A stretch of 64,000 nt of DNA from a virus (lineage: Duplodnaviria; Caudoviricetes): positions 40,034-104,033 of the IMG/VR virus record IMGVR_UViG_3300005440_000008; one strand, given 5' to 3'. Within the stretch, counting starts at the first letter, position 1, and every line of letters begins with the position of its first letter. Positions 1 through 64,000 of the stretch are shown here, piece by piece. A model generated the notes under the pieces. It had not been told where the DNA came from and did no database searches. It worked only from the letters and a program-made list of their open reading frames with translations. The translations under genes were made by a program, and so were the position numbers.

Positions 1-353
1 AAGATCCAGTGCTCGGGCGCGCGGTCATTGTTGAGCTCCTGCTGCAAGAGCTTCACGGCGGTGGCGAGCCCCTGGTTCAGGGCCGCCTCGAACACGAGCA
101 GTCCGAGGCCTTCCGGCAGCTCGTCGCCGTGGATTGGCACCCAACGGTCGCGGTGATGGATGGCGATCGCCTGGTCACGGGATGGTGGCCACGGGGAGAG
201 GGTCGGGTAGAACGTCCGCGCGATCCCGTACCAGGTCTCCTTGCCCCGGTCCCGCGGATCGTTCGAGTGCGTGCCCTCGTGGTCCGGACGGAGCGCGAAC
301 TCGACGGCAGCCAGGAAGCGCGGAGTGAATCGAGGAGGCTGAATCGGAGGCAC
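1..353 (-). CDS. Endolysin, glycoside hydrolase family 108 (partial, runs off window edge)
   Basis: Hand translation from GTG at 353: MPPIQPPRF...HEGTHSNDPRDRGKETWYGIART...VFEAALNQG...VKLLQQEL matches the GH108 EGG..NDP.D.GG.T.YGI motif. Not in the ORF track because it is truncated. Confidence 0.85.
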   Translation of the reverse strand, partial: MPPIQPPRFTPRFLAAVEFALRPDHEGTHSNDPRDRGKETWYGIARTFYPTLSPWPPSRDQAIAIHHRDRWVPIHGDELPEGLGLLVFEAALNQGLATAVKLLQQELNNDRAPEHWI

Positions 354-551
354 GCCCCTACCCTTTCTCGGACCAGCCGCAGCCCGGACAGGCCCAGGGC
401 TGCGCGGGATCCGTCTTGCGGAGCACGGCACGACACGCCGGACATCGGCGCGTCCAGATCAAACCGAAGCGAATGCAGCCCAAACTGGCCAACCCTCCAA
501 ATTGATCAAATCGTCAAACTGACACGATGCGTGACCGCCAGCCGGTTGCGG

Positions 552-1733
552 CTACAGGAGCACATCGTCGGTCTCGAGCGCCTGGCCCGTGTCGAGCGCG
601 GTCACGACGGTCCGCCCGCCGCGCATCGGATCGAGGCCGAGGTTGAGGAGCTGCAAGACTTGATTCCGATACGGGAGGTTGCCAGGGCGCCGGGGCCCGA
701 ACGTCCACGTGAAGCCGATGAAGTCGCCGACGCCCGCGTGCGCCAGCACCGGGCTCTCCACCGAGAACTCGACCCGGGCCCCCGTCGTCCGCTCGGCGAA
801 GCTCTGCCGTCGGTAGAGCACCTCCGACCAGGTCAGGAGATCGGCCGCGCGGCGCAGCCCCCGAAGGGTCATCGTCTTGCGCGCCTCGCCGTGGACGCCC
901 CGGGAGACGACGGCCTCTCGCATGGCATCCCCGGTCGTCGTGATCAGGGAGGACGGCGTCCCGCCGGCCCAGTTCTGGAGGTAGAAGAGGTCGAGCGCGT
1001 TGACGAGGCTCTCGTGCTGCCCCGTGCAGGTGACGCCCTCGTCGCCGTCCACGCAGTCGCGCGAGGCGACCACGTGGGCGACCAGCGCGGAGGCGTCGGG
1101 CAGGGCGCCGCCATCGTCCACGCTCAGCACGATGGTCCCGTCCGCCCGCATGGCCGCCCGGCCCATCACGTTGAAGAGGATCTCCTGGATCCAGGCGGCG
1201 ATGTCCCGCTCGTCGTGGACTACCCAGGCGGTGCGGTAGTCGCGCCGCTCCACGATTTCCGCCGCCGCCCGCCAGGAGGGCAGATCCACCACGCTCAGCG
1301 GGAACGCCGCGCGGCTGAAGAGCAGATCCGCCAGCTGCGAGATGGCGTTGACGATCAAGGTCCCCTCGAGGTCGGGGAAGACCGCGTCATACAGCTTGCC
1401 GCGGCCGCGCCAGGTCACGGCGTCGTCGGGCTGCGCGGCAAACGTGATCGTGGCGATCTCGCCTTGGCCCTGGTAGTCGTTCGCCAGGTTGAGTGTGAAG
1501 CCCGTGCTCTGGAGCACCGGCCCGATGTAGACCGCGGTGATGGCGTCGACGGGATGGGCCGCGGCGGCGTAGGTGAAGGTCGCCTGGTCGATCAGCACCG
1601 CGGGGCACGGTCCGGCGATCCCACCGATGGTGAGGTCCCCATAGCAATCGCCGATGATGGCGGCCGCGTCGCCCGGATCCGTGTAGCGGCCGGCGCGCAC
1701 GAGACTGAGCGGACGTCCGATCTCGATGGGCAT
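552..1733 (-). CDS. Tail-tip/baseplate hub-like protein
   Basis: 393 aa, last gene of the tail cluster downstream of the tape measure; function by position and general character. Confidence 0.6.
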   Translation of the reverse strand: MPIEIGRPLSLVRAGRYTDPGDAAAIIGDCYGDLTIGGIAGPCPAVLIDQATFTYAAAAHPVDAITAVYIGPVLQSTGFTLNLANDYQGQGEIATITFAAQPDDAVTWRGRGKLYDAVFPDLEGTLIVNAISQLADLLFSRAAFPLSVVDLPSWRAAAEIVERRDYRTAWVVHDERDIAAWIQEILFNVMGRAAMRADGTIVLSVDDGGALPDASALVAHVVASRDCVDGDEGVTCTGQHESLVNALDLFYLQNWAGGTPSSLITTTGDAMREAVVSRGVHGEARKTMTLRGLRRAADLLTWSEVLYRRQSFAERTTGARVEFSVESPVLAHAGVGDFIGFTWTFGPRRPGNLPYRNQVLQLLNLGLDPMRGGRTVVTALDTGQALETDDVLL

Positions 1734-1736
1734 CGG

Positions 1737-2186
1737 TCAGAGCCGCGCGATCTCGAGACGGAGGGCCTTCTTCGTCAGCGTCCACTGCTGGATCTGGCCG
1801 CTGACCGCGAGCAGCGCGTCGTCGGGCGAGAGATCGGGGAACGTGACGTACACCTCGGCCGCTCGCTTGAGGAGGTATTCCTGGCCCACCAGCCGGCCCA
1901 TCGCCAGGTCGGTGTTGTCGAGCTCGACGCTGACGTGGGGCAGCTCCAGCTGCGTCCACGCTCCGAGGACGGCCTGGCCGATCGGCTCGGCGCCCTGCTC
2001 GATCGGCGACATGGAGGTGATCCGCGCCCCCCGCTCGAGCACGGGCGCGTCGAACGCCCAGGCGAGCCCGGGCCAGTAGACCCCATAGATCCGATCGCCC
2101 ATCGGCAGGTGAAGCACCACGATGGGGACGAGCGCCGCGCGCGCCTCGAGCTGGTCCAGCCATGCCGGGGTGATCGGCTCGCTCAC
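1737..2186 (-). CDS. Minor tail protein (tail-tip N-terminal-like domain)
   Basis: GTG start (MSEPITPAWL...) overlaps the upstream stop (GTGA); position in tail-tip cluster. Confidence 0.55.
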   Translation of the reverse strand: MSEPITPAWLDQLEARAALVPIVVLHLPMGDRIYGVYWPGLAWAFDAPVLERGARITSMSPIEQGAEPIGQAVLGAWTQLELPHVSVELDNTDLAMGRLVGQEYLLKRAAEVYVTFPDLSPDDALLAVSGQIQQWTLTKKALRLEIARL

Positions 2187-3361
2187 GCCGTCTCGTCCCC
2201 CCGCGTGCGCGGGCGCTCCACGAAGCTGACGTCGACGCGGCGCTGCTCCGGGACGCTGGGCAGGTTCCGCGAGCTGAAGTCCCCCGCCCACTCGCAAAGG
2301 CGCACGGAGCCAAGGTCGCCCGGCTTCCGGTGCACCCAGATCGGGCGAACCGCGCCGTCGGATGCGTGGAGCCCGCGATAGGCGGCCTCGAGGGCCGTGT
2401 CCTGGGCGGCCGCGAGCGGGCCGAACGCCCAGTCGTAGCGACGGAGGCCGTTGATGATGAACTCGGCCGGGCTGGTCGGCTCGACTACGGTCGCGATCGT
2501 CTGGAACCCGAGCGGGAGCCGCACCATCGCCCAGGGGGACCACCGCTCAGCGAGCACCTCGGCCGGCGTGAGGGGGCGATTCCACGCCTTCATCCACTGC
2601 CACGTGCCGTTGATGTTGAAGCCGAAGTCTTCACCGAAGCCCCATTGCAGTGCGGTCGCGTTAGGGACTGGAAGATCGAGGGTCCCAGTGACCGGGTCTC
2701 CCAGCTGAAGCCCGTCGACGAAGAAGGTGTACACCTTGCCCGCGGTTCGCGTGACCGCCACCGTATAGAATCGGTCGTCGGTGAGGGTCTGACCGACCGT
2801 TGAAATGGCGTAGTCGTTTACAAACGGAGCGGGGTGGATCTTGAAATAGAACCGATATTGAGATGTCGCGCCGGCCAGGGCCGCGTAGTTCCAATTCCAT
2901 CGAACGCTGACGTTGGACCCCCCGTCGGTGCGACCGCAAAACGTCCGCTGGGACGCATCCGCCGTGATCAGCGTGTTGATCCGCACCGCACACATCAGGG
3001 TGAACTCGCCCGACGCGAAGTCCCAGTCACTGATGCTGTACTTGTGGTTGACGCCGAAGTTGCCGTACTGGCCCCCGCCCGATCCAATGTAAAACCCCGG
3101 TCCGTGGGGGGTACTCACGAATGCGCCGAGCGACTGCCCGCCGCCCACGTTGAACACCGCCGGTCGGTTGTAGCGGGACAGGTCCGGAAACCGAACGGCC
3201 GCCCCGCTTGGCGTGCCCGAGTCGCCCAGGAAGCCGATCGCCGACGGCCACCAGAACCCGAGGAGCCCACGGGCACGCGGGTGGTGTTCATCGAGCACCA
3301 CACCGGGGATGGGCGGGTTGCGCCCGTTCCAGAGCGGACCGAGCAGAAGCGGCCGGATCAT
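2183..3361 (-). CDS. LamG/concanavalin-A-like lectin domain fused to a captured C-terminal distal-tail domain
   Basis: LamG-like motifs (FTLMCAVRI, FYTVAVTR, FFVDG, WNRPLTPAEV); last ~90 aa align with the C-terminus of 4797..5870. Confidence 0.75.
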   Translation of the reverse strand: MIRPLLLGPLWNGRNPPIPGVVLDEHHPRARGLLGFWWPSAIGFLGDSGTPSGAAVRFPDLSRYNRPAVFNVGGGQSLGAFVSTPHGPGFYIGSGGGQYGNFGVNHKYSISDWDFASGEFTLMCAVRINTLITADASQRTFCGRTDGGSNVSVRWNWNYAALAGATSQYRFYFKIHPAPFVNDYAISTVGQTLTDDRFYTVAVTRTAGKVYTFFVDGLQLGDPVTGTLDLPVPNATALQWGFGEDFGFNINGTWQWMKAWNRPLTPAEVLAERWSPWAMVRLPLGFQTIATVVEPTSPAEFIINGLRRYDWAFGPLAAAQDTALEAAYRGLHASDGAVRPIWVHRKPGDLGSVRLCEWAGDFSSRNLPSVPEQRRVDVSFVERPRTRGDETA

Positions 3362-3979
3362 TCGTCGAAGGTCTGGGCGCTGGCCTCGACGCGAACCGAG
3401 TCGCCGGTGCTCTGGGGGCCGTAGTCGATCACCACCTCGGTGAAGGAGCCGCCGACCACCCAGATCGGATCCAGCTCATCGGCCTTACTGGTCACCGGGT
3501 CCGCCTGTCCCGCCGTGTGGGTGAAGGTGAGGGGGCGATCCAGCGTGATGACGGCGGCGGCGACCTTGGAGACCTTGCCCCATTCCTCGCGGGCGGTCCC
3601 GGGGGCGATGAGAATGCGGTCCCCGGCCAAGAACCCAGCCCCTGAGGCCAGGGTGAGCACGTTCTGGCCGGCGGCGCTATCAGACGCCACCGTCGTTGAT
3701 CCCGCCGCGATCGACCCGGAGTTCCCAAAGAACACGTTCCCCCCGTAGGCGATCGCGTCGGCATTCAGCGTCCGTCTCACGGACACGTCGATGACGGGGG
3801 CGATCACGGCCGTCCCGGTGCGACCGATCCGAATGAAGATGTAGGCCGCGACCTTCTCGGTGAGGTCGATCACCCCTCGGGCGACGCTCCCCCGGGCGAG
3901 GGTAGCGGACGGGATGATTGGGACGTTGTCTGTCCAGACCGGCGTGGGCATAGGTGGTGTGCGCTCCTTTCGTGTCTAC
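2460..3979. other. 1520-bp insertion splitting a distal-tail gene, flanked by a 3-bp AAC direct repeat
   Basis: Removing it joins ...GRWAG to FIINGLRR... in frame and restores colinearity with paralog 4797..5870. Confidence 0.7.
3358..3951 (-). CDS. Putative virion structural protein (beta-rich)
   Basis: 197 aa, AAAGGAG SD upstream, ATGA-coupled to the LamG gene. Confidence 0.55.
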   Translation of the reverse strand: MPTPVWTDNVPIIPSATLARGSVARGVIDLTEKVAAYIFIRIGRTGTAVIAPVIDVSVRRTLNADAIAYGGNVFFGNSGSIAAGSTTVASDSAAGQNVLTLASGAGFLAGDRILIAPGTAREEWGKVSKVAAAVITLDRPLTFTHTAGQADPVTSKADELDPIWVVGGSFTEVVIDYGPQSTGDSVRVEASAQTFDE

Positions 3980-4797
3980 AACCCCGCCCACCGCCCGGAC
4001 GCCATCCGACGTCGCGGCGATGCGCGGTCGATCGATTCGCGGTCGCCCAGCTCGAAGGGCGGCTCGAGGTACGGGCCGAGATAGGCCTCGCTGATCCGGA
4101 TGAACCCGTCCGGGTTTGCCGGGTCGGTGATGTCCAGGCCCCAGTAGCGATGGGTCCGTGCCGGGGGCCCCAGGTAGTGGACGAGCTGCCCGGTCGGCGC
4201 GCCGTCCTCGTCGAGGGGGATGGTCACCGGGTCGCTCACGGTGAGCGGGGTGTAGGTCGGGCTCGCCGACGCCAGCAGGCGCACCACGGCGGCAGCCGTC
4301 AGGTTGTGGTCCAGGAGCGCGAGCACGGTGGGTGTCTTGGCCGCGCCGAGGTCGGCCCGGATCCGCACGGTTGCCGTCACGTCGAGCGAGCGGAACTCGG
4401 TGTCCCGGTCGCCGTCGAGCAGCTGCTCGATGCCGTGCGGCCGCACGCCCCGGAAGCGGAACCGGTCGGGGGGCTCGTAGACGTCGCCGGACGGGAAGAG
4501 GGCGCTGACGCCGTCCGTGAGGAGGATGGCCGACGACGTCGTCAGGAGGATCGCGCTGCTGCTGAGGACGTCCGCGTCGGGCGACCAGTAGAACGTGGCC
4601 ACGCCGGAGACGCCCGGGAGATCGATCTGGATCACGTACTCGCGCTCCTGGAGGCCCGCGAACACGCCGGCGAGCTCCACGTCGCCGTCCCGGCTCTCCT
4701 TCTGCACGGCGCTCAGGACGCCGACCGCTTCCGGGCTCGCGGTCAGCACCGCCTCGAGGAGATAGTTGTCGTGGAAGAGCCGCGGGCGGATGGGCAT
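3976..4797 (-). CDS. Distal-tail-like protein, paralog B (N-terminal part of the split gene)
   Basis: Start MPIRPRLFHDN (TGATG overlap); shares DGDRDTEFR, TPTVLALLDHNL, LVHYLG and NPDG..R.SE.YLG.YLE with 4797..5870 but stops early. Confidence 0.7.
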   Translation of the reverse strand: MPIRPRLFHDNYLLEAVLTASPEAVGVLSAVQKESRDGDVELAGVFAGLQEREYVIQIDLPGVSGVATFYWSPDADVLSSSAILLTTSSAILLTDGVSALFPSGDVYEPPDRFRFRGVRPHGIEQLLDGDRDTEFRSLDVTATVRIRADLGAAKTPTVLALLDHNLTAAAVVRLLASASPTYTPLTVSDPVTIPLDEDGAPTGQLVHYLGPPARTHRYWGLDITDPANPDGFIRISEAYLGPYLEPPFELGDRESIDRASPRRRMASGRWAGL

Positions 4798-5870
4798 CAG
4801 AGGGTCCGCGGCACCTCGGCCAGGCGCGCCTCCACCGCGTAGCGCTCCGGCGAGCCGGGATGGTTCGCGCTCGGCGCGGCCGGCGACCACTCCACGAGGA
4901 CGAGCATGTCCGGATCGGCGCTGTCGAGATGCAGGAGGCCGGGCTCGGTGCGCGCCCGCGCTGCGTCGAAGAGCCCCTCGAAGATCGCGAAGAGCGCGTC
5001 CCGGTCCTCCTCGAGGAGCTGGTCCCAGTCGACCGTCAGATTCCGCGCCAGGACGGGCACCGCGACCAGCCACCGCCCGGTGACCGCGCGATCCCGCTGG
5101 ACGACCCGCTGCCACTGGCGCACGTCGCCGAGCTCGACCCGGCGCCGCGTCTCGAGATAGGTGCCGAGGTAGAGCTCGCTCCAGCGGAGGTACCCATCCG
5201 GATTCCCCGGGTTCGACACCGCCACACGCCAGTAGCGATAGGTGCGAGGCGGAGCCCCCAGGTAGTGTACGAGGGGCGACCCGGGCACGACGGGGATCGC
5301 GTCGTTCACGGCCACCGAGGCGAAGGCGTCCGCGGAGGCCTGGAGCCGGAGCGAGGCGCCGGCGACCAGGTTGTGGTCGAGCAGCGCCAACACGGTGGGG
5401 GTCACGGCCGCCGTGAAGTCCAGCGTGCAGGTCACCGGCCCGGTCCCCGCAGTCCGGAACTCGGTATCGCGGTCGGCGTCGAGCATGCGCGCCGGGCCCC
5501 AGGGCAAGTACGCGCGCCAGCGCCACACGTCGCCCGCCTCGCAGTCGGTGCTCACCCCACGGCTGAATCGGATCGTGAGCCCGAAGGACAGCGCGACGGG
5601 CAGCTCGCTCGTCAGCACGCCCGTGGCGACGAAGGTGGCGCCGTCGTCCTCCGACCACTTGAAGGTCGCGACGCCCACGTTCCCGCTGACCTCGATCTCC
5701 ACCAGGTAGTCCCGGGCGACCAGGCCGGTGTACGCGCCGGCGACCACCACGATCGAGGAGCCGAGCCCGTCTTTTCGGAGGGCGGTGATCCGCCCCGTCG
5801 CGGCTTCCGAGACCGTCAGGAGCGCGACGTCGCTGATGAGATTGTGGTTGAGCCAGCGCGTCGGGCCCAT
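4797..5870 (-). CDS. Distal-tail-like protein, paralog A
   Basis: 357 aa directly after the tape measure, TGATG coupled. Confidence 0.7.
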   Translation of the reverse strand: MGPTRWLNHNLISDVALLTVSEAATGRITALRKDGLGSSIVVVAGAYTGLVARDYLVEIEVSGNVGVATFKWSEDDGATFVATGVLTSELPVALSFGLTIRFSRGVSTDCEAGDVWRWRAYLPWGPARMLDADRDTEFRTAGTGPVTCTLDFTAAVTPTVLALLDHNLVAGASLRLQASADAFASVAVNDAIPVVPGSPLVHYLGAPPRTYRYWRVAVSNPGNPDGYLRWSELYLGTYLETRRRVELGDVRQWQRVVQRDRAVTGRWLVAVPVLARNLTVDWDQLLEEDRDALFAIFEGLFDAARARTEPGLLHLDSADPDMLVLVEWSPAAPSANHPGSPERYAVEARLAEVPRTL

Positions 5871-8800
5871 CAGAGCCGCGGGTCTCCCGCCGTGAAGCTC
5901 CGGCGGTTCCGACGCCGCAAGATCTCGTCAAACTCGCGCGCGACCTGCTCGGCGAGCCCCCGCGGATCCTTCGCGTCGCCCTGGATGGTGATGTTCACGG
6001 TGATCGCGGTCCCGCTGCCGTCGCGCCCCTCGTTCCACGCCATCAGGTCGTCATAGTGAAGCGCGGCCGCGCGGCGGTTCATGACGATCTCGCCGCCCTC
6101 CGCGAGGACAGGCACCTCGCCGCTCCCCCGGACGAGACCACCCTCGTGATACAGGCCGAGCCCGCTCGTCATGTCCGTCAGCCCGGGCGCGACGCGGAAG
6201 AGGTCCTCCGTCGAGATCCCGTGCGCGCTCATGTACGCCTGGGCGAAGCCCGGCATGCCGATCCGCATGAGCGCCCCGATGTCCCCCTGCCGGACGATGT
6301 AGTCGACGAGCTGCTTGCGCCCGTAGACGTCCTCGGCCATGAACTCGGCGAGCCGGGCCTGGAGGTCCCCTGCCCGCGCCGTGCCGTAACCCTGCGCCAT
6401 CGCGTCGAGCGCGGCCTGGGTCGTGCCGGCCGGGAGGGCGATCTGGGGGAGCGCGCTCCCGATCACGGCGGCGTCCGAGCTCGCGAAGCCCGGGTTCATC
6501 GCGCCGAACAAGCCGAGCGCGGACCGCTCGAGGTTGCCCGGCCCGATCAGGTCGTAGAGCCCCGAATGCGAGCTGACCCAGTCGAGCGGGTCGAAGCCGG
6601 CCGGCAGCCCCGCGTACTGCTGGAGCTGGCGCACGAGCCCGAGGAAGTCCTCGTTCGTCCCCGCGGGCTGCGCGGGCAGCATCACGCCGCGCGCCGCGAG
6701 CGCGTCCGCGACCCGCATGTAGCCGAAGACGGAGGCGACCTGGAGCGGGGCGATCTGCTGCTGCAGCGTGGCGATCACCTCCGGACCCAGCTCCTTGATC
6801 TGTGACGCGGCGCCGCCCGTCCCGCCCGTGCTCAAGAGGTTACTGATCGGGCTAATGGTCGCGATGCCCGCCTGCATGATCGGGAACGCGGCCTGGAGCG
6901 CGCGGAGCTGCGCGTCCGGGGCCATCGCGTTGATCTCGCCGAGCCCCGCCGTGACGGCCGCGGCCAGCTGGAGCTTCGGAAGCGCCTCGTCGAAGGCGCG
7001 CCGGATCTCGGCGCTCTCCTGGGTCTGGTTGATGACGCGCTCTTGCTCTTTGTGCAGCATGTTCATGAACGCGATCGCGCCCACGGCGGCGATGGGGGCG
7101 AGGGTGATCCCCACGCCGCTGATCACCCCACCCGCCGCGGCGAGGCCCGTCGCCGGGACGAACCCGGCCGCGCCCGCCGTGCCGACCGCCGCGGTGCCGC
7201 CGAGGAGGCCCGTCGAGAGCAGCGCTCCGGTTCCCGCCGCGGCGCCGAGGGTGCCGAAGGCGATCTGGCCCGCCCCGATCGCCCCGCCGGTCTGGATGCC
7301 CTGGTAGATGCCGTAGAGCCCGGCCAGCGCCCCGGCGGCGCCCCCCACGGCGGTCAGGGCGGTCCCCGCGCCCCCGGCGAAGCCGAGTGACGAGAGTCCC
7401 GATGACGTCTGCTCCGGGAACGTCGACGCGAGGGACGAGATCCCGCGGATTGCCTGAAGCGTCCCGAGCCCGATCCCGGCCGGGTTCCCGGACTGGCTCC
7501 CCTGGTAGATCCCCGCGAGGCCACCCCCGACATTCGCCGCGCCCGCCGCGCCGCTGAACAGACCGCCCGCGCTGTCGAGCATCCTCGACGAGGTCACGGT
7601 ATCGTTGAGCCCAATCCAAGGCCCCGCCCCCGTTGGGACGTCGCCGCCGAAGACGCCTCCGTAGGTCGGATCTGCCCCCGCGCTCAGTGGCATTGCAACC
7701 GTGGTCATCCCGCTGTAATCGATGCCGGCGCCAACAGACCCGAAATCGAAATTCCCAAAGTCAAACCCGCTCGTATCGAGCGACGTGCCGCCGAGCGTCG
7801 CGCCACCCCAATCGAAGCCGCCGGTCGTCCCGCTGAAGTTCCCCGCGGCGTCGAAGATGCCCGGGGCGCCCGTATTACCCCCGACAATCGTCCCGCCCGC
7901 GGACGTATTTGGCGTCACAAACGCTCCAGAGCCGTTAGAACCGCCGCCAAATACCTTGAGGACCCCACCGAGAAGTCCTCCGGCTCCACCGATCGTCGAG
8001 CCGTCGACGCTGAATCCGCCGCCGCTCCCGCCGGTGCCGCCGATGGTGATCCCGCCGCCCCCGCTTGAGCCGAACAGCACGTTGGACAGGAAGCCCAGGA
8101 AAGCCTTCACCGCGGCCGACGCCAGGAAGTCCGTGATCGTCCGCAGCATCGACTGGCCGAGCTGCTTGAAGACGTCCATCAGGCTCTTCGTCTCGCCGGT
8201 GATCACGTTGAAGAAGAGGTCGGACAGCGAGCGCGTCATGGACGAGGCAATGCCCCGGAGCATCCGGTCGATCCCTTCCCAGACCGTGTCCATCTCCGCG
8301 CCGATCAGGCGCACCGTGCCGATCACGAAGCCGGCGTAGTCGCCGACGAACTGGGCCCGCTGCTGATAGGTCGCCGCCTCCTGGATGGCGAGCGCCTTCT
8401 GCATCCCGTTCAGCGCCCGGAGCGCGTTCAGCTCGCGGTCGCGCTGCCGCAGGATCGCGTCTGCCGTCTTGGCGGCGATCTCGATCTCGCGGATGCTCGC
8501 GTCCTCGAACCCCTTCAGACGCTCCGCCGCGATCGCGGCGGCATTGTCCATGTCCTGCTCGCGCAGCGCCTGCAGCTTCTGGATGGTGCCGGCCTCGATG
8601 GCCAGGCGCTTGCGCTCCGTGTCGTCCCAACCCTTCAGCTTGGCGAGGTTCGCGTCGACGGTGACCTGGACCTCGGCCTGCCGGGCGGACTCCTCGGCCG
8701 CGAAGCGCTTGCCGGTGAGCCGCTGGATCGCGGCGTCGTACTCCTCCTGCGAGAGGCGCCGGCGTGAGAGCGAGTCGTCCAGGAACCGCTGAAGCGCGTC

Positions 8801-11800
8801 GTAGTTCTTCTTGGTTCGCTCCTCCTCGGACTCCCAGAAGGGCCGCGACAGGTCCCGGACCTGAACGTAGTAGAGCGCCCACAAGGCGGCGTCGGCCTCG
8901 AGCGCCTGGGTCAGCGTGATGTTCCCGTCCTCGAGGTCCTTGGCGAAGCCGGCTGCGGCTTGGTCCCGCTTCTGCTGGAGGGCATCAAGCGCCGTCGTGA
9001 TGTCCGGCTGCCCGATCGCCGCCGCGTCCCGGCGGAGGGTCGTGATGCCGTCCGTGACGCGCTGCTGGGCCTCGAGGCTCTTCGCGCCCCACTCCGCGAC
9101 CATGGCGAGGGACTGCTTGAACATCGCCAGGTCGAGGTCCCCCCACTTGGCCGTCAGCGCCTCGCGGCCCATGAGGATCTGGTGGTTGGCGGTCTCGTGC
9201 TCCTTGGTCACCTTGGCGCGCATCTCGATCTCGTCCTTGCCTGCCTTGGAGGCGAGGAAGAGCCCGCGGCCGTAGGCCTTGTCCGCGATGCGCTGGCGCT
9301 CGTCAAACAGCGTCGCCTCGTTCGCGAGGAGCGCCATGTCGCGGGTCTGGTCGCTCAGGATCTCCGCCTTGGCCGCGCGCTCGAACTGCACCCGGAGGAG
9401 ATCGACGCGATTGGTGGCCAGGCGCGTCGAGCGCTCGAGCGCCGCCTCCTCGCGCTTCATCTGGGCCTCGGAGAACACGATGAGGTCGGTCTGTCGCGCG
9501 CCGAGCTGTCGCTTGAACGTCTCGTTGTCGAGCCCCTGCTGCTTGGCCATCTCGTCGCCGAGCGCGCGCTGCTGCGCGACCGCCTGCTCGCCCGTGGCCT
9601 TCTGGGTCGCGAGCGCCTGACGCCCCCGCTCGCGCAGGTAGTCGATGAGATCGAGCGGGACGACGAAGCCCAGGAGGAAGCGGGCCACCTTGGGGCCCGT
9701 GGTCTTGGCTTCCTCGAGGAGCCAGCTGAAGAGGCTCGTGATCTTTTCCTTGAAGAGGTCCTGGAGCTCGGCGGGGACCAGGCCCAAGAGGGCGCTGCCG
9801 AGGTCCATGGCGCCGGCCTTCACGGCCGCCCAGACCTGGCCGGCCACGGATCGAATCGACTGGAGCGCCGTCGTTGCCGACCCCGCGATGGCGGCCCACG
9901 CATCGCCGCCCACCGCCTTCAGACCTTCCCAGACCTCGAGCACGGTCTGCTTGAACGCCACAAAGGCCTTGGCGCCGGCCTCCGTGCGCGTGATGAGGAG
10001 GTAGAGGGCGGCCCCCGTCGCTGCCAGGCCGGCCACGAACAGAAGGATCGGGCCAGCCCCGATCGCGGCTAGCGTGGCGCCGAGCGCCTTCAGGAGCCCG
10101 CCCACGAGGCCCAGGCCCGGGATCCAGGCGCCGATCGCCCGGCTCCCGGTCAGGAAGGCCTCGACGAGCACCAGGACGGCCCGGGACCCCACGAGCTTGG
10201 CCAGGACGTCGGCGAGCCCCGTGAAGCCCGCCATGGCGCGGAAGACCAGGCCGGACAGCAGCGTGAGGCCGCCACCGATGGCGAGGAAGGACCCGGCGGC
10301 GGCCACCGCCACACCCCCGATGTCGAGCGCCAGCGGGAACTGCCGGGCCGTGTTCACGAAGGTCTGCATCGCGCTGATCGCGATCTTCATGGGGCCCAGG
10401 AACATGGTGCCGATCGTGATGCCCACGTCGGTGAGGCCGGCGAGGAGGATCTTGAACTGCTGCGCCGTCGTCGCGATGCGCTTGTTGAACTCCTCCGTCG
10501 TGGCCCCCCCGGTCCGGAACTGCGCCATGGCGAGCTGGGTCTGCTCCCGCAGCAGGCCGATGTCCTTGTTGAGCACGCCGGTCGCGTTCGCGGACGAGAG
10601 GAACGCGCGGCCCATGCGGGCGCCGTCGAGCCCCATGGCGTCGAGGATCACGGATGCCTGCTTGCCGCTCTTGCCCAGGCCCTCCACGAAGAGGATGAAG
10701 GCCTCGAGCGGGTCGGTGCTGAACAGGTGCTTGAAGTCCTCCGCCGTCTTGACGGCCTGGCTTCCGGTGAGCGCGGCCGTCTTCGCGAACACGTTCAGCA
10801 TGCCGCTGCCGGACTGCACCGCCTGGTGCATCTGCAGGAACATTTCCTGGACGGCGGTGCCGCCGGCCTCCGCCTGGATGCCCGTCGACGCGAACGCGGA
10901 GGAGAGCCCCATCAGCTGTGCCGACGTCAGGCCGATGACGCCGCCCGCGCCGGCGATGCGCTTCGTGAACTCGAGGATCTGGCCCTCGTTCGTCTTGGAC
11001 TTGTTGCCGAGCTCGACGAGGACGTCGCCCATCCGGTCGATGCTCTTGATGGGCTCGTTCAGGATGCCGGCGATCTGGGCGAAGCCGGTGGCGATCTCCT
11101 CGGTCGTGAGTCCGGTGGCCACGCCCACCTTGGCCACGGTCTCGGCGAACTTCGTGAGGTCCTCGACACCGCGCACGCCGAGCTGGCCGCCAATCTGCCC
11201 GATGCGGGCGAACTCGGTGGCCGCGATGCCGGTCTCCGTGGCCAGGCGACGGAAGCTCGTCGCGAGCTGCCCGAAGGCCTCCTCCGATTGCTGGGCCGAG
11301 AGGCCGGCGAACTCGACGGTCTTCCGGACGCCGGCGAACGCCTCCTCGAACTTGATCACGTCCCGGATGGCCAGCACGATGCCGCCGGTCAGGGCGGCGC
11401 CGACCGCGCCCACCGCGATCCCCACGGCCGTGAGCGACCGCCCGATCTGATACCACCGGCTGCTGAACTGCTCCGCCGCGGCCCCCGCCGCCGTGAGGGC
11501 CCCCACCCAGCGCTGCTGGAGGAGGGTCGCCTGCTCGCGGATCACCTCCTGCATTGGCCGGGCGGCCGACATGAACATCCCGATGCTCGACGCGTAGCCG
11601 CGCGCGCCGGCGACCATGCTCAGCGCGAGCTCCTGGTTCCGGCGCGTGAGCGCCTCGAAGCCCTCGGCGCCGCCGGCACGCTGGAACTGCGCGAGCGCCT
11701 GCCCGTAGCCGCTCGCGGCCTGCGTGTAGAGCTGCTGCACCTGGCCGAGCGACTGCTGGGTCAGGGCCTTCATGCGGCCCATGGCCTGCTCGTAGGGCGT

Positions 11801-11842
11801 GAGGTCCGCGCCGATGCGGACGTTCATCTCCCGGTCGGCCAT
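5870..11842 (-). CDS. Tail tape measure protein (TP901-like core)
   Basis: 1990 aa; FEEAFAGVRKT, GQLG, LGNKSKTNE, GIQAEAGGTA motifs; C-terminal YHEGG...EVPVLAEGGEIV. Confidence 0.95.
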   Translation of the reverse strand: MADREMNVRIGADLTPYEQAMGRMKALTQQSLGQVQQLYTQAASGYGQALAQFQRAGGAEGFEALTRRNQELALSMVAGARGYASSIGMFMSAARPMQEVIREQATLLQQRWVGALTAAGAAAEQFSSRWYQIGRSLTAVGIAVGAVGAALTGGIVLAIRDVIKFEEAFAGVRKTVEFAGLSAQQSEEAFGQLATSFRRLATETGIAATEFARIGQIGGQLGVRGVEDLTKFAETVAKVGVATGLTTEEIATGFAQIAGILNEPIKSIDRMGDVLVELGNKSKTNEGQILEFTKRIAGAGGVIGLTSAQLMGLSSAFASTGIQAEAGGTAVQEMFLQMHQAVQSGSGMLNVFAKTAALTGSQAVKTAEDFKHLFSTDPLEAFILFVEGLGKSGKQASVILDAMGLDGARMGRAFLSSANATGVLNKDIGLLREQTQLAMAQFRTGGATTEEFNKRIATTAQQFKILLAGLTDVGITIGTMFLGPMKIAISAMQTFVNTARQFPLALDIGGVAVAAAGSFLAIGGGLTLLSGLVFRAMAGFTGLADVLAKLVGSRAVLVLVEAFLTGSRAIGAWIPGLGLVGGLLKALGATLAAIGAGPILLFVAGLAATGAALYLLITRTEAGAKAFVAFKQTVLEVWEGLKAVGGDAWAAIAGSATTALQSIRSVAGQVWAAVKAGAMDLGSALLGLVPAELQDLFKEKITSLFSWLLEEAKTTGPKVARFLLGFVVPLDLIDYLRERGRQALATQKATGEQAVAQQRALGDEMAKQQGLDNETFKRQLGARQTDLIVFSEAQMKREEAALERSTRLATNRVDLLRVQFERAAKAEILSDQTRDMALLANEATLFDERQRIADKAYGRGLFLASKAGKDEIEMRAKVTKEHETANHQILMGREALTAKWGDLDLAMFKQSLAMVAEWGAKSLEAQQRVTDGITTLRRDAAAIGQPDITTALDALQQKRDQAAAGFAKDLEDGNITLTQALEADAALWALYYVQVRDLSRPFWESEEERTKKNYDALQRFLDDSLSRRRLSQEEYDAAIQRLTGKRFAAEESARQAEVQVTVDANLAKLKGWDDTERKRLAIEAGTIQKLQALREQDMDNAAAIAAERLKGFEDASIREIEIAAKTADAILRQRDRELNALRALNGMQKALAIQEAATYQQRAQFVGDYAGFVIGTVRLIGAEMDTVWEGIDRMLRGIASSMTRSLSDLFFNVITGETKSLMDVFKQLGQSMLRTITDFLASAAVKAFLGFLSNVLFGSSGGGGITIGGTGGSGGGFSVDGSTIGGAGGLLGGVLKVFGGGSNGSGAFVTPNTSAGGTIVGGNTGAPGIFDAAGNFSGTTGGFDWGGATLGGTSLDTSGFDFGNFDFGSVGAGIDYSGMTTVAMPLSAGADPTYGGVFGGDVPTGAGPWIGLNDTVTSSRMLDSAGGLFSGAAGAANVGGGLAGIYQGSQSGNPAGIGLGTLQAIRGISSLASTFPEQTSSGLSSLGFAGGAGTALTAVGGAAGALAGLYGIYQGIQTGGAIGAGQIAFGTLGAAAGTGALLSTGLLGGTAAVGTAGAAGFVPATGLAAAGGVISGVGITLAPIAAVGAIAFMNMLHKEQERVINQTQESAEIRRAFDEALPKLQLAAAVTAGLGEINAMAPDAQLRALQAAFPIMQAGIATISPISNLLSTGGTGGAASQIKELGPEVIATLQQQIAPLQVASVFGYMRVADALAARGVMLPAQPAGTNEDFLGLVRQLQQYAGLPAGFDPLDWVSSHSGLYDLIGPGNLERSALGLFGAMNPGFASSDAAVIGSALPQIALPAGTTQAALDAMAQGYGTARAGDLQARLAEFMAEDVYGRKQLVDYIVRQGDIGALMRIGMPGFAQAYMSAHGISTEDLFRVAPGLTDMTSGLGLYHEGGLVRGSGEVPVLAEGGEIVMNRRAAALHYDDLMAWNEGRDGSGTAITVNITIQGDAKDPRGLAEQVAREFDEILRRRNRRSFTAGDPRL

Positions 11843-12414
11843 CAGGCCACTCCGCGGCGCTGGCGGATCTGCGCCTCGAGCGCGCCGCGCATCTCGACGA
11901 GCGAGACCGAGACCATGCCGGCGGGCGCCTGCCGCGAGCTGCCGGCCTCGAGGTACACCATGTAGGCCACGTTGGTGCCGACAACCGCCTGGAACGGCCC
12001 CGGCGGCGTGATCGTTCGGAGCATCCCGTCGAAGCTCTGCCCGTGACTATCGGTGTACGTGTAGCTATCCGGCTGACCCGGCAGGACCACGTGCCAGGAG
12101 TTCCGGGCCCGCCCGGTGTCCACGGGCGTCCGCATCTGGATCCGTGCGAGCAGCTCGAGGCTGACCGTGACCACCGCGTCCTGCACGTCGCGCCCGAGGG
12201 CCTCGGCCCACCGGGCGAGCGTCTCGTTCAGCCCGTCGATATTGACCTCGACCCAGATCAGGCCGGAGGTGGACCGGGCGATGGCGGCGCCGGACCAGAG
12301 TCGAGCGGGCGCGCCGACCTTGATCCCGGGCACGGTCGCGAACGGGCGCGCGGCGGAGACGAAGCGCCCGCTGAAGGGCGATCGGCCCGCCGGCATCGAC
12401 ACGAGCGCGGGCAT
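11842..12414 (-). CDS. HK97 gp10-like tail-completion protein
   Basis: RTPVDTGRARNSW and VGTNVAYMVYLEAGSSRQAP motifs. Confidence 0.85.
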   Translation of the reverse strand: MPALVSMPAGRSPFSGRFVSAARPFATVPGIKVGAPARLWSGAAIARSTSGLIWVEVNIDGLNETLARWAEALGRDVQDAVVTVSLELLARIQMRTPVDTGRARNSWHVVLPGQPDSYTYTDSHGQSFDGMLRTITPPGPFQAVVGTNVAYMVYLEAGSSRQAPAGMVSVSLVEMRGALEAQIRQRRGVA

Positions 12415-12416
12415 GG

Positions 12417-12716
12417 TCAGCGGCGCCCCGCGGCCGCGCGCGCCTCGAACTCCTGCTGCTGCCGCCGGAGATTCGCGCGTGTCAGCCGCCACCGGTAGAA
12501 CGCGTCCATCTCTCTCCTGACGTCGGGCGGGACCAGCTGCGCCAGGGCGAATCCCTGGCGCGTGCCGTCCGCCGTGACGAGCTCGAGGCGCACCGTCCGG
12601 CCCTCCACCCAGTGGGGCGGCAGGCCCCACGCGAGGCACATCTCGAGAAAGAGGAACCGCTCGGTGAGGGTATCGGTTACTTCGCCCGACTCGATCCCGA
12701 GGGCGGAGTCAAAAAA
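12417..12716 (-). CDS. Tail assembly chaperone, -1 frameshift extension (gpT-like)
   Basis: A -1 shift at T TTT TTG enters an open frame FDSALGIESGEVTDTLTERFLFLEMCLAWGLPP... ending at 12417. Confidence 0.8.
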   Translation of the reverse strand, partial: FFDSALGIESGEVTDTLTERFLFLEMCLAWGLPPHWVEGRTVRLELVTADGTRQGFALAQLVPPDVRREMDAFYRWRLTRANLRRQQQEFEARAAAGRR

Positions 12717-13243
12717 CGCTCCCGCTCCTCCTCACTCCAGGCCGTGAGCTCCATGATCGTCTTCGCGAGCTCGGCGAAGTGGAGGCCCGACAGCCCGTTG
12801 GTCTCGAGCGCCGCGTAGAGCTCCTCGGAGGTGGTGGCGGGGCTGCCGTCGGGCTGCTGCAGCTTCGACGCCACGCCCCGCCCGACAACCTCGCGACGGA
12901 AGTCGAGCTGGTGCCGCTCCTCCTTCTCGAGGTAGTCGGGATCGCTGTAGTCGGGCATGATCACCCGCTGCCGTCCCTGCCCCTGGAGATTGAGGCGCCG
13001 GCCCTCGTCGCTGGTCGCGTCGATCATCAGGGTCTTGGCCGGCGGCCGCGGGGCCCGCCGGTTCAGCGTGTCGATCAGCTCCTGCGGGACCGAGACAACC
13101 TTGACCCGGATCGCGATCGTCTCGTCGCCCTGCTGGACCTTCAGATAGCAGTAGCCCCACGCGTCCAGCGCCTTGGTCGGGCCGCCCGGGAGGCTTGCGA
13201 CCTCCTCGATGTCCACGATCCGCACGTTTCGTTCGCTGCTCAT
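12677..13243 (-). CDS. Tail assembly chaperone (gpG-like)
   Basis: 188 aa between major tail protein and tape measure, with a slippery site near the 3' end. Confidence 0.8.
   Translation of the reverse strand: MSSERNVRIVDIEEVASLPGGPTKALDAWGYCYLKVQQGDETIAIRVKVVSVPQELIDTLNRRAPRPPAKTLMIDATSDEGRRLNLQGQGRQRVIMPDYSDPDYLEKEERHQLDFRREVVGRGVASKLQQPDGSPATTSEELYAALETNGLSGLHFAELAKTIMELTAWSEEERERFLTPPSGSSRAK
12710..12716 (-). other. -1 programmed frameshift slippery heptamer TTTTTTG
   Basis: X XXY YYZ in the correct phase (CGT TTT TTG); a rare T-run in GC-rich DNA. Confidence 0.8.
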
Positions 13244-13296
13244 CCGTCCGCTCCTGATATTCCCGGGGAGCGCCGACCGGAGACCGGCAGCGACGC

Positions 13297-13385
13297 CCTC
13301 AGTACGCCGTCACCAGCCCCCAACCGACACTCCCCGAGCTGAGGTGTGCATCCCTGTGGTGCGGTCCAGGCGCGACGGACTGAGG
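13297..13385. other. Predicted structured intergenic element
   Basis: CCTCAGT(13297-13303)/ACTGAGG(13379-13385) plus nested CCGTC/GACGG and ACCG/CGGT pairings. Confidence 0.4.
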
Positions 13386-13417
13386 CCGCAACGCGCCCGC
13401 GATCTGCTGCGCCGGCG

Positions 13418-14029
13418 TTAACTCTCGACGCCGGCGGTGAAGGCCGTGATGGGCGTGATGGATCCGTAGATCTCCCCGTTCAGGGCGACCATGACGCTGT
13501 CCACACCCTCCGTGAGCTGCTGGTTGGGCGGGAAGTAGACCTCGTTCCAGCGGATCCCCTTGTCCTGCGTGTTCTGCGGGTCCTCCCACAGGAGCTCGAC
13601 GTTCACGCAGTGCTTCTCCGAGTCGGAGAACGCGGGCGTGGTGAAGAGCACCTGGCCGAGCGGATCGTTGTTCTGGAGCTGGGTGGTGCCCTTCGATGAG
13701 ATCCACGCCCGCCCACCGATGTTCTTGGTCGCGGCCCCCCGCGGGGCTCGGATGATGGTCAGGATCTTCGAGAAGTTGGGCTCGGTGTTCATGAGCCGGA
13801 AGTTGCAGGTGAGGGACTCAGGATTCATCAGCGGGTCGTCCGGCGGCGACACGTAGTGGGCCGTCTCCGTCGCCCGCCCCCGGTCGAGGACGAGCACCTC
13901 GGGCGGCCGCGCGCGATCGACGGGCGCGACCACCGGCCCCCGGAACGGGACCTCGAAGAAGTAGGGCGTCGGGTTGCCCGAGTAGAACCGGAGCCGGCCG
14001 ACCTTGATGTAGAAGCTCGATGGGGGCAT
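13418..14029 (-). CDS. Major tail (tube) protein
   Basis: 203 aa, strong GAGGAGGT SD, positioned between tail terminator and chaperone. Confidence 0.7.
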   Translation of the reverse strand: MPPSSFYIKVGRLRFYSGNPTPYFFEVPFRGPVVAPVDRARPPEVLVLDRGRATETAHYVSPPDDPLMNPESLTCNFRLMNTEPNFSKILTIIRAPRGAATKNIGGRAWISSKGTTQLQNNDPLGQVLFTTPAFSDSEKHCVNVELLWEDPQNTQDKGIRWNEVYFPPNQQLTEGVDSVMVALNGEIYGSITPITAFTAGVES

Positions 14030-14079
14030 GGCGCACCTCCTCTAGTGGTCCGTGAGAAGTGAATGGCCTGCGTGGGGGT

Positions 14080-14598
14080 TCATCGACTCACCACCCACGT
14101 CTCCGCCCAGCGCAGGGCGAACGCTAAGTTGTGCTGCAGCACGTCCGGCCGATCCGGTGCCGCGACCGGCTGGTCCGCGAGGATCTCGTCTACGAATAGG
14201 TAGCCGATCGTCTCCGCCTCGCCGGCGTGGTCCTTCACGGCGATGCGCGTGCCGGGCATGAGCGGCGCGGCCGCCAGGTCCCGAATGGTCCAGAGGCGCA
14301 GATTGTTGGGCGGGCTCATCTTCGCGGGCCGGACGAAGCAGTTGACGTTCAGGAGCCAGAACATCTCGCCGCCGCGCGCGTCGGGATCCTGCTCCCCGCC
14401 GCGGCCGGCATACGGCCCGGCGAGCACGGCGGGCCGCACGGGCTCGAGGGCCCGGATCTGGAGCCACTCCGTAAGATCGCCGTCCTGGAACGGGATCCCG
14501 CCGCCGAAGTCGAGGCTGAACGCCGCAAGCTCGGCAGTAAGGTAGACCTGGAGCGAGCCCACCACGTTGGCCGTCTTCGCCGATTCGTGGAGCGGCAT
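14080..14598 (-). CDS. Tail terminator-like protein
   Basis: Start MPLHESAK (TGATG overlap); size and position upstream of the major tail protein. Confidence 0.55.
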   Translation of the reverse strand: MPLHESAKTANVVGSLQVYLTAELAAFSLDFGGGIPFQDGDLTEWLQIRALEPVRPAVLAGPYAGRGGEQDPDARGGEMFWLLNVNCFVRPAKMSPPNNLRLWTIRDLAAAPLMPGTRIAVKDHAGEAETIGYLFVDEILADQPVAAPDRPDVLQHNLAFALRWAETWVVSR

Positions 14599-14879
14599 CA
14601 GTTCGCGTCCTCGCGAACTTCCACGGTCACGTCGAGCTCGAGGATGTCGCCCTGCGCCGTGTTCACTCGGCACGAGACGAGGTAGTCCGTGCCGGCGGCG
14701 CCGCTGCTGATCTGGGCGCTCACCAGATTGCCCACGAGCGTCCCGGCGCTGATCGTGAGCCCGGTGGCGGCCGCCACGCTGGCGATTGTCGTCACGGAGT
14801 CGCCCGAGGCGAGTTTCTCCGTGAAGTCGAACGTGAGCGTCCGCTTCTCGGTCGGCTGCTTGCGCCGGGCTGGGATCAT
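14598..14879 (-). CDS. Small Ig-like fibre adaptor protein
   Basis: 93 aa, K.P.E...LTFDF...L..GD...SGAAGTDY.V.C.V.T..G pattern. Confidence 0.6.
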   Translation of the reverse strand: MIPARRKQPTEKRTLTFDFTEKLASGDSVTTIASVAAATGLTISAGTLVGNLVSAQISSGAAGTDYLVSCRVNTAQGDILELDVTVEVREDAN

Positions 14880-14882
14880 CGC

Positions 14883-15782
14883 TCATGGCCTCCGGTCGCC
14901 CGGCCACCGGCGTCCCGTCACCCGGAACCAGGTGGTGCCCATGACGCTTCGCCACGCTCGGCCGCGGATCCACTCGACGACGGGCGCCGGCAGAAGGGCG
15001 CCGGCTAGCTCGAGGCCGAGGGCGCCTGCGGAGCCGATCGTGCCGGCGAACCGGAGGAGCGCCACCCGGAGGAGCGTCCCCGCGGGCACCACTGTGCCGC
15101 TGAGCGCCTTGTGAACGACGCGCACGAGCGTCCCGGTCAGCACGATGGTCCCGGCCGCATTCACGACCCGCGTGGTCAAGGTCGTGAGCGCGCCCGCGAG
15201 GCTGACGGTGCCGGCCGGCCGGAGCTGGGGCACCTTGGCCACGCTGCCGCTCGAGGCGACCGTGCCGGCCATGGACCGGTTCACCTGGTTCGCGTCGCTG
15301 CCCGCCACGCCGACCGTGCCCCCGAGCCCCTTGTTCGCCTGCTTCACGAGCGTGCCCGTGGGCGCGATCGTGCCGCCGAAGAGCGTCGTGAGGAGGGTGC
15401 GGAGGCTGCCCGCGATCGCCACGCTGCCGCCGTGGAGGAGCTGCGGAACCCGCGTGAGGGCACCGGCCACCGGGACCGTGCCGGCGAGCGACGTGTTGAC
15501 CTGGCTCGACTCGGAGCCGCTCGAGGCGACCGTGCCGCTGAGGCCCTTGTTCACCTGTCGAATCAGCGCGCCACTCGGGGCGACGCTGCCGGCCTGGCTC
15601 AGGTTGGGACGACGGATCAGGGCGCCGGCGATCGCCACCACGCCGGCGTAGGTCGTCTGGGCCTGCTTGGTCAGGATGCCGGCCACCGTGATCGTGCCGC
15701 CGACGTCGAGCGTATAGACGGTCGCCCCGCCCAGCGCGGCGCCGGGGATGCCCATGACCGTCAGCCTGGTGATGTCCGCCAT
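14883..15782 (-). CDS. Fibre protein with 18-aa tandem repeats
   Basis: About 13-14 repeats such as VNKGLSGTVASSGSESSQ / VNTSLAGTVPVAGALTRV; Arg/Trp-rich C-terminus. Confidence 0.7.
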   Translation of the reverse strand: MADITRLTVMGIPGAALGGATVYTLDVGGTITVAGILTKQAQTTYAGVVAIAGALIRRPNLSQAGSVAPSGALIRQVNKGLSGTVASSGSESSQVNTSLAGTVPVAGALTRVPQLLHGGSVAIAGSLRTLLTTLFGGTIAPTGTLVKQANKGLGGTVGVAGSDANQVNRSMAGTVASSGSVAKVPQLRPAGTVSLAGALTTLTTRVVNAAGTIVLTGTLVRVVHKALSGTVVPAGTLLRVALLRFAGTIGSAGALGLELAGALLPAPVVEWIRGRAWRSVMGTTWFRVTGRRWPGDRRP

Positions 15783-15785
15783 GCG

Positions 15786-16391
15786 CTACACGATCACGAA
15801 GGTGTCCCCGTTCGACGGGGACTCGCCGGTCGGGGTCGCCGAGTAGGTGAGCCGCTTGCTGGACCCGAGATAGGCCGTGATCGACTGGGCGGAGTCCTTC
15901 AGGACCCCGGACGTCCAGAGGATCGCGCGTCCCTTGTAGTGGTCGTCGGTCGCCTCGGTCAGGTTCGTCGTCGCCTGGGTCGAGGAGAGTGTGCCGGTCA
16001 CGGCCGCGCCCTCCACGACGGTCCGGGCCGCGTTGGCGGGGACGCGGTTCTCGATCGAGAACTCCGCGACGACTTCGGCGACCGTCACGCCGTCCACCGT
16101 TTCATCCGGGTAGAGCACGACCTGGTAGTCGTGCCCGCTCGCGTAGAACCCGGCATCGGTGTTGTCCGCCAGGTCTATGGTCACGTGCGTGATGCCCGTC
16201 ATCGAATCGAAGGGCCCGGTGATCGTGAAGCCAGCCGTCGAAGACCGTTCGGTCGTGCCGTTGTCTTTGTAGACGCGCAGGTCAGCGGCTTCCCACGCAG
16301 ACGATTGATCGACGCGCCCGCCACCGAGCTTCCGCGTCGCGAACTTGAAATTGACCGCCGCGCCGACCCTGAAGTCTCCGCGATAGCTCAT
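15786..16391 (-). CDS. Putative virion structural protein
   Basis: 201 aa, beta-rich, ATGA coupled within the fibre module. Confidence 0.55.
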   Translation of the reverse strand: MSYRGDFRVGAAVNFKFATRKLGGGRVDQSSAWEAADLRVYKDNGTTERSSTAGFTITGPFDSMTGITHVTIDLADNTDAGFYASGHDYQVVLYPDETVDGVTVAEVVAEFSIENRVPANAARTVVEGAAVTGTLSSTQATTNLTEATDDHYKGRAILWTSGVLKDSAQSITAYLGSSKRLTYSATPTGESPSNGDTFVIV

Positions 16392-18511
16392 CCGACGAGG
16401 ACCCCCCCGCCGACGAGGCGCGTGGCGTCAGGCCGCGCCCACGTATAGTCACCCCCAGAGATCAACCGTTGCCGACCGCTCGGGCTGATCGCCAGGTCCA
16501 CCGGGTCCGCCCACAGCTCGGTGACGCTCGGAATGGCGACCGCGATGCGGACGCGGACGGGGCCGGGCTCTTGCGGCGTGAAGGTCACGCTGATCGTCTG
16601 GGGCGTCCCGGCGGTGTTGCCCGCTAGCTCCCAGGTGGCGGACGACGATGGCCAGTTGGCGGCCGTCCCTAGAAAACCGACGCGGCTGGTCGCCATCGCG
16701 GCGTTCGTCTGGCCAGCCGTGTTCTTGTACACAGCTTCCAACCAGATGTCGCTGTTTTTGAGCAACGTCGCGCTGTCGATGTAGACTTCTACGTTGACCG
16801 TGACGGGGCTCCCGACCTGATCTTGCTGGAAGACCATCCACGGGCAGTAGAGCGGCGTGGTCAAGCTGACACCCGCGCCGGACTGGATCAGCCACGAGGT
16901 CGGCGTCGTTCCGTCCGCCGACGCGCCCCCGGTTCGGTAGACGTTGGGGTCGAGGTCGCTGACGGTTCCTTCGTAGGAACGGCGGTACATGTTGTTCGCG
17001 CCGCCCAACCCCTGACAGTTGTCGAACCAGGCGACCACGCCGCCCGGGCCGCTCCCGCCGCCGAACAGCGTGACCGCCCCGTTGACGAGGCAGTCTTCAA
17101 ACTTGAACTCTCCCAAACCTGCCGCGTTCTGGAGGATGAATTTCCCTGACCCCCAGAGCGAAAGGTCCACCGCCCGGAAGAACGCGATGGTGGGGTTCGC
17201 GGCGGTGGCCTTCATCGCGCCGCCTGGCGTCGTGCTCGTGATGAAACTACCGCCCTCCATGATGAGGCGCAGCTGGCCGAGCGTGAGCGAGGCGTTCGCG
17301 TGACCCGGCAACCGTATCGTCGTGTCCTTGAGGAACAACTGGCAATCGTCCGAGGATGTGCCCGTGGGACCGAAGGCGATCACCGCGCCCGATCCTGTAG
17401 CCGGATTGCGGAGCGAACAGTTGTCGAAGTAGAGCGCCCAAGGCGTGGTCGCGGTGAGCGTCATCGCGTTTGAGCCCGACCCCGTGCTCGACGAGAAGAT
17501 GATGCCGTAGAAGTAGCAGGACCCAGACGTCCAGGTGATGCTGAACGCGCCCGTCGTCGTGACCGTCGCCGTGATCGCAAGGACGGTCGGCGTCGCGGGA
17601 TCGCCGGTGTCGTCCACGCAGATCACGCGGGTCAGGTTCCCCACCGTGCCGCTAGGAGCGAGGGCCATTCCGGACGCCTGCGTCTCGGCGTGGTTGTCCG
17701 AAACGTAAATCGTATCGCCCGCTGATTCGTCCGCGAACGCGCCGACCAGCGTGGCGTTCGCCAACGCCCAGGTGGTCCCGTTGTCCGCGTCGCTCCCGTC
17801 CCCGCTGCGGAGATACTGGACCGCGCCCATCAGCGGGACCGCGTCGGCGAGTGAGCTGAGCGCCATCTGGCCGAGCAGCGAGAGCGCGGCGAGCCCGGCG
17901 ACGCGACGAAGCTGCGCCTGCCTGCGCGCCGCGAAGCGGGCGCGAGCGTGCCCCGCGCTAAGGTAGTGGACCCCCGCAGGGGTTTTGCGAACGGCGGGGC
18001 TGACATAGGGAATGCCGAGCTTCATGCAGAGTTGCTGAGTCCGCTGCGCCCGCTCGATGAACGCGAAGCCTTCCGCGAGCGCCCAGGTGAGCGCCTGGAG
18101 CCGATCCCCGCCGCACGCCTGGTTCGCGACGGCCTGGAGCCGGTCGGGGACTTCCGGGAGGACGGTCAGCGACGCGCTGGAGTTCTGCCAGTACCACTGC
18201 GCGCCCTGGAGCTTCATCGGTGGGGCCGCTTCTCCGCGCGCCGCCTTGCCTTCGACTTCGCAGAGCCCTTCCGAGAGCGCCCATGCCCAAATGTTCGTCC
18301 GCTTGACGTTGGGCCGCTTGTGCCGCGCTTCCCCCTGCGCCCGCCACGCGACTTCTCCGGCGACGGCTCCCGCGAGGCGCTCGCTCAGTCGCTCGATCCG
18401 CGCGAGCGCGGGTCCGATGACGAGATGATGACCGAGCGTGGTTAGTTCCCACTTGATCTTGTGACGCTTGCGCCAATCCACGCGGTCGGAGTCGAGGCAG
18501 GACAGGTTCAC
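16388..18511 (-). CDS. Beta-helix-like spike/fibre protein with an unusual N-terminal extension
   Basis: From aa ~228, YLRSGDGSDADNGTTWALA..TL...AGDTIYV is a typical parallel beta-helix entry motif; start position uncertain (alternative ATG at 17830). Confidence 0.6.
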   Translation of the reverse strand: MNLSCLDSDRVDWRKRHKIKWELTTLGHHLVIGPALARIERLSERLAGAVAGEVAWRAQGEARHKRPNVKRTNIWAWALSEGLCEVEGKAARGEAAPPMKLQGAQWYWQNSSASLTVLPEVPDRLQAVANQACGGDRLQALTWALAEGFAFIERAQRTQQLCMKLGIPYVSPAVRKTPAGVHYLSAGHARARFAARRQAQLRRVAGLAALSLLGQMALSSLADAVPLMGAVQYLRSGDGSDADNGTTWALANATLVGAFADESAGDTIYVSDNHAETQASGMALAPSGTVGNLTRVICVDDTGDPATPTVLAITATVTTTGAFSITWTSGSCYFYGIIFSSSTGSGSNAMTLTATTPWALYFDNCSLRNPATGSGAVIAFGPTGTSSDDCQLFLKDTTIRLPGHANASLTLGQLRLIMEGGSFITSTTPGGAMKATAANPTIAFFRAVDLSLWGSGKFILQNAAGLGEFKFEDCLVNGAVTLFGGGSGPGGVVAWFDNCQGLGGANNMYRRSYEGTVSDLDPNVYRTGGASADGTTPTSWLIQSGAGVSLTTPLYCPWMVFQQDQVGSPVTVNVEVYIDSATLLKNSDIWLEAVYKNTAGQTNAAMATSRVGFLGTAANWPSSSATWELAGNTAGTPQTISVTFTPQEPGPVRVRIAVAIPSVTELWADPVDLAISPSGRQRLISGGDYTWARPDATRLVGGGVLVG

Positions 18512-18514
18512 GAC

Positions 18515-18970
18515 CTACTCCCCCACCGCCGCGACCAGCGCGGTCCACTGGGACGCCTTGGCCTGGAGTCGCGTCCTGAGCGACGTGAGGGCGGCTCCGC
18601 TGACGCCGAAGAGCGTCCCGAGTTGGTTGTTGGTCAGCGTGTTCAAGAAGGCTCCGAGCGCGCACGCCTGCTCCCGTGTCGCCGTCCGGTACGCCTCGCG
18701 CAGCGCATCGCGGACCTCCGCGATGGTCACGTGATTGGTGGTGACGACGGCCTGGTCTCCTGCCGCGTAGATGGATCGAAGGTCCTCGGCCAGCTCCTCG
18801 CGGGCGAGCCAGCCGATGACAATGGTGATCCGGGCGGCCAAGTTCGCGTCCGAGGCCAACGCCTCGATGTCCCGCTGCTGACCCAGGTGGTCGGTGTGCC
18901 GCTCGCGGTTGACGACCACGCCATTGGCGAGCCGCCGCGTTGACACCACCACCGAGGATACGATGGGCAT
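18515..18970 (-). CDS. Hypothetical protein (possible fibre chaperone)
   Basis: Start MPIVSSVVV, 151 aa, tightly packed. Confidence 0.5.
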   Translation of the reverse strand: MPIVSSVVVSTRRLANGVVVNRERHTDHLGQQRDIEALASDANLAARITIVIGWLAREELAEDLRSIYAAGDQAVVTTNHVTIAEVRDALREAYRTATREQACALGAFLNTLTNNQLGTLFGVSGAALTSLRTRLQAKASQWTALVAAVGE

Positions 18971-18972
18971 GC

Positions 18973-20181
18973 TTACGCGTCCTGGAGCACCGTCTCGACT
19001 GAGTCCCAGGACGGGATGCCCGGCGGGGTCACGTCCGCCGACGAGCGCAGGGGACGGTAGGCGAACACGGCCCCCTGGACCCGATGCACGACGATCAGGA
19101 GGTCGTCCTGGATCGAGTAGCCGCCGCGGTTGTAGGTGCCGTTCCACCCCACTCCGGCAACCTCTGGCGAGTCCGGCGTCACGCCCTCCGTCGGCGCGAT
19201 GTCGGTGATGGCGAACGTGTCGGGGTTCATTGAGTAGAGCGTGCGGCCTCCGGAGGGGTGGATCCAGTACACCCCGCTTATCGGATCGCGGACCACGAGG
19301 GGCGCGTTCCCGAGCGAATATTGCGCGTTGTACGGCGCGGCGAGCGCCTGCACGCGCCGCTGGTACTTCCCGCTCGGGAGCGCGTCCCAGACGATGCAGT
19401 TGACCGAGGCCGAGAACGGGCCGAAGCCGACGACGCGATCCCGGACAGGATCGTGGAGCAGGCTCATGTAGATGTACTGGTTGCTGTTCTCCTGCCCGTC
19501 GTCGATGATCTTGGCCTTCTGACCGGGCGGCAGGCGGTGGTCGTAGCTCCGCAGCCGCCCGTTGCTGCAATAGATGACGCGATCGTGGAGCGTGTCGAGG
19601 CAGGCCGAGCATGCCGTGTGCGGAGTGGTCCCGCCCGGCCAACCCAGCATGAAGCTGTCGCCCGCCGCGCAAATGCCGGTGACCGCGTCGGTCTCCCACG
19701 AGAGCGCGCCGCAGCCCGAGCCGTCGTACCAACGCACCCCGCCGAACTGGATGATCTTGCCGGCGTGGTACACCTGGCCCTGGTAGTTGTGCCGGCTCGC
19801 GTAGATCAGGTTCCCCGGCGGCCCGTAGAGCCCGGTCGGGTCCGAGTAGTACGGCAAGCTCGGCTGGGTCGGGTTGTAGCGCGACGGGATCAGGTCCACC
19901 GACGGGCCGCGCAGCATCCGCCAGAGCCCGTCGGCGAGCGTGAACGAGTCGGACTCGTTACTGGCGCTGCTCCCGTGGCCACCGCAGGCCGCAAGGTAGA
20001 GCTTCCCCGCGACCGGGTCCATCGCGCCGCCGCACCAGTCGAAGACCTTCTCCGCCTGGTTGACCCCCTTGACGGCGGTGATCGTCTTGCCGGTGCCGGG
20101 CTGTCGCCAAAGGGTCGCGCCGACGCTTTGGCCCGGCTGCGAGACAACGCCCCACTGGCCTGCGGTGACCGGAAGGGTCAT
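18973..20181 (-). CDS. Kelch-like beta-propeller protein with conserved C-terminal DxxPPxxPxW strand
   Basis: LYLAACGGH, SRHNYQG, IIQFGG, YD/HDP blade motifs; ends ADVTPPGIPSWDSVETVLQDA. Confidence 0.7.
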   Translation of the reverse strand: MTLPVTAGQWGVVSQPGQSVGATLWRQPGTGKTITAVKGVNQAEKVFDWCGGAMDPVAGKLYLAACGGHGSSASNESDSFTLADGLWRMLRGPSVDLIPSRYNPTQPSLPYYSDPTGLYGPPGNLIYASRHNYQGQVYHAGKIIQFGGVRWYDGSGCGALSWETDAVTGICAAGDSFMLGWPGGTTPHTACSACLDTLHDRVIYCSNGRLRSYDHRLPPGQKAKIIDDGQENSNQYIYMSLLHDPVRDRVVGFGPFSASVNCIVWDALPSGKYQRRVQALAAPYNAQYSLGNAPLVVRDPISGVYWIHPSGGRTLYSMNPDTFAITDIAPTEGVTPDSPEVAGVGWNGTYNRGGYSIQDDLLIVVHRVQGAVFAYRPLRSSADVTPPGIPSWDSVETVLQDA

Positions 20182-20183
20182 CG

Positions 20184-20507
20184 CTAGTTGTCCTGGAAGA
20201 CCCCGACGATGGAATCCCACTGCGGCATATCCGGCGGGATCAGGTCCACCGACGGGACGGTGACATCGCGCTCGGCCGGGAGACTCGCGTTGCCGGCCGC
20301 GTCGACCGCGACCAGCCCGAGCCGGACCACGTAGGCGGCCTCGGTCGTCGGGAGCGGATCGTAGGTGAAGCTCGCCTTGCCGTCCGCACCCTTGGGCCGC
20401 TCGCCCTTGAGGTCGCCGTCGAGGAGAAAACGGAAGAGGGCCGTGTCGGTGTCGGCCGCGCCGAGCGCCGCGAGAGCGTTAGCGGTAATGACAAAGACCT
20501 TGGCCAT
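20184..20507 (-). CDS. Single Fn3-like domain, apparently circularly permuted
   Basis: Fn3 hallmark LVAVDAAGNAS; ends VDLIPPDMPQWDSIVGVFQDN. Confidence 0.7.
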   Translation of the reverse strand: MAKVFVITANALAALGAADTDTALFRFLLDGDLKGERPKGADGKASFTYDPLPTTEAAYVVRLGLVAVDAAGNASLPAERDVTVPSVDLIPPDMPQWDSIVGVFQDN

Positions 20508-20510
20508 TGA

Positions 20511-22889
20511 TTAGCCCTCCAGGTGGGCCTCCACCAACTCCCAGGTCGGAGCCAACGGAGGCGTGGTGTCGGCCGGTGGTGTGGTGGTCAGCGGGACGAC
20601 GCGCGTATTCCAGCGGATGTAATAGATGATCGCGGCGCACTCGGCATCGGTGAGATTGCGCGGGTAGCCGCTGCCCGCGCCCGCGCGAAGGAAGGCCGCG
20701 AGATCGCCGTCACGCAACTCGGCCAGGTCATCGAAGTTGGGGAGACCGAGGTGTCCCTGCCCGTCCTCGCCGTGGGTCAAGGCAAAGGCCGGGTACGGGT
20801 CGGCGGCTCGCCCTTGCCACAGACCCTTCCCGGTCTGATACAGGCTCTTGTTCACGGCCGGATCTGTCGGGAGCCGGCGCGTCTGCACCCAGAGCCCCTG
20901 CATCGTGCCGGTGCCGACGATATACACGCGGCCCATCCCTGACGCGACCATCGTCGGGTAGTGGCAGCTCGTGAGGTTCCGGTTACTCCCTTCGACCAGG
21001 AATCGGTCTAGGCTGCTGGTGTTCGGGAAGAAGCTCCCGAGCCAGGCCGTCATGTCCTTTGAGTAGATCCGCGCCGAGTCCTGTGTCCACTGGGTGGTGC
21101 GGATGCAGTCTTTCGGCCCGCACGTGCCGTCCCAGTTGATGTCGATGCAGATGTCCCGCGTGTTGAAGCCGGTGGCGAACGTCGGGAGCTTGCCGAGGAA
21201 GCGGCCGGTCTGGGTGCGGAAATCCCACTTGAACAGGCCGTCCAGGTAGCGGCAGGAAAAGATCAGGTTGCCCTCGGAGTCAAAGCGGACGCTCTGGGGG
21301 AAGGCGAAGCCGAACGTGCCCCGGCCGCCGTCGCGCCGGAACCGGGTGAGCAGGGCGTCCTGGGAGAAGGACGACCGGCCCATGCCGCGCCCGTTCACCC
21401 GGACATCGGGATGTTCGAGGGTGATCGAGGCGTCGGCCGTCGCGGACTGAATCCGGTCCATCACCACGCCCGTCTTCGCGTCGATCAGCAGGATCGCGTG
21501 GTGCATGAAGAGCGGGAGCCACATCTCGTCGGTGTTCCAGATGCGGCAGGGATCCCAGGGCTCCGACCCGTGGTCGAGCGGCGTGAACATCGTGATCTCG
21601 GGCGGGCGCCCCGGGGCCTCGTGGCACGGCCGGTGGTTCGCCTTCTGGATGCAGTAGCCGAGGGTGTTGCTGATGAGGTGTTCCTCGTGATGCACGTCGG
21701 CGGCCGGCGTCGGGTAGGGGCCGAACGGGACCGCACCCCACGGCTCGATCAGCTTCGGCCGGAAGTCCCCCACGGTCTGCATCTGGCCCTCGCGCACAGG
21801 CCCCCAGGTGTCCGGCCCCGGGAAGTAGCCGGTCGTCCGCGACGAGGTGGGATGCGCGGTGAAATCATCCTCGGCCCGCAGGCGACGACCGGCGACCGTC
21901 GAGAGCCGCCCATCGAAGCGGTGGGCGAACGCGAGGCGCCCGTTCGTGCAGGTGATGAAACAACCGCCCGCCCTGGCCGGGTTCTCGTGCCGCGCGACCC
22001 AGCCCGACCAGCCGTGCCCGAGTTGGCCGCTTCCGCGAGGGCCGTCCACGAGCGGCACCCCGTCGAGCGGGCTCAGGACTGACGGGTCGGGCGGGATGAC
22101 GTTGCTGTGCACCCCCTGGAAGTAGTCGTACTGCTCCTTCCCGGTGATGACGATGCGCGGGGTGCCCGGGCGCTTCTTGCTCTCGATGACGCCGATCCGG
22201 CGCGCCATCGCCTTGGTGGACACGCTGCCAAGGCGGGTGTAGTGGAAGAAGTCCTTGGCCGCCTCCGTCGTGTAGAACGGAATCGTCGTGTACGGCTGCG
22301 CGGTGGGGCGCAGCTCGTCCGGTCCGGGGCGGAACGGCACCACCACCCGGCGGTTGATGGGCTCGCCCGGGTGCCAGATCATCGCCGGCATCTGGCCATT
22401 GACGACGTACCAGATCCCGTCCCACTTCGTCGGTCCGGCCCAGCACCAGCCCGCCTGGGTGAGCGGCAACGGCTCGCCCGTCGTGAACTTGCAGGTCGCC
22501 GCCCAGAAGTTGTCGGTCAGAGGGCCGCCCGTGAAGCGGGCCCAGAGGACGTGCTGAAGGGTCGGGCCCGTGCGCGGGAGTACCTGGCGATCAGTCACGC
22601 ACCAGCGGTCAGCGGTGCGGGGGGTCATCTGGGCCACGGCGAGGGCGTCGAGGTCGATCTGGAAGCGGTAGGGCGGCGCCAGGATCGGCGAGCCGAGCGG
22701 CTGGTCGTCGAGGAAGAACTGGACGGTCGGCCAGGGGCTCATCGTGACGGCCGCCCCGCTCTCGGTCAACCACTGGAACTCGAACGAGAACAAGCCCGAC
22801 AGGTCGTGGACGTGCTCCCCCCGGTAGTAGCGGGAGCCGAGCGTATTGTCGCCCTCGGCGGGAGTCTTGACGACGAGGTAGTGACGCAT
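20511..22889 (-). CDS. Ig-like plus NHL-type beta-propeller protein with conserved C-terminal strand
   Basis: VQFFLDDQPLG..PPYRF (Ig-like); DGPRG, LIEPWG, FAFPQSVRFDSEGNL (NHL-like); ends ADTTPPLAPTWELVEAHLEG. Confidence 0.65.
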   Translation of the reverse strand: MRHYLVVKTPAEGDNTLGSRYYRGEHVHDLSGLFSFEFQWLTESGAAVTMSPWPTVQFFLDDQPLGSPILAPPYRFQIDLDALAVAQMTPRTADRWCVTDRQVLPRTGPTLQHVLWARFTGGPLTDNFWAATCKFTTGEPLPLTQAGWCWAGPTKWDGIWYVVNGQMPAMIWHPGEPINRRVVVPFRPGPDELRPTAQPYTTIPFYTTEAAKDFFHYTRLGSVSTKAMARRIGVIESKKRPGTPRIVITGKEQYDYFQGVHSNVIPPDPSVLSPLDGVPLVDGPRGSGQLGHGWSGWVARHENPARAGGCFITCTNGRLAFAHRFDGRLSTVAGRRLRAEDDFTAHPTSSRTTGYFPGPDTWGPVREGQMQTVGDFRPKLIEPWGAVPFGPYPTPAADVHHEEHLISNTLGYCIQKANHRPCHEAPGRPPEITMFTPLDHGSEPWDPCRIWNTDEMWLPLFMHHAILLIDAKTGVVMDRIQSATADASITLEHPDVRVNGRGMGRSSFSQDALLTRFRRDGGRGTFGFAFPQSVRFDSEGNLIFSCRYLDGLFKWDFRTQTGRFLGKLPTFATGFNTRDICIDINWDGTCGPKDCIRTTQWTQDSARIYSKDMTAWLGSFFPNTSSLDRFLVEGSNRNLTSCHYPTMVASGMGRVYIVGTGTMQGLWVQTRRLPTDPAVNKSLYQTGKGLWQGRAADPYPAFALTHGEDGQGHLGLPNFDDLAELRDGDLAAFLRAGAGSGYPRNLTDAECAAIIYYIRWNTRVVPLTTTPPADTTPPLAPTWELVEAHLEG

Positions 22890-22935
22890 GGTCAGTCTCT
22901 CGTGAGCTCGATCAGGATGCCGAGGGCGAAATGAA

Positions 22936-23508
22936 TCATCCGAGTCGCTCCTGGTTCCCGAGCCGCACATAGCGCTCGGGCCCGCTCGTCCAGTGGGGCT
23001 CCCCCTGGGTGCGGACGGTCTCGTACATCTGGAAGCGCCGCCACCGCTCGAGGTTCTTGAGGATCATCAGCTCGAGGAACACGAGGTCCGCGGTCGCCTG
23101 GTCCGCGCACAGGTGGGTCTGGTAGAGGAGATCGTGCCCCGCCCCTTCCTTGTTGCAGATCCCGCCGAAGCACAGGTAGACGAGCGGCAGCCGGGGTGTC
23201 GAGGCGAGATCCGTCACGAAGCCGATGGGGAAATTGACGCGCGCCCGCAGGACCGCGCTATCGAAGGCGAGCTCGCCCATGATCTCCCACGTTTTGTCCG
23301 GAACCACCTCGCCCACCACGAAGCGGCCATGCCACGCCGGCTCGATCGCGGTCTCGCGCAGGTTGGTGAACCCGGTCGGCCACTCCGCGAGGGCGCCATA
23401 CTCGGCCATCATCTTCGCGTCCCGCTCGGCCGGGGTCGTCCAGCCGAAGACGAGGCCGGTGCGCTCACCGCGGCGCGCGTCCTGGTAGGTGAAGATCGCC
23501 GTCGTCAT
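22936..23508 (-). CDS. DUF1353-domain protein
   Basis: PIGFVTDLASTPR...HDLLY...ADLVFLE motif. Confidence 0.8.
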   Translation of the reverse strand: MTTAIFTYQDARRGERTGLVFGWTTPAERDAKMMAEYGALAEWPTGFTNLRETAIEPAWHGRFVVGEVVPDKTWEIMGELAFDSAVLRARVNFPIGFVTDLASTPRLPLVYLCFGGICNKEGAGHDLLYQTHLCADQATADLVFLELMILKNLERWRRFQMYETVRTQGEPHWTSGPERYVRLGNQERLG

Positions 23509-24182
23509 TGCCTCGCCGGCAGCCCCTCTAGCGCGGGCGGCACCGCCTTCCCACACGTCGGCTCGAGGGACTTCAAGTTGGCGTAGTTGGCGACCTCGCC
23601 GGCGAGCTCCTGCAGCGCCGGCGCGTTCCCCGGCCCGATGGCGCGGAGGCGGTCCGCGATGTGCTGCGGGTTCAGCATCAACAGATGCTCGGTCACGCGC
23701 GCGTCGATCGTGGCGAGATCTCGCCGGAGACACAGCGCCTCGGTGTCCAGGGAGCTGTTCGCCCAGACCATGCGCTCGTCGCTGTGGCCGACCACGGTGA
23801 TGGTCAGGAGCGCCGCGCGCATATAGATCGTCGCCTTGGGCTCGTTCTGCATCACCGCGGCCGTGCCCGCCGCGAGCCCGCCCCCGATGGGGATCAGCTG
23901 CATGGCGATGGACGTCGGCGCAAAGAAGCTGAGCGCCGCCATCGCGGCGACCGACACGCCCGCGGTCAGCGCCCCCGCGTAGAGCGCGTCCCGGTTGATC
24001 CGGCCGCTGACCAGGTAGCCGTCGATCTGCTGGTAGGCCAGCTCCTTCACGTCGGTGTAGGAGGGCCGCAGGACGTCGGTGCGCTGGGTCATGGCCGCGG
24101 GCGGGACCACGCGGGGCACGTGGCCGAGGCTCGTACAGCCGGTCAGCAGGACCGCCAGAAGAACGAGAAGGGGGCGGCGCAT
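23505..24182 (-). CDS. Lipoprotein
   Basis: MRRPLLVLLAVLLTGC lipobox plus an internal hydrophobic hairpin. Confidence 0.75.
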   Translation of the reverse strand: MRRPLLVLLAVLLTGCTSLGHVPRVVPPAAMTQRTDVLRPSYTDVKELAYQQIDGYLVSGRINRDALYAGALTAGVSVAAMAALSFFAPTSIAMQLIPIGGGLAAGTAAVMQNEPKATIYMRAALLTITVVGHSDERMVWANSSLDTEALCLRRDLATIDARVTEHLLMLNPQHIADRLRAIGPGNAPALQELAGEVANYANLKSLEPTCGKAVPPALEGLPARQ

Positions 24183-24185
24183 GGC

Positions 24186-24407
24186 CTATCCCTTCCCCGG
24201 CGGGATGAGCGGCGGAGTCGGGATGCTCCCCGCCAGCCAGAGCAGGACAATGAGGATCAGGATCACGGCGAGGCCCCAGCGGATCCAGCTGTTCCACGGC
24301 TCGGCGAACTTGGCCTTCTCGTGGAGCCAGAACAGGATTCCGCAGACGACGAGGAACAGGCCGATGTAGATGATCGCGTTGACGAGCGTGATCAGAGCGG
24401 GAGCCAT
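24186..24407 (-). CDS. Small two-TM membrane protein (holin candidate)
   Basis: 73 aa, two hydrophobic helices, AAGGAG SD. Confidence 0.6.
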   Translation of the reverse strand: MAPALITLVNAIIYIGLFLVVCGILFWLHEKAKFAEPWNSWIRWGLAVILILIVLLWLAGSIPTPPLIPPGKG

Positions 24408-24456
24408 GGATGACTCTCCTTTCCTCGAACGAGGGCGGCCGTCATCGCGCGCCCGA

Positions 24457-24654
24457 TCATCCTTTCAACCCGATGGGAGCCCGCTCGCTGTTGTCGACGC
24501 CCCGAAATCCGCGGAGGAGCTCGACCGCGTGGAAGCCCGGCACCGCGAAGAGGGCGTACCAGGGGGCGATCCCCTTGATCACGGCGTACCCCAGGAAGAA
24601 CGTGCCAACGAACAGGGGGGCCTGCTTGAGCGCGAGGAGGATCACGTCCTTCAT
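24457..24654 (-). CDS. Small membrane protein
   Basis: Start MKDVILLAL, ATGA overlap, hydrophobic. Confidence 0.5.
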   Translation of the reverse strand: MKDVILLALKQAPLFVGTFFLGYAVIKGIAPWYALFAVPGFHAVELLRGFRGVDNSERAPIGLKG

Positions 24655-25151
24655 TGCGGCCTCGGCTCTTTCGTGAGCACGAGGATCGGGACCTCGCGCA
24701 AGGCATAGCTCACGGTCTTGAGCGGGTTCACCCGCGCGTTGGCGACCCAGACGCGGAACAGGTACGGGCCCGGCGGGAGGTCCTCCGGGATGTAGGTTGG
24801 GAAGCTCCGCGCATAGCAGCCGACCTTGAGCTCGGAGAGGGCGCGCGTCTCGCCGAGCCGGTACTCGAGGCTGTTGCCGAACGAGCGGTACACCATCCCG
24901 GAGACCTGGCGGTGGTAGCAGAAATGCCGCCAGACCGCGGCGCGGGAACCCGCCGGCCAGGCCCGCACCTCCACCGGCTTGGGCTCGTTCGGCTCGCCGA
25001 CCCGGTGGAAGATCGGCGTCCCGATCTCCTCGAACGGCTGATCGAGGTCGAGGACGAGCCAGTAGAAGGCCAGGCACGAGAAGCCCACGATCAGCGTCAG
25101 GGCGACGTTGATGAGCGTGTTCTGGACGCGCGGCCACGTCGGCCAGATCAT
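24651..25151 (-). CDS. N-terminally membrane-anchored protein with beta-sandwich domain
   Basis: TM segment then IPEDLPPGPYLFRV Ig-like motif; ATGA overlap. Confidence 0.6.
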   Translation of the reverse strand: MIWPTWPRVQNTLINVALTLIVGFSCLAFYWLVLDLDQPFEEIGTPIFHRVGEPNEPKPVEVRAWPAGSRAAVWRHFCYHRQVSGMVYRSFGNSLEYRLGETRALSELKVGCYARSFPTYIPEDLPPGPYLFRVWVANARVNPLKTVSYALREVPILVLTKEPRPQ

Positions 25152-25900
25152 GGGAGCGACGCGCCTTTCAGGAACCAGCCGAAGAGCGTGAAGACCCCGA
25201 TGAGCCCGACCCAGAGAAGCCCGATGGTCGCCTTCCGCATCGGCTTGACGTAGCGCTCGATCGTGTCGAGCTGCGTCGTGATCGTGCCGACCGACGTATC
25301 GAGGGAGGTGACCCGTCCCGCGAGCGCGTTGACCTGCTCGCGAAGCCCCTTGCACTCGTCGAGCACCGAGGTATCGAGCCGGCGCCGCTCCTGCCGGAGC
25401 GACAGGACCCAGTACTTCTGCGGGTAAGTCCACCCCTTGAACAGGGCCTCGGCCTCGTGGAAGAGCTCGCGCAGCGGCTCGTGATCGACCAGGGCCTCGT
25501 AGAGCCCTTGATTGATCGCAATCCCGCGCACCGCCTCGGGGAGGTCCCGGAGGCGCGCGGCGAAGTTGATGACGCTCCCGCTGGGCCGCGCGGTCGGCTT
25601 CCACGCCTGCGGGGCGGGCCACCAGGTCAGATCCCCGATCGCCATGCTGATCCGCAGCTCGAGCCCATCCTGGAGATGCGCGTCAATGGCCGCTCGGACC
25701 AGCGGCCCGGCCAGTTCCGAATGCCCGACGAGCAGATGGCCGTCGCCGATCTGCGGCCCCACCCACAGGTCCGGGTCGGTGGCCTTGAAGAGGGCGATCG
25801 CGCGCGCCAGGCGCTCGTCGATCTCCGGCTGGAGAAACTGTGCCCCCGTGCGCTCGGCCTTCGCCGAGCTGTTGACGACGTCGACATACGTGACCGGCAT
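25148..25900 (-). CDS. Class III nucleotide cyclase domain plus coiled coil plus C-terminal TM helix
   Basis: YVDVVNSS (Asp7), IGDG (Asp53), LRISMAIGD, GSVINFAARL, IAINQGLYEAL, FKG. Confidence 0.8.
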   Translation of the reverse strand: MPVTYVDVVNSSAKAERTGAQFLQPEIDERLARAIALFKATDPDLWVGPQIGDGHLLVGHSELAGPLVRAAIDAHLQDGLELRISMAIGDLTWWPAPQAWKPTARPSGSVINFAARLRDLPEAVRGIAINQGLYEALVDHEPLRELFHEAEALFKGWTYPQKYWVLSLRQERRRLDTSVLDECKGLREQVNALAGRVTSLDTSVGTITTQLDTIERYVKPMRKATIGLLWVGLIGVFTLFGWFLKGASLP

Positions 25901-25906
25901 CGCTCC

Positions 25907-26662
25907 CTAGCCGCCGGCTGAGAACGTGCCGTCGTAGGTGGACTGCAGTCCGTCACCCGAGACCAGCGTGATGGCGCCATACACCGTCCGGTCGAAGAGC
26001 ACGCCGACGGCGTCCGCCGAGAAGAGCCCGTGCTCGCGGAGCGCGGCCCCGGGCGTCCCGTCGAGGGTGTTGGTGGCCACGGTCCGGTAGACCGTCGCGC
26101 TCGCCTCGGCGGTGGTGCCGGTCGCGCGGACGTTGCCGGTGTACTCGGTCATCAGCTCGGTGACGAGCGCGGTGTCGCCCGCTGCCTCGGCCGTCGAGCC
26201 CGTGCCGAGGCCGTGATACTTCTCGGTCTCGAGCTCGACAAGGTTCTGGAACGCGTCGACGATGAAGCCGACGCCAACGGTGGTGACAACCTTGAGCCCG
26301 ACCAGGCCGAGCGGGATGGCGCGGCCACTCGCCCGGAAGATGGTGAGGTCGAGCGCGCCCCAGAACGTCGGGATGCCGAGCGTCTGCGCGATCTGGATCT
26401 TCGGGATCCCGCGCAGGAGCAGCCGGCGGTTGGCCCGACGGAAGCGGTTGATCTCGTCCCGGATCTCCGGGTACGGCGAGTCCGACGGCGCGAGGCCGCG
26501 GCGCCACACCTCGGCGAGGGAGAACCGCGCCGCGCCACGGCCGCTGCGGAACTCGGGCGGCTTCCCTTCCTGCGCCATCCGCTGCCGGACGATCGTGAGG
26601 CCGACAGCGCCCGAGGCGCCGGTCCGGCCGCCCACCGCTTGAAGCGCCGCGCGCGGGCTCAT
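25907..26662 (-). CDS. Collar/fibre-attachment-like structural protein
   Basis: GLGTGSTAEAAGDTALVTE and LREHGLF...LFDRTV...GDGLQSTY motifs. Confidence 0.6.
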   Translation of the reverse strand: MSPRAALQAVGGRTGASGAVGLTIVRQRMAQEGKPPEFRSGRGAARFSLAEVWRRGLAPSDSPYPEIRDEINRFRRANRRLLLRGIPKIQIAQTLGIPTFWGALDLTIFRASGRAIPLGLVGLKVVTTVGVGFIVDAFQNLVELETEKYHGLGTGSTAEAAGDTALVTELMTEYTGNVRATGTTAEASATVYRTVATNTLDGTPGAALREHGLFSADAVGVLFDRTVYGAITLVSGDGLQSTYDGTFSAGG

Positions 26663-26958
26663 CGGCCGTCTCCCATCTCCCCGCGCGCGTACGCGACGGA
26701 GCGTGCCGTGTGGATCGCCTGGGCGAGCGCGGGGCCGGCCAGATCGGCGGCCTGCGCGAGCGCGCGGCCGAGCGCGTCCCGGATCGGCGCCAGGAGCGCG
26801 GGGTCCGTGACCTCGATCGTGACCGAGGCCGTGAGGTCCTCCCCCTCGGGCGTCACCCGATAGGGCGACGCGCAGACGAGCTTGAGCGCGACCTGGCCGT
26901 CCTCGGTGAGCGTGGCCAGCGCCTTCGCCGTCGCGTCGATGGTCGATCGGATCTCCAT
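26659..26958 (-). CDS. Hypothetical protein
   Basis: 99 aa, GGGGAG SD, ATGA coupled. Confidence 0.55.
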   Translation of the reverse strand: MEIRSTIDATAKALATLTEDGQVALKLVCASPYRVTPEGEDLTASVTIEVTDPALLAPIRDALGRALAQAADLAGPALAQAIHTARSVAYARGEMGDGR

Positions 26959-26969
26959 GGGCTCTCCCC

Positions 26970-27233
26970 CTAGGGCACAGCGACCGGTTCGGCGAGCGCC
27001 GGGGCGGGGACCACCAGCCCCTCGGCGGCCGCGATCGTGGCCGTCCGGAGCTCCGCCGCGCGGATCCAGTCCTGGAAGCGCTCGTACTTGATGCCGAGGA
27101 GCTCGGCGGCCTGCCGGTGGTTCCCCTGGGCCGCCCGGAGCGCGGTCATGACGTACAGGTTCTTGAGCGCCGCGAGCTCGGCCTCGACGTTCACGGGCAC
27201 GCGGATGCGGAGGGCGCCGACGAGCTCGGACAT
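26970..27233 (-). CDS. Fis-type HTH protein
   Basis: ALRAAQGNHRQAAELLGI motif. Confidence 0.8.
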   Translation of the reverse strand: MSELVGALRIRVPVNVEAELAALKNLYVMTALRAAQGNHRQAAELLGIKYERFQDWIRAAELRTATIAAAEGLVVPAPALAEPVAVP

Positions 27234-27919
27234 CAGCGGGCGCCCTCGGTCAGGGTGACCAGCTCGGCCGACTCGGATCCCGGCATCTCGATCGGGATCC
27301 GGACGTCGACGGCGGCCAGGTACTGCATGTAGAAGCGCCCGTCGAGCCCGGGCCAGAGCGTCGAGCCGACGACCTTGTGGCCGACGCGGACATCGCAGTC
27401 GAGCGCCGGCGCGTACCCGGCGGCCGCGGCGCGGAAGCAGAAGTCGAAGTCCTCCTGGAGCGCGTCCATCTCGATCTGGCCGCAGCGGAACCAGGGCGGC
27501 GTGAGCGCCTCCCAGACGCACCGGCGGACGAGGAGGCAGCCGGTGCCGACGGCGGGCACGTCGAGGAGCCCCGTGCGCGGCAGATCGGCCAGGAGCCAGC
27601 GCGCCGGGTGCGGCTCGAGGCTCCGGACCGCCGAGGTGCGGAAGGGCGGGAAGCGCTCGAGCACGACGGCGGACACGAGGGGCAATTCGCGCGCGAGGAG
27701 CCGCGGGAGCATGGTCGTCGTCGGAATGCAGTCCGAGTCGAGGAACAGGACCCAGTCCCCGATGGCCGCCGCGAGCCCGAGGTTCCGCTGCCGCGGGATC
27801 TGATTGCCCTGGACGTCCTGGAGCTTCACCGTGCGCGGCAGCGTGCGCGTCCAGTGGAGCAGCTCGGTCGCGACCGTCCCCTGGTGGAGGATGACGACGG
27901 TGCCGCGCTCGTCGGTCAC
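27233..27919 (-). CDS. Glycosyltransferase family 2
   Basis: RN...GDWVLFLDSD, VGTGCLLVRR, EDFDFC, VGH. Confidence 0.9.
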   Translation of the reverse strand: MTDERGTVVILHQGTVATELLHWTRTLPRTVKLQDVQGNQIPRQRNLGLAAAIGDWVLFLDSDCIPTTTMLPRLLARELPLVSAVVLERFPPFRTSAVRSLEPHPARWLLADLPRTGLLDVPAVGTGCLLVRRCVWEALTPPWFRCGQIEMDALQEDFDFCFRAAAAGYAPALDCDVRVGHKVVGSTLWPGLDGRFYMQYLAAVDVRIPIEMPGSESAELVTLTEGAR

Positions 27920-28314
27920 GCGACCCTCCGCGCCACGACGTTCCAGAAGGCGCCGACCGGGTCGGTGTCCCAGGTCCGGGGCTCGTACGTCACCCCGCCG
28001 TGGACGATCCGGTCCTCGCGCGCCGGCGTGATCGTGAGATCCGAGCGCGCGAAGAGAAAGCGCACGTCGCCCGCCTGGTAGAGCCCCTCGGCGAGGGCGA
28101 GCTCGCGCTGGGACAGCACGTTGCGCACGGCCCGGATCGCGAGGTCGCTGTAGGTCTCGGTGTAGGCCCCGGTTGCCGGCGTGAGCGCCCGGCTCACGAA
28201 GTCGCGGTACGTCACGGCGACCGAGAGCTCGGTGTCGTCCATGAGGGCGGCGACGTCGGCGCCGATCAGGCTCCGCTCGCCCGCGGTCAGGAAGTCGGGC
28301 GTGGGAACGTTCAC
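27916..28314 (-). CDS. Head closure / head-tail joining protein
   Basis: GDVRFLF...P..EDRI..GG.TY pattern; GTGA overlaps; position. Confidence 0.65.
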   Translation of the reverse strand: MNVPTPDFLTAGERSLIGADVAALMDDTELSVAVTYRDFVSRALTPATGAYTETYSDLAIRAVRNVLSQRELALAEGLYQAGDVRFLFARSDLTITPAREDRIVHGGVTYEPRTWDTDPVGAFWNVVARRVA

Positions 28315-28688
28315 GGCTCGGTGTCCTGGTAGACGCTGCGATCGACGCCCGCCTCGTCGACCACGTGGTCGAGGACGGACTCGAGCTCCCACGGCGTCGC
28401 GAGGACGCGCGCCTCGAGCTTGTCGGCGAGGTCGGTCAGGTTCTTGGCGACGCCCCGGCGGTCGAGGCTGAAGCCGTTGACCTGGTAGTAGATGGCGAAC
28501 TTGGCCTGGCTGATCGCGATCGCGCGCAGCGCCTGCGCGGCTGCCAGGTGGAGGTCGCCCGGCCAGGCGTCGAGGAAGAGCTGGAGCTCCTCGTCCTCGA
28601 ACACGTACTGGGCGGCGTTGGTGTCCGAGATGAACAGCCGGAGCCGATCGCGATCGGTCGGGCTCGCCGGCGTGTAGGTGAACGTCAC
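28311..28688 (-). CDS. Head-tail adaptor protein
   Basis: TFTY...DRLRLFISDT....FEDEELQLFL motif. Confidence 0.75.
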   Translation of the reverse strand: MTFTYTPASPTDRDRLRLFISDTNAAQYVFEDEELQLFLDAWPGDLHLAAAQALRAIAISQAKFAIYYQVNGFSLDRRGVAKNLTDLADKLEARVLATPWELESVLDHVVDEAGVDRSVYQDTEP

Positions 28689-29368
28689 GCGGCCGCTCCC
28701 GTGAGGCGCGCTATCGCGGCGATGCCGGCCAGGCTGTCACGGTAGGGCACGCGGCCGCCCTGCCGGTCCTCCCACTGAGCGAGGAGCGTCCCCGTCTGGC
28801 CCGGCCACAGGAGCACGCTCGCCTCGTGGCCGACCCGCACCGCCGTGTCGAGGTGCGCCGGGAAGCCGACCGCGGCCGCCCGGAGGCAGAAGTCGAGGTC
28901 CTCGCCAAGGAGATCGGGCGCGCCCGGGAGCTGTCCGCAGCGGAACCAGGGAGCCGGCAGCACCTCGAAGACCCGGCGCCGCACGAGAAGGCACCCGGTC
29001 CCGATCGCGGGCACCGGCAGCGTGCTCCCGTCGTCGGGCAGCTCCTCGAGGGCGAGGCGGGCGAACGGCTCGAGCGACTTCACCGCGCACACCTCGAAGG
29101 GCGCGCGCCGCTCGACGACGACACCGCCCACGAGCGGCAAGCCACGATCGAGGAGCGTCGGGAGCGCCGGCGCCGGCGGCACGCAGTCGGCGTCGACGTA
29201 GAGGATCCAGTCGCCGACCATGCGCCGTGCGCACTCGTTCCGCGCCCAGGCGATCTGGTTGGTCCGGAGCCGGAGGATGGTGACCTCGGCGGGTTGCGCG
29301 GCGAGCCACGCGTCGAGCTCGTCGCAGGCGGGGCCCCGCCCGGTCAGGACTGCGATCGTGCCGTGCAT
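28685..29368 (-). CDS. Glycosyltransferase family 2 (paralog of 27233..27919)
   Basis: ARN..GDWILYVDAD, IGTGCLLVRR, GEDLDFC, VGH. Confidence 0.9.
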   Translation of the reverse strand: MHGTIAVLTGRGPACDELDAWLAAQPAEVTILRLRTNQIAWARNECARRMVGDWILYVDADCVPPAPALPTLLDRGLPLVGGVVVERRAPFEVCAVKSLEPFARLALEELPDDGSTLPVPAIGTGCLLVRRRVFEVLPAPWFRCGQLPGAPDLLGEDLDFCLRAAAVGFPAHLDTAVRVGHEASVLLWPGQTGTLLAQWEDRQGGRVPYRDSLAGIAAIARLTGAAA

Positions 29369-29458
29369 GCCTGCCGCGTGGCCCCCTCTGAGGTGGAGCC
29401 ACGGAGCCCGCCCGGCGGCGAGCCCCGTGGGTCAGGTGTCCGCGAGTTGCGTCGCGGC

Positions 29459-30697
29459 TTAGGCCGCGTTGACCTTGATCAGCTGGACGGTGTCCAGCGC
29501 GGCGATGCCGCCGTAGTACCGCGCCTTGAACCGCGCCACGACGTCGCGCCGGAACTGGGCCTCGTCGTCCTGCCGCGCGCGGAAGGTCTGGAGCGGCCAG
29601 ATCTCCTGCCAGATGAACTGCGCCTTCGGATCGCCGATGAACCAGTCGGAACTGTCGTTGTACTGGCTGCCCGACAGGGAGGCGAGGTAGTCCAGCAGCG
29701 GGCTCGAGAGCGGCTTCAGCCCCGGGGCCAGGGTGCCGAGCGGATTGGCCGTATCGAACTGCATGCCGGTGCCGGCGGTGATGTCCCCGCTCCGGACCGT
29801 GATCGCGTTCGCGATCCGCGCGGCCGTCCCCCAGAGCTTCCGGGCCACGAGCAGGACCTTGGGCATCCAGATGATGGGCAGCTGCTCGTCGGTCCGCGCG
29901 CGGTCGTCGCGGACGGTCGTCGCGTGATACTGGAAGACCTCGTCGAGGTCGGTCCAGTCGACCAGCTGGATGGGGCCGGCGGCGAGGTTCTTGTTGGTGG
30001 CCGAGTAGAGCGCGGCCGCCGTGCCGTTCGGCCGGTACACCGACCGGTACTTGATCCCGTTGGCCACGAGATCGGCGGCGCCGGCCACGTCGACGATGCC
30101 GCCGAGGATGATGAGCTCGCGCTCCTGGCGGGTGGCTTCCCCGAGCCGGCTCGCCCGCAGGAGGATCTGGCCGGTCTGGTCGTGGAAGATCGCCTCCTCG
30201 GTGATCTCGAGGATCCGGCCCTTCTTCGCCGTTTCCGTGGTGACGTACTTCTCCGCGAAGCTCGACTCCTCGTAGGGCATCCCCTCGGGCACTTCCTTGG
30301 GGCCTTCCAGCGAGGTGAAGCCGACGATGCGCTCACTCTTGAGCCGCGACTGCATGACGGTGACGAGCTGGTCCCCGATCGCGCCCTCGAGGCCGTAGTA
30401 GCCTTCGATGATGCGGCTGGCGATCAGCATGCCGGTGGCGCTCGGGAAGACCGTGGACTCGAGCGCCTCCTGCATCTCGATGTAGTTGAAGCGTCCGGGC
30501 GAGCGCTGGGACGGGAGGGTCTGCTCGCAGGGGCCGACCGTGGCTTCCCAGAGCGCGCGCAGCGGGAACTCCTCCGCGCGATGCTTGCGGATCTCCTTGC
30601 CGGTCTCGTCGCGGCCTTCCAGCAGGAGCCCGATGATCTCGACGAACCCGGCCGGACCGACCCGGTTCAGGATGCCCTTCATCTCGTCTCGTCGCAT
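29459..30697 (-). CDS. Major capsid protein (HK97 fold, Mu gpT-like)
   Basis: 412 aa; V.EG..Y, KKGRILEITEEAI..D, PKVLLV, RYYGG motifs; AGGAGG SD. Confidence 0.9.
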   Translation of the reverse strand: MRRDEMKGILNRVGPAGFVEIIGLLLEGRDETGKEIRKHRAEEFPLRALWEATVGPCEQTLPSQRSPGRFNYIEMQEALESTVFPSATGMLIASRIIEGYYGLEGAIGDQLVTVMQSRLKSERIVGFTSLEGPKEVPEGMPYEESSFAEKYVTTETAKKGRILEITEEAIFHDQTGQILLRASRLGEATRQERELIILGGIVDVAGAADLVANGIKYRSVYRPNGTAAALYSATNKNLAAGPIQLVDWTDLDEVFQYHATTVRDDRARTDEQLPIIWMPKVLLVARKLWGTAARIANAITVRSGDITAGTGMQFDTANPLGTLAPGLKPLSSPLLDYLASLSGSQYNDSSDWFIGDPKAQFIWQEIWPLQTFRARQDDEAQFRRDVVARFKARYYGGIAALDTVQLIKVNAA

Positions 30698-30776
30698 CGA
30701 CGCCCCTCCTCGTCAGAAGTTGAAGAAGTCGGTTCCTGGCTGGCGCGCCGCTGAGGGGCGGCGCGACGCGCGCGCC

Positions 30777-31283
30777 TCAGCTCGTCAGGTAGTTGCGCAC
30801 CCCGCCCCCGGCGGCGATGCGGGTGAAGATCTCGAACTCGATGAACGCGACCGCGCTCGCGTAGCGCTTCTGCGCGCGCCCGATCGCGAAGCTCTCGTTG
30901 CTGACCTTGTCGACGACCTGGGCCTGCAGGAGATTGCTCGAGGGGTGCTTGCTCGGCCCCACGAGGTCGCCCACCTCGAAGGCCGCCGCCGTCTGGAGCG
31001 GGAAGCCGTGCGTCCCGCGCGTCGCCACGCGGATGGTCGTCACCAGCGCGTCGCCCGCGACGTGCGCGCTATGCGCCACGCCGGCGAACTTCTCGGCCGC
31101 CTTGCCCTGGCTGCCGGCGGCGGTCCCGGTCCACAGGCCGGCATGGCTGAACGGCTTGGCGTCGTCCGTGTCGAGCCAGATCAGGTCGCCGGCCTCGACC
31201 CCGACGGCCGCATCGACGGCCATCTCGACCAGCCCGTACGGATTGGCGTCCCCTGCGTTCCACCGCTCGCGGTGCACGTTCAT
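30777..31283 (-). CDS. Capsid decoration/cement protein
   Basis: VEAGDL...FAGVA...IRVATRG...FEVGDLV; located between scaffold and capsid genes. Confidence 0.7.
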   Translation of the reverse strand: MNVHRERWNAGDANPYGLVEMAVDAAVGVEAGDLIWLDTDDAKPFSHAGLWTGTAAGSQGKAAEKFAGVAHSAHVAGDALVTTIRVATRGTHGFPLQTAAAFEVGDLVGPSKHPSSNLLQAQVVDKVSNESFAIGRAQKRYASAVAFIEFEIFTRIAAGGGVRNYLTS

Positions 31284-31352
31284 GAGCCTGCTCCCTCTCT
31301 CGGCTGGCGGCCCGGCGGGCCGCGCGGTTCAAGGCCTGGTGTGCGCCGCCGC

Positions 31353-33347
31353 TTACCGCAGGGCCGCCGACATCTCCGCGCAGATCCCGGTCGGCAGCTT
31401 CACGCCGCCGTCCCGGTGCTCCTGGAGCGCTCCGTCCGCCTTCCGCTGGGACTCGGCCGGCTGCCCCGTGCGCGTGCCCGCCGCAGCGTCGAGGCTCGCG
31501 AGGCGGTCGTCCATCAGCCCGGTCCACTTCGCCTCGTCGGCCTCCATGAGCGCGCCCCGGAAGACATCGGTGATGGCGCCGACGGTCTTGCCGTACTTCT
31601 TGCCGAGCGCATGCTCGGCCAGGACCGTGTCGAGGCGGCCGCGCTTGGCGCCGACGGCCTTCTCGGACTCGAACGTGTCGAGCTTGGTCTTCGACTCGGC
31701 GAGCGCCGTGCTGGCCGTCTTCAGCTGCCCCTCGAGGGCCGCCTTCTCGGTCGCGGCGGTCGCGAGCGCAGCCTGGGCCTCGCCGAGCTCCTTCAGCTCC
31801 TTGGCGGCGACCCGCTGCTTGATCCGCTCGGCCATCAGCTCGTCCTTGTCCAGCGCCTCGGTGATCGTCTTGAGATCCATGGGTTCCCCCTGAGAAGTGA
31901 TGGGGCCTGCGGGTGCGGCGTGGGTCGCGTCCCAGGCACTGCGGTGCTCGAAGAGGCCCTTGGTGGTCGCGGGATCGCTGACGAGGTCGCCCGAGCGCAC
32001 CTGGACGATCTCGTCGACGTACTCGATGCCGTCCTGCAGGCGCACGCGGCCGCGGCTGACCAGGCTGTTGCCGACCTGGTCCCCGAGGTCCTCGGCGAGC
32101 GCGAAGACCCAGGGGGCCTGGTGCTCGAGGATGTGGAGGTCGCTCAGCACCCGCGCGCGCGGCGCGTCGTACCGCACGTTCCGGTGTCGGCCGATCAGCT
32201 CCTGCACCGCGCGCGGCTTGAAGGCGAGCTCCTTCGTCGTGTGGTTCGCGTACGCCGGGAGCCCCTCGCTGAGCCGGGCGGCCTGCTGGAGCGCGGCCTC
32301 GGTGTAGATCCGACGGCCGTGTTCGCCATTGGCGCTCGTCGCGTTCAGCAGCACGGTGTTCCGGATCACGCGCTGCTCGCGATCGATCTGCCCTTCGCGG
32401 AGGATCCCGGCCGGCTTCTGCTCGGCGAGGAGGGCGAGCGCTTCCTGGTGCGTCACGGCGGGCGCGCCGGCCGGGGGTGCGACCGCGGCTGGAGGTGCGC
32501 CACCCCCCGGCTGAATCCGGACCTCGGTGAGCGGGCCACCTTCGCCCCGGACCTTCGTGAACTCGGCGGTGACTTCCTCGGCCGTGCCGGCCAGCAGCAC
32601 CGTGGTGCCGTCGATCCGGTAGCCGTCCTGGTAGAGCTTCCCCTGCATCTCGTAGACGACCGCGTCGGGGAAGGTCGCGACGACGCGGACCGAGCAGTCG
32701 TACGGGTGCGTGCCACCGTACGGCCCGTGGCAGCTCTCGTGCCACTCCTGCAGCGCCGCCTGGGCCGCGCAGATGATCGTCTCGAAGCTGAGCACGCCCT
32801 CCTGCATCGCGGCGAGCATCTGGCCGTAGTAGCTCGCCTCGCGGAGCGTCTCGAGGTCCTCGAGGAGCTCCGGGCGCATGGCCTCCGGCACCGCCCCCGC
32901 CTCGAGGAGGTGGCGCGCGCTCCGGCGCAGCCGGCGGGTGGCCACGGTGTACGCCGCGGCCTGCAGCACCGGCGGCAGCTCGTCGCCCGTGACGCCGGCG
33001 GTCTTGTAGAGCGTCCGGAGCTTCCGGAGCGCGGCCGCGCGCTGGTCGGGGGAGAGCTGGACGGTGCGCCCCCGGAAGCCCTTGCCGAGCGCTGCGGCCG
33101 CGCGCCCGAGCTGGGCCTTCGTCACCTTCGCGGTGGGCGACTCCCAGATCCGGAGCTTCCACGTGCTGGGCTGGGCCGCGTCCGGGACGACGAGGTAGGC
33201 GGCCGCGGGGAACGCCTCGCCGCCCTCGGTCTTCATCGCCTCGGTCAGGATCTCGGCGGCGCCTCCGGCGGCCTCGAGGAGTGTCACGATCTGGGAATGA
33301 TTCAGCGTCTGCGGATCATCGACGACTAATACGCGGTGCGTGAACAC
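31353..33347 (-). CDS. Prohead protease-scaffold fusion with extra N-terminal domains
   Basis: SANG..RIY, YANH, VGNSLVSRG, DLVSDPAT protease motifs; coiled-coil C-terminus; likely nested scaffold start at 31880 (AGGGGGA SD). Confidence 0.8.
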   Translation of the reverse strand: MFTHRVLVVDDPQTLNHSQIVTLLEAAGGAAEILTEAMKTEGGEAFPAAAYLVVPDAAQPSTWKLRIWESPTAKVTKAQLGRAAAALGKGFRGRTVQLSPDQRAAALRKLRTLYKTAGVTGDELPPVLQAAAYTVATRRLRRSARHLLEAGAVPEAMRPELLEDLETLREASYYGQMLAAMQEGVLSFETIICAAQAALQEWHESCHGPYGGTHPYDCSVRVVATFPDAVVYEMQGKLYQDGYRIDGTTVLLAGTAEEVTAEFTKVRGEGGPLTEVRIQPGGGAPPAAVAPPAGAPAVTHQEALALLAEQKPAGILREGQIDREQRVIRNTVLLNATSANGEHGRRIYTEAALQQAARLSEGLPAYANHTTKELAFKPRAVQELIGRHRNVRYDAPRARVLSDLHILEHQAPWVFALAEDLGDQVGNSLVSRGRVRLQDGIEYVDEIVQVRSGDLVSDPATTKGLFEHRSAWDATHAAPAGPITSQGEPMDLKTITEALDKDELMAERIKQRVAAKELKELGEAQAALATAATEKAALEGQLKTASTALAESKTKLDTFESEKAVGAKRGRLDTVLAEHALGKKYGKTVGAITDVFRGALMEADEAKWTGLMDDRLASLDAAAGTRTGQPAESQRKADGALQEHRDGGVKLPTGICAEMSAALR

Positions 33348-33354
33348 GACGCTG

Positions 33355-33430
33355 ACGTTACGGTGCGCGCGGCCTGCGGCGCACCGGTGAAGTGTTTCCG
33401 GTTACGCCCCTTTAGGACTGTTTAGGACAG
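33355..33430 (-). promoter_or_regulatory. Putative regulated late promoter
   Basis: TAACGT -10 is 7 nt before GTG; 8-bp inverted repeat 33361-33386; tandem TTTAGGACWG at 33411-33430. Confidence 0.5.
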
Positions 33431-33709
33431 TTTTGTTGGGCGACGCGACCCCGCGCGGGCCGAGACGGGCGCGCCGAACACATCGCGGAGCTCGCGCTCG
33501 GTCGAGCCGCGGGACCGGAGAAAGTCGAGCAGGTTGTCGCGGTAGATCAGGTAGTGGGGCTTCCGTCCGGTGCCGATGTTCAGCGCCGGCAGGTGGCCGT
33601 TCCGGATCCAGTAGCGCACGGTCCGGGTATGCACGTGGAGGTGGCGCGCCACCACGCTCGGCTCGAGGTGCCGGCGACGATCCATCCGATGGGACCGCCG
33701 GCGCGTCAC
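33422..33709 (-). CDS. Excisionase/MerR-like HTH protein
   Basis: VARHLHVHTRTVRYWIRNGHLPA motif. Confidence 0.8.
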   Translation of the reverse strand: MTRRRSHRMDRRRHLEPSVVARHLHVHTRTVRYWIRNGHLPALNIGTGRKPHYLIYRDNLLDFLRSRGSTERELRDVFGAPVSARAGSRRPTKLS

Positions 33710-34056
33710 GGGGCCGGCTCCACCACGTAGCCCGTGGTCGGGACCAGGCCGACGCGCCGGCCGCGCCCGTGGGCGTCGCTCCACTCGATGAGCTGCACGA
33801 GGTCCTCGGCGATGGCCGCGGCGAGGTGCTCCGTCGGCACCGCGCCCAGACTGACGGCCGGGCCCGGGCTCAGCGGGCATCGGTAGAGCTCAACCCGCGC
33901 CGGTGCGGCGGCGCCGGAGGCCAGGGCGGGCGTGGGCACCAGGGGGCGGACGAGCCGGACAGTGGGCCGGAGCGCGGTCGGTGGATTCGCGCGGCAGTGG
34001 GGACAGCTATCGCGCCGGCGCCCGTCCGCGCCGCAGCCCGAGCAGCGGTAGCTCAT
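33706..34056 (-). CDS. Small zinc-finger protein
   Basis: CSGC...CPHC; ATGA overlap. Confidence 0.5.
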   Translation of the reverse strand: MSYRCSGCGADGRRRDSCPHCRANPPTALRPTVRLVRPLVPTPALASGAAAPARVELYRCPLSPGPAVSLGAVPTEHLAAAIAEDLVQLIEWSDAHGRGRRVGLVPTTGYVVEPAP

Positions 34057-35213
34057 GCCGTTCGCCCGGCCACGCGCGCCACCACGTTCTTCACGTCGCG
34101 CACACCGGCGGCCGTCGCGAAGTCCTTCAGCTGGGCCTTGCCCGCGGCCCAGAGTTTGTAGCGGGTCGGGCCCAGGACCTCGCGCTGAAAGGCGGCGTCC
34201 TGCTGCCGGAACCACTCGGCGTACTTCTGCGTGGCGGGCACCTGGCCGTTAAAGCTCGCGCGCGTCGCTCCCGGAAGACCCAGCTCCGAGGCGGCCTTGA
34301 GGACGGGCACCAGGCTACAGCGACAGTTCGGATGCGTGTCGATCACCGGTACCTTCGCCTTCTTGATGTCGGTAAAGAACTTGCCGTCGAGCTGGGCACA
34401 CTGCAGACAGCTTCTCCGATCGAGCGTGGCGACCCACCGCACGCCCTTCAGGTACTGGGCGTTCCGATCGAACGTCAGGATCGCCGCCTGGTTGGCGACG
34501 CGCACGAACTCGCTCCGGACGACGCGCTCGCTCTGCCAGCGCGCGCCCCCGAGGACGCTCTGGAGCGCGCGCGCCACCGTGGGCACGCCCTGCCCCTGGA
34601 GCAACCCGCCGACGAGCACGGTCCGCGCCTGGGCCAGCAGCGTCTCCGCCATGCGCTCGAGCGTCGTCGCCACCGTGCTGCCGCCGGTCGCGCTCGCCAG
34701 CAGCTGGGCGACCTGCGCCTCGGGGACCGCGGTGAACACCATCTCGATGGACGGCTCGTCGAGCGGCCGGGCGGTCTCCTCCTGGAGGACCGCACCCCAC
34801 GGCTCCTCGAGGTGCGGCCAGGCGAGGGCCTCTGTCGTCGTGACCGGGGTGTGGAGCGCCGCGTCCACCTCGGCTTGCACTGTCTGTGGCAGGTCGAACA
34901 GCTCGAGGCGGGCGAGCGCGAGGAGATCGCCGATGATCGTCCGGCTGACCTCGGTGAGCTGCTCGCGCACGGTGGCTCGCAGCGGGGCGAGGACCTCGCG
35001 CTCGAGGCGACCCGTGCGATCCGGATCCGGCATCCCGGCCGCGGCGCGCTCGCCCTTCACAAAGAGATCGGTGTGCCGGCGCACGTGCCAGACGGCCAGG
35101 CGCGTGAGCATGGCGAGGGAGCGCCGGACCGCCCGGAGGCAGCCGTTCTCGAGGCGCGTGTTGAGAGCCGCCCGGCGCAGCAGCCGGCGCTGGAGGCGCT
35201 CGTTGACCGTCAT
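34053..35213 (-). CDS. Minor head protein (SPP1 gp7 / Mu F-like)
   Basis: VRSE, WVATLDRRSC..C..LDG, HPNCRC. Confidence 0.9.
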   Translation of the reverse strand: MTVNERLQRRLLRRAALNTRLENGCLRAVRRSLAMLTRLAVWHVRRHTDLFVKGERAAAGMPDPDRTGRLEREVLAPLRATVREQLTEVSRTIIGDLLALARLELFDLPQTVQAEVDAALHTPVTTTEALAWPHLEEPWGAVLQEETARPLDEPSIEMVFTAVPEAQVAQLLASATGGSTVATTLERMAETLLAQARTVLVGGLLQGQGVPTVARALQSVLGGARWQSERVVRSEFVRVANQAAILTFDRNAQYLKGVRWVATLDRRSCLQCAQLDGKFFTDIKKAKVPVIDTHPNCRCSLVPVLKAASELGLPGATRASFNGQVPATQKYAEWFRQQDAAFQREVLGPTRYKLWAAGKAQLKDFATAAGVRDVKNVVARVAGRTA

Positions 35214-35464
35214 TCGCCGCTCGGGGGGCGGGACCCGCGCGAGCGGCGCCGCAGGAGCTGGGCCCACTGGCGGTTCGTCTCGGGATCGATCTCCGTCGCG
35301 CCGCTGAGGATGCAGGCGCCGGCGCTCCGGGCGTCGTCGAGGCCCGCCGTCGGGGCGTGATGCGTGGCGCACCACCGCTCGATCACGAGCTCGCGGAGGG
35401 GATCCACGTCGGGCTGACAGCCCGGGCACCAGTCGCGCGTGACGATCGGGGTGTCCATGTCCAT
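35210..35464 (-). CDS. Hypothetical protein
   Basis: 84 aa, WCPGC...WCATH, ATGA coupled. Confidence 0.5.
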   Translation of the reverse strand: MDMDTPIVTRDWCPGCQPDVDPLRELVIERWCATHHAPTAGLDDARSAGACILSGATEIDPETNRQWAQLLRRRSRGSRPPSGE

Positions 35465-35542
35465 TCAGGCCGGCCCCCCGGGACCGGCCGAGCAGAGGAC
35501 CGGCGCGACGATCGGGCCGGTCCCCTGCCCCGCCAGCATCGG

Positions 35543-35863
35543 CTACTGGTTCTCGGGCGCGCCCGCGCTGATGGCCAGCGCGACGGCCTCGCTCGGGTCG
35601 ACCTGGAGATCGAGCGCGCCAGAGATCGAGCGCACGCCCTCGCCGAGGTCCGCGTCGGCGGTCACGTTGATCTGGCACGCGCCGGGGACGAGCGCGACGA
35701 CGGTCGCGGACAGCCCGTCCTCGGCGACCTCGAGCGTGGCCACGGCGGGATCGGAGGCGGCCCACTGGGGCACCCCGTCCACCCGGGCCGGCCGGCCCTT
35801 CACGTCGACCGGCTGAATCGCGAGCGCGCACTTCTGTGTGTCCTGCAGGATGAGCTTGGCCAT
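35543..35863 (-). CDS. Ig-like (Big_2-like) domain protein
   Basis: PQWAASDPAVATL...ALVPG..QINVTA; CAGGAGG SD before ATG 35863; in-frame extension to 36010 is possible. Confidence 0.7.
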   Translation of the reverse strand: MAKLILQDTQKCALAIQPVDVKGRPARVDGVPQWAASDPAVATLEVAEDGLSATVVALVPGACQINVTADADLGEGVRSISGALDLQVDPSEAVALAISAGAPENQ

Positions 35864-36011
35864 CGGACCCTCCTGGAATCGTTCGCACGTGGTGATGGGC
35901 CCGATGACGAAGTCGAGCCGGCCGGTCGGGCCCGAACCCGGCGGGCGACGGGGACACAGGACGCGACGGAGCCAGCATCGGAGCCAGGCAAGCTGCGCGC
36001 GGCGGCGCATG

Positions 36012-37871
36012 TCAGGCGACCTTCCGGCGCCGTGGCCGCGCGGCCGGCGTCCGTTGGCGATACTGGGCCTGCGTGGCGAGTGCCTCGATGAAAGGGCGGA
36101 GCCGCTGGACCACGGCGCCCAACTGCGGCGAGATGGCCGTGGCGCCCTGGGCGAGCGCGTCGAGCTCCGCGAGGGAGGCCAGCGCCTCGGTGCGCGTGTC
36201 GTTCACCGGGTCCGGCGCCGCCGGATCCCGCGCGGGATCCGTCTCGTCGTCGGCGAGCGACCGGCCCTCTTCCTCTGCCTCGAGGCGGAGGTTCTCGCGC
36301 TCCGCGTCCCAGACGAGGTCCTCCTGGGCCGCCCAGGTGGTCTTGCTGAGGAGGCCGGCCCCGTGGAGCGCCACGCGCCGCTCGGTCTCCTTCAGCGCGT
36401 CCTTGGCGATCAGCGTCGGCCACTGGATCGTGATGCCGGGGTTGGTCTCACGGGGCAGCCCGAGCGAGCGGATCGCCTCGACGCGCACCCACTCCCAGAT
36501 CCGGACGATGGCGTCCTCGAAGTAGTCCTGCCAGTCCTCCCACTCGCGGACGGCCGGGGTGCGCGCCTCGACGGAGCTCGAATACGACGCGTTGCTCCAG
36601 TCCCCGGTGACGAGCATCTCGGGCAGGCCCAGGCCCGCCGCGATGGTCATGAGGAACCGCCGCCCGTCCTCGCCGGCATCGCGCGCGTCGAGCTTCGGGC
36701 TCAGGAAGTCGTACGAGACGCCGGGCCCGGGCGTGAGCGTCGTGCCGGGCCGGAACATCGGCTCCCGGCGCCCGCTCGTCGTCTGGGGCTCGCGCCCCTG
36801 GGGGTGGACGGCGCCGCTCGCCCGGCCCTGGACGATCGCGGCCCCTTGCGTCGGGGTGCCCTCCACCTTCCGGACGAGCGCGACGGCGGCGCGCACCTTG
36901 TTCAGCACCATCCGGTACTCTTCCCACTGCGCGTAGTTCGTGAGGTTCTTCAGCACCACCTCGAGGATCGGAAAGCCGCGGAGATCGTTGCTGTCGGCAA
37001 GGGGCTTCCGGTGGATCATCTCGTGGGCGGGCACGCGCGTCGGCGTCCCCCCGGGCGTGGCGGGCTTCAGCCAGTACGCGACAACGGTCTCGACGTCGTT
37101 GGCGAGGTGCTCGATGCCCTCCTCGAGGGCCGTCGACTCGCCCAGGAGCTCGCGGGGGAGCTGTCCGTCATTCGGCTCGTCCCGATCATCGGGCACCACA
37201 TCGACGTCGAGGACCTTGCCCACGAAGCCGGGCGTGGTCTTGCCGTCGCCGGCGACGCGATCCGGCTCGACGAAGCGGAGCAGCACGCGGCCGCCGCCGG
37301 GGCGAAACCGCCGCAGGAAGGCCTCGCCCTCGCGGAAGGCGCGGAGCACGAACTCCTTCAGGCGCTCGCGCATCCGGTTGTTCTTCGACGCGTCCTCCCA
37401 CAGCTCGCGGACTAGCAAGGGCGCGTCGCTGTCGGCCTCGGCCACAACCAGCTTGGCGTGCCGATCGTCCGCCCACGTGCCCTTCTGCTCGTCGGCGAAG
37501 TCGATCGTGAGCTCGCGCCCGATGATGAACTTGACGAAGTTCCGGAGGATGCCGCGCGCGTGGGGATCGAGCCGCCATGCGCGATAGCTCTGCTTCTGGC
37601 TCGTGGTGCGCTCGACGCTCGTCGGGAGGCTCTTGCTCGAGTCGAGGGATCCGCCGCTCGAGAGGAGCGACCAGTTCGCCTCGTCGCGATCTGGACGCGC
37701 CTCGGGCCCCTCCTGCAGCAGGAGGCCGCTCATGAGGCGGCGCGTGTACCTGGCCTCCTCGAGGGCGAGCTCGAGCTCGACGTGCGCGAGCTCTTGCTGG
37801 AGGGCGCGGGTCGTGGGGCGCTTGGGGGACTCGGACGACGCGGCGGCGGGCGCGGACTTGCTTCGAGCCAT
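36012..37871 (-). CDS. Portal protein
   Basis: About 620 aa after TerL; EGEAFLR, RGFPIL, GLPEMLVTGDWSNASYSS. Confidence 0.85.
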   Translation of the reverse strand: MARSKSAPAAASSESPKRPTTRALQQELAHVELELALEEARYTRRLMSGLLLQEGPEARPDRDEANWSLLSSGGSLDSSKSLPTSVERTTSQKQSYRAWRLDPHARGILRNFVKFIIGRELTIDFADEQKGTWADDRHAKLVVAEADSDAPLLVRELWEDASKNNRMRERLKEFVLRAFREGEAFLRRFRPGGGRVLLRFVEPDRVAGDGKTTPGFVGKVLDVDVVPDDRDEPNDGQLPRELLGESTALEEGIEHLANDVETVVAYWLKPATPGGTPTRVPAHEMIHRKPLADSNDLRGFPILEVVLKNLTNYAQWEEYRMVLNKVRAAVALVRKVEGTPTQGAAIVQGRASGAVHPQGREPQTTSGRREPMFRPGTTLTPGPGVSYDFLSPKLDARDAGEDGRRFLMTIAAGLGLPEMLVTGDWSNASYSSSVEARTPAVREWEDWQDYFEDAIVRIWEWVRVEAIRSLGLPRETNPGITIQWPTLIAKDALKETERRVALHGAGLLSKTTWAAQEDLVWDAERENLRLEAEEEGRSLADDETDPARDPAAPDPVNDTRTEALASLAELDALAQGATAISPQLGAVVQRLRPFIEALATQAQYRQRTPAARPRRRKVA

Positions 37872-37971
37872 CCTCAGATCTCCGCCGAGGTGTGACGAAG
37901 GCACAGCACCTCAACGCCCGGTGTCTGAGGACGGGCGAGTCGCGAGCCAGTATAGCGCAGCACGAGCCGGC

Positions 37972-39396
37972 TCACAGGAAGCTCCCCCCGAACTCGTCGT
38001 CGGGGATCTCGCCCTGGAGCTCGGACTCGTCGAAGGGGGGCACGACGATCGCGCCGGCGAGCTTGTTGAAGGCCCCGCTCGCGCCGTCCACCTGGTCGTC
38101 CTGGGGTCCAGTGGGGAAGCCATGCAGCTCGTCCAGAAACGCCTTGTTCCACGCGCCCTGCACGAGCAGGACGTTGCCGACCTCGGCCTGGGCCGAGAGC
38201 GGCTGGGCCCGCGTCACCTTGTCGCCCGTCGGGCGCTCGGCGTGGACGTTCCAGCCGGCGAGCATGCGGATGGTCGCCTCCGCGCTTTCCTTCCCTCCAG
38301 AGCCCGGCTCTTGCTCAGACCAGATCGCGCAGCCGAGGCCGTCCGTCTGGGCGGTCTGCTTGATCACTTCGTTGCGCCGCGCGCTCGACCACTGCCCCCG
38401 CACGACGTCCTCGACGAAGTAGAGCCCCTGCTCCGTCCGGGCCATGCGCACGCCGGCGGAGTACGACCCGCCGCCCTCGGTCCCCGCCTTGTCCCAGTAC
38501 CGGATGCGGGCGATGACGTCGGTGGCCACGGCATCGACGATCCGGAACCAGCCGCGGTTGAAGACGAGGCCGGCCTCGGGGCGGATCTTCCAGTTCCCGC
38601 CAAGCAGGCGCGCGCGCTCGACCGGCGGCAGCGCGTACAGGTTGGCCAGGTACGAGGGGTCCCGCGACAGCAGGGCCGGGTTGTCGTGCACCAGCGCCGG
38701 GACGAACGTCATCGACTTCGGCGGGATGTCCGGGTGGAGGACGGCCAGCTCCTCGGGGGTGTCGGCCCACACGAGGGTGCCCTCCACGCGGATGAACCAG
38801 CGGAGCTGCCCCGCGCGCGCCGGGATCGGAAAGCCGGTGTCCTGGTCGATCCACCAGGTGATCAGCTCCGCCACCCACGAGTCGGCATCCGGGTTCGTCG
38901 TCGCGCGGATGTACGGCCGCACCCCGCACGTCGAGCGGCTCCGGGAGAACATGTAGAAGAACTGCTCCTCGGTGAACCCGGTCAGCTCGTCGAACCCGAT
39001 GAACGGGATCTGCGAGCCCTGCCAGTCGAAGCGGTTCTTCTCGTGCTCCATGTGGGCGAAGCGGAGTCGGTTGCCATGGGGCGGGAAGTACCACTCGAGC
39101 GTGCTCTCCTTGGGCACGGCGCCGAGCGCGGGGTAGATCAGGTAGGACTCGTCCCAGAGCCCGCCCTCGTTGGTGATCTGGGGGCTCGTCCGCCGGAAGA
39201 CGACCGCGCCGAATCCGTTCACCGTGCGCATATAGCGGAGGGGTTCGAGGAGGAGCGCGAAGCTCTTCCCCGACCCGGCGCCTCCGCCGTAGATCGCGAC
39301 GTCGGCGTGGGTTGACAGGAATAGCTCTTGGGGGCCCCTTTGCGGACGGAGCACGCGCGGCGCCGGCGCGGCTTGAGCCGGAGCGGTGGCGCTCAC
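37972..39396 (-). CDS. terL: Terminase large subunit
   Basis: PQRGPQ, Walker A GGGAGSGKS, Walker B IGFDEL, ATTNP, DDQVDG. Confidence 0.95.
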   Translation of the reverse strand: MSATAPAQAAPAPRVLRPQRGPQELFLSTHADVAIYGGGAGSGKSFALLLEPLRYMRTVNGFGAVVFRRTSPQITNEGGLWDESYLIYPALGAVPKESTLEWYFPPHGNRLRFAHMEHEKNRFDWQGSQIPFIGFDELTGFTEEQFFYMFSRSRSTCGVRPYIRATTNPDADSWVAELITWWIDQDTGFPIPARAGQLRWFIRVEGTLVWADTPEELAVLHPDIPPKSMTFVPALVHDNPALLSRDPSYLANLYALPPVERARLLGGNWKIRPEAGLVFNRGWFRIVDAVATDVIARIRYWDKAGTEGGGSYSAGVRMARTEQGLYFVEDVVRGQWSSARRNEVIKQTAQTDGLGCAIWSEQEPGSGGKESAEATIRMLAGWNVHAERPTGDKVTRAQPLSAQAEVGNVLLVQGAWNKAFLDELHGFPTGPQDDQVDGASGAFNKLAGAIVVPPFDESELQGEIPDDEFGGSFL

Positions 39397-40016
39397 GAGA
39401 CTGGCCGCCCGTTGTCGGGGAGGTAGATCACCACGCTCTCGCCGGGCACCTCGGCCAGGGGCTTGCCGTCGCGCCCGAAAACCTTCGTGGTGGGGAACAC
39501 GCCGAGGTGCTTGCCGAGGAGCTGGAGGGCCTCGGTCTTGTCGTAGAGGCGGATCCGCTTGGCGGTGCCCGCCGGCGTGTCGTGTGACGAGACCTCGGCG
39601 ACGCAGGCGGCGTCCTCCAGGGTGGCGCTGTCCTTGAACAGCACCCCCGTCGGGCCCCACGACGTGAACGTGCGGATGTCGGAGAAGCCGATCTTGACGA
39701 GCTCGGCCACGACCTGGTCGGCGCTGACCTCGAGACGCTGCGCACGCGCGGCCATCCGGGCCTGCAGGGCCGCCTGGACGGTAGCATTCGCTAGCAGCCG
39801 GACGCCCTGCACGTTGGCCCCGCGTCGGCTGTACCCGGCACGGATGACGGCCTGGGTGGCGTTGAGATCCTTGAGGTATTCGGCGACGAAGGCCTGGCGA
39901 CGGGGGGACAGCGTGGACGCCGACTTCCGAGCGGGTCGGGCGGGAGGCGACGGCGGGGGCGAAACCGGAGGCGCATGGCGGCCGTGACGTCGCGCGCCTT
40001 TCCGTTTCGCGGTCAC
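39393..40016 (-). CDS. terS: Terminase small subunit
   Basis: FVAEYLKDLNATQAVIRAGYS...LGKHLG. Confidence 0.95.
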   Translation of the reverse strand: MTAKRKGARRHGRHAPPVSPPPSPPARPARKSASTLSPRRQAFVAEYLKDLNATQAVIRAGYSRRGANVQGVRLLANATVQAALQARMAARAQRLEVSADQVVAELVKIGFSDIRTFTSWGPTGVLFKDSATLEDAACVAEVSSHDTPAGTAKRIRLYDKTEALQLLGKHLGVFPTTKVFGRDGKPLAEVPGESVVIYLPDNGRPVS

Positions 40017-40085
40017 TCGGTCAGGATTGCGCTCTCCTCTCTGATGCTGCGGGGGTATCGGGTGGTTACGTCACGCTGCCCTGCG

Positions 40086-40102
40086 AGGATACCACTGCCC
40101 CT
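40086..40102 (-). promoter_or_regulatory. Putative extended -10 promoter for terS (TGnTATCCT), within repeat copy 1
   Basis: Minus strand AGGGGCAGTGGTATCCT. Confidence 0.45.
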
Positions 40103-40923
40103 TACGACAGGAGCTCGCGAGCCCGGGTTCGCCAGTCTCGGAGCTGCTGCTCGTGGGCCGCCCGGAGCGAAATGTTCATCAGCCCCTCGAAGCCCGTGTC
40201 CATCGACTTGAGCCGCCCCAGTCCCATCGACTCTGGCCCTTGGCCCGCTTCCGCACCGATCGTCTCGTCGACGAGCCGCTGCCCCTCCTCCAGCAGTCGC
40301 CACATGTCGAACCACGACTTGCCGTGGAGCCACGCTCGGAGCTCGGTGTCCGCGAGCACTGACGCCCGGTCCGGCGGCGTCAACGCCTCGATGGCGGCGA
40401 CCGTCCAGAAGCGAGTCCGCGGGTCCGTGTTCGTCAGAAGTGGGACCCGACGGAGCTGTCGGAACACGGGGGCTGCCTCGACCGGCTGGCCGTGAACACT
40501 CGACACGAGATCGTGCTGGTTGAATTGATGCCGTGTCCCCACGCACAGCACCCGCGCGATCCGTTCCTGCTCGCCGGGATCCCGACCGACGTAGTAGTCG
40601 TAGGCCCACGAGTCCAGCTCGACGAGGGGCCCGCCGTGGGCCGTGAACACGGCCGCTCCATCCTTCGTTTTCCCCACGAACGCCCACGGGGCGGCGCCCT
40701 GCGTCGCCGGTGTCGGCACCGGTTGAGCCGGCCTGAGTTTCAGGATGCAGGTCAGACTCCACGCCGTAACTCCAAACGTCCCGATGCAGATGAGGGACAC
40801 CGCCCATGGCGCAAGCCCCTGCGTGGTGAGAAATGTTGCCCCGCCCGCCACGCCAGAGATGACGAGAACGACGAGGCCATACCAGTTCATGACCCATCCG
40901 GCCCACCCATCGCGTCCGTCCAT
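40102..40923 (-). CDS. Moron-like protein with two N-terminal TM helices
   Basis: 273 aa, own SD (GAAAGGGGA) and promoter-like motif, visibly less GC-biased codons. Confidence 0.6.
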   Translation of the reverse strand: MDGRDGWAGWVMNWYGLVVLVISGVAGGATFLTTQGLAPWAVSLICIGTFGVTAWSLTCILKLRPAQPVPTPATQGAAPWAFVGKTKDGAAVFTAHGGPLVELDSWAYDYYVGRDPGEQERIARVLCVGTRHQFNQHDLVSSVHGQPVEAAPVFRQLRRVPLLTNTDPRTRFWTVAAIEALTPPDRASVLADTELRAWLHGKSWFDMWRLLEEGQRLVDETIGAEAGQGPESMGLGRLKSMDTGFEGLMNISLRAAHEQQLRDWRTRARELLS

Positions 40924-40954
40924 GCCCGTCCCCTTTCGACGTAACTCGGGCAGG

Positions 40955-40972
40955 AACGTACCACTGACCCCT
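40955..40972 (-). promoter_or_regulatory. Putative extended -10 promoter (TGnTACGTT), repeat copy 2
   Basis: Minus strand AGGGGTCAGTGGTACGTT, near-copy of 40090-40102. Confidence 0.45.
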
Positions 40973-40989
40973 CCGCAAGGAAACGGCCC

Positions 40990-41529
40990 TCACGCCTTCA
41001 CCCGCTCCGACCGCAGGCGCGTCACGGTGCCGCTCCACAGCTCTTCGAGCTGCTCCCCCGGGACGCCGACGCTCCGGGCCAGGTCCTTGAAGGTCGCCTC
41101 GTCACCGGCGCGCGCGAGATCGAGCAGCACGGGCACGTGCTCACCCGCGAGGCGCGACTCCGGCTCATCGGGGGGAAAGTCCCGCATCGACACGCTATCC
41201 GCACCCGCCCGGAGCTGGATCGGCTGAGCCAACTCGACCAGCGCGAAGGTCGGGTACAGGCGCTCGGCGTGCGGCAGGACCGTGCCCTCGGCCGGGGCCA
41301 GGATACGGCCGAGCCCGGACGTGATCCAGATGCGGCCGCGCGCCGTGACGAACCGGGGCAACGGCCGCGCCAGGGACGCATCCGGGAAGATCTCACAGAC
41401 CCCGACCAGCTCGAGGACCGCGCCAACGCGGACGCGCGGCCGGGGCCGGTAGCGGGCCCAGGCTTGCCGCGCCAACACGCCCACGATGAGGCCCACGAGG
41501 AGCGCGAACCTCCGGGCGCGCCGCCTCAT
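40990..41529 (-). CDS. Hypothetical protein with N-terminal TM/signal segment
   Basis: MRRRARRFALLVGLIVGVLA; ATGA overlap. Confidence 0.5.
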   Translation of the reverse strand: MRRRARRFALLVGLIVGVLARQAWARYRPRPRVRVGAVLELVGVCEIFPDASLARPLPRFVTARGRIWITSGLGRILAPAEGTVLPHAERLYPTFALVELAQPIQLRAGADSVSMRDFPPDEPESRLAGEHVPVLLDLARAGDEATFKDLARSVGVPGEQLEELWSGTVTRLRSERVKA

Positions 41530-42683
41530 GAATTCTCCCGCTCGATCGCGTAGAGCCGGCGCAGGTTGCGGTCGATCGAGTCGCCGGTGTGCACGCCTCC
41601 GCGACGCTCCACCTCGTCGCGCAAGGGGAAGCGATCCGGCACGGTCGCGTTCGACTCCAGGTACGTCCGCCGCGGCCGCAGCTGGTCGACGAGCCGCCAC
41701 AGCGATGCCTCCCCGCCCGCGAGGTGCTTGGTCATCGACAGCACGAGCAGATGGTCGATGCGGTCCGCGCAGACCGCGGCCAGCCACGCGGCCAGCTCCG
41801 GAAGGTCGGGGCCGTCCACGGCCGCCTGGCGATAGCACGCGTTGATCCCCGCCTGCCGGGCCAGCCGGCGGGCCAGTTTCACGAAGTCGGCGTCGTGGTC
41901 GATCCCGATCAAGCGCCCGAGGTTCGGCCCCTGCCGGAGCGCGGCGTACGTGAGGAACCCGCCGAGCTGCGACCCGATGTCCACCACCGACTCCCCGGCG
42001 ATCGGGAGGAACCTGAGCGCCATCGCCCGCTCGCGCACGCGACGCTCGCCGGGCACCCATCCCTGGTGGATCCAGACGTCCTGGTACGGCACGTTGCGCG
42101 CGTGCGGCGGGAACTGACCGTCGGTCAGGAGATCCGTCTCGAGCGCGTCATCGACCGGAATCGGCGGGACACGCTCGGCCGGCCCGGACCAGCGGAGGCG
42201 GTCCCAGCCCGAGCGGCGCACGTCGATCAATCGGCCGCCGATGATGTTCCCGGGCTTGTGGAGGTCGTTCCACGCGCCCGGCGTGCCCGTGACGGCTCCG
42301 CTCGCGCGGAGCGCCTCCGGCGTGAAGGTCCCCGGCTCGAGCGTCGTGGCGTCCGCCATCTCGTAGCCGAAGGCGCCACACGGATCCGCCCACCACCCGC
42401 CCGGGTGCTCGGAGATCACCGTCTGGACGTACACCCAGTCCCCGATCGGCGGCGCCCACGATCGCGCCGCGAGCCAGCGCAGGAGCGCGACCTCCTCGCC
42501 GATCAGCGACCGCGGGTAAAGTCCATCGCCCGGCATCCGGTACTTCTGGAGCATCCCCCCGAACTGAAAGGGAATCTTGCAGCCCAAGGCGCCCGGCTCG
42601 CGGGGCGGAATCCACACGCTGTGCTGCCCGACCACCACGCCCGGCTTCGTGAGATCCAGCTCGTCGATGATGTGCACGGTCAC
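41526..42683 (-). CDS. Kinase-like domain fused to class I SAM methyltransferase
   Basis: CKIP, EEVALL, DLHKPGN, LID (kinase/APH-like); VVDIGSQLGGF, GIDHD (MTase). Confidence 0.7.
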   Translation of the reverse strand: MTVHIIDELDLTKPGVVVGQHSVWIPPREPGALGCKIPFQFGGMLQKYRMPGDGLYPRSLIGEEVALLRWLAARSWAPPIGDWVYVQTVISEHPGGWWADPCGAFGYEMADATTLEPGTFTPEALRASGAVTGTPGAWNDLHKPGNIIGGRLIDVRRSGWDRLRWSGPAERVPPIPVDDALETDLLTDGQFPPHARNVPYQDVWIHQGWVPGERRVRERAMALRFLPIAGESVVDIGSQLGGFLTYAALRQGPNLGRLIGIDHDADFVKLARRLARQAGINACYRQAAVDGPDLPELAAWLAAVCADRIDHLLVLSMTKHLAGGEASLWRLVDQLRPRRTYLESNATVPDRFPLRDEVERRGGVHTGDSIDRNLRRLYAIERENS

Positions 42684-43303
42684 TCCCTGCACGGTTCGGT
42701 GTGGTGGGGGCTGCCAACCTTGGTGCGCGTCAGCTGGAGCGGCGCGTGGTAGAGGCTCGTCTCCACGCGGATGATCGTGAGCCCGAAGGCGTAGGGCAGC
42801 GTCACCCGGCTCGTCTCCACGCCGAACTCGGCGGCGGCCTCGAGGGCGGCGCGGATCCCAGCGCGAACCCCGGGCCCGCTGTAGGAGTGCGCGCTGTCGT
42901 GGACGAGGACCAGCCCAAGCGGGCGGACGCGCGGCAGGACCCACGCGAGGTCGGCCGCCACCGTCTCGGCGTCATGCGACCCGTCGTGGAGCACCAGCTC
43001 GAGCGGCGGGATCCGTCGGTGCTCGTCGACGTGAGCTCGCGCCGCCTCCGAGGTGACCGGGAAGTGCGTGTGGCGCGGATGCGTCGTCTCCCATGGCTTG
43101 GGCGCACACGAGAAGAGGTGCCCCTGCGTCTCCTCGAGGGCGAGCAGGATGGTCTCGGTCGAGCGCCCGACGCCGAACTCGAACACCGCCTGCGCCTCGA
43201 GGCCGCGGACGGCGCTGTAGAGGAAGAGGTAGTGCGGCCCGAGCCCGCTCGTGAACGCCTCGAGCTCCTGGCCCAGCATGATCGCGACCGCGGTGGCCCT
43301 CAT
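42680..43303 (-). CDS. SAM methyltransferase (Methyltransf_24-like)
   Basis: VFEFGVGRST, LHDGSH, LVHD. Confidence 0.8.
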   Translation of the reverse strand: MRATAVAIMLGQELEAFTSGLGPHYLFLYSAVRGLEAQAVFEFGVGRSTETILLALEETQGHLFSCAPKPWETTHPRHTHFPVTSEAARAHVDEHRRIPPLELVLHDGSHDAETVAADLAWVLPRVRPLGLVLVHDSAHSYSGPGVRAGIRAALEAAAEFGVETSRVTLPYAFGLTIIRVETSLYHAPLQLTRTKVGSPHHTEPCRE

Positions 43304-43941
43304 GTGGGGAGCTCCTCGATCCGCCGCTTGCAGCCGGTGCACCGCTTCTCGGGCGCGAGGCTCCGCTCCCGACACGTGCGGCCATCGTGATCGGTCTCCT
43401 CGCAGGAAAAGGTCAGGGCGAGAACCGCTTGGTGAGCGGGCGGGGCCGCGAGCCACAGCGTGCGCTTGCTCTTGTCCAGCAAGGGCATCGGGAAGCCCCG
43501 GAAGAAGGTCTCGACGGCGGCAGGCCGCGTCGGGTGGATCAGCCGTTCCCAGACCTCGTCGTACATGACCACGCAGCACTCGATGAGGTCGATAGTCCCG
43601 GTGACCTCCCGGCAGAAGCGGAGCGCGGCGTACTGGTGACTCAACTGGAGCGCGTCACATAGCTCGACGCAGACGCGCCAGAGGGGGGCCCCGCCGAATC
43701 CGCTCTGGAGCTGCTCGAGGTCCCACACCCGATCCGGACGGAGGGCGCCGGCCGACAGGGCGGCCCGGATCCGGGCGCGCGCCGCCGTCTCCCGCTGGCT
43801 CTTCTCCCAGCCCGTGGAGTGGGCCATGTAGATCGGCTGCACCTCACGACCGTCCCGCAGGTGTTCCAGGATCCGCGCCGTCGAATCGAATCCGCCGGTC
43901 CACAGGACCGACACGGGGATCGTCGCGCTGTCGGCCGTCAT
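43300..43941 (-). CDS. QueC-like PP-loop ATPase
   Basis: WTGGFDST, PLLDKSK, TFSC...C...RCTGCKRR zinc motif. Confidence 0.75.
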   Translation of the reverse strand: MTADSATIPVSVLWTGGFDSTARILEHLRDGREVQPIYMAHSTGWEKSQRETAARARIRAALSAGALRPDRVWDLEQLQSGFGGAPLWRVCVELCDALQLSHQYAALRFCREVTGTIDLIECCVVMYDEVWERLIHPTRPAAVETFFRGFPMPLLDKSKRTLWLAAPPAHQAVLALTFSCEETDHDGRTCRERSLAPEKRCTGCKRRIEELPT

Positions 43942-44855
43942 GGCGCCAACCCCACGGCCTGCAGCGCCTGGCGGACGCGCGCCACGCTCGAGTGCTCGGC
44001 TTGCACGTACTGAAAGGCGCGCGCTCGGATGCCGGGCCCCTCGAGCGTCGCCTGGCGCAGCGCCGCGCGAAGATCTCCCTCCTCGGGCCGACGCGGTAAC
44101 AGCACGTAGTGGACGCCCGGCTCGAGGAAGCCCTGGACGTCGTCGTGGAGGAGCACGCCGCCAGCGCCCGGCAGGAGGAAGACGCGCACGTCCGTCCAGC
44201 CCGGCGCGTCGGGTCGACCGAATCCGAGCATCGCGGACGCGGATGCCGCCAGCTCCGGGGTGCGAAAGAGCGTATGCGCACACGCGGCATTCGGGAACAG
44301 CTTGAACCGGTCGCCGAGCCACGCCTGGCAGCGGCCGAGCAGCTCCGTCCGCTCAGCGTAGATCCCCGCGCCAAGCCGCCCGGCGAAGGCGAGGTCGCAC
44401 GTGAACTCGGGGACGGCGGGCGCCCGCTCGCTCTGAGCGAAGGCGAAGTACGGCCAGCGCACCTGCCGGATCCCCCATGCCGAACGGTCGGCGGTGTGGT
44501 TGCAGAGCGCCAGATCGACCGCGGCCGAGATGTCGTGGGGCCAGCGGGTCTCCAGACGAGCGTCGCCATCGTGGAGGAAGACCACCGCGCCGCGGCGGCG
44601 CCATCGCTCGCAGAGCTCGAGTAACGCGAGCGTGTGGGACGGCCCCCCAGGGGACCAGAGCATCATGTGCATCCAGAGGACCTGGGGCTGGATCACCTCG
44701 CACATCCGGTCGATGACGTCGATCGGCTGACGCACGTCGAGGTCCCGGTGAAAATGTCCTAGCAACGTCATCGCCTGCGCTGCGCCAAAGCAAAACTCGC
44801 TGGGATAATTCGAGATGTCGCCGATAAGGACCGAGCGGAGCGGCCGGCGCATCAC
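43938..44855 (-). CDS. GT-B glycosyltransferase (CgeB / Glyco_trans_1_2-like)
   Basis: DLAFAG...ER, VRVF..PGAGG.LL, EHS...RV. Confidence 0.8.
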   Translation of the reverse strand: MMRRPLRSVLIGDISNYPSEFCFGAAQAMTLLGHFHRDLDVRQPIDVIDRMCEVIQPQVLWMHMMLWSPGGPSHTLALLELCERWRRRGAVVFLHDGDARLETRWPHDISAAVDLALCNHTADRSAWGIRQVRWPYFAFAQSERAPAVPEFTCDLAFAGRLGAGIYAERTELLGRCQAWLGDRFKLFPNAACAHTLFRTPELAASASAMLGFGRPDAPGWTDVRVFLLPGAGGVLLHDDVQGFLEPGVHYVLLPRRPEEGDLRAALRQATLEGPGIRARAFQYVQAEHSSVARVRQALQAVGLAP

Positions 44856-45109
44856 GGCGCGATCCTCCGCGGGATGATCAGCCCGTACGTCCCGCTGCCG
44901 GGCAGGCGCGCGAACGGGAGCCCGTCCCGCCGGTCCTTGTGCCGCTTGTTCCCGTGGTGCAGCGCCACGACTCGCTTTCGCTTGTCGCGGTCGCGCCCGT
45001 GGCGGCGGTCCGCGACCACCACGACGTCCTCGCAGCCGGCGAACAGGGACCGGAGCCGCTCCTGGAGAGCTTGATTGAACCGGGGCACGACGACCAAGAT
45101 CTCCGTCAT
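44852..45109 (-). CDS. Small basic hypothetical protein with V.VV.DRR motif
   Basis: MTEILVVVPRF...LFAGCEDVVVVADRRHG...DRR; ATGA overlaps. Confidence 0.55.
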   Translation of the reverse strand: MTEILVVVPRFNQALQERLRSLFAGCEDVVVVADRRHGRDRDKRKRVVALHHGNKRHKDRRDGLPFARLPGSGTYGLIIPRRIAP

Positions 45110-45948
45110 GCGACTCCGCCCGAGAGGAACCGGGCCCGGGCCCGATGCCACCGCGCGAAGGCGGCCGCGCAGGCCTCGGGAGTGCGCTCGTCTCCGTGCT
45201 CGGCCCCGTACGGGCGCGTGCCCAGGAGGAGCGGCAGGCAGCCTTTCAGGTGGAGGATCCCGACCGTCGCGAGGTCCGGCGGACAGCGGTCCTGGTTCCA
45301 GACGTCAGCCGCCAGCCGGTGCGTGCGGATCCCGCCCGCCTCCTGGATCACGGCCAGGCGCTCGACGAGGCCGGCCTGGTCCGGGGCGCCGTAGGCATCG
45401 ATCGCCTGCTTCGTGCGCTCGGGCGTGGTCAGCCAGCGCTCCGTCGCGCGCGCCCAGTCGGCCAGCTCACGGATCGCGCGCGGGCTCGTCTCGAGGAAGA
45501 GGACGCCCGTGTTCAGCGGCCAGCGGCCGGCGCGATGCGTGTAGCCGAGCTGAAAGCCGCCGGGCACGCCCGCCCAGGCCTCCGCGGGGGGCCGGAGCAC
45601 GAGCGTGTCCGCATCGAGGCAGACGACGCGGAGCCCGGGCGCAAGCGGCGCCACGGCCTCGGTCCAGACCCATACCTTCCGGGCCACCCGCCGCGCGCGA
45701 TCCGGCTCTCCCTCGAGGAGCGCGCGCACGGACTCGCCGACGATCGGGGCCCAGACGACGTCCGGGCCCGCCGCCGCCTGCCAGGTTTCGAGGCGCGGCG
45801 CTGGCACCTCGGCGTGGAGCACGTGCACCGCGGCCAGCGCGGTCGGCTGGGCTTCGCGGAGCTCGAGGAGGCTTCCGAGCAGCGCCTCGAGGTACGGGCC
45901 GTGCTGGTCGCCATAGATTGCCGTGACGATGTGGATCCGATCGCTCAT
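45106..45948 (-). CDS. GT-A glycosyltransferase (GT8/GT77-like)
   Basis: LDADTLV, NTGV, DQ, WN, ILHLKG. Confidence 0.8.
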   Translation of the reverse strand: MSDRIHIVTAIYGDQHGPYLEALLGSLLELREAQPTALAAVHVLHAEVPAPRLETWQAAAGPDVVWAPIVGESVRALLEGEPDRARRVARKVWVWTEAVAPLAPGLRVVCLDADTLVLRPPAEAWAGVPGGFQLGYTHRAGRWPLNTGVLFLETSPRAIRELADWARATERWLTTPERTKQAIDAYGAPDQAGLVERLAVIQEAGGIRTHRLAADVWNQDRCPPDLATVGILHLKGCLPLLLGTRPYGAEHGDERTPEACAAAFARWHRARARFLSGGVA

Positions 45949-46676
45949 GTCGTCCTTTCTCGCTGTGCGCCCTGCCAGTCGAAGCGGTCGCGCTCCAGGT
46001 AGACGCCGCGCACCCAGTACGTCCCGGTCAGCTCCGGCGGGAGCACCGGCGACGTGAATTGGGCGGGCCAGCGCTGCTGCCAGCCCTGACCATCGAGATC
46101 GTTCGGCTCGACGCCGACGGCACCCGGACGGCCGACGTCGAGCGTGGCCACGAACCAGCCGCCCGGCACGACGACGCGCGCGAGCTCTCGGAGCCACGGC
46201 ACCACCTCGAGGGCCAGGTTCTCGAGGACCGAGATGCAGAAGACGCCGTCGAACGTCGCGTCCTTGAACGGCAGCACGGGTCCGCGGAGGTCGGCCTGGA
46301 CGAGCGCGAACCGGCCGCCGGGATTGGGCCACCGGCCATCGCCGTAGGAGCGCAGCGACGGCGGCCCGGCGACCACGTTCCCGACGTCGACGCCCACCAC
46401 CTGGCAGCCGCGCTGCGCGAGGACCACGGGCAACGGCGAGCCGCCGCACCCGAGATCGAGCACGCGCTGGCCGGCCCGGACGCCCGACGCCAGCAGCGCC
46501 CAGGGGTACTCCCACTCGCGCGACCAGTGCATCCGCACGGAGCCAGGATCCCGGGCGCCGGCTGGGTGCGCGCGGCCGCCGTTCTGCCGGTACGCCGCGA
46601 AGATCTGGTCGGCCAGGATCTGACAGTCCACCCGCTGCCAGTCGGCCGGCCAGCACCAGCGGCTCTCAGCGCGCAT
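45945..46676 (-). CDS. Class I SAM methyltransferase (Methyltransf_11-like)
   Basis: SREWEYPW, VLDLGCGGS, LPFKDATFD..FCISVLE, PGG. Confidence 0.9.
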   Translation of the reverse strand: MRAESRWCWPADWQRVDCQILADQIFAAYRQNGGRAHPAGARDPGSVRMHWSREWEYPWALLASGVRAGQRVLDLGCGGSPLPVVLAQRGCQVVGVDVGNVVAGPPSLRSYGDGRWPNPGGRFALVQADLRGPVLPFKDATFDGVFCISVLENLALEVVPWLRELARVVVPGGWFVATLDVGRPGAVGVEPNDLDGQGWQQRWPAQFTSPVLPPELTGTYWVRGVYLERDRFDWQGAQRERTT

Positions 46677-47415
46677 CGGTGGCCGTCCGGCCCAGGAGGA
46701 AGAGGAGCGTCGGCCCGTAGCTCGGCATCGCCTCGTGCCGGCCGTCGGGAAAGACGCGGGTGTACGGCAGCTTGCCGGCGCCGCGCTGGTCGAGCCAGGC
46801 GGCATGGTGCCCCGTGTCGAGCGTGGCCATCACCGCCTGATGCACCGGCCTGTCTGTGTCCCAGGTGCGAAAGCGCTGCTCGGCCTCCACGCGCGCCGGC
46901 GCCCCCTGGTACATGTCGTGGACGGCCACGAACGCGACCGCGCCCGTCTCGAACGCGACATCGGCCAGCGCGAGCGCCGCATGATCCTTGGGCCCGTCGA
47001 GCAGCAGGGCGCACGAGGCAGACGGACGGTTAGCGAGGAGGATCGGGACGGCGTGCTCGGCCGAGGCCTGGAGCAGGAGCCCGTGAGCCGATTGGACTCG
47101 CACGCGGGTGGCCTCGCTCAGGGCATGATCGAGGCTCACCACCGTGGTGCCCGGCGTCTCGGCGGCCCAGCGGTAGAGGCACGCCGTCGACTGCCCCTGA
47201 TGGATGCCGCTCTCGATCACGGTGCGCACCGCGAACACGTCCAGCCAGGTCACGAGGGCGGCGAGCTCCGAGTACCAGATCCCGCGCGGCCGCGGCGCCA
47301 GGTCGCCTCCCGGCTCGGCGATCCAGGCCTCCAGGCGCGCCCGGGCCCGGCGCAGATGCGCGACGATCACGCGCGGATCGAGCGGGTCCGCGATGCGCAC
47401 GCCGTTGCCGCTCAT
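46666..47415 (-). CDS. SAM methyltransferase-like protein
   Basis: VIESGIHQGQST, LLDGPK, VHD. Confidence 0.7.
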   Translation of the reverse strand: MSGNGVRIADPLDPRVIVAHLRRARARLEAWIAEPGGDLAPRPRGIWYSELAALVTWLDVFAVRTVIESGIHQGQSTACLYRWAAETPGTTVVSLDHALSEATRVRVQSAHGLLLQASAEHAVPILLANRPSASCALLLDGPKDHAALALADVAFETGAVAFVAVHDMYQGAPARVEAEQRFRTWDTDRPVHQAVMATLDTGHHAAWLDQRGAGKLPYTRVFPDGRHEAMPSYGPTLLFLLGRTATDAR

Positions 47416-49217
47416 CGGCCCTCCAGAAACAGGATCGGCTTGGCCACCACGGAGCGCGCGTCGGGGTAGTCGATGAAGCCGAGCGAGCGGAGGCGACCCA
47501 TCGCGTTGACGAATCCCTTGCTCCGGAGATTGCCGTATCCGGCCTTGTCCGCGACGACGTCCTTGGCGAGCGCTTCCGGATACGCGTCAAGCAGGGGCTG
47601 GAGAATGCGGCCGCTCGCGCCGCCCAACAACTGAAGGACGCGCGCCTGCAGCTCGGCCGGCGAGCGCGGCATCGGCGGCGGCTGCGCCTGTTGGCGACCG
47701 GTCGCGGTCAGCACCACGTGGTCACTGTCGGGATAGTCGATCAGGCCGCTCGAGCGCAGGGCCCCGAGCGCGTTGACGAGGCCCTTGCTCCGCAGGTTGG
47801 TGTAGTCCGCGAGGAACGCCACCATCTCCCGCTTGGGCCGATTGGCGCCGAGCTGCTCGAGCTCGGCCAGCGCGTTCAGGATGCGCTGCTCGACCGGCTT
47901 CGGGCCGTCCGGATCCATCGCCCGCACGGCGGCACGGGCCATCTCGGCGACGGCTCTCTGCGTTCGCGGGGCGGCGCTCGGCGCCACATGCGCGGCCACC
48001 ACCGCGGGGGGCCGCGGCGCCGGGCCCGTCCGCAGCCGCACCAGCGCGTCGGTGATCGCATTCGCGCGCCCCATCATGCCAGCGGCAAGCTCGCGCCCGG
48101 CCTTGGAGACCGCCTCCAGCCCCGTCGTCGCGAGCACAAATCGTTCGGCGGCCCGCTCGATCCGGATCGCCGCGGCCTCCACTGCCTTGATGTCCTTCCC
48201 GCTGAGCACGGGGATCTCGACCGGCTTCTTCTCGTTCAGTGAACGAGACGGCGCCGCCTTCAGCCTCGCGAGCTCGGCGCGAACCTCACCCAGCTGGCGC
48301 CGGAGCTCCCGCGGATCCTCGGCCTTGGCCTTCTCGATCGTGGCCGCCATCTCCTTCCGGAGATGCTCCAGGTCGATCGGCGAGAGCTCACGCGCCGCCG
48401 TGTGGTGCCCCACCTCCGGCGTGCTCGAGGAGTCGAACGTCTCGCGGCGCGCGATCGTCACCACCTTCGAGACCTTCAGCCAGGCCGGCGACCAGACATG
48501 CGGATGCCCGACCGTGAGCTTCGGCAGCTCGCCGCTGATGTCCTCGTCGAGCCCCTTGTCGGCGATCCACCCCTCGACCGTCTTCCGCTCCTGGGGCCCC
48601 GTGAGCTGGAACGCGAACAGCAGCTCGGTCAGGTTCAGGACCTTCTTGTTCACCTCCTGCGGCCGCTGGGAGATGAGGGACACGCCGATGCCGAAGTTCC
48701 GCCCGATCTTGACCAGCCGCGTGAACGCGTGGAGCATCCGCGCCTCCTCGCGCTGCGGGTTCTGGGGGACGAACTCCTGGCACTCCTCGATAAAGAGGTG
48801 GACGGCCGAGGGCGCGGCCTTCTTCCGGAAGAAGAAGCGATCGGCAAACGCGTGCGCGAAGCGCGCCTTGTCCGCGTCCGACTCGAACTGGCTCACGTCG
48901 AGGACGATCGAGGTGCCCCGGTCCACCACGAGGTTGGCGATGAGCGCGCCCCCGGTGGGCTCGAGCGGGATGTCGCCGTGCAGCCCGCCGAGCACCGGGA
49001 TCGGCAGGCCTGGCCGCTTCCCATCGGCCGCCAGGCGCAGGCCGTACCAGATGCCGACGGGATCGAGCACGACGAACTGCGCTGCGGCCGCATGCATGAC
49101 CTCGGCGAGCTTCATGGCGGCATAGCTCTTCCCGCTGCCCGTGCGGCCGATGAAGCCGAGCTTCTCGGTGACGACGCGCGAGGAGAGGGGGAGATCGGGG
49201 GAGAGCGGGTACTTCAT
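47412..49217 (-). CDS. HerA/FtsK-superfamily ATPase with coiled coil and tandem C-terminal winged helices
   Basis: GRTGSGKS, LDP.G, FIEECQEF, GRNFG, ISQRP; duplicated NLRSKG.VNA.G.LRS.G.IDYPD. Confidence 0.85.
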   Translation of the reverse strand: MKYPLSPDLPLSSRVVTEKLGFIGRTGSGKSYAAMKLAEVMHAAAAQFVVLDPVGIWYGLRLAADGKRPGLPIPVLGGLHGDIPLEPTGGALIANLVVDRGTSIVLDVSQFESDADKARFAHAFADRFFFRKKAAPSAVHLFIEECQEFVPQNPQREEARMLHAFTRLVKIGRNFGIGVSLISQRPQEVNKKVLNLTELLFAFQLTGPQERKTVEGWIADKGLDEDISGELPKLTVGHPHVWSPAWLKVSKVVTIARRETFDSSSTPEVGHHTAARELSPIDLEHLRKEMAATIEKAKAEDPRELRRQLGEVRAELARLKAAPSRSLNEKKPVEIPVLSGKDIKAVEAAAIRIERAAERFVLATTGLEAVSKAGRELAAGMMGRANAITDALVRLRTGPAPRPPAVVAAHVAPSAAPRTQRAVAEMARAAVRAMDPDGPKPVEQRILNALAELEQLGANRPKREMVAFLADYTNLRSKGLVNALGALRSSGLIDYPDSDHVVLTATGRQQAQPPPMPRSPAELQARVLQLLGGASGRILQPLLDAYPEALAKDVVADKAGYGNLRSKGFVNAMGRLRSLGFIDYPDARSVVAKPILFLEGR

Positions 49218-49720
49218 GATGGCTCCGGGAGCAGCCCGGCGGCCCGGGCGCTGGTGAGGACGTCGTGGAACGCGGCCTCCGCCGTCGTGAGGGCCTGGTG
49301 ATGCCGCGCCGCCTCCTCGAGCACCGCGGCGCCCGTGCGGCCGAGGTCGGCCACGACGGTGCGGAGGTTGGCCACCTCCCGCTCGAGCTGGGACGCGCGA
49401 AAGGCGTGGAGCATCGTGCGCAGGCTGGCGGGGAACGGGCCGGCGGCCGTCTGCCACTGCTCGATCCGTCGGGCGATCTCCACCTGCTTCCCGGCGAGGC
49501 GTTCGGCCTCCTGGCACCGGTGGTTGAGCCGGGCATTGGTCTCCCGCGCGGCGGCCAAATCCCCGGTCAGCCGCTCGACTTCCGCCTCGAGGTGGCCGCG
49601 GGCGTCGAGGCCCTCGGCCAGGAGCAGCATGTCCTTCGCGACGCGGAGGACGTCCTGCTTGAACTCGGCCTCGCTGGCGTCGTCCGGAGGCTGCGGGATC
49701 AGCTCGTGGTCGGTGCTCAT
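49214..49720 (-). CDS. Coiled-coil hypothetical protein
   Basis: 168 aa, ATGA overlaps. Confidence 0.55.
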   Translation of the reverse strand: MSTDHELIPQPPDDASEAEFKQDVLRVAKDMLLLAEGLDARGHLEAEVERLTGDLAAARETNARLNHRCQEAERLAGKQVEIARRIEQWQTAAGPFPASLRTMLHAFRASQLEREVANLRTVVADLGRTGAAVLEEAARHHQALTTAEAAFHDVLTSARAAGLLPEPS

Positions 49721-49866
49721 CGGAGCACGTACCCCGCGAGCGCGTGCATCCAGAGGATGATGGCAATCGTGTGGGCGACGATCCAGACGCTTCGTTCCTC
49801 CGGAGCATCCACGAGGGTCGTGAGCGCCAGGATCGCGCCGTAGAACAGCACAAAGATCTGGTCCAT
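49717..49866 (-). CDS. Small two-TM protein
   Basis: MDQIFVLFYGAILAL..., 49 aa, coupled at both ends. Confidence 0.55.
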   Translation of the reverse strand: MDQIFVLFYGAILALTTLVDAPEERSVWIVAHTIAIILWMHALAGYVLR

Positions 49867-51611
49867 CACCGCGCTTCCTCCAGCAACGGCTCTGCCGCTG
49901 CGAGACGGCCGCGTCGAGTCACACCCCGGCGCTCGAGGTAGAACTCCGCCAGCCGCCGCACGCGATCCCCGCCGCTCTCGAGCGTGTGGGCGAGGTCCTG
50001 GTCCGGATCCCGGATGCCTTCGACTTGCTCGCGCTTCAGGCCGAGCGTCTCTGCGACGACGGGATCGGAGCCGGTCTCCGAGACGAGGAAGTAGGCGACG
50101 ACCGGATCCGGCTGGCCGTCCCGATGGAGGCGCCCGACACACTGCTCCATGACCCCCGGGCTCCAGTCGAGCTCGCCGAACACGATGACGCGGCCCCCTT
50201 TCTGGAGCCCGTCCATGCCGGCACCGGCGCGCAGGGAGAGGAGCAGCACCTTCACGCCGCCGTGGATGAAGGCCTGCTTGGCCGACTCCTTCTCGGTGAC
50301 CGACTCGCTCCCGGTGAACATGGCCACGCCGAGGTCCTGGAGGCGCTCGCGCCATACGTCGTAGCAGGCGCGGTGCCAGCCGCAGAGGACGACCGACTCG
50401 CCGGACTCCACGAGCATCCGGACGAAGTCCGCGACGTAGGGCGCTTTCGCGATCCCCGTCGCCTGGCGGAGCACCATCGAGAGCTGCTCGGAGGCCTGGA
50501 AGGCGGCACCTCGCTCGAGGGTGGCGCCCGTCTGCCCGAGGATGATGCGGGCGAGCTCGGTCGCCGTGCCGTCCACCTCCTCGAGGCGCTTGGCGTCGGC
50601 CTCGATGGTGTGGGTCACCCGGATCACGTCGGGCAGCTCGCGACCGACGTCCGCACGGCGGTGGCGGATGATCAGGCACTGCTCGCGCGCCCAGCTGCCG
50701 AAGGCCTTGGGATCCCGGAGCGCGCTCTTGCCCGCGCGGAACGTGCACCACTCGCGCTCGAACTCCACCTTGCTGCCGAGGACGTCCGGCTTGAGCACGT
50801 TCAGGACGTTGTAGATCTCGCCGCCGAAGTTGTAGATCGGCGTGGCGGAGAGCGCGATCCGGAAGGGCACGGCGCCGGCGAGATGCGCGGCGGCCGCGTA
50901 CTTCTGCGTCAGCTCCGACCCCGAACCCTTGGCGGCATGGCGCAATTCTTGGACTTCGTCGAAGCACGCCGATTTCGCGTAGGCGGCGAGGACCTGGGCC
51001 CACCCCGAGAGCTTCGCGTAGTTGACGATCACGACGTCGGGCCCGCGGCCAAAGAACGTGGGGAGCGCGTACGGCGTGCCGCGCTTCACGATATGGGTGG
51101 TCAGGCGCGGCGCGAACAGGCGGATCTGCTGCTCCCACTGGGCCGGGAGCGCCGTGAGCGTGACGACGACGGCCGGCAAGGTGCGCGGATCCGTGAAGCT
51201 ACAGATCGCGCTCGCGGTCTTGCCGAGCCCCACTTCGTCGGCGATCAGCAGGAACCCCTGGGCGAGGTAGAGCGCCGCCTCCCGGGCCTGATAGCTCCGC
51301 GCCGGCAGCGCGAGCTCGAACGTCGGCGGCACGTAGTCGGGATCGATCAGCTCCTCGAGGCGCGCGATCGTGTCCCGGTGGGTGCGCGCCCCCGCCTCGA
51401 GCTCGGCCGGGTGCGTGACGGCGAGCGGGTACCGATCGCCGAACCACTGGAGGTCCCGGCACATCTCGGGGGTGTGCGGGAGCACGAGCGTCCCCACGTG
51501 GCCGCGGCTGATCCGGGCGAACATCCGCTTGGCCCGGAGCATGAGGTGAGGCTCGAGGGCGAGGTGCCAGCCGTCCTTCGCGAGCCAGAGCCGCCCGTAG
51601 GTCCGGGGCAT
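49866..51611 (-). CDS. SNF2-family helicase
   Basis: ADEVGLGKT, DEVQ, LSATP, GMDGL, WSP..MEQCVGRLHRDGQ. Confidence 0.9.
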   Translation of the reverse strand: MPRTYGRLWLAKDGWHLALEPHLMLRAKRMFARISRGHVGTLVLPHTPEMCRDLQWFGDRYPLAVTHPAELEAGARTHRDTIARLEELIDPDYVPPTFELALPARSYQAREAALYLAQGFLLIADEVGLGKTASAICSFTDPRTLPAVVVTLTALPAQWEQQIRLFAPRLTTHIVKRGTPYALPTFFGRGPDVVIVNYAKLSGWAQVLAAYAKSACFDEVQELRHAAKGSGSELTQKYAAAAHLAGAVPFRIALSATPIYNFGGEIYNVLNVLKPDVLGSKVEFEREWCTFRAGKSALRDPKAFGSWAREQCLIIRHRRADVGRELPDVIRVTHTIEADAKRLEEVDGTATELARIILGQTGATLERGAAFQASEQLSMVLRQATGIAKAPYVADFVRMLVESGESVVLCGWHRACYDVWRERLQDLGVAMFTGSESVTEKESAKQAFIHGGVKVLLLSLRAGAGMDGLQKGGRVIVFGELDWSPGVMEQCVGRLHRDGQPDPVVAYFLVSETGSDPVVAETLGLKREQVEGIRDPDQDLAHTLESGGDRVRRLAEFYLERRGVTRRGRLAAAEPLLEEAR

Positions 51612-51970
51612 CAGAGGACCCCCGCCGAGATGTAGGCGCCGGCGATCGGCTTGCCGTGGAGGACCGCGACGGGGGGCAAGAGCGCCCGCCGGCGTGTCAC
51701 GAGGACGAGGCCGGCGACGCTCGGCTGCTGGAGGTACCGGGAGCACTGGTGGAGGACCGCGGCGGGCCCGCCGGCCACCTTCACCTCGATGCCGATCTGC
51801 TCCGCCTCGAGGTAGAAGTCGAGGCGGCCGCCATCCGGCAGCCGGTGCTCGCGAACGTGGGCCAGGCCGTGCTCGGTGAGGACGCGGGCGAGCGCCTCGT
51901 GAGTGGCCGCTTCCTGGGTCAGCGGGTACCGGTACCCGGCCAGGAGTCGCGCGAGATCGGGAACGGTCAC
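51611..51970 (-). CDS. PD-(D/E)XK nuclease-like protein
   Basis: RE...RLDF...IGIEVK...Q..RY. Confidence 0.7.
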   Translation of the reverse strand: MTVPDLARLLAGYRYPLTQEAATHEALARVLTEHGLAHVREHRLPDGGRLDFYLEAEQIGIEVKVAGGPAAVLHQCSRYLQQPSVAGLVLVTRRRALLPPVAVLHGKPIAGAYISAGVL

Positions 51971-51973
51971 ACC

Positions 51974-52642
51974 CTATCCCTTCATCGCCGTACCGAACTG
52001 TCCGAGGTACCGGTGGCGGAACTCTTCGTACAGCGGCCCGCGTCCGGCGACGTACCCGAACCGCGTCTTCCACCAGCCATCGTTCTCGGGCTGGGCGTCG
52101 GGCTGCTCGAGCGAGAACCGATCGGATCCCACGCCCTCGATGGCCGTGATGATGTTCATCGGGATGAAGGCCTTGAGGTGGCCGTCCACCGTCACGATGT
52201 AGATCGCCGGCGCGCCGTACACGACCACGCGCCCGGCCGCCCCGACGTGGCGCAGGATCCGGGCGAAGAGGGGCCGCGGGATCTGCCGCGGGCGGGCGTG
52301 TTGCAGCGTCTGGAGCAGGAACTTCTCCGGAATGCTCGGCTGCTGCTCGCTGTTCAGGCGCTCGCAGGCGGCCAGGAACGCGGCGAGCACGCCCGACGTC
52401 GCCGCCTCCTCGAGGAACGCCCGCTGCGCGGGCGATCGAGCGGCCAGCCAGGCCGCGCGCCGCGCCGCATGACGCGAGACGGGAGCCTCGGGCGGGGCAT
52501 CGGACCGCTCGATCTCGCCGTTGACGGTCACGATCTTCACCCGCGTGGTGAACTGCACCTCACCGCCGCAATGGGGGCAGGCGATGGCGTTGGTCGTCCG
52601 GCTGATCTCCGTCACTGAGGGCTCCACCGTGAGGTCCTCCAT
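51974..52642 (-). CDS. Hypothetical protein with N-terminal CPHC motif
   Basis: Start MEDLTVEPS, 222 aa. Confidence 0.5.
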   Translation of the reverse strand: MEDLTVEPSVTEISRTTNAIACPHCGGEVQFTTRVKIVTVNGEIERSDAPPEAPVSRHAARRAAWLAARSPAQRAFLEEAATSGVLAAFLAACERLNSEQQPSIPEKFLLQTLQHARPRQIPRPLFARILRHVGAAGRVVVYGAPAIYIVTVDGHLKAFIPMNIITAIEGVGSDRFSLEQPDAQPENDGWWKTRFGYVAGRGPLYEEFRHRYLGQFGTAMKG

Positions 52643-52643
52643 G

Positions 52644-52976
52644 TCAGCACCCGCCCCGCATCGAATACCACTCGTGCAGCAGTCGATCGACCATCTCCGG
52701 CGGCCCGCCCGCCTGCCGCCCGGCCTGGATCTCCCGCAGCTTGATCGCGAACGCGACGCGCTCGTCCCACGTCGTCGGCGGCGGCGTGTATTCATCGCTG
52801 GAGAGCGTGCCGCCGCAGAGCGGATGCTCCCACCGGACGATCCGGCCGAAGCGCCGGACCTCCACCAGGTCCCGATGAAGGACCTCGCCGCAGCAACAGC
52901 GGTTGCCAATCCGCAGGATGGACGGCTGTGGCGTTCCGCCCTGCAGCTCGACGAAGGCGTCCTCCCTACGAGCCAT
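52644..52976 (-). CDS. Hypothetical protein
   Basis: 110 aa, Cys/His motifs, tightly packed. Confidence 0.45.
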   Translation of the reverse strand: MARREDAFVELQGGTPQPSILRIGNRCCCGEVLHRDLVEVRRFGRIVRWEHPLCGGTLSSDEYTPPPTTWDERVAFAIKLREIQAGRQAGGPPEMVDRLLHEWYSMRGGC

Positions 52977-53184
52977 GGCGTCCCTCACCGCGGCCGCAGC
53001 TCGGGCACCGACGCTCCGTGCGGTTCTCCTTCGAACGCCACCGCTTCCACCAGCCCTCCGAACTCGCGCCGGCAGGCTTCACGGCGCCACACCACGAGCA
53101 CTCCATCTCGCGGGGAAACCACTTGTCTCGGTAGGGGTGCCATTCCGTGACCGGACCCTTCTGCGCCGCCGGCTGGACGGTCAT
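52966..53184 (-). CDS. Small zinc-finger protein
   Basis: CSWC...CPSC; ATGA overlap. Confidence 0.5.
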   Translation of the reverse strand: MTVQPAAQKGPVTEWHPYRDKWFPREMECSWCGAVKPAGASSEGWWKRWRSKENRTERRCPSCGRGEGRHGS

Positions 53185-53606
53185 GCCAGCACCCACGCCA
53201 TCCAGGCGCCGCCGGCGAGGAGGTACGCGCCCAGGGCGACAAGCGCCCATCGACGGACGCGCCGCCATGGCGCCTCGTCGAGCTGCTCGAAGGCCCTCGC
53301 AATCCGCGCGAAATCGCCGGCGGTCCTGTTCTCGGCTCGTAGCCGCAACCGGATCGTGTCCGTGACCGCGCTGGGCAATGGCAGCGTGACATCTGGCACC
53401 TTCTCGGCTTCGCGAACAACCGGGAGCCGCTCCCCGGTCGTGTCTTCGATCATGACCAGGAGGTCCGACGATCGCTCCCGATAGGCCATGACGTCTCGCT
53501 CTTCGACGATCTTCCTGACGCTGACTCCCTCTGGGAGCGCGAATGTCTTTGTCAACATCTCAACGAACGTCGCCTCCGTGATCCTCACGATTCCGAGCCG
53601 TTTCAT
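53181..53606 (-). CDS. Hypothetical protein with C-terminal TM helix
   Basis: 141 aa, ATGA overlaps. Confidence 0.55.
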   Translation of the reverse strand: MKRLGIVRITEATFVEMLTKTFALPEGVSVRKIVEERDVMAYRERSSDLLVMIEDTTGERLPVVREAEKVPDVTLPLPSAVTDTIRLRLRAENRTAGDFARIARAFEQLDEAPWRRVRRWALVALGAYLLAGGAWMAWVLA

Positions 53607-54298
53607 GGCGCCGCCGAAGCCTTGGTCACGCGGATGCTGTGCACGCCGCCCTTACACGGCTGCCCGTCCCCCTGCGTCCCGCGACGCGCTGTGTGCTCGG
53701 TCAGGATGATCTGCGCCGCGGTCATCACGTCGGTCCCCTCGCGAATGCTCGTCACGCCCTCCGCGAAGCAGCGGTCGCACCGCCAGGACCAGGACGGGCC
53801 CGGCTCGTCCTTGGGAATGATGGCGAACGGCGTCCCCGCTTCGGCCGCCTCGACGTCGGCGAGCGCCACGCAGACCGCATCGAAGCCTTTGCCGTCGTGC
53901 CCTGCTTCCCGGACCGCGCGCATCAGCCGCTCCCGAGCCGCCCAGCGAGCCTCCGCCACATCGGCCTTGTCGAGGATCCACCGGAGCAGCTCGCCGTAGT
54001 CCGGGAGCGTGTTCGCCCGGGCCGGATCCTCCCGACGCCATCGCTCGATCCAAGGCGTCTCCCGCCGGCGCTGAAGGTCGAACGTCCCCTGGAGCTCGTC
54101 GCGATCCGCCGCGAGCGCCGTCCGGCCGGCGAGGAGCGGCCGGACGACCTTGGCCAGGAGGAGCGCCAGGTCGCCGGCGTCGACTTGCTTCCGTTCGACG
54201 GCGCGCTCGAAATACTCGACGTCCCGGTCGATCTGCGCCAGCTGCGCGGCCGTCAGCTCGCTAGCCTGTCTCCCCTCCTCCTGGCTCGCGGCGCTCAT
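53603..54298 (-). CDS. Hypothetical protein
   Basis: 231 aa, ATGA overlaps. Confidence 0.55.
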   Translation of the reverse strand: MSAASQEEGRQASELTAAQLAQIDRDVEYFERAVERKQVDAGDLALLLAKVVRPLLAGRTALAADRDELQGTFDLQRRRETPWIERWRREDPARANTLPDYGELLRWILDKADVAEARWAARERLMRAVREAGHDGKGFDAVCVALADVEAAEAGTPFAIIPKDEPGPSWSWRCDRCFAEGVTSIREGTDVMTAAQIILTEHTARRGTQGDGQPCKGGVHSIRVTKASAAP

Positions 54299-54525
54299 CG
54301 GGGCCTCGGCTCATAGCTGACCTGGATCACCCGCACGCGCCGGAGCTTCATCAGTCGCAGGATCTTCGGCCCCGGCCATCGCTTCCCGTGCCGCACGGCC
54401 GAGATATAGGCCGCGCTCACGCCGAGCGTCCGGGCGATCGGCCGAACACCGCCCGCGTCGGCAATCAGCCGTTCAAGATGACGATGCATCTCGATCTCGC
54501 TGATGGAGCCGGGCCCGTTCTTCAT
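54295..54525 (-). CDS. Cro/XRE-like HTH protein
   Basis: IARTLGVSAAYISAVRHGKRWPG. Confidence 0.75.
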   Translation of the reverse strand: MKNGPGSISEIEMHRHLERLIADAGGVRPIARTLGVSAAYISAVRHGKRWPGPKILRLMKLRRVRVIQVSYEPRPR

Positions 54526-54971
54526 GGCGCGCACCCCTCCGGCGCGTCGGTGACGAGCGCGAGCGCAGCCACGCCTGCGACATAGAGCGCATAGCCGTCA
54601 GGGTCCGCCTCCTGCCAGATCTCGTCGTTCCATACTTCCTGACCGCCCATCAGGTGGCTGAAGCTCGTGCGCGCGGTCTCGACGGCGTCCTCCATGAACC
54701 CTTCAAGCGCCTGCCGTGTCGCTCGCAGCGCCGCGACCATGGCGGGCACATCGACCCGCGCCTGGGCTATAAAGTCGCTGTCCCGCTTCCCGAAGAAACG
54801 GCTCGAACCGCCGAGCGATCCGCCGCACCCCTTACGGCCGCACGAGCACCCGGTGTTCGTGGATTCGTGGATCTCGAAGCCACCGGCCAGACGCTCCACT
54901 GGGACCCAGGGTCCGGCGGTTGCCGCCTGGGCGCGTGCGTCGATTGCGACCAGGTCCACCGGCTCAGCCAT
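54522..54971 (-). CDS. Hypothetical phage protein
   Basis: AATAGPW...DFIAQAR.DVP pattern common in phage early genes. Confidence 0.55.
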   Translation of the reverse strand: MAEPVDLVAIDARAQAATAGPWVPVERLAGGFEIHESTNTGCSCGRKGCGGSLGGSSRFFGKRDSDFIAQARVDVPAMVAALRATRQALEGFMEDAVETARTSFSHLMGGQEVWNDEIWQEADPDGYALYVAGVAALALVTDAPEGCAP

Positions 54972-55206
54972 CGGTGCTCTCCCGGTGGCCGGGACATCCC
55001 GATGTCGGGTCGAAGGCGTCGCACTTCGGGCCGACTGGGAGGTACCGGATCCCCAGACCGAGCAACTCGAGAAGCTCGGCCTTCGCCTCGCCGTTCGCCA
55101 TCGGGCGACCCTCGCCATCGGTCAGGCCGTGGTGGCTAGTCCGGGACCAGTTCAGCAGGGCGCTCGCGACGTCCAGGCCCACGTGATACGTGGTCGTGGC
55201 GCTCAT
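54964..55206 (-). CDS. Hypothetical protein
   Basis: 80 aa ending CDAFDPTSGCPGH; ATGA overlap. Confidence 0.5.
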   Translation of the reverse strand: MSATTTYHVGLDVASALLNWSRTSHHGLTDGEGRPMANGEAKAELLELLGLGIRYLPVGPKCDAFDPTSGCPGHRESTDG

Positions 55207-56213
55207 CGGGGGAACTCCCTGACTTTCAGATCCTCGGGCCACTCGGCCATTTCGCCGCCCTTGCGGTCGTGGAAACGCACTTCGTTACTGCCGTCCTGGG
55301 CCTCACGCGTGTAGGCACCGAGGTGGCCGAAGTCGGAATCGGCGACGATCGGTCGCGCGCCGAGCTGCTTGACGAAGCACGCAACCCCCGCCGCCCGGCA
55401 CTGCGCGATAGTCGAGCGTGCCCAGGCGAGGTCGAAGTGGCGCGCGCCGGGGCCGCTCTCGCCGCCGACTACGATCCAGCGAATCCCCGGCTTTCCGTCG
55501 CAGGACGGCGTGCACTGGTAGTGGTGCTCGTGACAGGCCCAGGCGTGCGCCTGCTGGAAGTCCACGGGACCCAATGCCGGTTCGTACGAAACCCACCGAA
55601 CCGACGCCGGCGTCTGGAGCAGCAGCGGGATCCGCTCGTCAGCGGTCGCCTGGTTTTCGACGGAGACGGCTAGGTGGACGTTAGGGAGGGGCCACGTGAG
55701 CTCTCCCACGTCGACATCATCGAGTGTGCCGACTGCCAAGCGCTCGGCGGGGTGCTCGCGGTACATCGACCCTGCGAGTCGACGCGATCTCTGGCGCGGC
55801 GTCAGTGCGGCCATCGCCGCGCAGTAGGCCAGCATCCGCTGCGGGCGCTTCGTCGGCCACAGGTGAGTGTGGTGAGGCGTCTGCGCCATGATCGCGAACA
55901 TCTGGTCTATCCACGTGTCGGGCACCCACGCCCCCCAGAAGTCGGTCATGTCGCACCAGAACCAGCGCGTGGGGATTCGACGCCGCCGGACCTCGTCCAT
56001 CGCCTTCGGCTCGAAGTAGATCTCGACCTGGTCGCGGTTCGGGATCTCGAACGCGCAGCCGGTGCCTCGAAACGGTTGCCACTCCGAGCTATAGCAGTGC
56101 GCGCATCCGGCGCTCACCTTCTCGCACCAGTGTCCGCGTCGCCCGGTGACCTTGTGGCGGGCGCGGACCGGGTTCACGGAGCGGTCGACGTACTGGATCG
56201 GTGTCTCACCCAT
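55203..56213 (-). CDS. DUF5131 (phage Gp37/Gp68) protein
   Basis: CEKVSAGCAHCY, DMTD, TKRP, VSVENQ, SYEP, WIVVGGESG, FVKQLG. Confidence 0.95.
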   Translation of the reverse strand: MGETPIQYVDRSVNPVRARHKVTGRRGHWCEKVSAGCAHCYSSEWQPFRGTGCAFEIPNRDQVEIYFEPKAMDEVRRRRIPTRWFWCDMTDFWGAWVPDTWIDQMFAIMAQTPHHTHLWPTKRPQRMLAYCAAMAALTPRQRSRRLAGSMYREHPAERLAVGTLDDVDVGELTWPLPNVHLAVSVENQATADERIPLLLQTPASVRWVSYEPALGPVDFQQAHAWACHEHHYQCTPSCDGKPGIRWIVVGGESGPGARHFDLAWARSTIAQCRAAGVACFVKQLGARPIVADSDFGHLGAYTREAQDGSNEVRFHDRKGGEMAEWPEDLKVREFPR

Positions 56214-56769
56214 TCAACCAGCCCCAGTTCTGGCCTCGAATGACCGCCCGCGCTGTGCTAGGGGAGACGCGGTATGCGGCCGCGATGCTCGCCGCCGATT
56301 CCCCGGCGGCCGCGCGTCGACGGATCTCCAAGACCGTCGTCGAGGTCAGCCGAGCGCGGCCGCTCTTCTCGCCACGCGGCTCAGTCCCGTGGCGAAGACG
56401 ATCTCGCTGATTCGCAGTCGGCGTGTCCCACCGGAGGTTGGTGAGCGAGCAGTCGGCCACCTTCCCGTTCTCGTGGCACCCCTGCATGCCATCCGGGCGG
56501 GTTCCGACGAACGTCTCGAGGACGAGCAGATGGACCTTCTTGCGATGACTGCGGCCGGTTCGGAAGAGGTTGAGCGCGAGGTAGCCGTCCCCGTCCGGCT
56601 GAGCCTTCATTGGCTTCCACTGGTCGCCGAGACGGCGCGGATTGCGTCCGTTATAGGCCCACCGGCTCCAGACAGAGCCGTCGGTCCCGACGCGGTAGCC
56701 AGGGAAGTCGGCGATGTCCCTGTACTCCACCGATATTTTGTCCGCCCACTCGATACTCGTGTCGCCCAT
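56206..56769 (-). CDS. NUMOD4-HNH homing endonuclease
   Basis: EYRDIADFPGYRVGTDGSVWS; VHLLVLETF...CHENG...NLRW.T...N; C-terminal HTH. Confidence 0.9.
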   Translation of the reverse strand: MGDTSIEWADKISVEYRDIADFPGYRVGTDGSVWSRWAYNGRNPRRLGDQWKPMKAQPDGDGYLALNLFRTGRSHRKKVHLLVLETFVGTRPDGMQGCHENGKVADCSLTNLRWDTPTANQRDRLRHGTEPRGEKSGRARLTSTTVLEIRRRAAAGESAASIAAAYRVSPSTARAVIRGQNWGWLNG

Positions 56770-57005
56770 CAGATCCTTTCCATCGCCAGCTCGCCCTCAT
56801 CAACGAGCTTCGTCATGCCCCGCGCGTGCGGGTGCGGAGTCCGGTCGCCCGGGAAGCTGAACGCGGGCCCGTGGGTCTCGCAGTCCTCGCAAATGATCCG
56901 CTCGCACCCGAAGCAGAAGTCACAGTCGGCGCACGCGATCGCGCTGCAGCGCGCGCAGGGGCCCCTCCGCTCGTGCCGGCACATCGGGATGGCGGCCAGG
57001 GTCAT
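56769..57005 (-). CDS. Cys-rich small protein
   Basis: Multiple CxxC motifs, coupled at both ends. Confidence 0.5.
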   Translation of the reverse strand: MTLAAIPMCRHERRGPCARCSAIACADCDFCFGCERIICEDCETHGPAFSFPGDRTPHPHARGMTKLVDEGELAMERI

Positions 57006-57496
57006 CGCTGGATCCGTTCCACCTGGTCGATCGCTTGCCCGCACCGGATCCGGCGGACGCTATCGGGGATCCTGGCCAAGAGCGCTTCGGCCTGTTCGTC
57101 GGTCAGCTCGCGATCGACCGAGGCGCGGACCATGGCCAGCTTGGCCCCGCGGTCGGCGACGATCGCCGCCCAGCCCATGCAGACGCGCGCCTTGTCCGCT
57201 TCCCAGGTCCAGCCCTCGGGCCCGCCGCGCGGCAGCGGCTCGTGACACCAGAACGGAACGCCCTGCTCGAGCGCCTGGACGAGGTTGAGCACCGTGGTGT
57301 CCCAGCCTTGCCACGCGTCCGTCGACGGGGCGAATGCGCAGGAATGGCACGGGCGGCGCCACTCCGGGCGCGCCTCGAAGAGCCCGGGCGCACGTCGGCG
57401 AAAGATCGCCCGGAGGCGCGCGAGCGCGTTCCGGAGCACGCCGTTCACCTCGGTTGTCGAGCCCCGCCGGTTCGCCTTCGCGCGCTTACCGCTCAT
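57002..57496 (-). CDS. Hypothetical protein with metal-binding motifs
   Basis: CHSCAF...FWCH...CMGW. Confidence 0.55.
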   Translation of the reverse strand: MSGKRAKANRRGSTTEVNGVLRNALARLRAIFRRRAPGLFEARPEWRRPCHSCAFAPSTDAWQGWDTTVLNLVQALEQGVPFWCHEPLPRGGPEGWTWEADKARVCMGWAAIVADRGAKLAMVRASVDRELTDEQAEALLARIPDSVRRIRCGQAIDQVERIQR

Positions 57497-58017
57497 CGGG
57501 TCCTCGCTTCGACGGTCGCGCGTGGTGTCCGGGCCACCGCGAGCCAGTCGCGCAGGTGAAAGCCTGGACGGCGCGAGACGTAGCGCAGCGCCGCGCAGGG
57601 GTCGCGGGGCCACAGCCAGGCCTCGACCCACTCCGCCAGCGTCGACGCGTCGACTTCTCCCTCCATCCGGCGGAGACAGGACTCGATGAACGCCGACACG
57701 TCGCCGAACGCCCGGGAGTGCTTGGAGAGGACGGCAACGATCGAGGCCTCGAGCCGGACCTGGTCGAACGCCTCCAATGCCCCCCCCCCAGCCCTCGGAT
57801 GACGCACCGTCTGGCGGACCTCGATCGCCTCGTACGTCGTGACGCGGCGGTGGCACTGCACGCATTCCCGACGGCGGCGGACCTCCCCGGCGCTGGCGAC
57901 GACGCGCGAGTCCACGACAAAGAGGCCCACGTGGCCGCAGAAGGGGCACGGGAGCTGACAGGCCTCGCGGCTGACCGGCCCGCGCTGGGGCTTCGGCTCC
58001 AGGGCGGTTGCGCTCAT
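57493..58017 (-). CDS. NrdR-like regulator (zinc ribbon plus degenerate ATP-cone)
   Basis: CPFCG...VVDSR...VRRRRECVQC..RVTTYE; EAFD..RL; AALRY.S. Confidence 0.85.
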   Translation of the reverse strand: MSATALEPKPQRGPVSREACQLPCPFCGHVGLFVVDSRVVASAGEVRRRRECVQCHRRVTTYEAIEVRQTVRHPRAGGGALEAFDQVRLEASIVAVLSKHSRAFGDVSAFIESCLRRMEGEVDASTLAEWVEAWLWPRDPCAALRYVSRRPGFHLRDWLAVARTPRATVEARTR

Positions 58018-58976
58018 CGCGGCCCCGCGTTGACCACGCTCTGCGCCACGTGGAGGAAGCGCTCGGCGTAGTGGCTCATCGTCGACGTCGTCTGGGTGAG
58101 GCTCCACGCCCGATCGGTCCGCCGCTGGCGGTCCTCGTCGTCGTCCAGGACCGCCTCGATCCGGTCGAGGATCGCGTGGTCGGTCTCCCAGGGGTGCACG
58201 GCCAGGATGGTGTCGGCGAAGTACTCCTGGCGCTCGTCCGGGATGTCGGCGACGGCCAGGCTCCGGCAGAGCCCGATCTCGGCGTACTTGGCGAGCGCGT
58301 ACTTGAAGCGCATCGAGCAGGTGGCCACGAGCTTGGCGCGGTTGAGCATCTGCGCGAAGGCGGCCCCGACCACCGTGCCCGCGCGCGGCGGCAGCGTGTA
58401 GCCCGGGTGCCGGAGGACACAGACGCGGTACCCGCGCTTGCGGAGGGTGCCCCAGGCGAGGGCCGCCAGCCGGACCCGGAACGGGTAGTAGCCGTGGCTG
58501 AGGTTCCCGGCCACGAGGACGTCGATGTCCTTCTCGAGCGCGTAGTCCCGGTAGGTCTCGGCCTGCGCGCAGTGGGGGACGTGCGCGGTGACAATGCCGT
58601 CCTGCCAGAGGTGCGTGTACCGGGTGGCGTCGTTGCCATGGTGGAAGATGACGCCGCGCAGGCGGTTCTCCTGCACGAAGTGGGTCACCTTCGGCACGTC
58701 GAACGCCTCGTTGAAGGACGTCAGCGTGGGCACCGGGCAGCCGGCCAGCCCGGCGACGCCGTAGGTCAGCACGACGTCGGCCGGCGTCCCGCTGTCGCCC
58801 ACCGGGATCCGGGCCACGTTCTCGGCCGCGGTGCGGCCCGCGTCCCAGGTGGGCCAGCCGGGCCCGGAGATCACGACGGGCACCTGGGCGGCGATCGCGT
58901 CCACTTGATGGGCGCGCACCCGTGACATCTTCGTGTCGTAGGTCTCTCGCGAGACGAGGTAGAGGACCTTCATCAC
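58014..58976 (-). CDS. GT-B glycosyltransferase (CgeB-like)
   Basis: KDIDVLVAG...YPFR, LNRAKL, KYAEI. Confidence 0.8.
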   Translation of the reverse strand: MMKVLYLVSRETYDTKMSRVRAHQVDAIAAQVPVVISGPGWPTWDAGRTAAENVARIPVGDSGTPADVVLTYGVAGLAGCPVPTLTSFNEAFDVPKVTHFVQENRLRGVIFHHGNDATRYTHLWQDGIVTAHVPHCAQAETYRDYALEKDIDVLVAGNLSHGYYPFRVRLAALAWGTLRKRGYRVCVLRHPGYTLPPRAGTVVGAAFAQMLNRAKLVATCSMRFKYALAKYAEIGLCRSLAVADIPDERQEYFADTILAVHPWETDHAILDRIEAVLDDDEDRQRRTDRAWSLTQTTSTMSHYAERFLHVAQSVVNAGPR

Positions 58977-59389
58977 GCGTCACTCGGATCGATCCAGCGA
59001 GCGATCGGGGATGGGGTCGTGCCGCCGAGCTGGAGGCACCAGATCGCGATCGTGAACCCGTGGCGCTGCCCGCTCGCGTGGACGTAGTCGGGCGCGTCCG
59101 CGGCGCGGGGCTCCCAGTCGGTGTCCGAGGCGAGCGCGAGCGCCGCCGCTTCGTCCCAGGCCGTCCCGACGAGCCGGAGCGTGACGTCGGCGCCGACCGT
59201 GCCCTGCTCGAGCACGACGAAGAGGGGCTTGCCGAGCGTGGCGAACACGGCCTGGCCCCCGTCGGCCGCGAGCTGCTGGATGGACTGCACGAGGAGCTCG
59301 TGATCCTCGGCGCCCCAGACGTGCCCGTTCTTCACCGTGAAGTACGAGCGCTGGAGCAGCGCCGTCAAGATGTCCGTCGCGCCGGTCAT
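58973..59389 (-). CDS. Hypothetical protein
   Basis: Start MTGATDIL, coupled. Confidence 0.5.
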   Translation of the reverse strand: MTGATDILTALLQRSYFTVKNGHVWGAEDHELLVQSIQQLAADGGQAVFATLGKPLFVVLEQGTVGADVTLRLVGTAWDEAAALALASDTDWEPRAADAPDYVHASGQRHGFTIAIWCLQLGGTTPSPIARWIDPSDA

Positions 59390-59571
59390 CCCTGGAGCAC
59401 CGTTCCATCGGGCCTGGGCGCGGGCGGATCCGGGACCCGGAACTCGAGCGCATGCCCCTCGGGCACGTGCTGGCGGCCGCGGCTGATCACGGTCTCTCGG
59501 CCTGCGGCATCCCGGGCGACCAGCTCCCACTCGACGACCCCGTCATGGGGCTCCGCGCGCACGGCGACCAT
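59386..59571 (-). CDS. Hypothetical protein
   Basis: 61 aa filling the gap, ATGA overlap. Confidence 0.45.
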   Translation of the reverse strand: MVAVRAEPHDGVVEWELVARDAAGRETVISRGRQHVPEGHALEFRVPDPPAPRPDGTVLQG

Positions 59572-59574
59572 GCC

Positions 59575-60240
59575 CTACCCCACGACCGGCGCGCCGGGGG
59601 CCGCGGGGGCCGCGAGCGCGTCCGGGCCGGCCCAGAGCCGGGTCAGGCTCTGCGGGTAGTACTCCGGGTGGGCGAGCGCCTCGAAGACGTCGTGGCGGAA
59701 CGGGCGGAACCCGAGGCCGGCCAGGAAGGCCTCGGCCCAGGCGGGGCGCACCTCCGTCGCGTAGTCGTGCACCCCGAGCGAGCCGTCCGGGCCGAGCGCG
59801 GGCGCGTAGAGCTCGAGCTCGCGCTCCTTGGCGCCGTTGTCGCAGTAGAGGAAGGTCCGGGGGCGCCGGCACCAGGCCACCACCTCGGGATGCGGCTCAT
59901 GGCCGCGCCGCCCTTGCGAGAGCAGGTTCGCGGTCAGGAGCGTCAGGTTCGGCTGCCGCTCGAGCACCGCCAGCACCGTCAGGTCGATCGGCTCGACGTC
60001 GACGGACAGGACGCGGCCGCCCCAGGCGGCGAGTGTCTGGGCGAGGAACAGCGCGAACCCGCCCCCGGCCGTGCCGAGCTCGACGGCGTGCGCGGGCCGG
60101 AGCGCCTCGAGCGCCGCGGCGATCACGCCGAGGTCCTCGTAGCGGTGTTGCGCCTCGAGGCTCTGCCACTCGCAGCGGACGAACTGCGCGGCCCGGAAGC
60201 CGGCGTGGGCGAGCGCGGCATTGGTCGTGGCGTCATCCAT
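59575..60240 (-). CDS. SAM methyltransferase-like protein (CmcI / Methyltransf_24-like)
   Basis: VELGTAGGG, LSVD, YCDNG, VHDY. Confidence 0.75.
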   Translation of the reverse strand: MDDATTNAALAHAGFRAAQFVRCEWQSLEAQHRYEDLGVIAAALEALRPAHAVELGTAGGGFALFLAQTLAAWGGRVLSVDVEPIDLTVLAVLERQPNLTLLTANLLSQGRRGHEPHPEVVAWCRRPRTFLYCDNGAKERELELYAPALGPDGSLGVHDYATEVRPAWAEAFLAGLGFRPFRHDVFEALAHPEYYPQSLTRLWAGPDALAAPAAPGAPVVG

Positions 60241-60250
60241 GGTGATCTCC

Positions 60251-61051
60251 TCAGTTGTCGCGGCGGCGGTTCAGCGCCCAGTCCGCGGGGGTGGTGCCCA
60301 GGTGGCGAAGGAAGGCGGGCTCGCCGATCCTTCCCCAGATGAAGGTCCGGACCGAGGCCGCGCGGACCGCGGCGGAGTTCCAGGGGGCGCCGGGCGGGAT
60401 CAGGTCCACGTGGACGGGGCAGCGGCCGCGCCACTGGCCGTTCAGGACATCGTTCACCTTGGCCTCGCAGTGCTCGGCGAACGCGCCCGGCCCGTGGCGA
60501 TCCCACCAGGTGACGACGGGCCGGATCTGGGCCACGCGCCAGAGCCCCGTCTGGAAGTACCAGTGATCAGCGACACAGAGCGTCTCCACGAGGCCATCCG
60601 ACATGGGAAACCGCCGCTCCTCCTTCACGAAGGCCTGCGGGCCCTCGCCCTTCCGATCGAGCGTGTCCCGCTTGTTGAACCGGACCTGGTGGAGCGTGTA
60701 GGCGTCCATGACGGCGAGCGCGCGCTGGATCGGGAGCGGGCGCACCACCTCGTGGTCGTCCTGGGTGTAGAGGACGTAGCCGGCCTCGGCCTGGCCGAGG
60801 GCCCAGGCGAGGCCGGGCCCGTGCCCGATCGGTGGGGCGTCGGTCCGCAGCACGAGCGGACGGATCGCGCGGCCGAGCTCCGCGAGGACCTCCGTCATGG
60901 CCGCGGCGCGCTCGGCACCGGCGAAGCAGACGTCGTCGTGCACGATCACGCGCGCCGGCGGCTGATCCAGGGCGGCCAGGAGGGACTGAAGCGTCGTCCG
61001 CAGCAGGTGCGGGCGGCGGGCAGAGATCACGACCAGGTCGTAGGCAATCAT
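60251..61051 (-). CDS. GT-A glycosyltransferase, paralog 3
   Basis: RPHLL..TL, HDD, LYTQDD, HQVRFNKR, RHLG. Confidence 0.75.
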   Translation of the reverse strand: MIAYDLVVISARRPHLLRTTLQSLLAALDQPPARVIVHDDVCFAGAERAAAMTEVLAELGRAIRPLVLRTDAPPIGHGPGLAWALGQAEAGYVLYTQDDHEVVRPLPIQRALAVMDAYTLHQVRFNKRDTLDRKGEGPQAFVKEERRFPMSDGLVETLCVADHWYFQTGLWRVAQIRPVVTWWDRHGPGAFAEHCEAKVNDVLNGQWRGRCPVHVDLIPPGAPWNSAAVRAASVRTFIWGRIGEPAFLRHLGTTPADWALNRRRDN

Positions 61052-61830
61052 GGGGCGGCGTCTCGCGCGGCCTGGCCGCGCTTCCACGCCTCGAGGACTG
61101 CGGGGGCGTGCTCGCCGAGCAATCCCTGGAGCTCGGCCTGTCGCTTGTCGATCGCCCGCGCCCGATCGACCCACTCGTCGATCGAGCGCATCATCTTGTC
61201 GACGTGCTCCAGCCAGGTGACGCGGCGTAGCGTGGCCCCGTCATTCGGGCAAAGCTCCGCCTCATCCTGGTCGTTGACGCTGACCGATCCGTCGGCCGCA
61301 TGGAGCCGGCGCTTGTGGAGCTCGAAGTGGCAAGTCGGGCAGGCCCAGTCGCCGGGCACATGCTCGGCCGCCGCCAGCCGGCGCCGGAGGGCCTCGAGCT
61401 CGCCGACGCTGGCGTCGTAGAGCCGGCTCCGGAGCGCGCGCCCGACGTAGTAGAACTCGCATTCGGCGGTCAGGCCGGCCTTGACGAGCCGCTCGTCGAT
61501 GCAGAGCGTGCAGAGGGCGCCCACCTCGGGCATGCCGATCCCGGCCGCCCCCGGCAGGATCCCGGGGCGGTTCTCGCAGATCGCGTTCCAGGCTTCGCTC
61601 GGCAGTGAGGTGTCGAGGTTATGGGGCGCGCCGCAGTCCTGGCAGCGGAAGTCGTAGTCGTCCTGCGTCCGGAGCGCGTGCGCGGTCTCCCGGAGCTGTC
61701 GGCCGAGCTGCTCCCGGAGCCCCCGGACATTGTCCGGCACCGCGAGGAACGCGGCCGCTTGCGCGTCCGTGATGCCGGAGCCCGTCAAGGTCTCGAGCCA
61801 GTTCACCTTCACCTCGAGGTGCTCGCTCAT
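61048..61830 (-). CDS. Hypothetical protein with several zinc-binding motifs
   Basis: CQDC, CTLC, CPTC, CPND. Confidence 0.55.
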   Translation of the reverse strand: MSEHLEVKVNWLETLTGSGITDAQAAAFLAVPDNVRGLREQLGRQLRETAHALRTQDDYDFRCQDCGAPHNLDTSLPSEAWNAICENRPGILPGAAGIGMPEVGALCTLCIDERLVKAGLTAECEFYYVGRALRSRLYDASVGELEALRRRLAAAEHVPGDWACPTCHFELHKRRLHAADGSVSVNDQDEAELCPNDGATLRRVTWLEHVDKMMRSIDEWVDRARAIDKRQAELQGLLGEHAPAVLEAWKRGQAARDAAP

Positions 61831-62654
61831 GAGGGCGCGACCTCCGTCGTCCGGTCGCGTTTCATCGCCCAGTCCTCCGGCTTGTCCCCGATGTGGCGGA
61901 CGTAGCGGTCCTCGCCGATCGGGCCCCAGATGTACGTCCCGGCCCAGTACATCCGATCGAGCGCGTCGCGCGGGTCGAGCCGGTGGTGGTCCCGCATCTG
62001 CTGGTCGATCCGTCGGTTCCAGCACTCTTCCGGCTTCTCGTCGAACGTCGCCCTGTCGAGCGCCCTCGCCTCAGATGCCCAGCCTTTCGCCACGGAGGTC
62101 CGCCACAGGCCGGTCTGGAAGTACCAGTGGTCAGCGACGGTCAGCCATTGGGTCTTGTCCGGCGACAATCGCCCGTTGTCATAGACACCGAATGGCACGG
62201 GTCGCTTGTGCCAAGGGCCCTGCCACGTGTCCTTCGTCGCCATCGTGGCTCGCTTGTTGAACCGGATCTGATGGATGACCGTCTGGCGCTCCGTTCGATA
62301 GGGCCACCGCTTCATCAGGGTGAGCGCGTCCGCAACCGGGATCGGCCGGACCGTCTCGAAGTCGTCCTGCGTGTAGAGCAGGAACTCGGTGCGTCCGCAC
62401 AGGTTGAGGAGGCGCCAGAGCCCCGCGCCGTGCCCCGTGGGCGGATCCGACCTCAGCAGGAGGAACGGGACGCCCGCCGGCACGGTCTCGCGCAGCACGT
62501 CGTTGACCTCGCCCTGGCGCCCCGGCCACACGGCATCGTCGTGAAGCAGGACGCGGGTGGGAAGCTGGTCGACGTTGGCGAAGAGCGTCCGAAGCGTCAC
62601 GGCCAGGAGGTGCGGCCGGCTCGCCGAGGCGACAATCACGTCGTAGGGGATCAT
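61827..62654 (-). CDS. GT-A glycosyltransferase, paralog 2
   Basis: RPHLL, HDD, LYTQDD, HQIRFNKR, VADHWYFQTGLWR, RHIG. Confidence 0.75.
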   Translation of the reverse strand: MIPYDVIVASASRPHLLAVTLRTLFANVDQLPTRVLLHDDAVWPGRQGEVNDVLRETVPAGVPFLLLRSDPPTGHGAGLWRLLNLCGRTEFLLYTQDDFETVRPIPVADALTLMKRWPYRTERQTVIHQIRFNKRATMATKDTWQGPWHKRPVPFGVYDNGRLSPDKTQWLTVADHWYFQTGLWRTSVAKGWASEARALDRATFDEKPEECWNRRIDQQMRDHHRLDPRDALDRMYWAGTYIWGPIGEDRYVRHIGDKPEDWAMKRDRTTEVAPS

Positions 62655-63073
62655 CGCAGCTCCATCACGTCGCGTCGCCCGACGTAGCATCGGACGCACA
62701 GGGTCAACCGCCGCGGCCCACTCCTCGGGTACGCGAGAGTCCGGATCGGCCAGAGGCGCGCCGCGCAGACCGAACAGCGCCCCGGCACGAGCCACCGTCG
62801 CCGCGTGAGCGCGTGCCACACGTGCTTGACCGGGTACGGGATCAGGCCGTCGCCCGCGTCCACGATCGCGCCGCGCTGGAGCCCTGTGACCCCGCTCCGC
62901 CACATGCCCGGCCAGCGGTCATGCTCAGCGAGCGACCATCGCGCAAGGCAGCAGGATCCGGCGGCGGCCGCGAAGATGACCGGGTGCCACCAGGAGATGT
63001 CTCCATGCGCGGCGAGGATTGCGTGCACAGCCGCGACGCCGGCGAAACCGAGCGCGAATCCGCGAAGCGCCAT
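62651..63073 (-). CDS. Membrane protein with C-terminal zinc finger
   Basis: Two hydrophobic segments, CSVC...CVRC. Confidence 0.45.
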   Translation of the reverse strand: MALRGFALGFAGVAAVHAILAAHGDISWWHPVIFAAAAGSCCLARWSLAEHDRWPGMWRSGVTGLQRGAIVDAGDGLIPYPVKHVWHALTRRRWLVPGRCSVCAARLWPIRTLAYPRSGPRRLTLCVRCYVGRRDVMELR

Positions 63074-63219
63074 CACCGTCCGCCGAAGCCGAAGATGAGG
63101 CACGCCACAAAGAAGGCGGTGGAGAACACCCCCGCGACGATCCAGCACGGCGCGTCAACGATCGATGCGGCGGACCCGCTTACGGACAACGTGACGAACA
63201 CGACCTTGAGCACCTTCAT
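63073..63219 (-). CDS. Small hydrophobic protein
   Basis: MKVLKVVFV..., 48 aa, TGATG coupled. Confidence 0.4.
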   Translation of the reverse strand: MKVLKVVFVTLSVSGSAASIVDAPCWIVAGVFSTAFFVACLIFGFGGR

Positions 63220-63233
63220 CGGGTGATGGGCCC

Positions 63234-63477
63234 TTAGCCTTTCCGGCGCTTCGGATCGCGACCGAACGTGTGCTCGGTCTGGATCCGGCCGTTCTGCTTG
63301 TAGATGACGACCTGGGCGAGCTGGCCGCGCTTCCAGTCCTTGCGGGCCTCGTTTCGAGCCCACCACACCGCCGTCCGCTTCCGGGATCGCGGTCTCACGA
63401 CGGCGCCCCTGCACGACGACCCACAACGCGCGCGCCGGTCGCCACTGGACGCGATAGATCCGTCTCCGAGATGCCAT
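63234..63477 (-). pseudogene. DUF2188-like gene with a frameshift
   Basis: MASRRRIYRVQW...WVV in one frame; K..AV..AR...QVVIYKQNGRIQTEHTFGRDPKRRKG* in another. Confidence 0.7.
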
Positions 63478-63488
63478 GTCGTCCTCCC

Positions 63489-63677
63489 TTATCGGCTCTT
63501 GATCGCGTCGTCGTCCTTCGACGGCTCGAGGGCGATCCAGGCCGGCCCGTAGTCGTCGACCTTCTCGACGGCGACGACCTCGTGGTAGCAGCCCGTGGAA
63601 CACCCGCCGTAGACGGGCAGCTCCTGGAGCGGCTCTGGAAGCTCCGCGAGGGCCCGCGCAAGCTCGCGCACGGTCAC
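63489..63677 (-). CDS. Hypothetical protein
   Basis: MTVRELARALAELP...LPV, a common phage small-protein start. Confidence 0.55.
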   Translation of the reverse strand: MTVRELARALAELPEPLQELPVYGGCSTGCYHEVVAVEKVDDYGPAWIALEPSKDDDAIKSR

Positions 63678-64000
63678 GGCCGTGCTCCTCGCTCGGCCGC
63701 CTGCGAGTCCCGGTCGCTACCGGGGCCGGTCACGCCGCCGCGCGGGCGAAAGAGCGCCCAGTCCGCGGGATCGCCGCCGAGGTTGTCGATGAAGCGATCG
63801 AGCCCGATCTCGCCCCAGATGAACGTCCGCTGCACGCGCGCCCGCTCGTCCGGGTCCATCGCCCGCCCAGGCGCCGGGAGGTCGAACGCCGGGGCCGCGT
63901 TGAACTCGCCGACCTCCCCGTTCATGAGCCGGTTCACCTTGACTTCCGTGTGCTCGCGGAACCACTCCCCCGTGTGCGCGATCCACCACTCGACGGCCTT
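63674..64000 (-). CDS. GT-A glycosyltransferase, paralog 1 (3' part only)
   Basis: EHTEVKVN...RTFIWGEIG...LG..PADWAL matches the C-termini of 60251 and 61827. Confidence 0.7.
   Translation of the reverse strand, partial: KAVEWWIAHTGEWFREHTEVKVNRLMNGEVGEFNAAPAFDLPAPGRAMDPDERARVQRTFIWGEIGLDRFIDNLGGDPADWALFRPRGGVTGPGSDRDSQAAERGARP

Follow-up and report, generated by a model that had tools for sequence, protein, structure and literature searches.

Donor-strand assembly is known from bacterial and archaeal pili. Caf1 is an Ig-like subunit that polymerizes because one terminal strand is circularly permuted and lies out of reach of the subunit's own cleft (PMC10628683). In the type V pili Mfa1 and FimA the donor strand is C-terminal, and a donor-only subunit closes one end and forms the anchor (PMC13655056). 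In the collar, rope and whisker of Bas63, Sf14 and GP4, a second protein supplies the strand that incomplete sandwiches of the neck appendage lack (PMC12609058). The wing base gp30 of mycobacteriophage Bxb1 reportedly binds the tail spike and is dispensable (PMC12646305). The spike of a close Bxb1 relative ends with a DxTPP motif and Fn3 strands A and B, with strand C opening the next gene; Bxb1 gp29 and gp30 probably form one split Fn3 domain.

By analogy, the three phage genes analyzed here (A, B, and C) would work like a chaperone-usher or type V subunit, but they fall outside both families as these are defined. Chaperone-usher subunits carry strand G at the N-terminus, whereas gene B carries strand A of an Fn3 domain at its C-terminus. 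Unlike chaperone-usher systems, the mobile unit consists of three genes only, with no chaperone or usher, and none of its products has a clear signal peptide (judged by hydropathy and eye alone). Type V pili use lipoprotein export, a protease trigger, and a double transthyretin-like fold; B is a single Fn3 of 107 aa with none of these, and it has no cysteine and no lipobox. In Bas63, Sf14, and GP4 a single rope threads whisker dimers of a different fold and there is no self-chaining, although a gp77-like adaptor is encoded near the cassette.

Bxb1 provides the closest sequence comparison. The best PDB sequence match of the B profile was the Bxb1 tail spike gp29 / wing base gp30 (9D93, E 4e-7), and the DxTPP motif of the related spike recurs in the cassette tails. 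A Bxb1-like joint has a donor at the C-terminus of one gene and a truncated Fn3 starting the next, and the same arrangement is present in A-B at eight loci. In Bxb1, however, the split follows strand B and is one-to-one, with the donor on a core virion protein and the acceptor fused to an enzyme. Bxb1 has no stand-alone subunit combining groove and donor, so no chain is expected. A-B differs in that a single strand would be donated, and by mobile accessory genes. Tandem bacterial Fn3/Big repeats share with the cassette the motifs, order, and spacing of strand G and the next strand A; they are one polypeptide, whereas the cassette resembles such a repeat cut after strand A into separate genes.

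The phage and its three-gene cassette

The analyzed window is a 64,000-nt part of a complete phage genome of 104,033 nt with terminal repeats and a GC content of about 70%. The late operon is on the minus strand and opens with terminase, portal, capsid (PF25209), and head completion genes, followed by membrane and lysis-like genes. Genes A, B, and C come next (cassette at 18973..22889, minus strand), and then several fibre-like genes and a GP4 gp77-like adaptor (PF23148), which lies 4 kb from the cassette inside the same virion operon. Tail genes and a tape-measure-like gene of 1,990 aa complete the order. In the window phage and in loci L001, L002, and L008, A-B adjoins or sits within lysis genes. 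Searches of Pfam and PHROG returned zero matches for A, B, and C, and no promoter or terminator matches were found. All three genes are intact and under purifying selection, with silent changes exceeding replacement changes in each (158 silent against 45 replacement codons in A).

The original prediction started from a C-terminal motif common to three adjacent genes, and this was confirmed to the letter, with all three on the minus strand. When the entire 104-kb genome was scanned in six frames, the pattern D..PP..PxW occurred at the C-termini of A, B, and C only, 19-20 residues before the stop. A tail profile found no fourth copy in the whole genome (next match E 0.39). A chance origin of the tails was ruled out by this restriction to three C-termini together with the flank permutation test described below. 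The putative donor strands are the last 19 residues of A (20511..20570), the last 20 of B (20184..20246), and the last 20 of C (18973..19035), all on the minus strand. The tail of C is the nearest of the three to that of B, with 50% identity (67% in DNA) and a score of 40 against its own B tail, compared with 6 or less for unrelated loci. In the window, the weakest match to the local B comes from the tail of A (score 10.5, rank 8 of 11).

A permuted Fn3 subunit and its tailed partners

Gene B (20184..20507, minus strand) encodes 107 aa, has its own ribosome-binding site, and is the sole candidate acceptor in the cassette. Its product begins at strand B, and the strand F/G motif lies 41 residues before its end. 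At the curated cut-off, B had no match to Pfam fn3, and its relatives were weak matches. For structure prediction, the last 30 residues of A were artificially joined to B by reading through the stop of A. AlphaFold predicted seven strands for this construct, with the tail of A as the first, in the place of strand A in a complete Fn3, while B's own tail was left unfolded with the groove occupied. Residues 11-117 of the model matched 3gdb (Z 10.9, rmsd 2.3, 94 aligned), and the model matched 1k85 (Z 10.3, rmsd 2.3, 86 of 88 aligned); this likeness to whole, solved bacterial Fn3 domains is the basis of the verdict and speaks to strand identity, not to binding. B reached the seven-stranded ABE/C'CFG sandwich of Fn3 only when the tail of A was placed in front.

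Sequence and model show B to be a circular permutation of Fn3, running B-C-C'-E-F-G with strand A moved to its C-terminus, as originally proposed from its lack of a first strand, and the tails of A and C to correspond to the strand A that B is missing. The N- and C-termini of an Fn3 domain lie at opposite poles, so the tail of B would be placed for starting the next domain and not for folding back. B genes have a spacer of 9-12 residues between the F/G motif and the tail, compared with 9-16 in a set of 75 natural tandem repeats; being no longer than in tandem repeats, it should give no slack for folding back. On sequence geometry and the model, B would thus combine an open groove with a terminal strand unable to fill it. 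A complex prediction with three copies of B scored 0.36, where 0.42 was the mark to reach (runs 0.34, 0.40, and 0.36; controls 0.00-0.01), and gave no verdict.

Gene A (20511..22889, minus strand) encodes 792 aa and has relatives at 28-94% identity. Its predicted layout is an N-terminal Ig-like sandwich (about residues 1-136), a beta-propeller (about 290-650), a helical domain, a Pro/Thr linker, and the C-terminal donor strand; the sandwich and the helical domain were absent from the original prediction. That prediction called the propeller NHL-like, and the propeller itself held up. The NHL label comes from the repeat pattern, matches at Z of about 11, and weak SGL matches in two of seven relatives. 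There was no Pfam NHL match for A, and many propeller types tied at Z 11-13 on a low-confidence model; because the AlphaFold model of A is poor (pLDDT 34), the NHL type is tentative. Gene C (18973..20181, minus strand) encodes 402 aa, with residues 1-380 preceding the donor strand. Here the predicted Kelch-like propeller was borne out over residues 1-380 (Atlas score 0.95, with features at 0.90-0.95, and TM 0.69-0.75, including 0.69 to Kelch clusters), although there was no Pfam match. C was found solely in the window phage and in L001.

Mobility, relatives, and tail matching

The L001 locus and the window share a single match of 3,916 nt (86.8% DNA identity) that runs from the start codon of A to a few bases short of the stop of C. 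In 20 of the 28.6 kb of L001 there was no virion gene in common with the window phage, and its neighboring genes suggest that L001 is podovirus-like. A-B-C moved as an exact unit between unrelated phages. A tailed A followed by B is present at eight loci (the window, L001, L002, L004, L006, L008, L058, and L108). The relatives of A in L002, L004, and L008 have 46% identity and those in L006, L058, and L108 have 28%, and all carry the tail. In these six loci, the gene directly after A encodes 94-100 aa, begins at strand B, and ends with strand A where complete; L006, L058, and L108 were retrieved starting from B alone. No gene other than the tailed partner and B was shared among the loci.

One relative of A, P0010 in L005, ends at the helical domain, lacks the donor strand, and has no B nearby. 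It is located among fibre-like genes and clusters on a long branch with the tailed proteins of L058 and L108. Thus, wherever DNA context is available, a B-type gene comes after each tailed relative of A but not after the lone tail-less one, which agrees with the co-occurrence that had been anticipated. Viral contigs gave no matches when scanned with single proteins, and neither viral nor genome contigs gave any with an A profile. A profile search of protein representatives returned mostly tandem repeats and one true B.

A and B are separated by gaps of 2, 3, 3, 5, 9, and 21 nt. The two genes are in frame in the window, L001, L006, and L008 and out of frame in L002 and L004; obligatory read-through was ruled out by this difference in frames between loci. 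An alternative genetic code was also ruled out, as the stops differ (TAA in the window, TAG in L001).

Beyond these loci, three DNA motif scans, which were non-saturating, turned up phage or phage-like contigs (GC 28-69%) that together encode at least 31 distinct permuted Fn3 genes of the stand-alone kind. No stand-alone permuted Fn3 from bacterial genomes was found among the matches listed. A short-tail subfamily pairs B with proteins that bear a signal peptide and Fn3 or InlB-B domains, their genes lying upstream or downstream of B. As B itself lacks a signal peptide there, the two would meet only after lysis. Nine permuted Fn3 genes have signal peptides and no tagged partner, and these would also fit a stable six-stranded domain.

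Tails of partners and B genes co-vary within loci. In five independent A loci, matching each partner tail with the B tail of its own locus ranked best of 120 permutations, and in an unbiased test of 20 signal-less B genes, when the last 22 residues of the genes on both flanks were compared with B tails, the own tail scored 27.3 against 16.1 (0 of 100,000 permutations); these probabilities are only indicative because the loci are partly related, and L001 and L058 were left out of the tests as close relatives. The same flank test on seven signal-bearing B genes gave 11.4 against 11.2, with no tagged neighbor. In four of the five A loci the A tail resembled the local B tail more than it did the A tail of any other locus; the exception was the window. 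Own-locus matching suggests that unrelated domains bear a tag tuned to the local B, and the simplest reading of the sequences is that all tags fit one groove, that of B. The expectation that the tails would occur elsewhere with permuted Fn3 genes and diverse partner domains was therefore upheld.

Assembly, alternatives, and significance

The explanation we favor is a phage-borne, chaperone-free donor-strand module, and taken as a whole it is reasonably probable. The body of B would fold as Fn3 with its groove open where strand A belongs. The C-terminal strand of B, at the opposite pole and out of reach of its own groove, would fill that of the following B subunit, giving a head-to-tail chain that would resemble a tandem Fn3 array made of separate subunits. 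Having the donor strand only, A and C would compete for the groove left open where the chain begins and would nucleate or cap it. This should yield head-B-B-...-B, ending in a free strand. Most likely it is an accessory appendage expressed late, with a propeller head and an Fn3 stalk, for surface binding. Docking of the donor strand in trans is likely. Chains of more than three B subunits are somewhat probable, and attachment of the assembly to the virion has rather less than an even chance.

Docking might also occur with no filament, B being a closed strand-swapped dimer, a small ring, or a tail-protected monomer, from which A or C would displace the B tail to give small A-B and C-B complexes acting as adaptors or stabilizers. 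A closed form needs no terminal acceptor, and none was found for the free end in the complete genome with profiles built from 5 and 31 B bodies, although a divergent anchor is possible. The existence of secreted permuted Fn3 proteins with no partner also fits closed forms. The linear-repeat length of the linker and the opposed poles of Fn3 argue against them, as does Caf1, which has the same design and polymerizes (PMC10628683), and we regard this alternative as unlikely. We consider it very unlikely that the three tails bind a common third protein of virion or host instead of the groove of B. The window A tail matches the B tail weakly, which would suit such a protein. The tail is, however, exactly the strand missing from B, it is present or absent together with B, and the loci share no other gene. 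Least credible is a split-gene relic or stop read-through giving an A-B fusion with an ordinary Fn3 in cis. The in-frame loci would permit it, but two others are out of frame, B has its own ribosome-binding site, C and several other partners lie downstream of B, and the genes are intact under purifying selection. With partners on either side and gaps both in and out of frame, a fusion in cis cannot account for the pattern.

A further alternative accepts the chains but makes A or C the base, or places the assembly off the virion, either set free at lysis or remaining on the host envelope. It concerns location and overlaps with the favored explanation, and it is a real possibility, with clearly less than an even chance. 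Type V pili have C-terminal donor strands on their base and stalk pilins and none on their tips (PMC13655056), and Bxb1-like phages have donor strands on the tail spike. The position of A-B beside or inside lysis genes in four phages and the signal peptides of short-tail partners point the same way. Against an off-virion location, the window cassette is in a virion operon and adjoins the gp77-like collar adaptor, clear signal peptides are absent from A, B, and C, and the tail-less relative of A is also among fibre-like genes. A virion fibre with the propellers as distal adhesins at its tips, as the original prediction had it, is rather unlikely; it is weakened by the missing acceptor for the free end, by the anchoring role of donor-only subunits in type V pili, and by related partners with signal peptides. 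Because type V pili and Bxb1 both place a donor-only partner at the base, interchangeable tips are one geometry among several. What the data support is interchangeable end pieces that share a tail; the proposed tip polarity is at odds with both known systems.

In the original prediction, such a system was not known to have been described. The literature searched, with most subscription journals outside its reach, held no account of a self-chaining permuted Fn3 with tagged unrelated partners, and no cultured phage, proteome, or structure carrying the module was found. The module, known here from genes and models, is real, conserved, and probably undescribed, and would be a new form of donor-strand assembly. 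More tentatively, it may be a widespread, mobile, chaperone-free phage "mini-pilus", in which a self-polymerizing permuted Fn3 and a 20-residue tag plug unrelated domains (propellers, secreted Fn3, InlB-B) onto the chain end with locus-specific matching of tag and groove, on virions or assembled at lysis. If true, donor-strand assembly extends to phage-encoded Fn3 subunits with swappable heads, which would explain a large unnamed family of phage proteins of about 100 residues. The 20-residue tag would be a way for phages to exchange accessory binding modules, and diverged natural pairs of tag and groove would be potential orthogonal protein connectors.

Other genes of the window

The minus-strand genes at 14598-18511 encode an adaptor resembling gp77 of phage GP4 (a collar adaptor type) and proteins of 299 (a repeat protein), 201, and 707 aa, and they are a possible GP4-type collar/rope/fibre module. 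On another phage-like contig, L005:4655-5986 is similar by eye to the C-terminal half of the 707-aa protein. Between the portal and head-morphogenesis genes lies a minus-strand gene for a 106-aa protein (35543-35863). By eye, it resembles a Big_2 Ig domain in which the first strand has been shifted to the C-terminus. It had no match in Pfam, PHROG, or cultured phages and is a possible second permuted Ig, unrelated to B, the 107-aa permuted Fn3 protein. Glycosyltransferase- and sugar-modification-like genes, also recognized by eye, are numerous on the minus strand (27233-27919, 28685-29368, 41526-47415, and 58014-62654), and two sit within the head module; glycosylation of virion or DNA is possible.

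A probable divided Fn3 domain and overlapping partner genes

In phage Switzer (NC_041985), judging from sequence, one Fn3 domain appears divided between the equivalents of Bxb1 gp29 and gp30 (L010:2643-5967), with strands A and B at the tail spike C-terminus and C-G in the wing base. The two genes overlap by 8 nt, and the split is present in many cluster A1 phages. Two partners of B-type genes (L041:684-1301, minus strand; L020:1951-2517, plus strand) have frames that continue approximately 45 codons beyond the donor motif into the start of the B-type gene, which may reflect extension, frameshift, or assembly error.

A possible alternative tag and candidate secreted forms

P0010, a tail-less relative of propeller protein A, and the preceding 99-aa coiled-coil protein (L005:1735-4523) share a similar short opening motif, made up of Y, G-x-V-x-V-x-EGD, and prolines. 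This may be a docking tag of another kind, placed at the N-terminus. Permuted Fn3 genes on nine contigs (L254, L266, L272, L289, L310, L311, L318, L320, and L340) carry their own signal peptide and lack a tagged neighbour. Some adjoin lysis genes, and their products are candidate secreted self-polymers.

Follow-up and report, generated by a model that had tools for sequence, protein, structure and literature searches.

The stretch analysed here (the window, 64,000 nucleotides) belongs to an uncultured phage whose genome of 104,033 bp is available as a complete virus record with terminal repeats. An ORF at 25148-25900 on the minus strand (stop codon included; ORF list and translation) encodes a protein of 250 amino acids, P0001, which comprises a cyclase homology domain (CHD), a coiled coil and a transmembrane (TM) helix. 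This layout draws on the ORF list, the translation, the relatives found by exhaustive phmmer search and an AF2 model. In agreement with the sequence-only reading of this DNA, the gene is phage-encoded and lies in the late operon, with head/neck genes on one side and fibre/tail genes on the other, all on the same strand. A GGAG stands 2 nt before its ATG, and at its other end the TGA stop shares the sequence ATGA (25148-25151) with the start codon of the following gene. Stop/start overlaps in the window link the cyclase gene to a gene for a 166-aa protein, and the latter to a gene for a 65-aa protein. Scanning 20-31 kb of the window revealed no promoters and one terminator-like site, which is intragenic and below the shuffled expectation. 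No integrase was found in the phage genome.

The gene joined to the cyclase by the ATGA overlap (24651-25151, minus strand) encodes a 166-aa bitopic membrane protein with an N-terminal TM helix and an Ig-like beta-sandwich. It is a conserved downstream partner, as the next gene downstream of that for P0014, a family member, encodes a homologue (38% identical, E 2e-29) in contig L013. In the ESM Atlas, the protein resembled a CARDB-like fold and functionally uncharacterised viral clusters, and a language model gave a weak lead to LydB (0.85). It is followed by the translationally coupled gene for a 65-aa small membrane protein (24457-24654, minus strand; translation and hydropathy), which matched no family, and by a gene for a holin-like protein of 73 aa (24186-24407, minus strand) with two TM helices (hydropathy peaks 8-26 and 44-62), a strong AAGGAG ribosome-binding site and no match to any holin family. 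Next comes a 225-aa lipoprotein (23505-24182, minus strand) with the lipobox LLTGC and a central hydrophobic segment. The pair of lipoprotein and cyclase recurs in the related phage contig L002, where the lipoprotein homologue (10329-11000; 49% identical, E 1.7e-55) is encoded three genes after the cyclase homologue and adjoins an M15 endolysin. Its weak PHROG match to 'Rz-like spanin' covers the signal peptide only, and none of the small membrane proteins adjoining the cyclase in this phage matches a holin or spanin family. The only endolysin detected in the phage is a GH108 protein (PF05838, E 7.9e-14, genome 40102-40317) whose gene shares the strand of the cyclase gene and lies about 24 kb downstream of it. 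The left edge of the window truncates this ORF (genome 39841-40464), which thus takes up window positions 1-431 on the minus strand; models for SLT, Phage_lysozyme and Amidase_2 found no match in this phage.

Residues 1-166 of P0001 (25403-25900, minus strand) are a minimal class III CHD by both fold and profile homology, as delimited with VIA-align, Foldseek, the family profile, hhalign and the ESM Atlas. The domain begins at its first strand, with no N-terminal extension. As a single sequence, P0001 retrieved nothing relevant from Pfam, PADLOC or PHROGs, its phmmer search of the PDB matched only the coiled-coil tail, and the PF00211 model found no match in the phage genome even at E 10. The AF2 model built with the family alignment reached a pLDDT of 88 overall and >90 across residues 1-165; a model built without the alignment (pLDDT 46) was set aside. 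VIA-align, with matches spanning model residues 1-169, superimposed the model on Rv1900c (1ybu) with Z 20.1 and an rmsd of 2.1 Å over 157 residues, on Ma1120 with Z 19.2-19.6 and on a eukaryotic guanylate cyclase with Z 19.0. The top Foldseek matches in the PDB were all class III cyclases, with a probability of 1.00 to >40 cyclase entries, and for this reason a GGDEF or polymerase palm domain was ruled out. The few viral structural matches included A0A6J5RWB7, a protein of the CHASE2-cyclase type. Further, TM-scores against PF00211 clusters in the ESM Atlas were 0.82-0.88. The family profile matched 3mr7 (1.2e-9), CyaB (4.6e-8), Rv1264 (3.5e-7) and Ma1120 (6.7e-7), hhalign to a PF00211 protein gave a probability of 95.9 (E 5e-9), and five of the 20 family members matched PF00211 individually (best E 3.3e-6). 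The class III identity proposed from the sequence is borne out by this profile match and fold.

The closest known counterparts are minimal bacterial class III cyclases, namely Ma1120 of M. avium (4wp9, 5d15), Rv1900c/LipJ of M. tuberculosis (1ybt, 1ybu), the Silicibacter protein 3mr7, Rv1264 and P. aeruginosa CyaB. P0001 shares with them the fold (Z 18-20, rmsd about 2 Å, about 155 residues), the small size and the alignment of the Asp pair, the Asn/Arg pair and a basic K/R-G motif. However, it is only 17-21% identical to them and lacks their Lys/Asp base-reading pair. The arrangement also differs: these known enzymes mostly have their sensor or membrane modules ahead of the cyclase domain, whereas in P0001 the domain is at the extreme N-terminus, with the coiled coil and the C-terminal TM helix after it, and the protein is phage-encoded and linked to lysis cassettes.

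The metal-binding residues D7 and D53 and the NFAAR motif picked out by the sequence-only reading have catalytic counterparts in class III cyclases of known structure. By HMM and hhalign alignment, D7 (25880-25882) and D53 (25742-25744) correspond to the two metal-binding Asp residues in 3mr7, Rv1264 and P0021, while N112 (25565-25567) and R116 (25553-25555), within the motif VINFAAR (N-x-x-x-R), align to the Asn/Arg pair. Across the family, D7 (19/19), D53 (20/20) and R116 (20/20) are invariant wherever the position is present; S11 (18/19), R83 (16/20) and a K or R at position 155 (17/20) are also widely kept. The ribose-orienting Asn is less constant: N112 is kept in 12 of the 20 members and replaced in eight, among them the relative P0003 with a His. 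Rv1900c likewise has a His at the Asn position and is an active cyclase. The base-reading positions were defined by the spacing in Rv1625c (K296/D300 and D365/N372/R376, which also supplied the residue roles; PMC4174876), with the Lys four residues before the second Asp and the Asp seven residues before the Asn; the spacing of N112/R116 equals that of N372/R376. At these positions P0001 has P49 and R105. The earlier description of both as atypical, with P49 for Lys, was correct, but its 'ARPSG for DxxG' was one residue off, the Asp position being R105 and not A104. P0001 lacks the substrate-specifying pair (Lys/Asp for ATP, Glu/Cys-type for GTP), a pair that defines specificity and not membership in the fold family. 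Elsewhere in the family, the Lys position holds P in 8/20, E in 3/20 and K in 1/20, and the Asp position T in 9/20, N in 3/20 and R in 2/20. Since the canonical pair is missing in P0001 and variable across the family, the base of any product is not predictable.

The CHD is followed by a heptad coiled coil (residues 179-220; 25241-25366, minus strand), a likely dimerising stalk. In the sequence, five heptads are recognisable by hydrophobic residues that recur cleanly at 3-4 spacing between L186 and V218, the AF2 model places the region within a single helix (177-246), and weak matches to coiled-coil families were obtained. P0001 also matched the C-terminal coiled coil and TM helix of 8qox (E 1.8e-4). 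The single TM helix (residues 224-244; 25169-25231, minus strand), assigned by hydropathy with a peak at residues 226-244 (score 2.14), leaves a tail of 6 aa. K219, R222 and K223 lie on its N-side, and on this basis P0001 is predicted to be a tail-anchored inner-membrane protein with a cytoplasmic cyclase domain. A TM helix comes after the CHD in at least 15 of the 20 family members. The coiled coil and anchor first read from this one sequence hold up. A virion protein is an unlikely identity for P0001 given the TM anchor and the cytoplasmic enzyme domain.

Exhaustive phmmer searching yielded 19 relatives of 245-326 aa, all metagenomic and at only 21-36% identity. Every readable context of these relatives looks phage-derived, and the family seems confined to phage-like contigs. 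With 19 relatives, a family profile that matches cyclase structures at E 1.2e-9 and a fold Z of about 20, P0001 is a real gene, far above chance; the homologues and the confident fold likewise rule out a spurious high-GC ORF. A word-indexed homologue search with P0001 returned only the query itself, and the same search with the family profile returned one further member and one canonical cyclase. Further, tblastn against 50,697 deposited phage genomes gave no match for the cyclase, the bitopic partner, the lipoprotein or the capsid. No further loci were found in viral contigs (queries A1, P0001, A3 and A4), genome contigs (the lipoprotein pair) or metagenome contigs (A4).

The relatives were sampled in 11 distinct contexts. 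In six of these an endolysin is encoded within four genes of the cyclase, and the endolysins represent four families: M15_2 (L002), GH108 (L003 and L013), SLT (the P0007 contig and L011) and M15_3 (L014). They are usually accompanied by holin-like small TM proteins and by lipoprotein or coiled-coil spanin-like genes. Two neighbours are conserved, the 225-aa lipoprotein being common to the window and L002, and the bitopic partner to the window and L013. Three contexts (L005, L009/L010 and L007/L008) have no adjacent endolysin. Genes of a signalling type also occur next to close relatives; they encode a receiver-PAS protein (L002), a receiver protein (L004) and a GerE helix-turn-helix protein (L007/L008). 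By our own rough binomial estimate, with p of about 0.1 and the nine contexts with enough annotated neighbours, the linkage to endolysins would arise by chance with a probability of ~1e-4. The sequence-only reading had named host signalling, immunity and lysis timing as possible targets; the gene neighbourhoods favour lysis among the three, as an association and not as proof. Literature searches turned up no publication that describes a cyclase among the genes of a phage lysis cassette.

Based on these observations, we consider that P0001 may be an active, dimeric, tail-anchored cyclase acting in lysis control, and assign this reading a probability of about 45%. The active sites of class III cyclases are completed in a head-to-tail dimer. 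The coiled coil of about 40 residues would pair two P0001 chains, which is plausible because of its heptad pattern, and the pairing would let the two cyclase domains form such a dimer, with one chain contributing the metal-binding D7 and D53 and the other N112 and R116. Late in infection, an NTP would be converted at the membrane to a 3',5'-cyclic nucleotide and pyrophosphate. Lysis control, through timing or triggering, would be the most likely role because the family seems confined to phage-like contigs and is usually found inside or heading lysis cassettes. The bitopic Ig-like membrane protein, whose gene is translationally coupled to the cyclase gene, may be its partner in this. As for a receptor for the signal, the phage encodes none in the form of a known cNMP-binding domain: the absence of a cNMP-binding effector, first remarked on for the window, extends to the whole 104-kb genome, in which no cNMP-binding, GAF or receiver domain was found (no match to PF00027 at E 1, PF01590 or PF13185).

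In an alternative reading, P0001 is a pseudo-cyclase whose domain, in place of cyclising an NTP, would bind it or sense the energy or nucleotide status of the cell. By means of its coiled coil and TM helix, the protein would assist lysis in the manner of an antiholin or of XhlA. Judged from the alignment, some or all members of the family could be binding-only proteins, because the Asn is replaced in 8/20 and both base-reading positions are non-canonical. With XhlA-type accessories and antiholins (PBSX XhlA; T4 RI and RIII; P1 LydB) the family shares the position in lysis cassettes and a presumed role that is modulatory and not pore-forming, and the C-terminal 70 residues of P0001 are laid out like XhlA, with a short coiled coil and a single TM helix. 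The weak match of residues 181-245 to PHROG 1193 'hemolysin' (E 0.088), the holin-like genes beside P0001 and the lack of a phage-encoded cNMP receptor would also suit such an accessory. However, none of these proteins has an enzyme domain or a significant sequence match to P0001, and Pfam XhlA gave no match at E 10. Further, the metal Asp pair and the transition-state Arg are invariant at 21-36% identity, as expected for catalysis and not for binding alone, and the His of P0003 has its precedent in the active Rv1900c. We regard such a pseudo-cyclase as rather unlikely; nothing in the analysis supports the earlier suggestion that P0001 sequesters a nucleotide. Improbable to a similar degree is an active cyclase that serves host manipulation or counter-defence, its proximity to lysis genes reflecting only shared late expression. 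Raised cAMP or cGMP could rewire host regulators, or the nucleotide could interfere with cyclic-nucleotide immune signalling. In favour of this, a phage class III cyclase with another proposed role has been published, the CHASE2-class III adenylate cyclase in the curli (T8SS) module of pelagiphages, whose annotation comes from phage genomes recovered from metagenomes (Wittmers et al. 2022, PMC9599517). Like P0001 it is phage-encoded and membrane-associated, but it is about 670 aa long, has its cyclase domain after a CHASE2 sensor at the N-terminus and several TM helices, and lies alongside curli secretion genes, whereas P0001 has 250 aa, is tail-anchored and occurs with holin-like, endolysin and spanin-like genes. 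The signalling-type neighbours of close relatives, the distance of the endolysin in this phage and the three contexts without nearby lysis genes also agree with host manipulation. Yet late, operon-internal expression would leave little time for host reprogramming, the missing integrase makes a lysogenic moron role unlikely, the membrane tether is conserved, and an endolysin within four genes in 6/11 contexts, drawn from four families, is hard to attribute to chance.

A third alternative, a Pycsar-type pyrimidine cyclase making cCMP or cUMP and captured by the phage, is very improbable. Pycsar cyclases (7r65, 8jsz) resemble P0001 in their class III-type fold, their non-canonical base recognition and their setting in the conflict between phage and bacterium; the fold is common to the cUMP synthase 7r65 (Z 17.1), and the PADLOC PycC model was matched by one of the 20 relatives (E 0.04). 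When compared by relative profile E-values and Z-scores, however, the family is closer to adenylyl cyclases. Its profile gave E 1.1 against the uridylate cyclase 8jsz and 1e-9 to 1e-6 against adenylyl cyclases, the mycobacterial cyclases reached Z 19-20, and no PADLOC model, PycC included, matched P0001 at E 10. In the Pycsar system of host defence, a cNMP-activated effector adjoins the cyclase, whereas P0001 lies in a phage late operon, not in a defence island, with no such effector. P0001 is not a Pycsar member, and the link drawn to that system in the sequence-only reading is not supported.

Within the preferred reading of an active cyclase in lysis control, a more specific arrangement can be proposed, although we hold it to be doubtful. 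The cyclase and the bitopic protein with its periplasmic Ig-like domain may constitute a split receptor-cyclase of the inner membrane that senses an envelope or periplasmic cue and times lysis via a cyclic nucleotide whose base may be non-canonical. Candidate cues would be superinfection, membrane potential and holin build-up. The timing of phage lysis is known to run via holins, antiholins and membrane potential, and to our knowledge no enzyme that makes a second messenger has been implicated in it. If true, the split receptor-cyclase would add a layer of second-messenger signalling to the control of phage lysis, a functional analogue of T4 lysis inhibition built from a signalling enzyme. Regardless of this arrangement, the phage-like confinement of the family, its membrane tether, its conserved catalytic residues and the endolysins of four unrelated families alongside it suggest that a cyclic nucleotide is put to use when some phages lyse their host. 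Because the base-reading residues are missing, the family is also a candidate in which to look for unusual nucleotide specificity. Should P0001 instead be inactive, it would represent a signalling-enzyme fold reused as a lysis accessory.

When used as a single query, the 250-aa product (P0001) of the minus-strand ORF at 25148–25900 was matched by no Pfam, PADLOC or informative PHROG model, and a search of the phage genome with PF00211, the cyclase homology domain (CHD), gave no match up to E 10. Phmmer, run exhaustively against 1.84 billion representatives, recovered 19 relatives (245–326 aa, E 1e-27 to 8e-4), five of which individually match PF00211. The profile of the resulting 20-member alignment (A1) matched solved class III cyclases, namely 3mr7 (E 1.2e-9), CyaB 3r5g (E 4.6e-8), Rv1264 (E 3.5e-7), Ma1120 (E 6.7e-7) and Rv1900c (E 8.8e-7), and hhalign paired A1 with a PF00211-bearing hydrolase-cyclase protein at a probability of 95.9. 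The AlphaFold2 model obtained with A1 has a pLDDT of 88 overall and >90 across residues 1–165. Every top Foldseek match in the PDB was a cyclase catalytic domain, VIA-align superposed the model on Rv1900c (Z 20.1, rmsd 2.1 Å, 157 residues) and Ma1120 (Z 19.2–19.6), and the ESM Atlas independently gave TM-scores of 0.82–0.88 to PF00211 clusters. These profile and structure results support the class III identification made in the sequence-only reading. The fold is close to certain, and fold and homology together, which make P0001 a member of the class III superfamily, can be considered settled; its nearest known enzymes are small mycobacterial-type adenylyl cyclases.

The class III active site forms at the interface of a head-to-tail dimer and combines three elements: a pair of Asp residues that bind metal (D256/D300 in Rv1625c), a pair that specifies the substrate (K296/D365) and an Asn/Arg pair for the transition state (N372/R376; PMC4174876). 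HMM and hhalign alignments, combined with the spacing rules of Rv1625c, place D7 and D53 of P0001 at the metal-binding positions and N112 and R116 at the transition-state positions, with P49 in place of the canonical Lys and R105 in place of the canonical Asp. The ARPSG base site proposed earlier is indeed non-canonical, but the residue then chosen, A104, is one off from that given by the spacing. Across the family, D7 (19/19), D53 and R116 (both 20/20), S11 of the phosphate-loop motif D-x-x-G-S-T (18/19), K155, the basic residue of the K/R-G motif (17/20), and R83 (16/20) are largely conserved, so the parts of the site that handle metal, phosphate and the transition state are under selection; N112 is kept in 12 of the 20 members. 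The usual base-reading residues are missing and variable, the Lys position being P in 8/20, E in 3/20 and K in 1/20, and the Asp position T in 9/20, N in 3/20 and R in 2/20. Judged by residues, this pattern favours catalysis, which we consider probable for P0001, and does not allow the base to be predicted.

As the first strand of the CHD begins at residue 2, there is no N-terminal signalling helix. The CHD is followed by a short linker and, in the AlphaFold2 model, one helix (177–246) with a strict 3–4 hydrophobic repeat from L186 to V218 and, by hydropathy, a TM segment at 226–244. Because K219, R222 and K223 precede this segment and only six residues follow it, P0001 is predicted to be tail-anchored with its enzyme domain in the cytoplasm, the compartment where NTPs and Mg are available. 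The ORF, both catalytic pairs, the coiled coil and the C-terminal TM helix noted from sequence were thus all borne out. At least 15 of the 20 family members carry a TM helix C-terminal to the CHD, and three layouts occur: CHD, coiled coil and TM; CHD, TM and external coiled coil; and CHD with coiled coil only.

The 104,033-bp IMG/VR virus record, whose bases 40034–104033 make up the window, has direct terminal repeats, a completeness rated at 100% and a GC content of ~70%; neither a tRNA (by scan) nor an integrase was found in it. Nearly all genes from ~40 kb to the left window edge lie on the minus strand, starting with the large terminase (37975–39660, minus), at best ~54–55% identical to those of Rhizobium phages and Methanoculleus (archaeal) viruses. 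Head and neck genes follow, including a putative major capsid gene (29459–30697) with no counterpart among 50,697 deposited phage genomes, then the cyclase region, fibres, spike and tail, and finally, where the tail module ends, a GH108 endolysin (window 1–431, genome 39841–40464, minus), the only endolysin detected. The endolysin has no obvious membrane protein after it and is separated by ~24 kb from the small genes for holin-like membrane proteins, so the lysis genes of this phage seem to be split between two places.

The cyclase ATG is preceded at 2 nt by GGAG and lies only 6 nt from the stop codon of the preceding gene, while its TGA shares ATGA with the ATG of the next gene, which in turn overlaps the following one. 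These overlaps make the gene a member of a translationally coupled block within the late operon; a promoter scan of 20–31 kb found no promoter-like site. The gene immediately upstream (25907–26662, minus; start codon uncertain in this high-GC sequence) encodes a product with one hydrophobic segment whose C-terminal 100 residues match PHROG 5417 (unknown function, E 5e-11). The third gene upstream, amid the late structural operon (26970–27236, minus), encodes an ~88-aa protein in which HTH_8, a Fis-type helix-turn-helix, is matched at E 0.003. Regulator-type genes also stand beside the cyclases of relatives, on contigs L007/L008 (GerE helix-turn-helix, upstream), L004 (receiver protein, upstream) and L002 (receiver-PAS protein).

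Directly downstream lies the gene of a 166-aa bitopic protein (24651–25151, minus) with an N-terminal TM helix and an Ig-like (CARDB-like) domain, which falls in viral clusters of unknown function in the ESM Atlas. Its homologue on contig L013 (2231–2869; 38% identical, E 2e-29) likewise follows the cyclase with a stop/start overlap, although the two cyclases are only 24% identical. The next two genes encode membrane proteins of 65 and 73 aa; the latter has two TM helices, and its gene a strong ribosome-binding site. After them come a 225-aa lipoprotein (23505–24182, minus), hydrophobic in a central segment, and, further on, a DUF1353 protein. No holin or spanin family was matched by these downstream neighbours. 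The lipoprotein, of no recognised family, is possibly a spanin-like or other envelope component; its 49% identical copy in L002 (10329–11000) adjoins an M15 endolysin and a 2-TM protein.

The gene-by-gene listing of 11 distinct contexts places an endolysin, from four families in all, within four genes of the cyclase in six of them, against a chance expectation that we roughly estimate at ~0.1 per context. Besides L002, these are L003 (two holin-like proteins, GH108, small TM proteins, lipoprotein), the P0007 contig (three small proteins, SLT), L011 (SLT two genes upstream; 2-TM protein and lipoprotein/coiled-coil protein downstream), L013 (bitopic homologue, then GH108) and L014 (TM protein, then M15_3). 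Downstream of the cyclase, L004 has a holin-like protein and L007/L008 membrane and lipoprotein genes. Two genes after the L007 homologue, a 165-aa lipoprotein-like protein (2325–2822) carries HELVH (HExxH), which suggests a metallopeptidase and could mark an unrecognised lysis enzyme. No lysis genes were seen near the homologue in L005 or L009/L010. All readable contexts look phage-derived; no homologue was detectable in the 50,697 deposited phage genomes.

These observations lead us to a reading, at a probability of roughly 0.45, in which P0001 forms a catalytically active dimer, tethered to the membrane, that cyclises nucleotides and takes part in lysis control; the lysis role by itself is proposed tentatively. 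A lysis accessory devoid of catalysis would fit the missing base-reading residues and the adjacent holin-like genes, and is opposed by the conserved catalytic positions. Host manipulation unconnected with lysis would suit the contexts devoid of lysis genes, the recurrent endolysins arguing for lysis control instead. A Pycsar-like pyrimidine cyclase, a link raised from sequence, finds some structural likeness in the Pycsar cUMP synthase 7r65 (Z 17.1). However, this score is below those of the adenylyl cyclases, the Pycsar cyclase (PycC) model is unmatched and an effector is absent, and Pycsar membership was rejected.

The lack of a cNMP-binding effector noted for the window extends to the entire 104-kb genome, in which no cNMP_binding, GAF, GAF_2 or receiver domain was found; any cyclic-nucleotide receptor would for this reason come from the host or be of an unrecognised kind. 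In the literature, class III cyclases of phages appear as annotations only, such as a CHASE2 cyclase (pelagiphage curli module; PMC9599517). Very few viral proteins with a cyclase fold are present in BFVD, and a literature search found no paper describing a phage lysis cassette with a cyclase. While the enzyme fold itself is already known, its architecture and genomic setting here are new.
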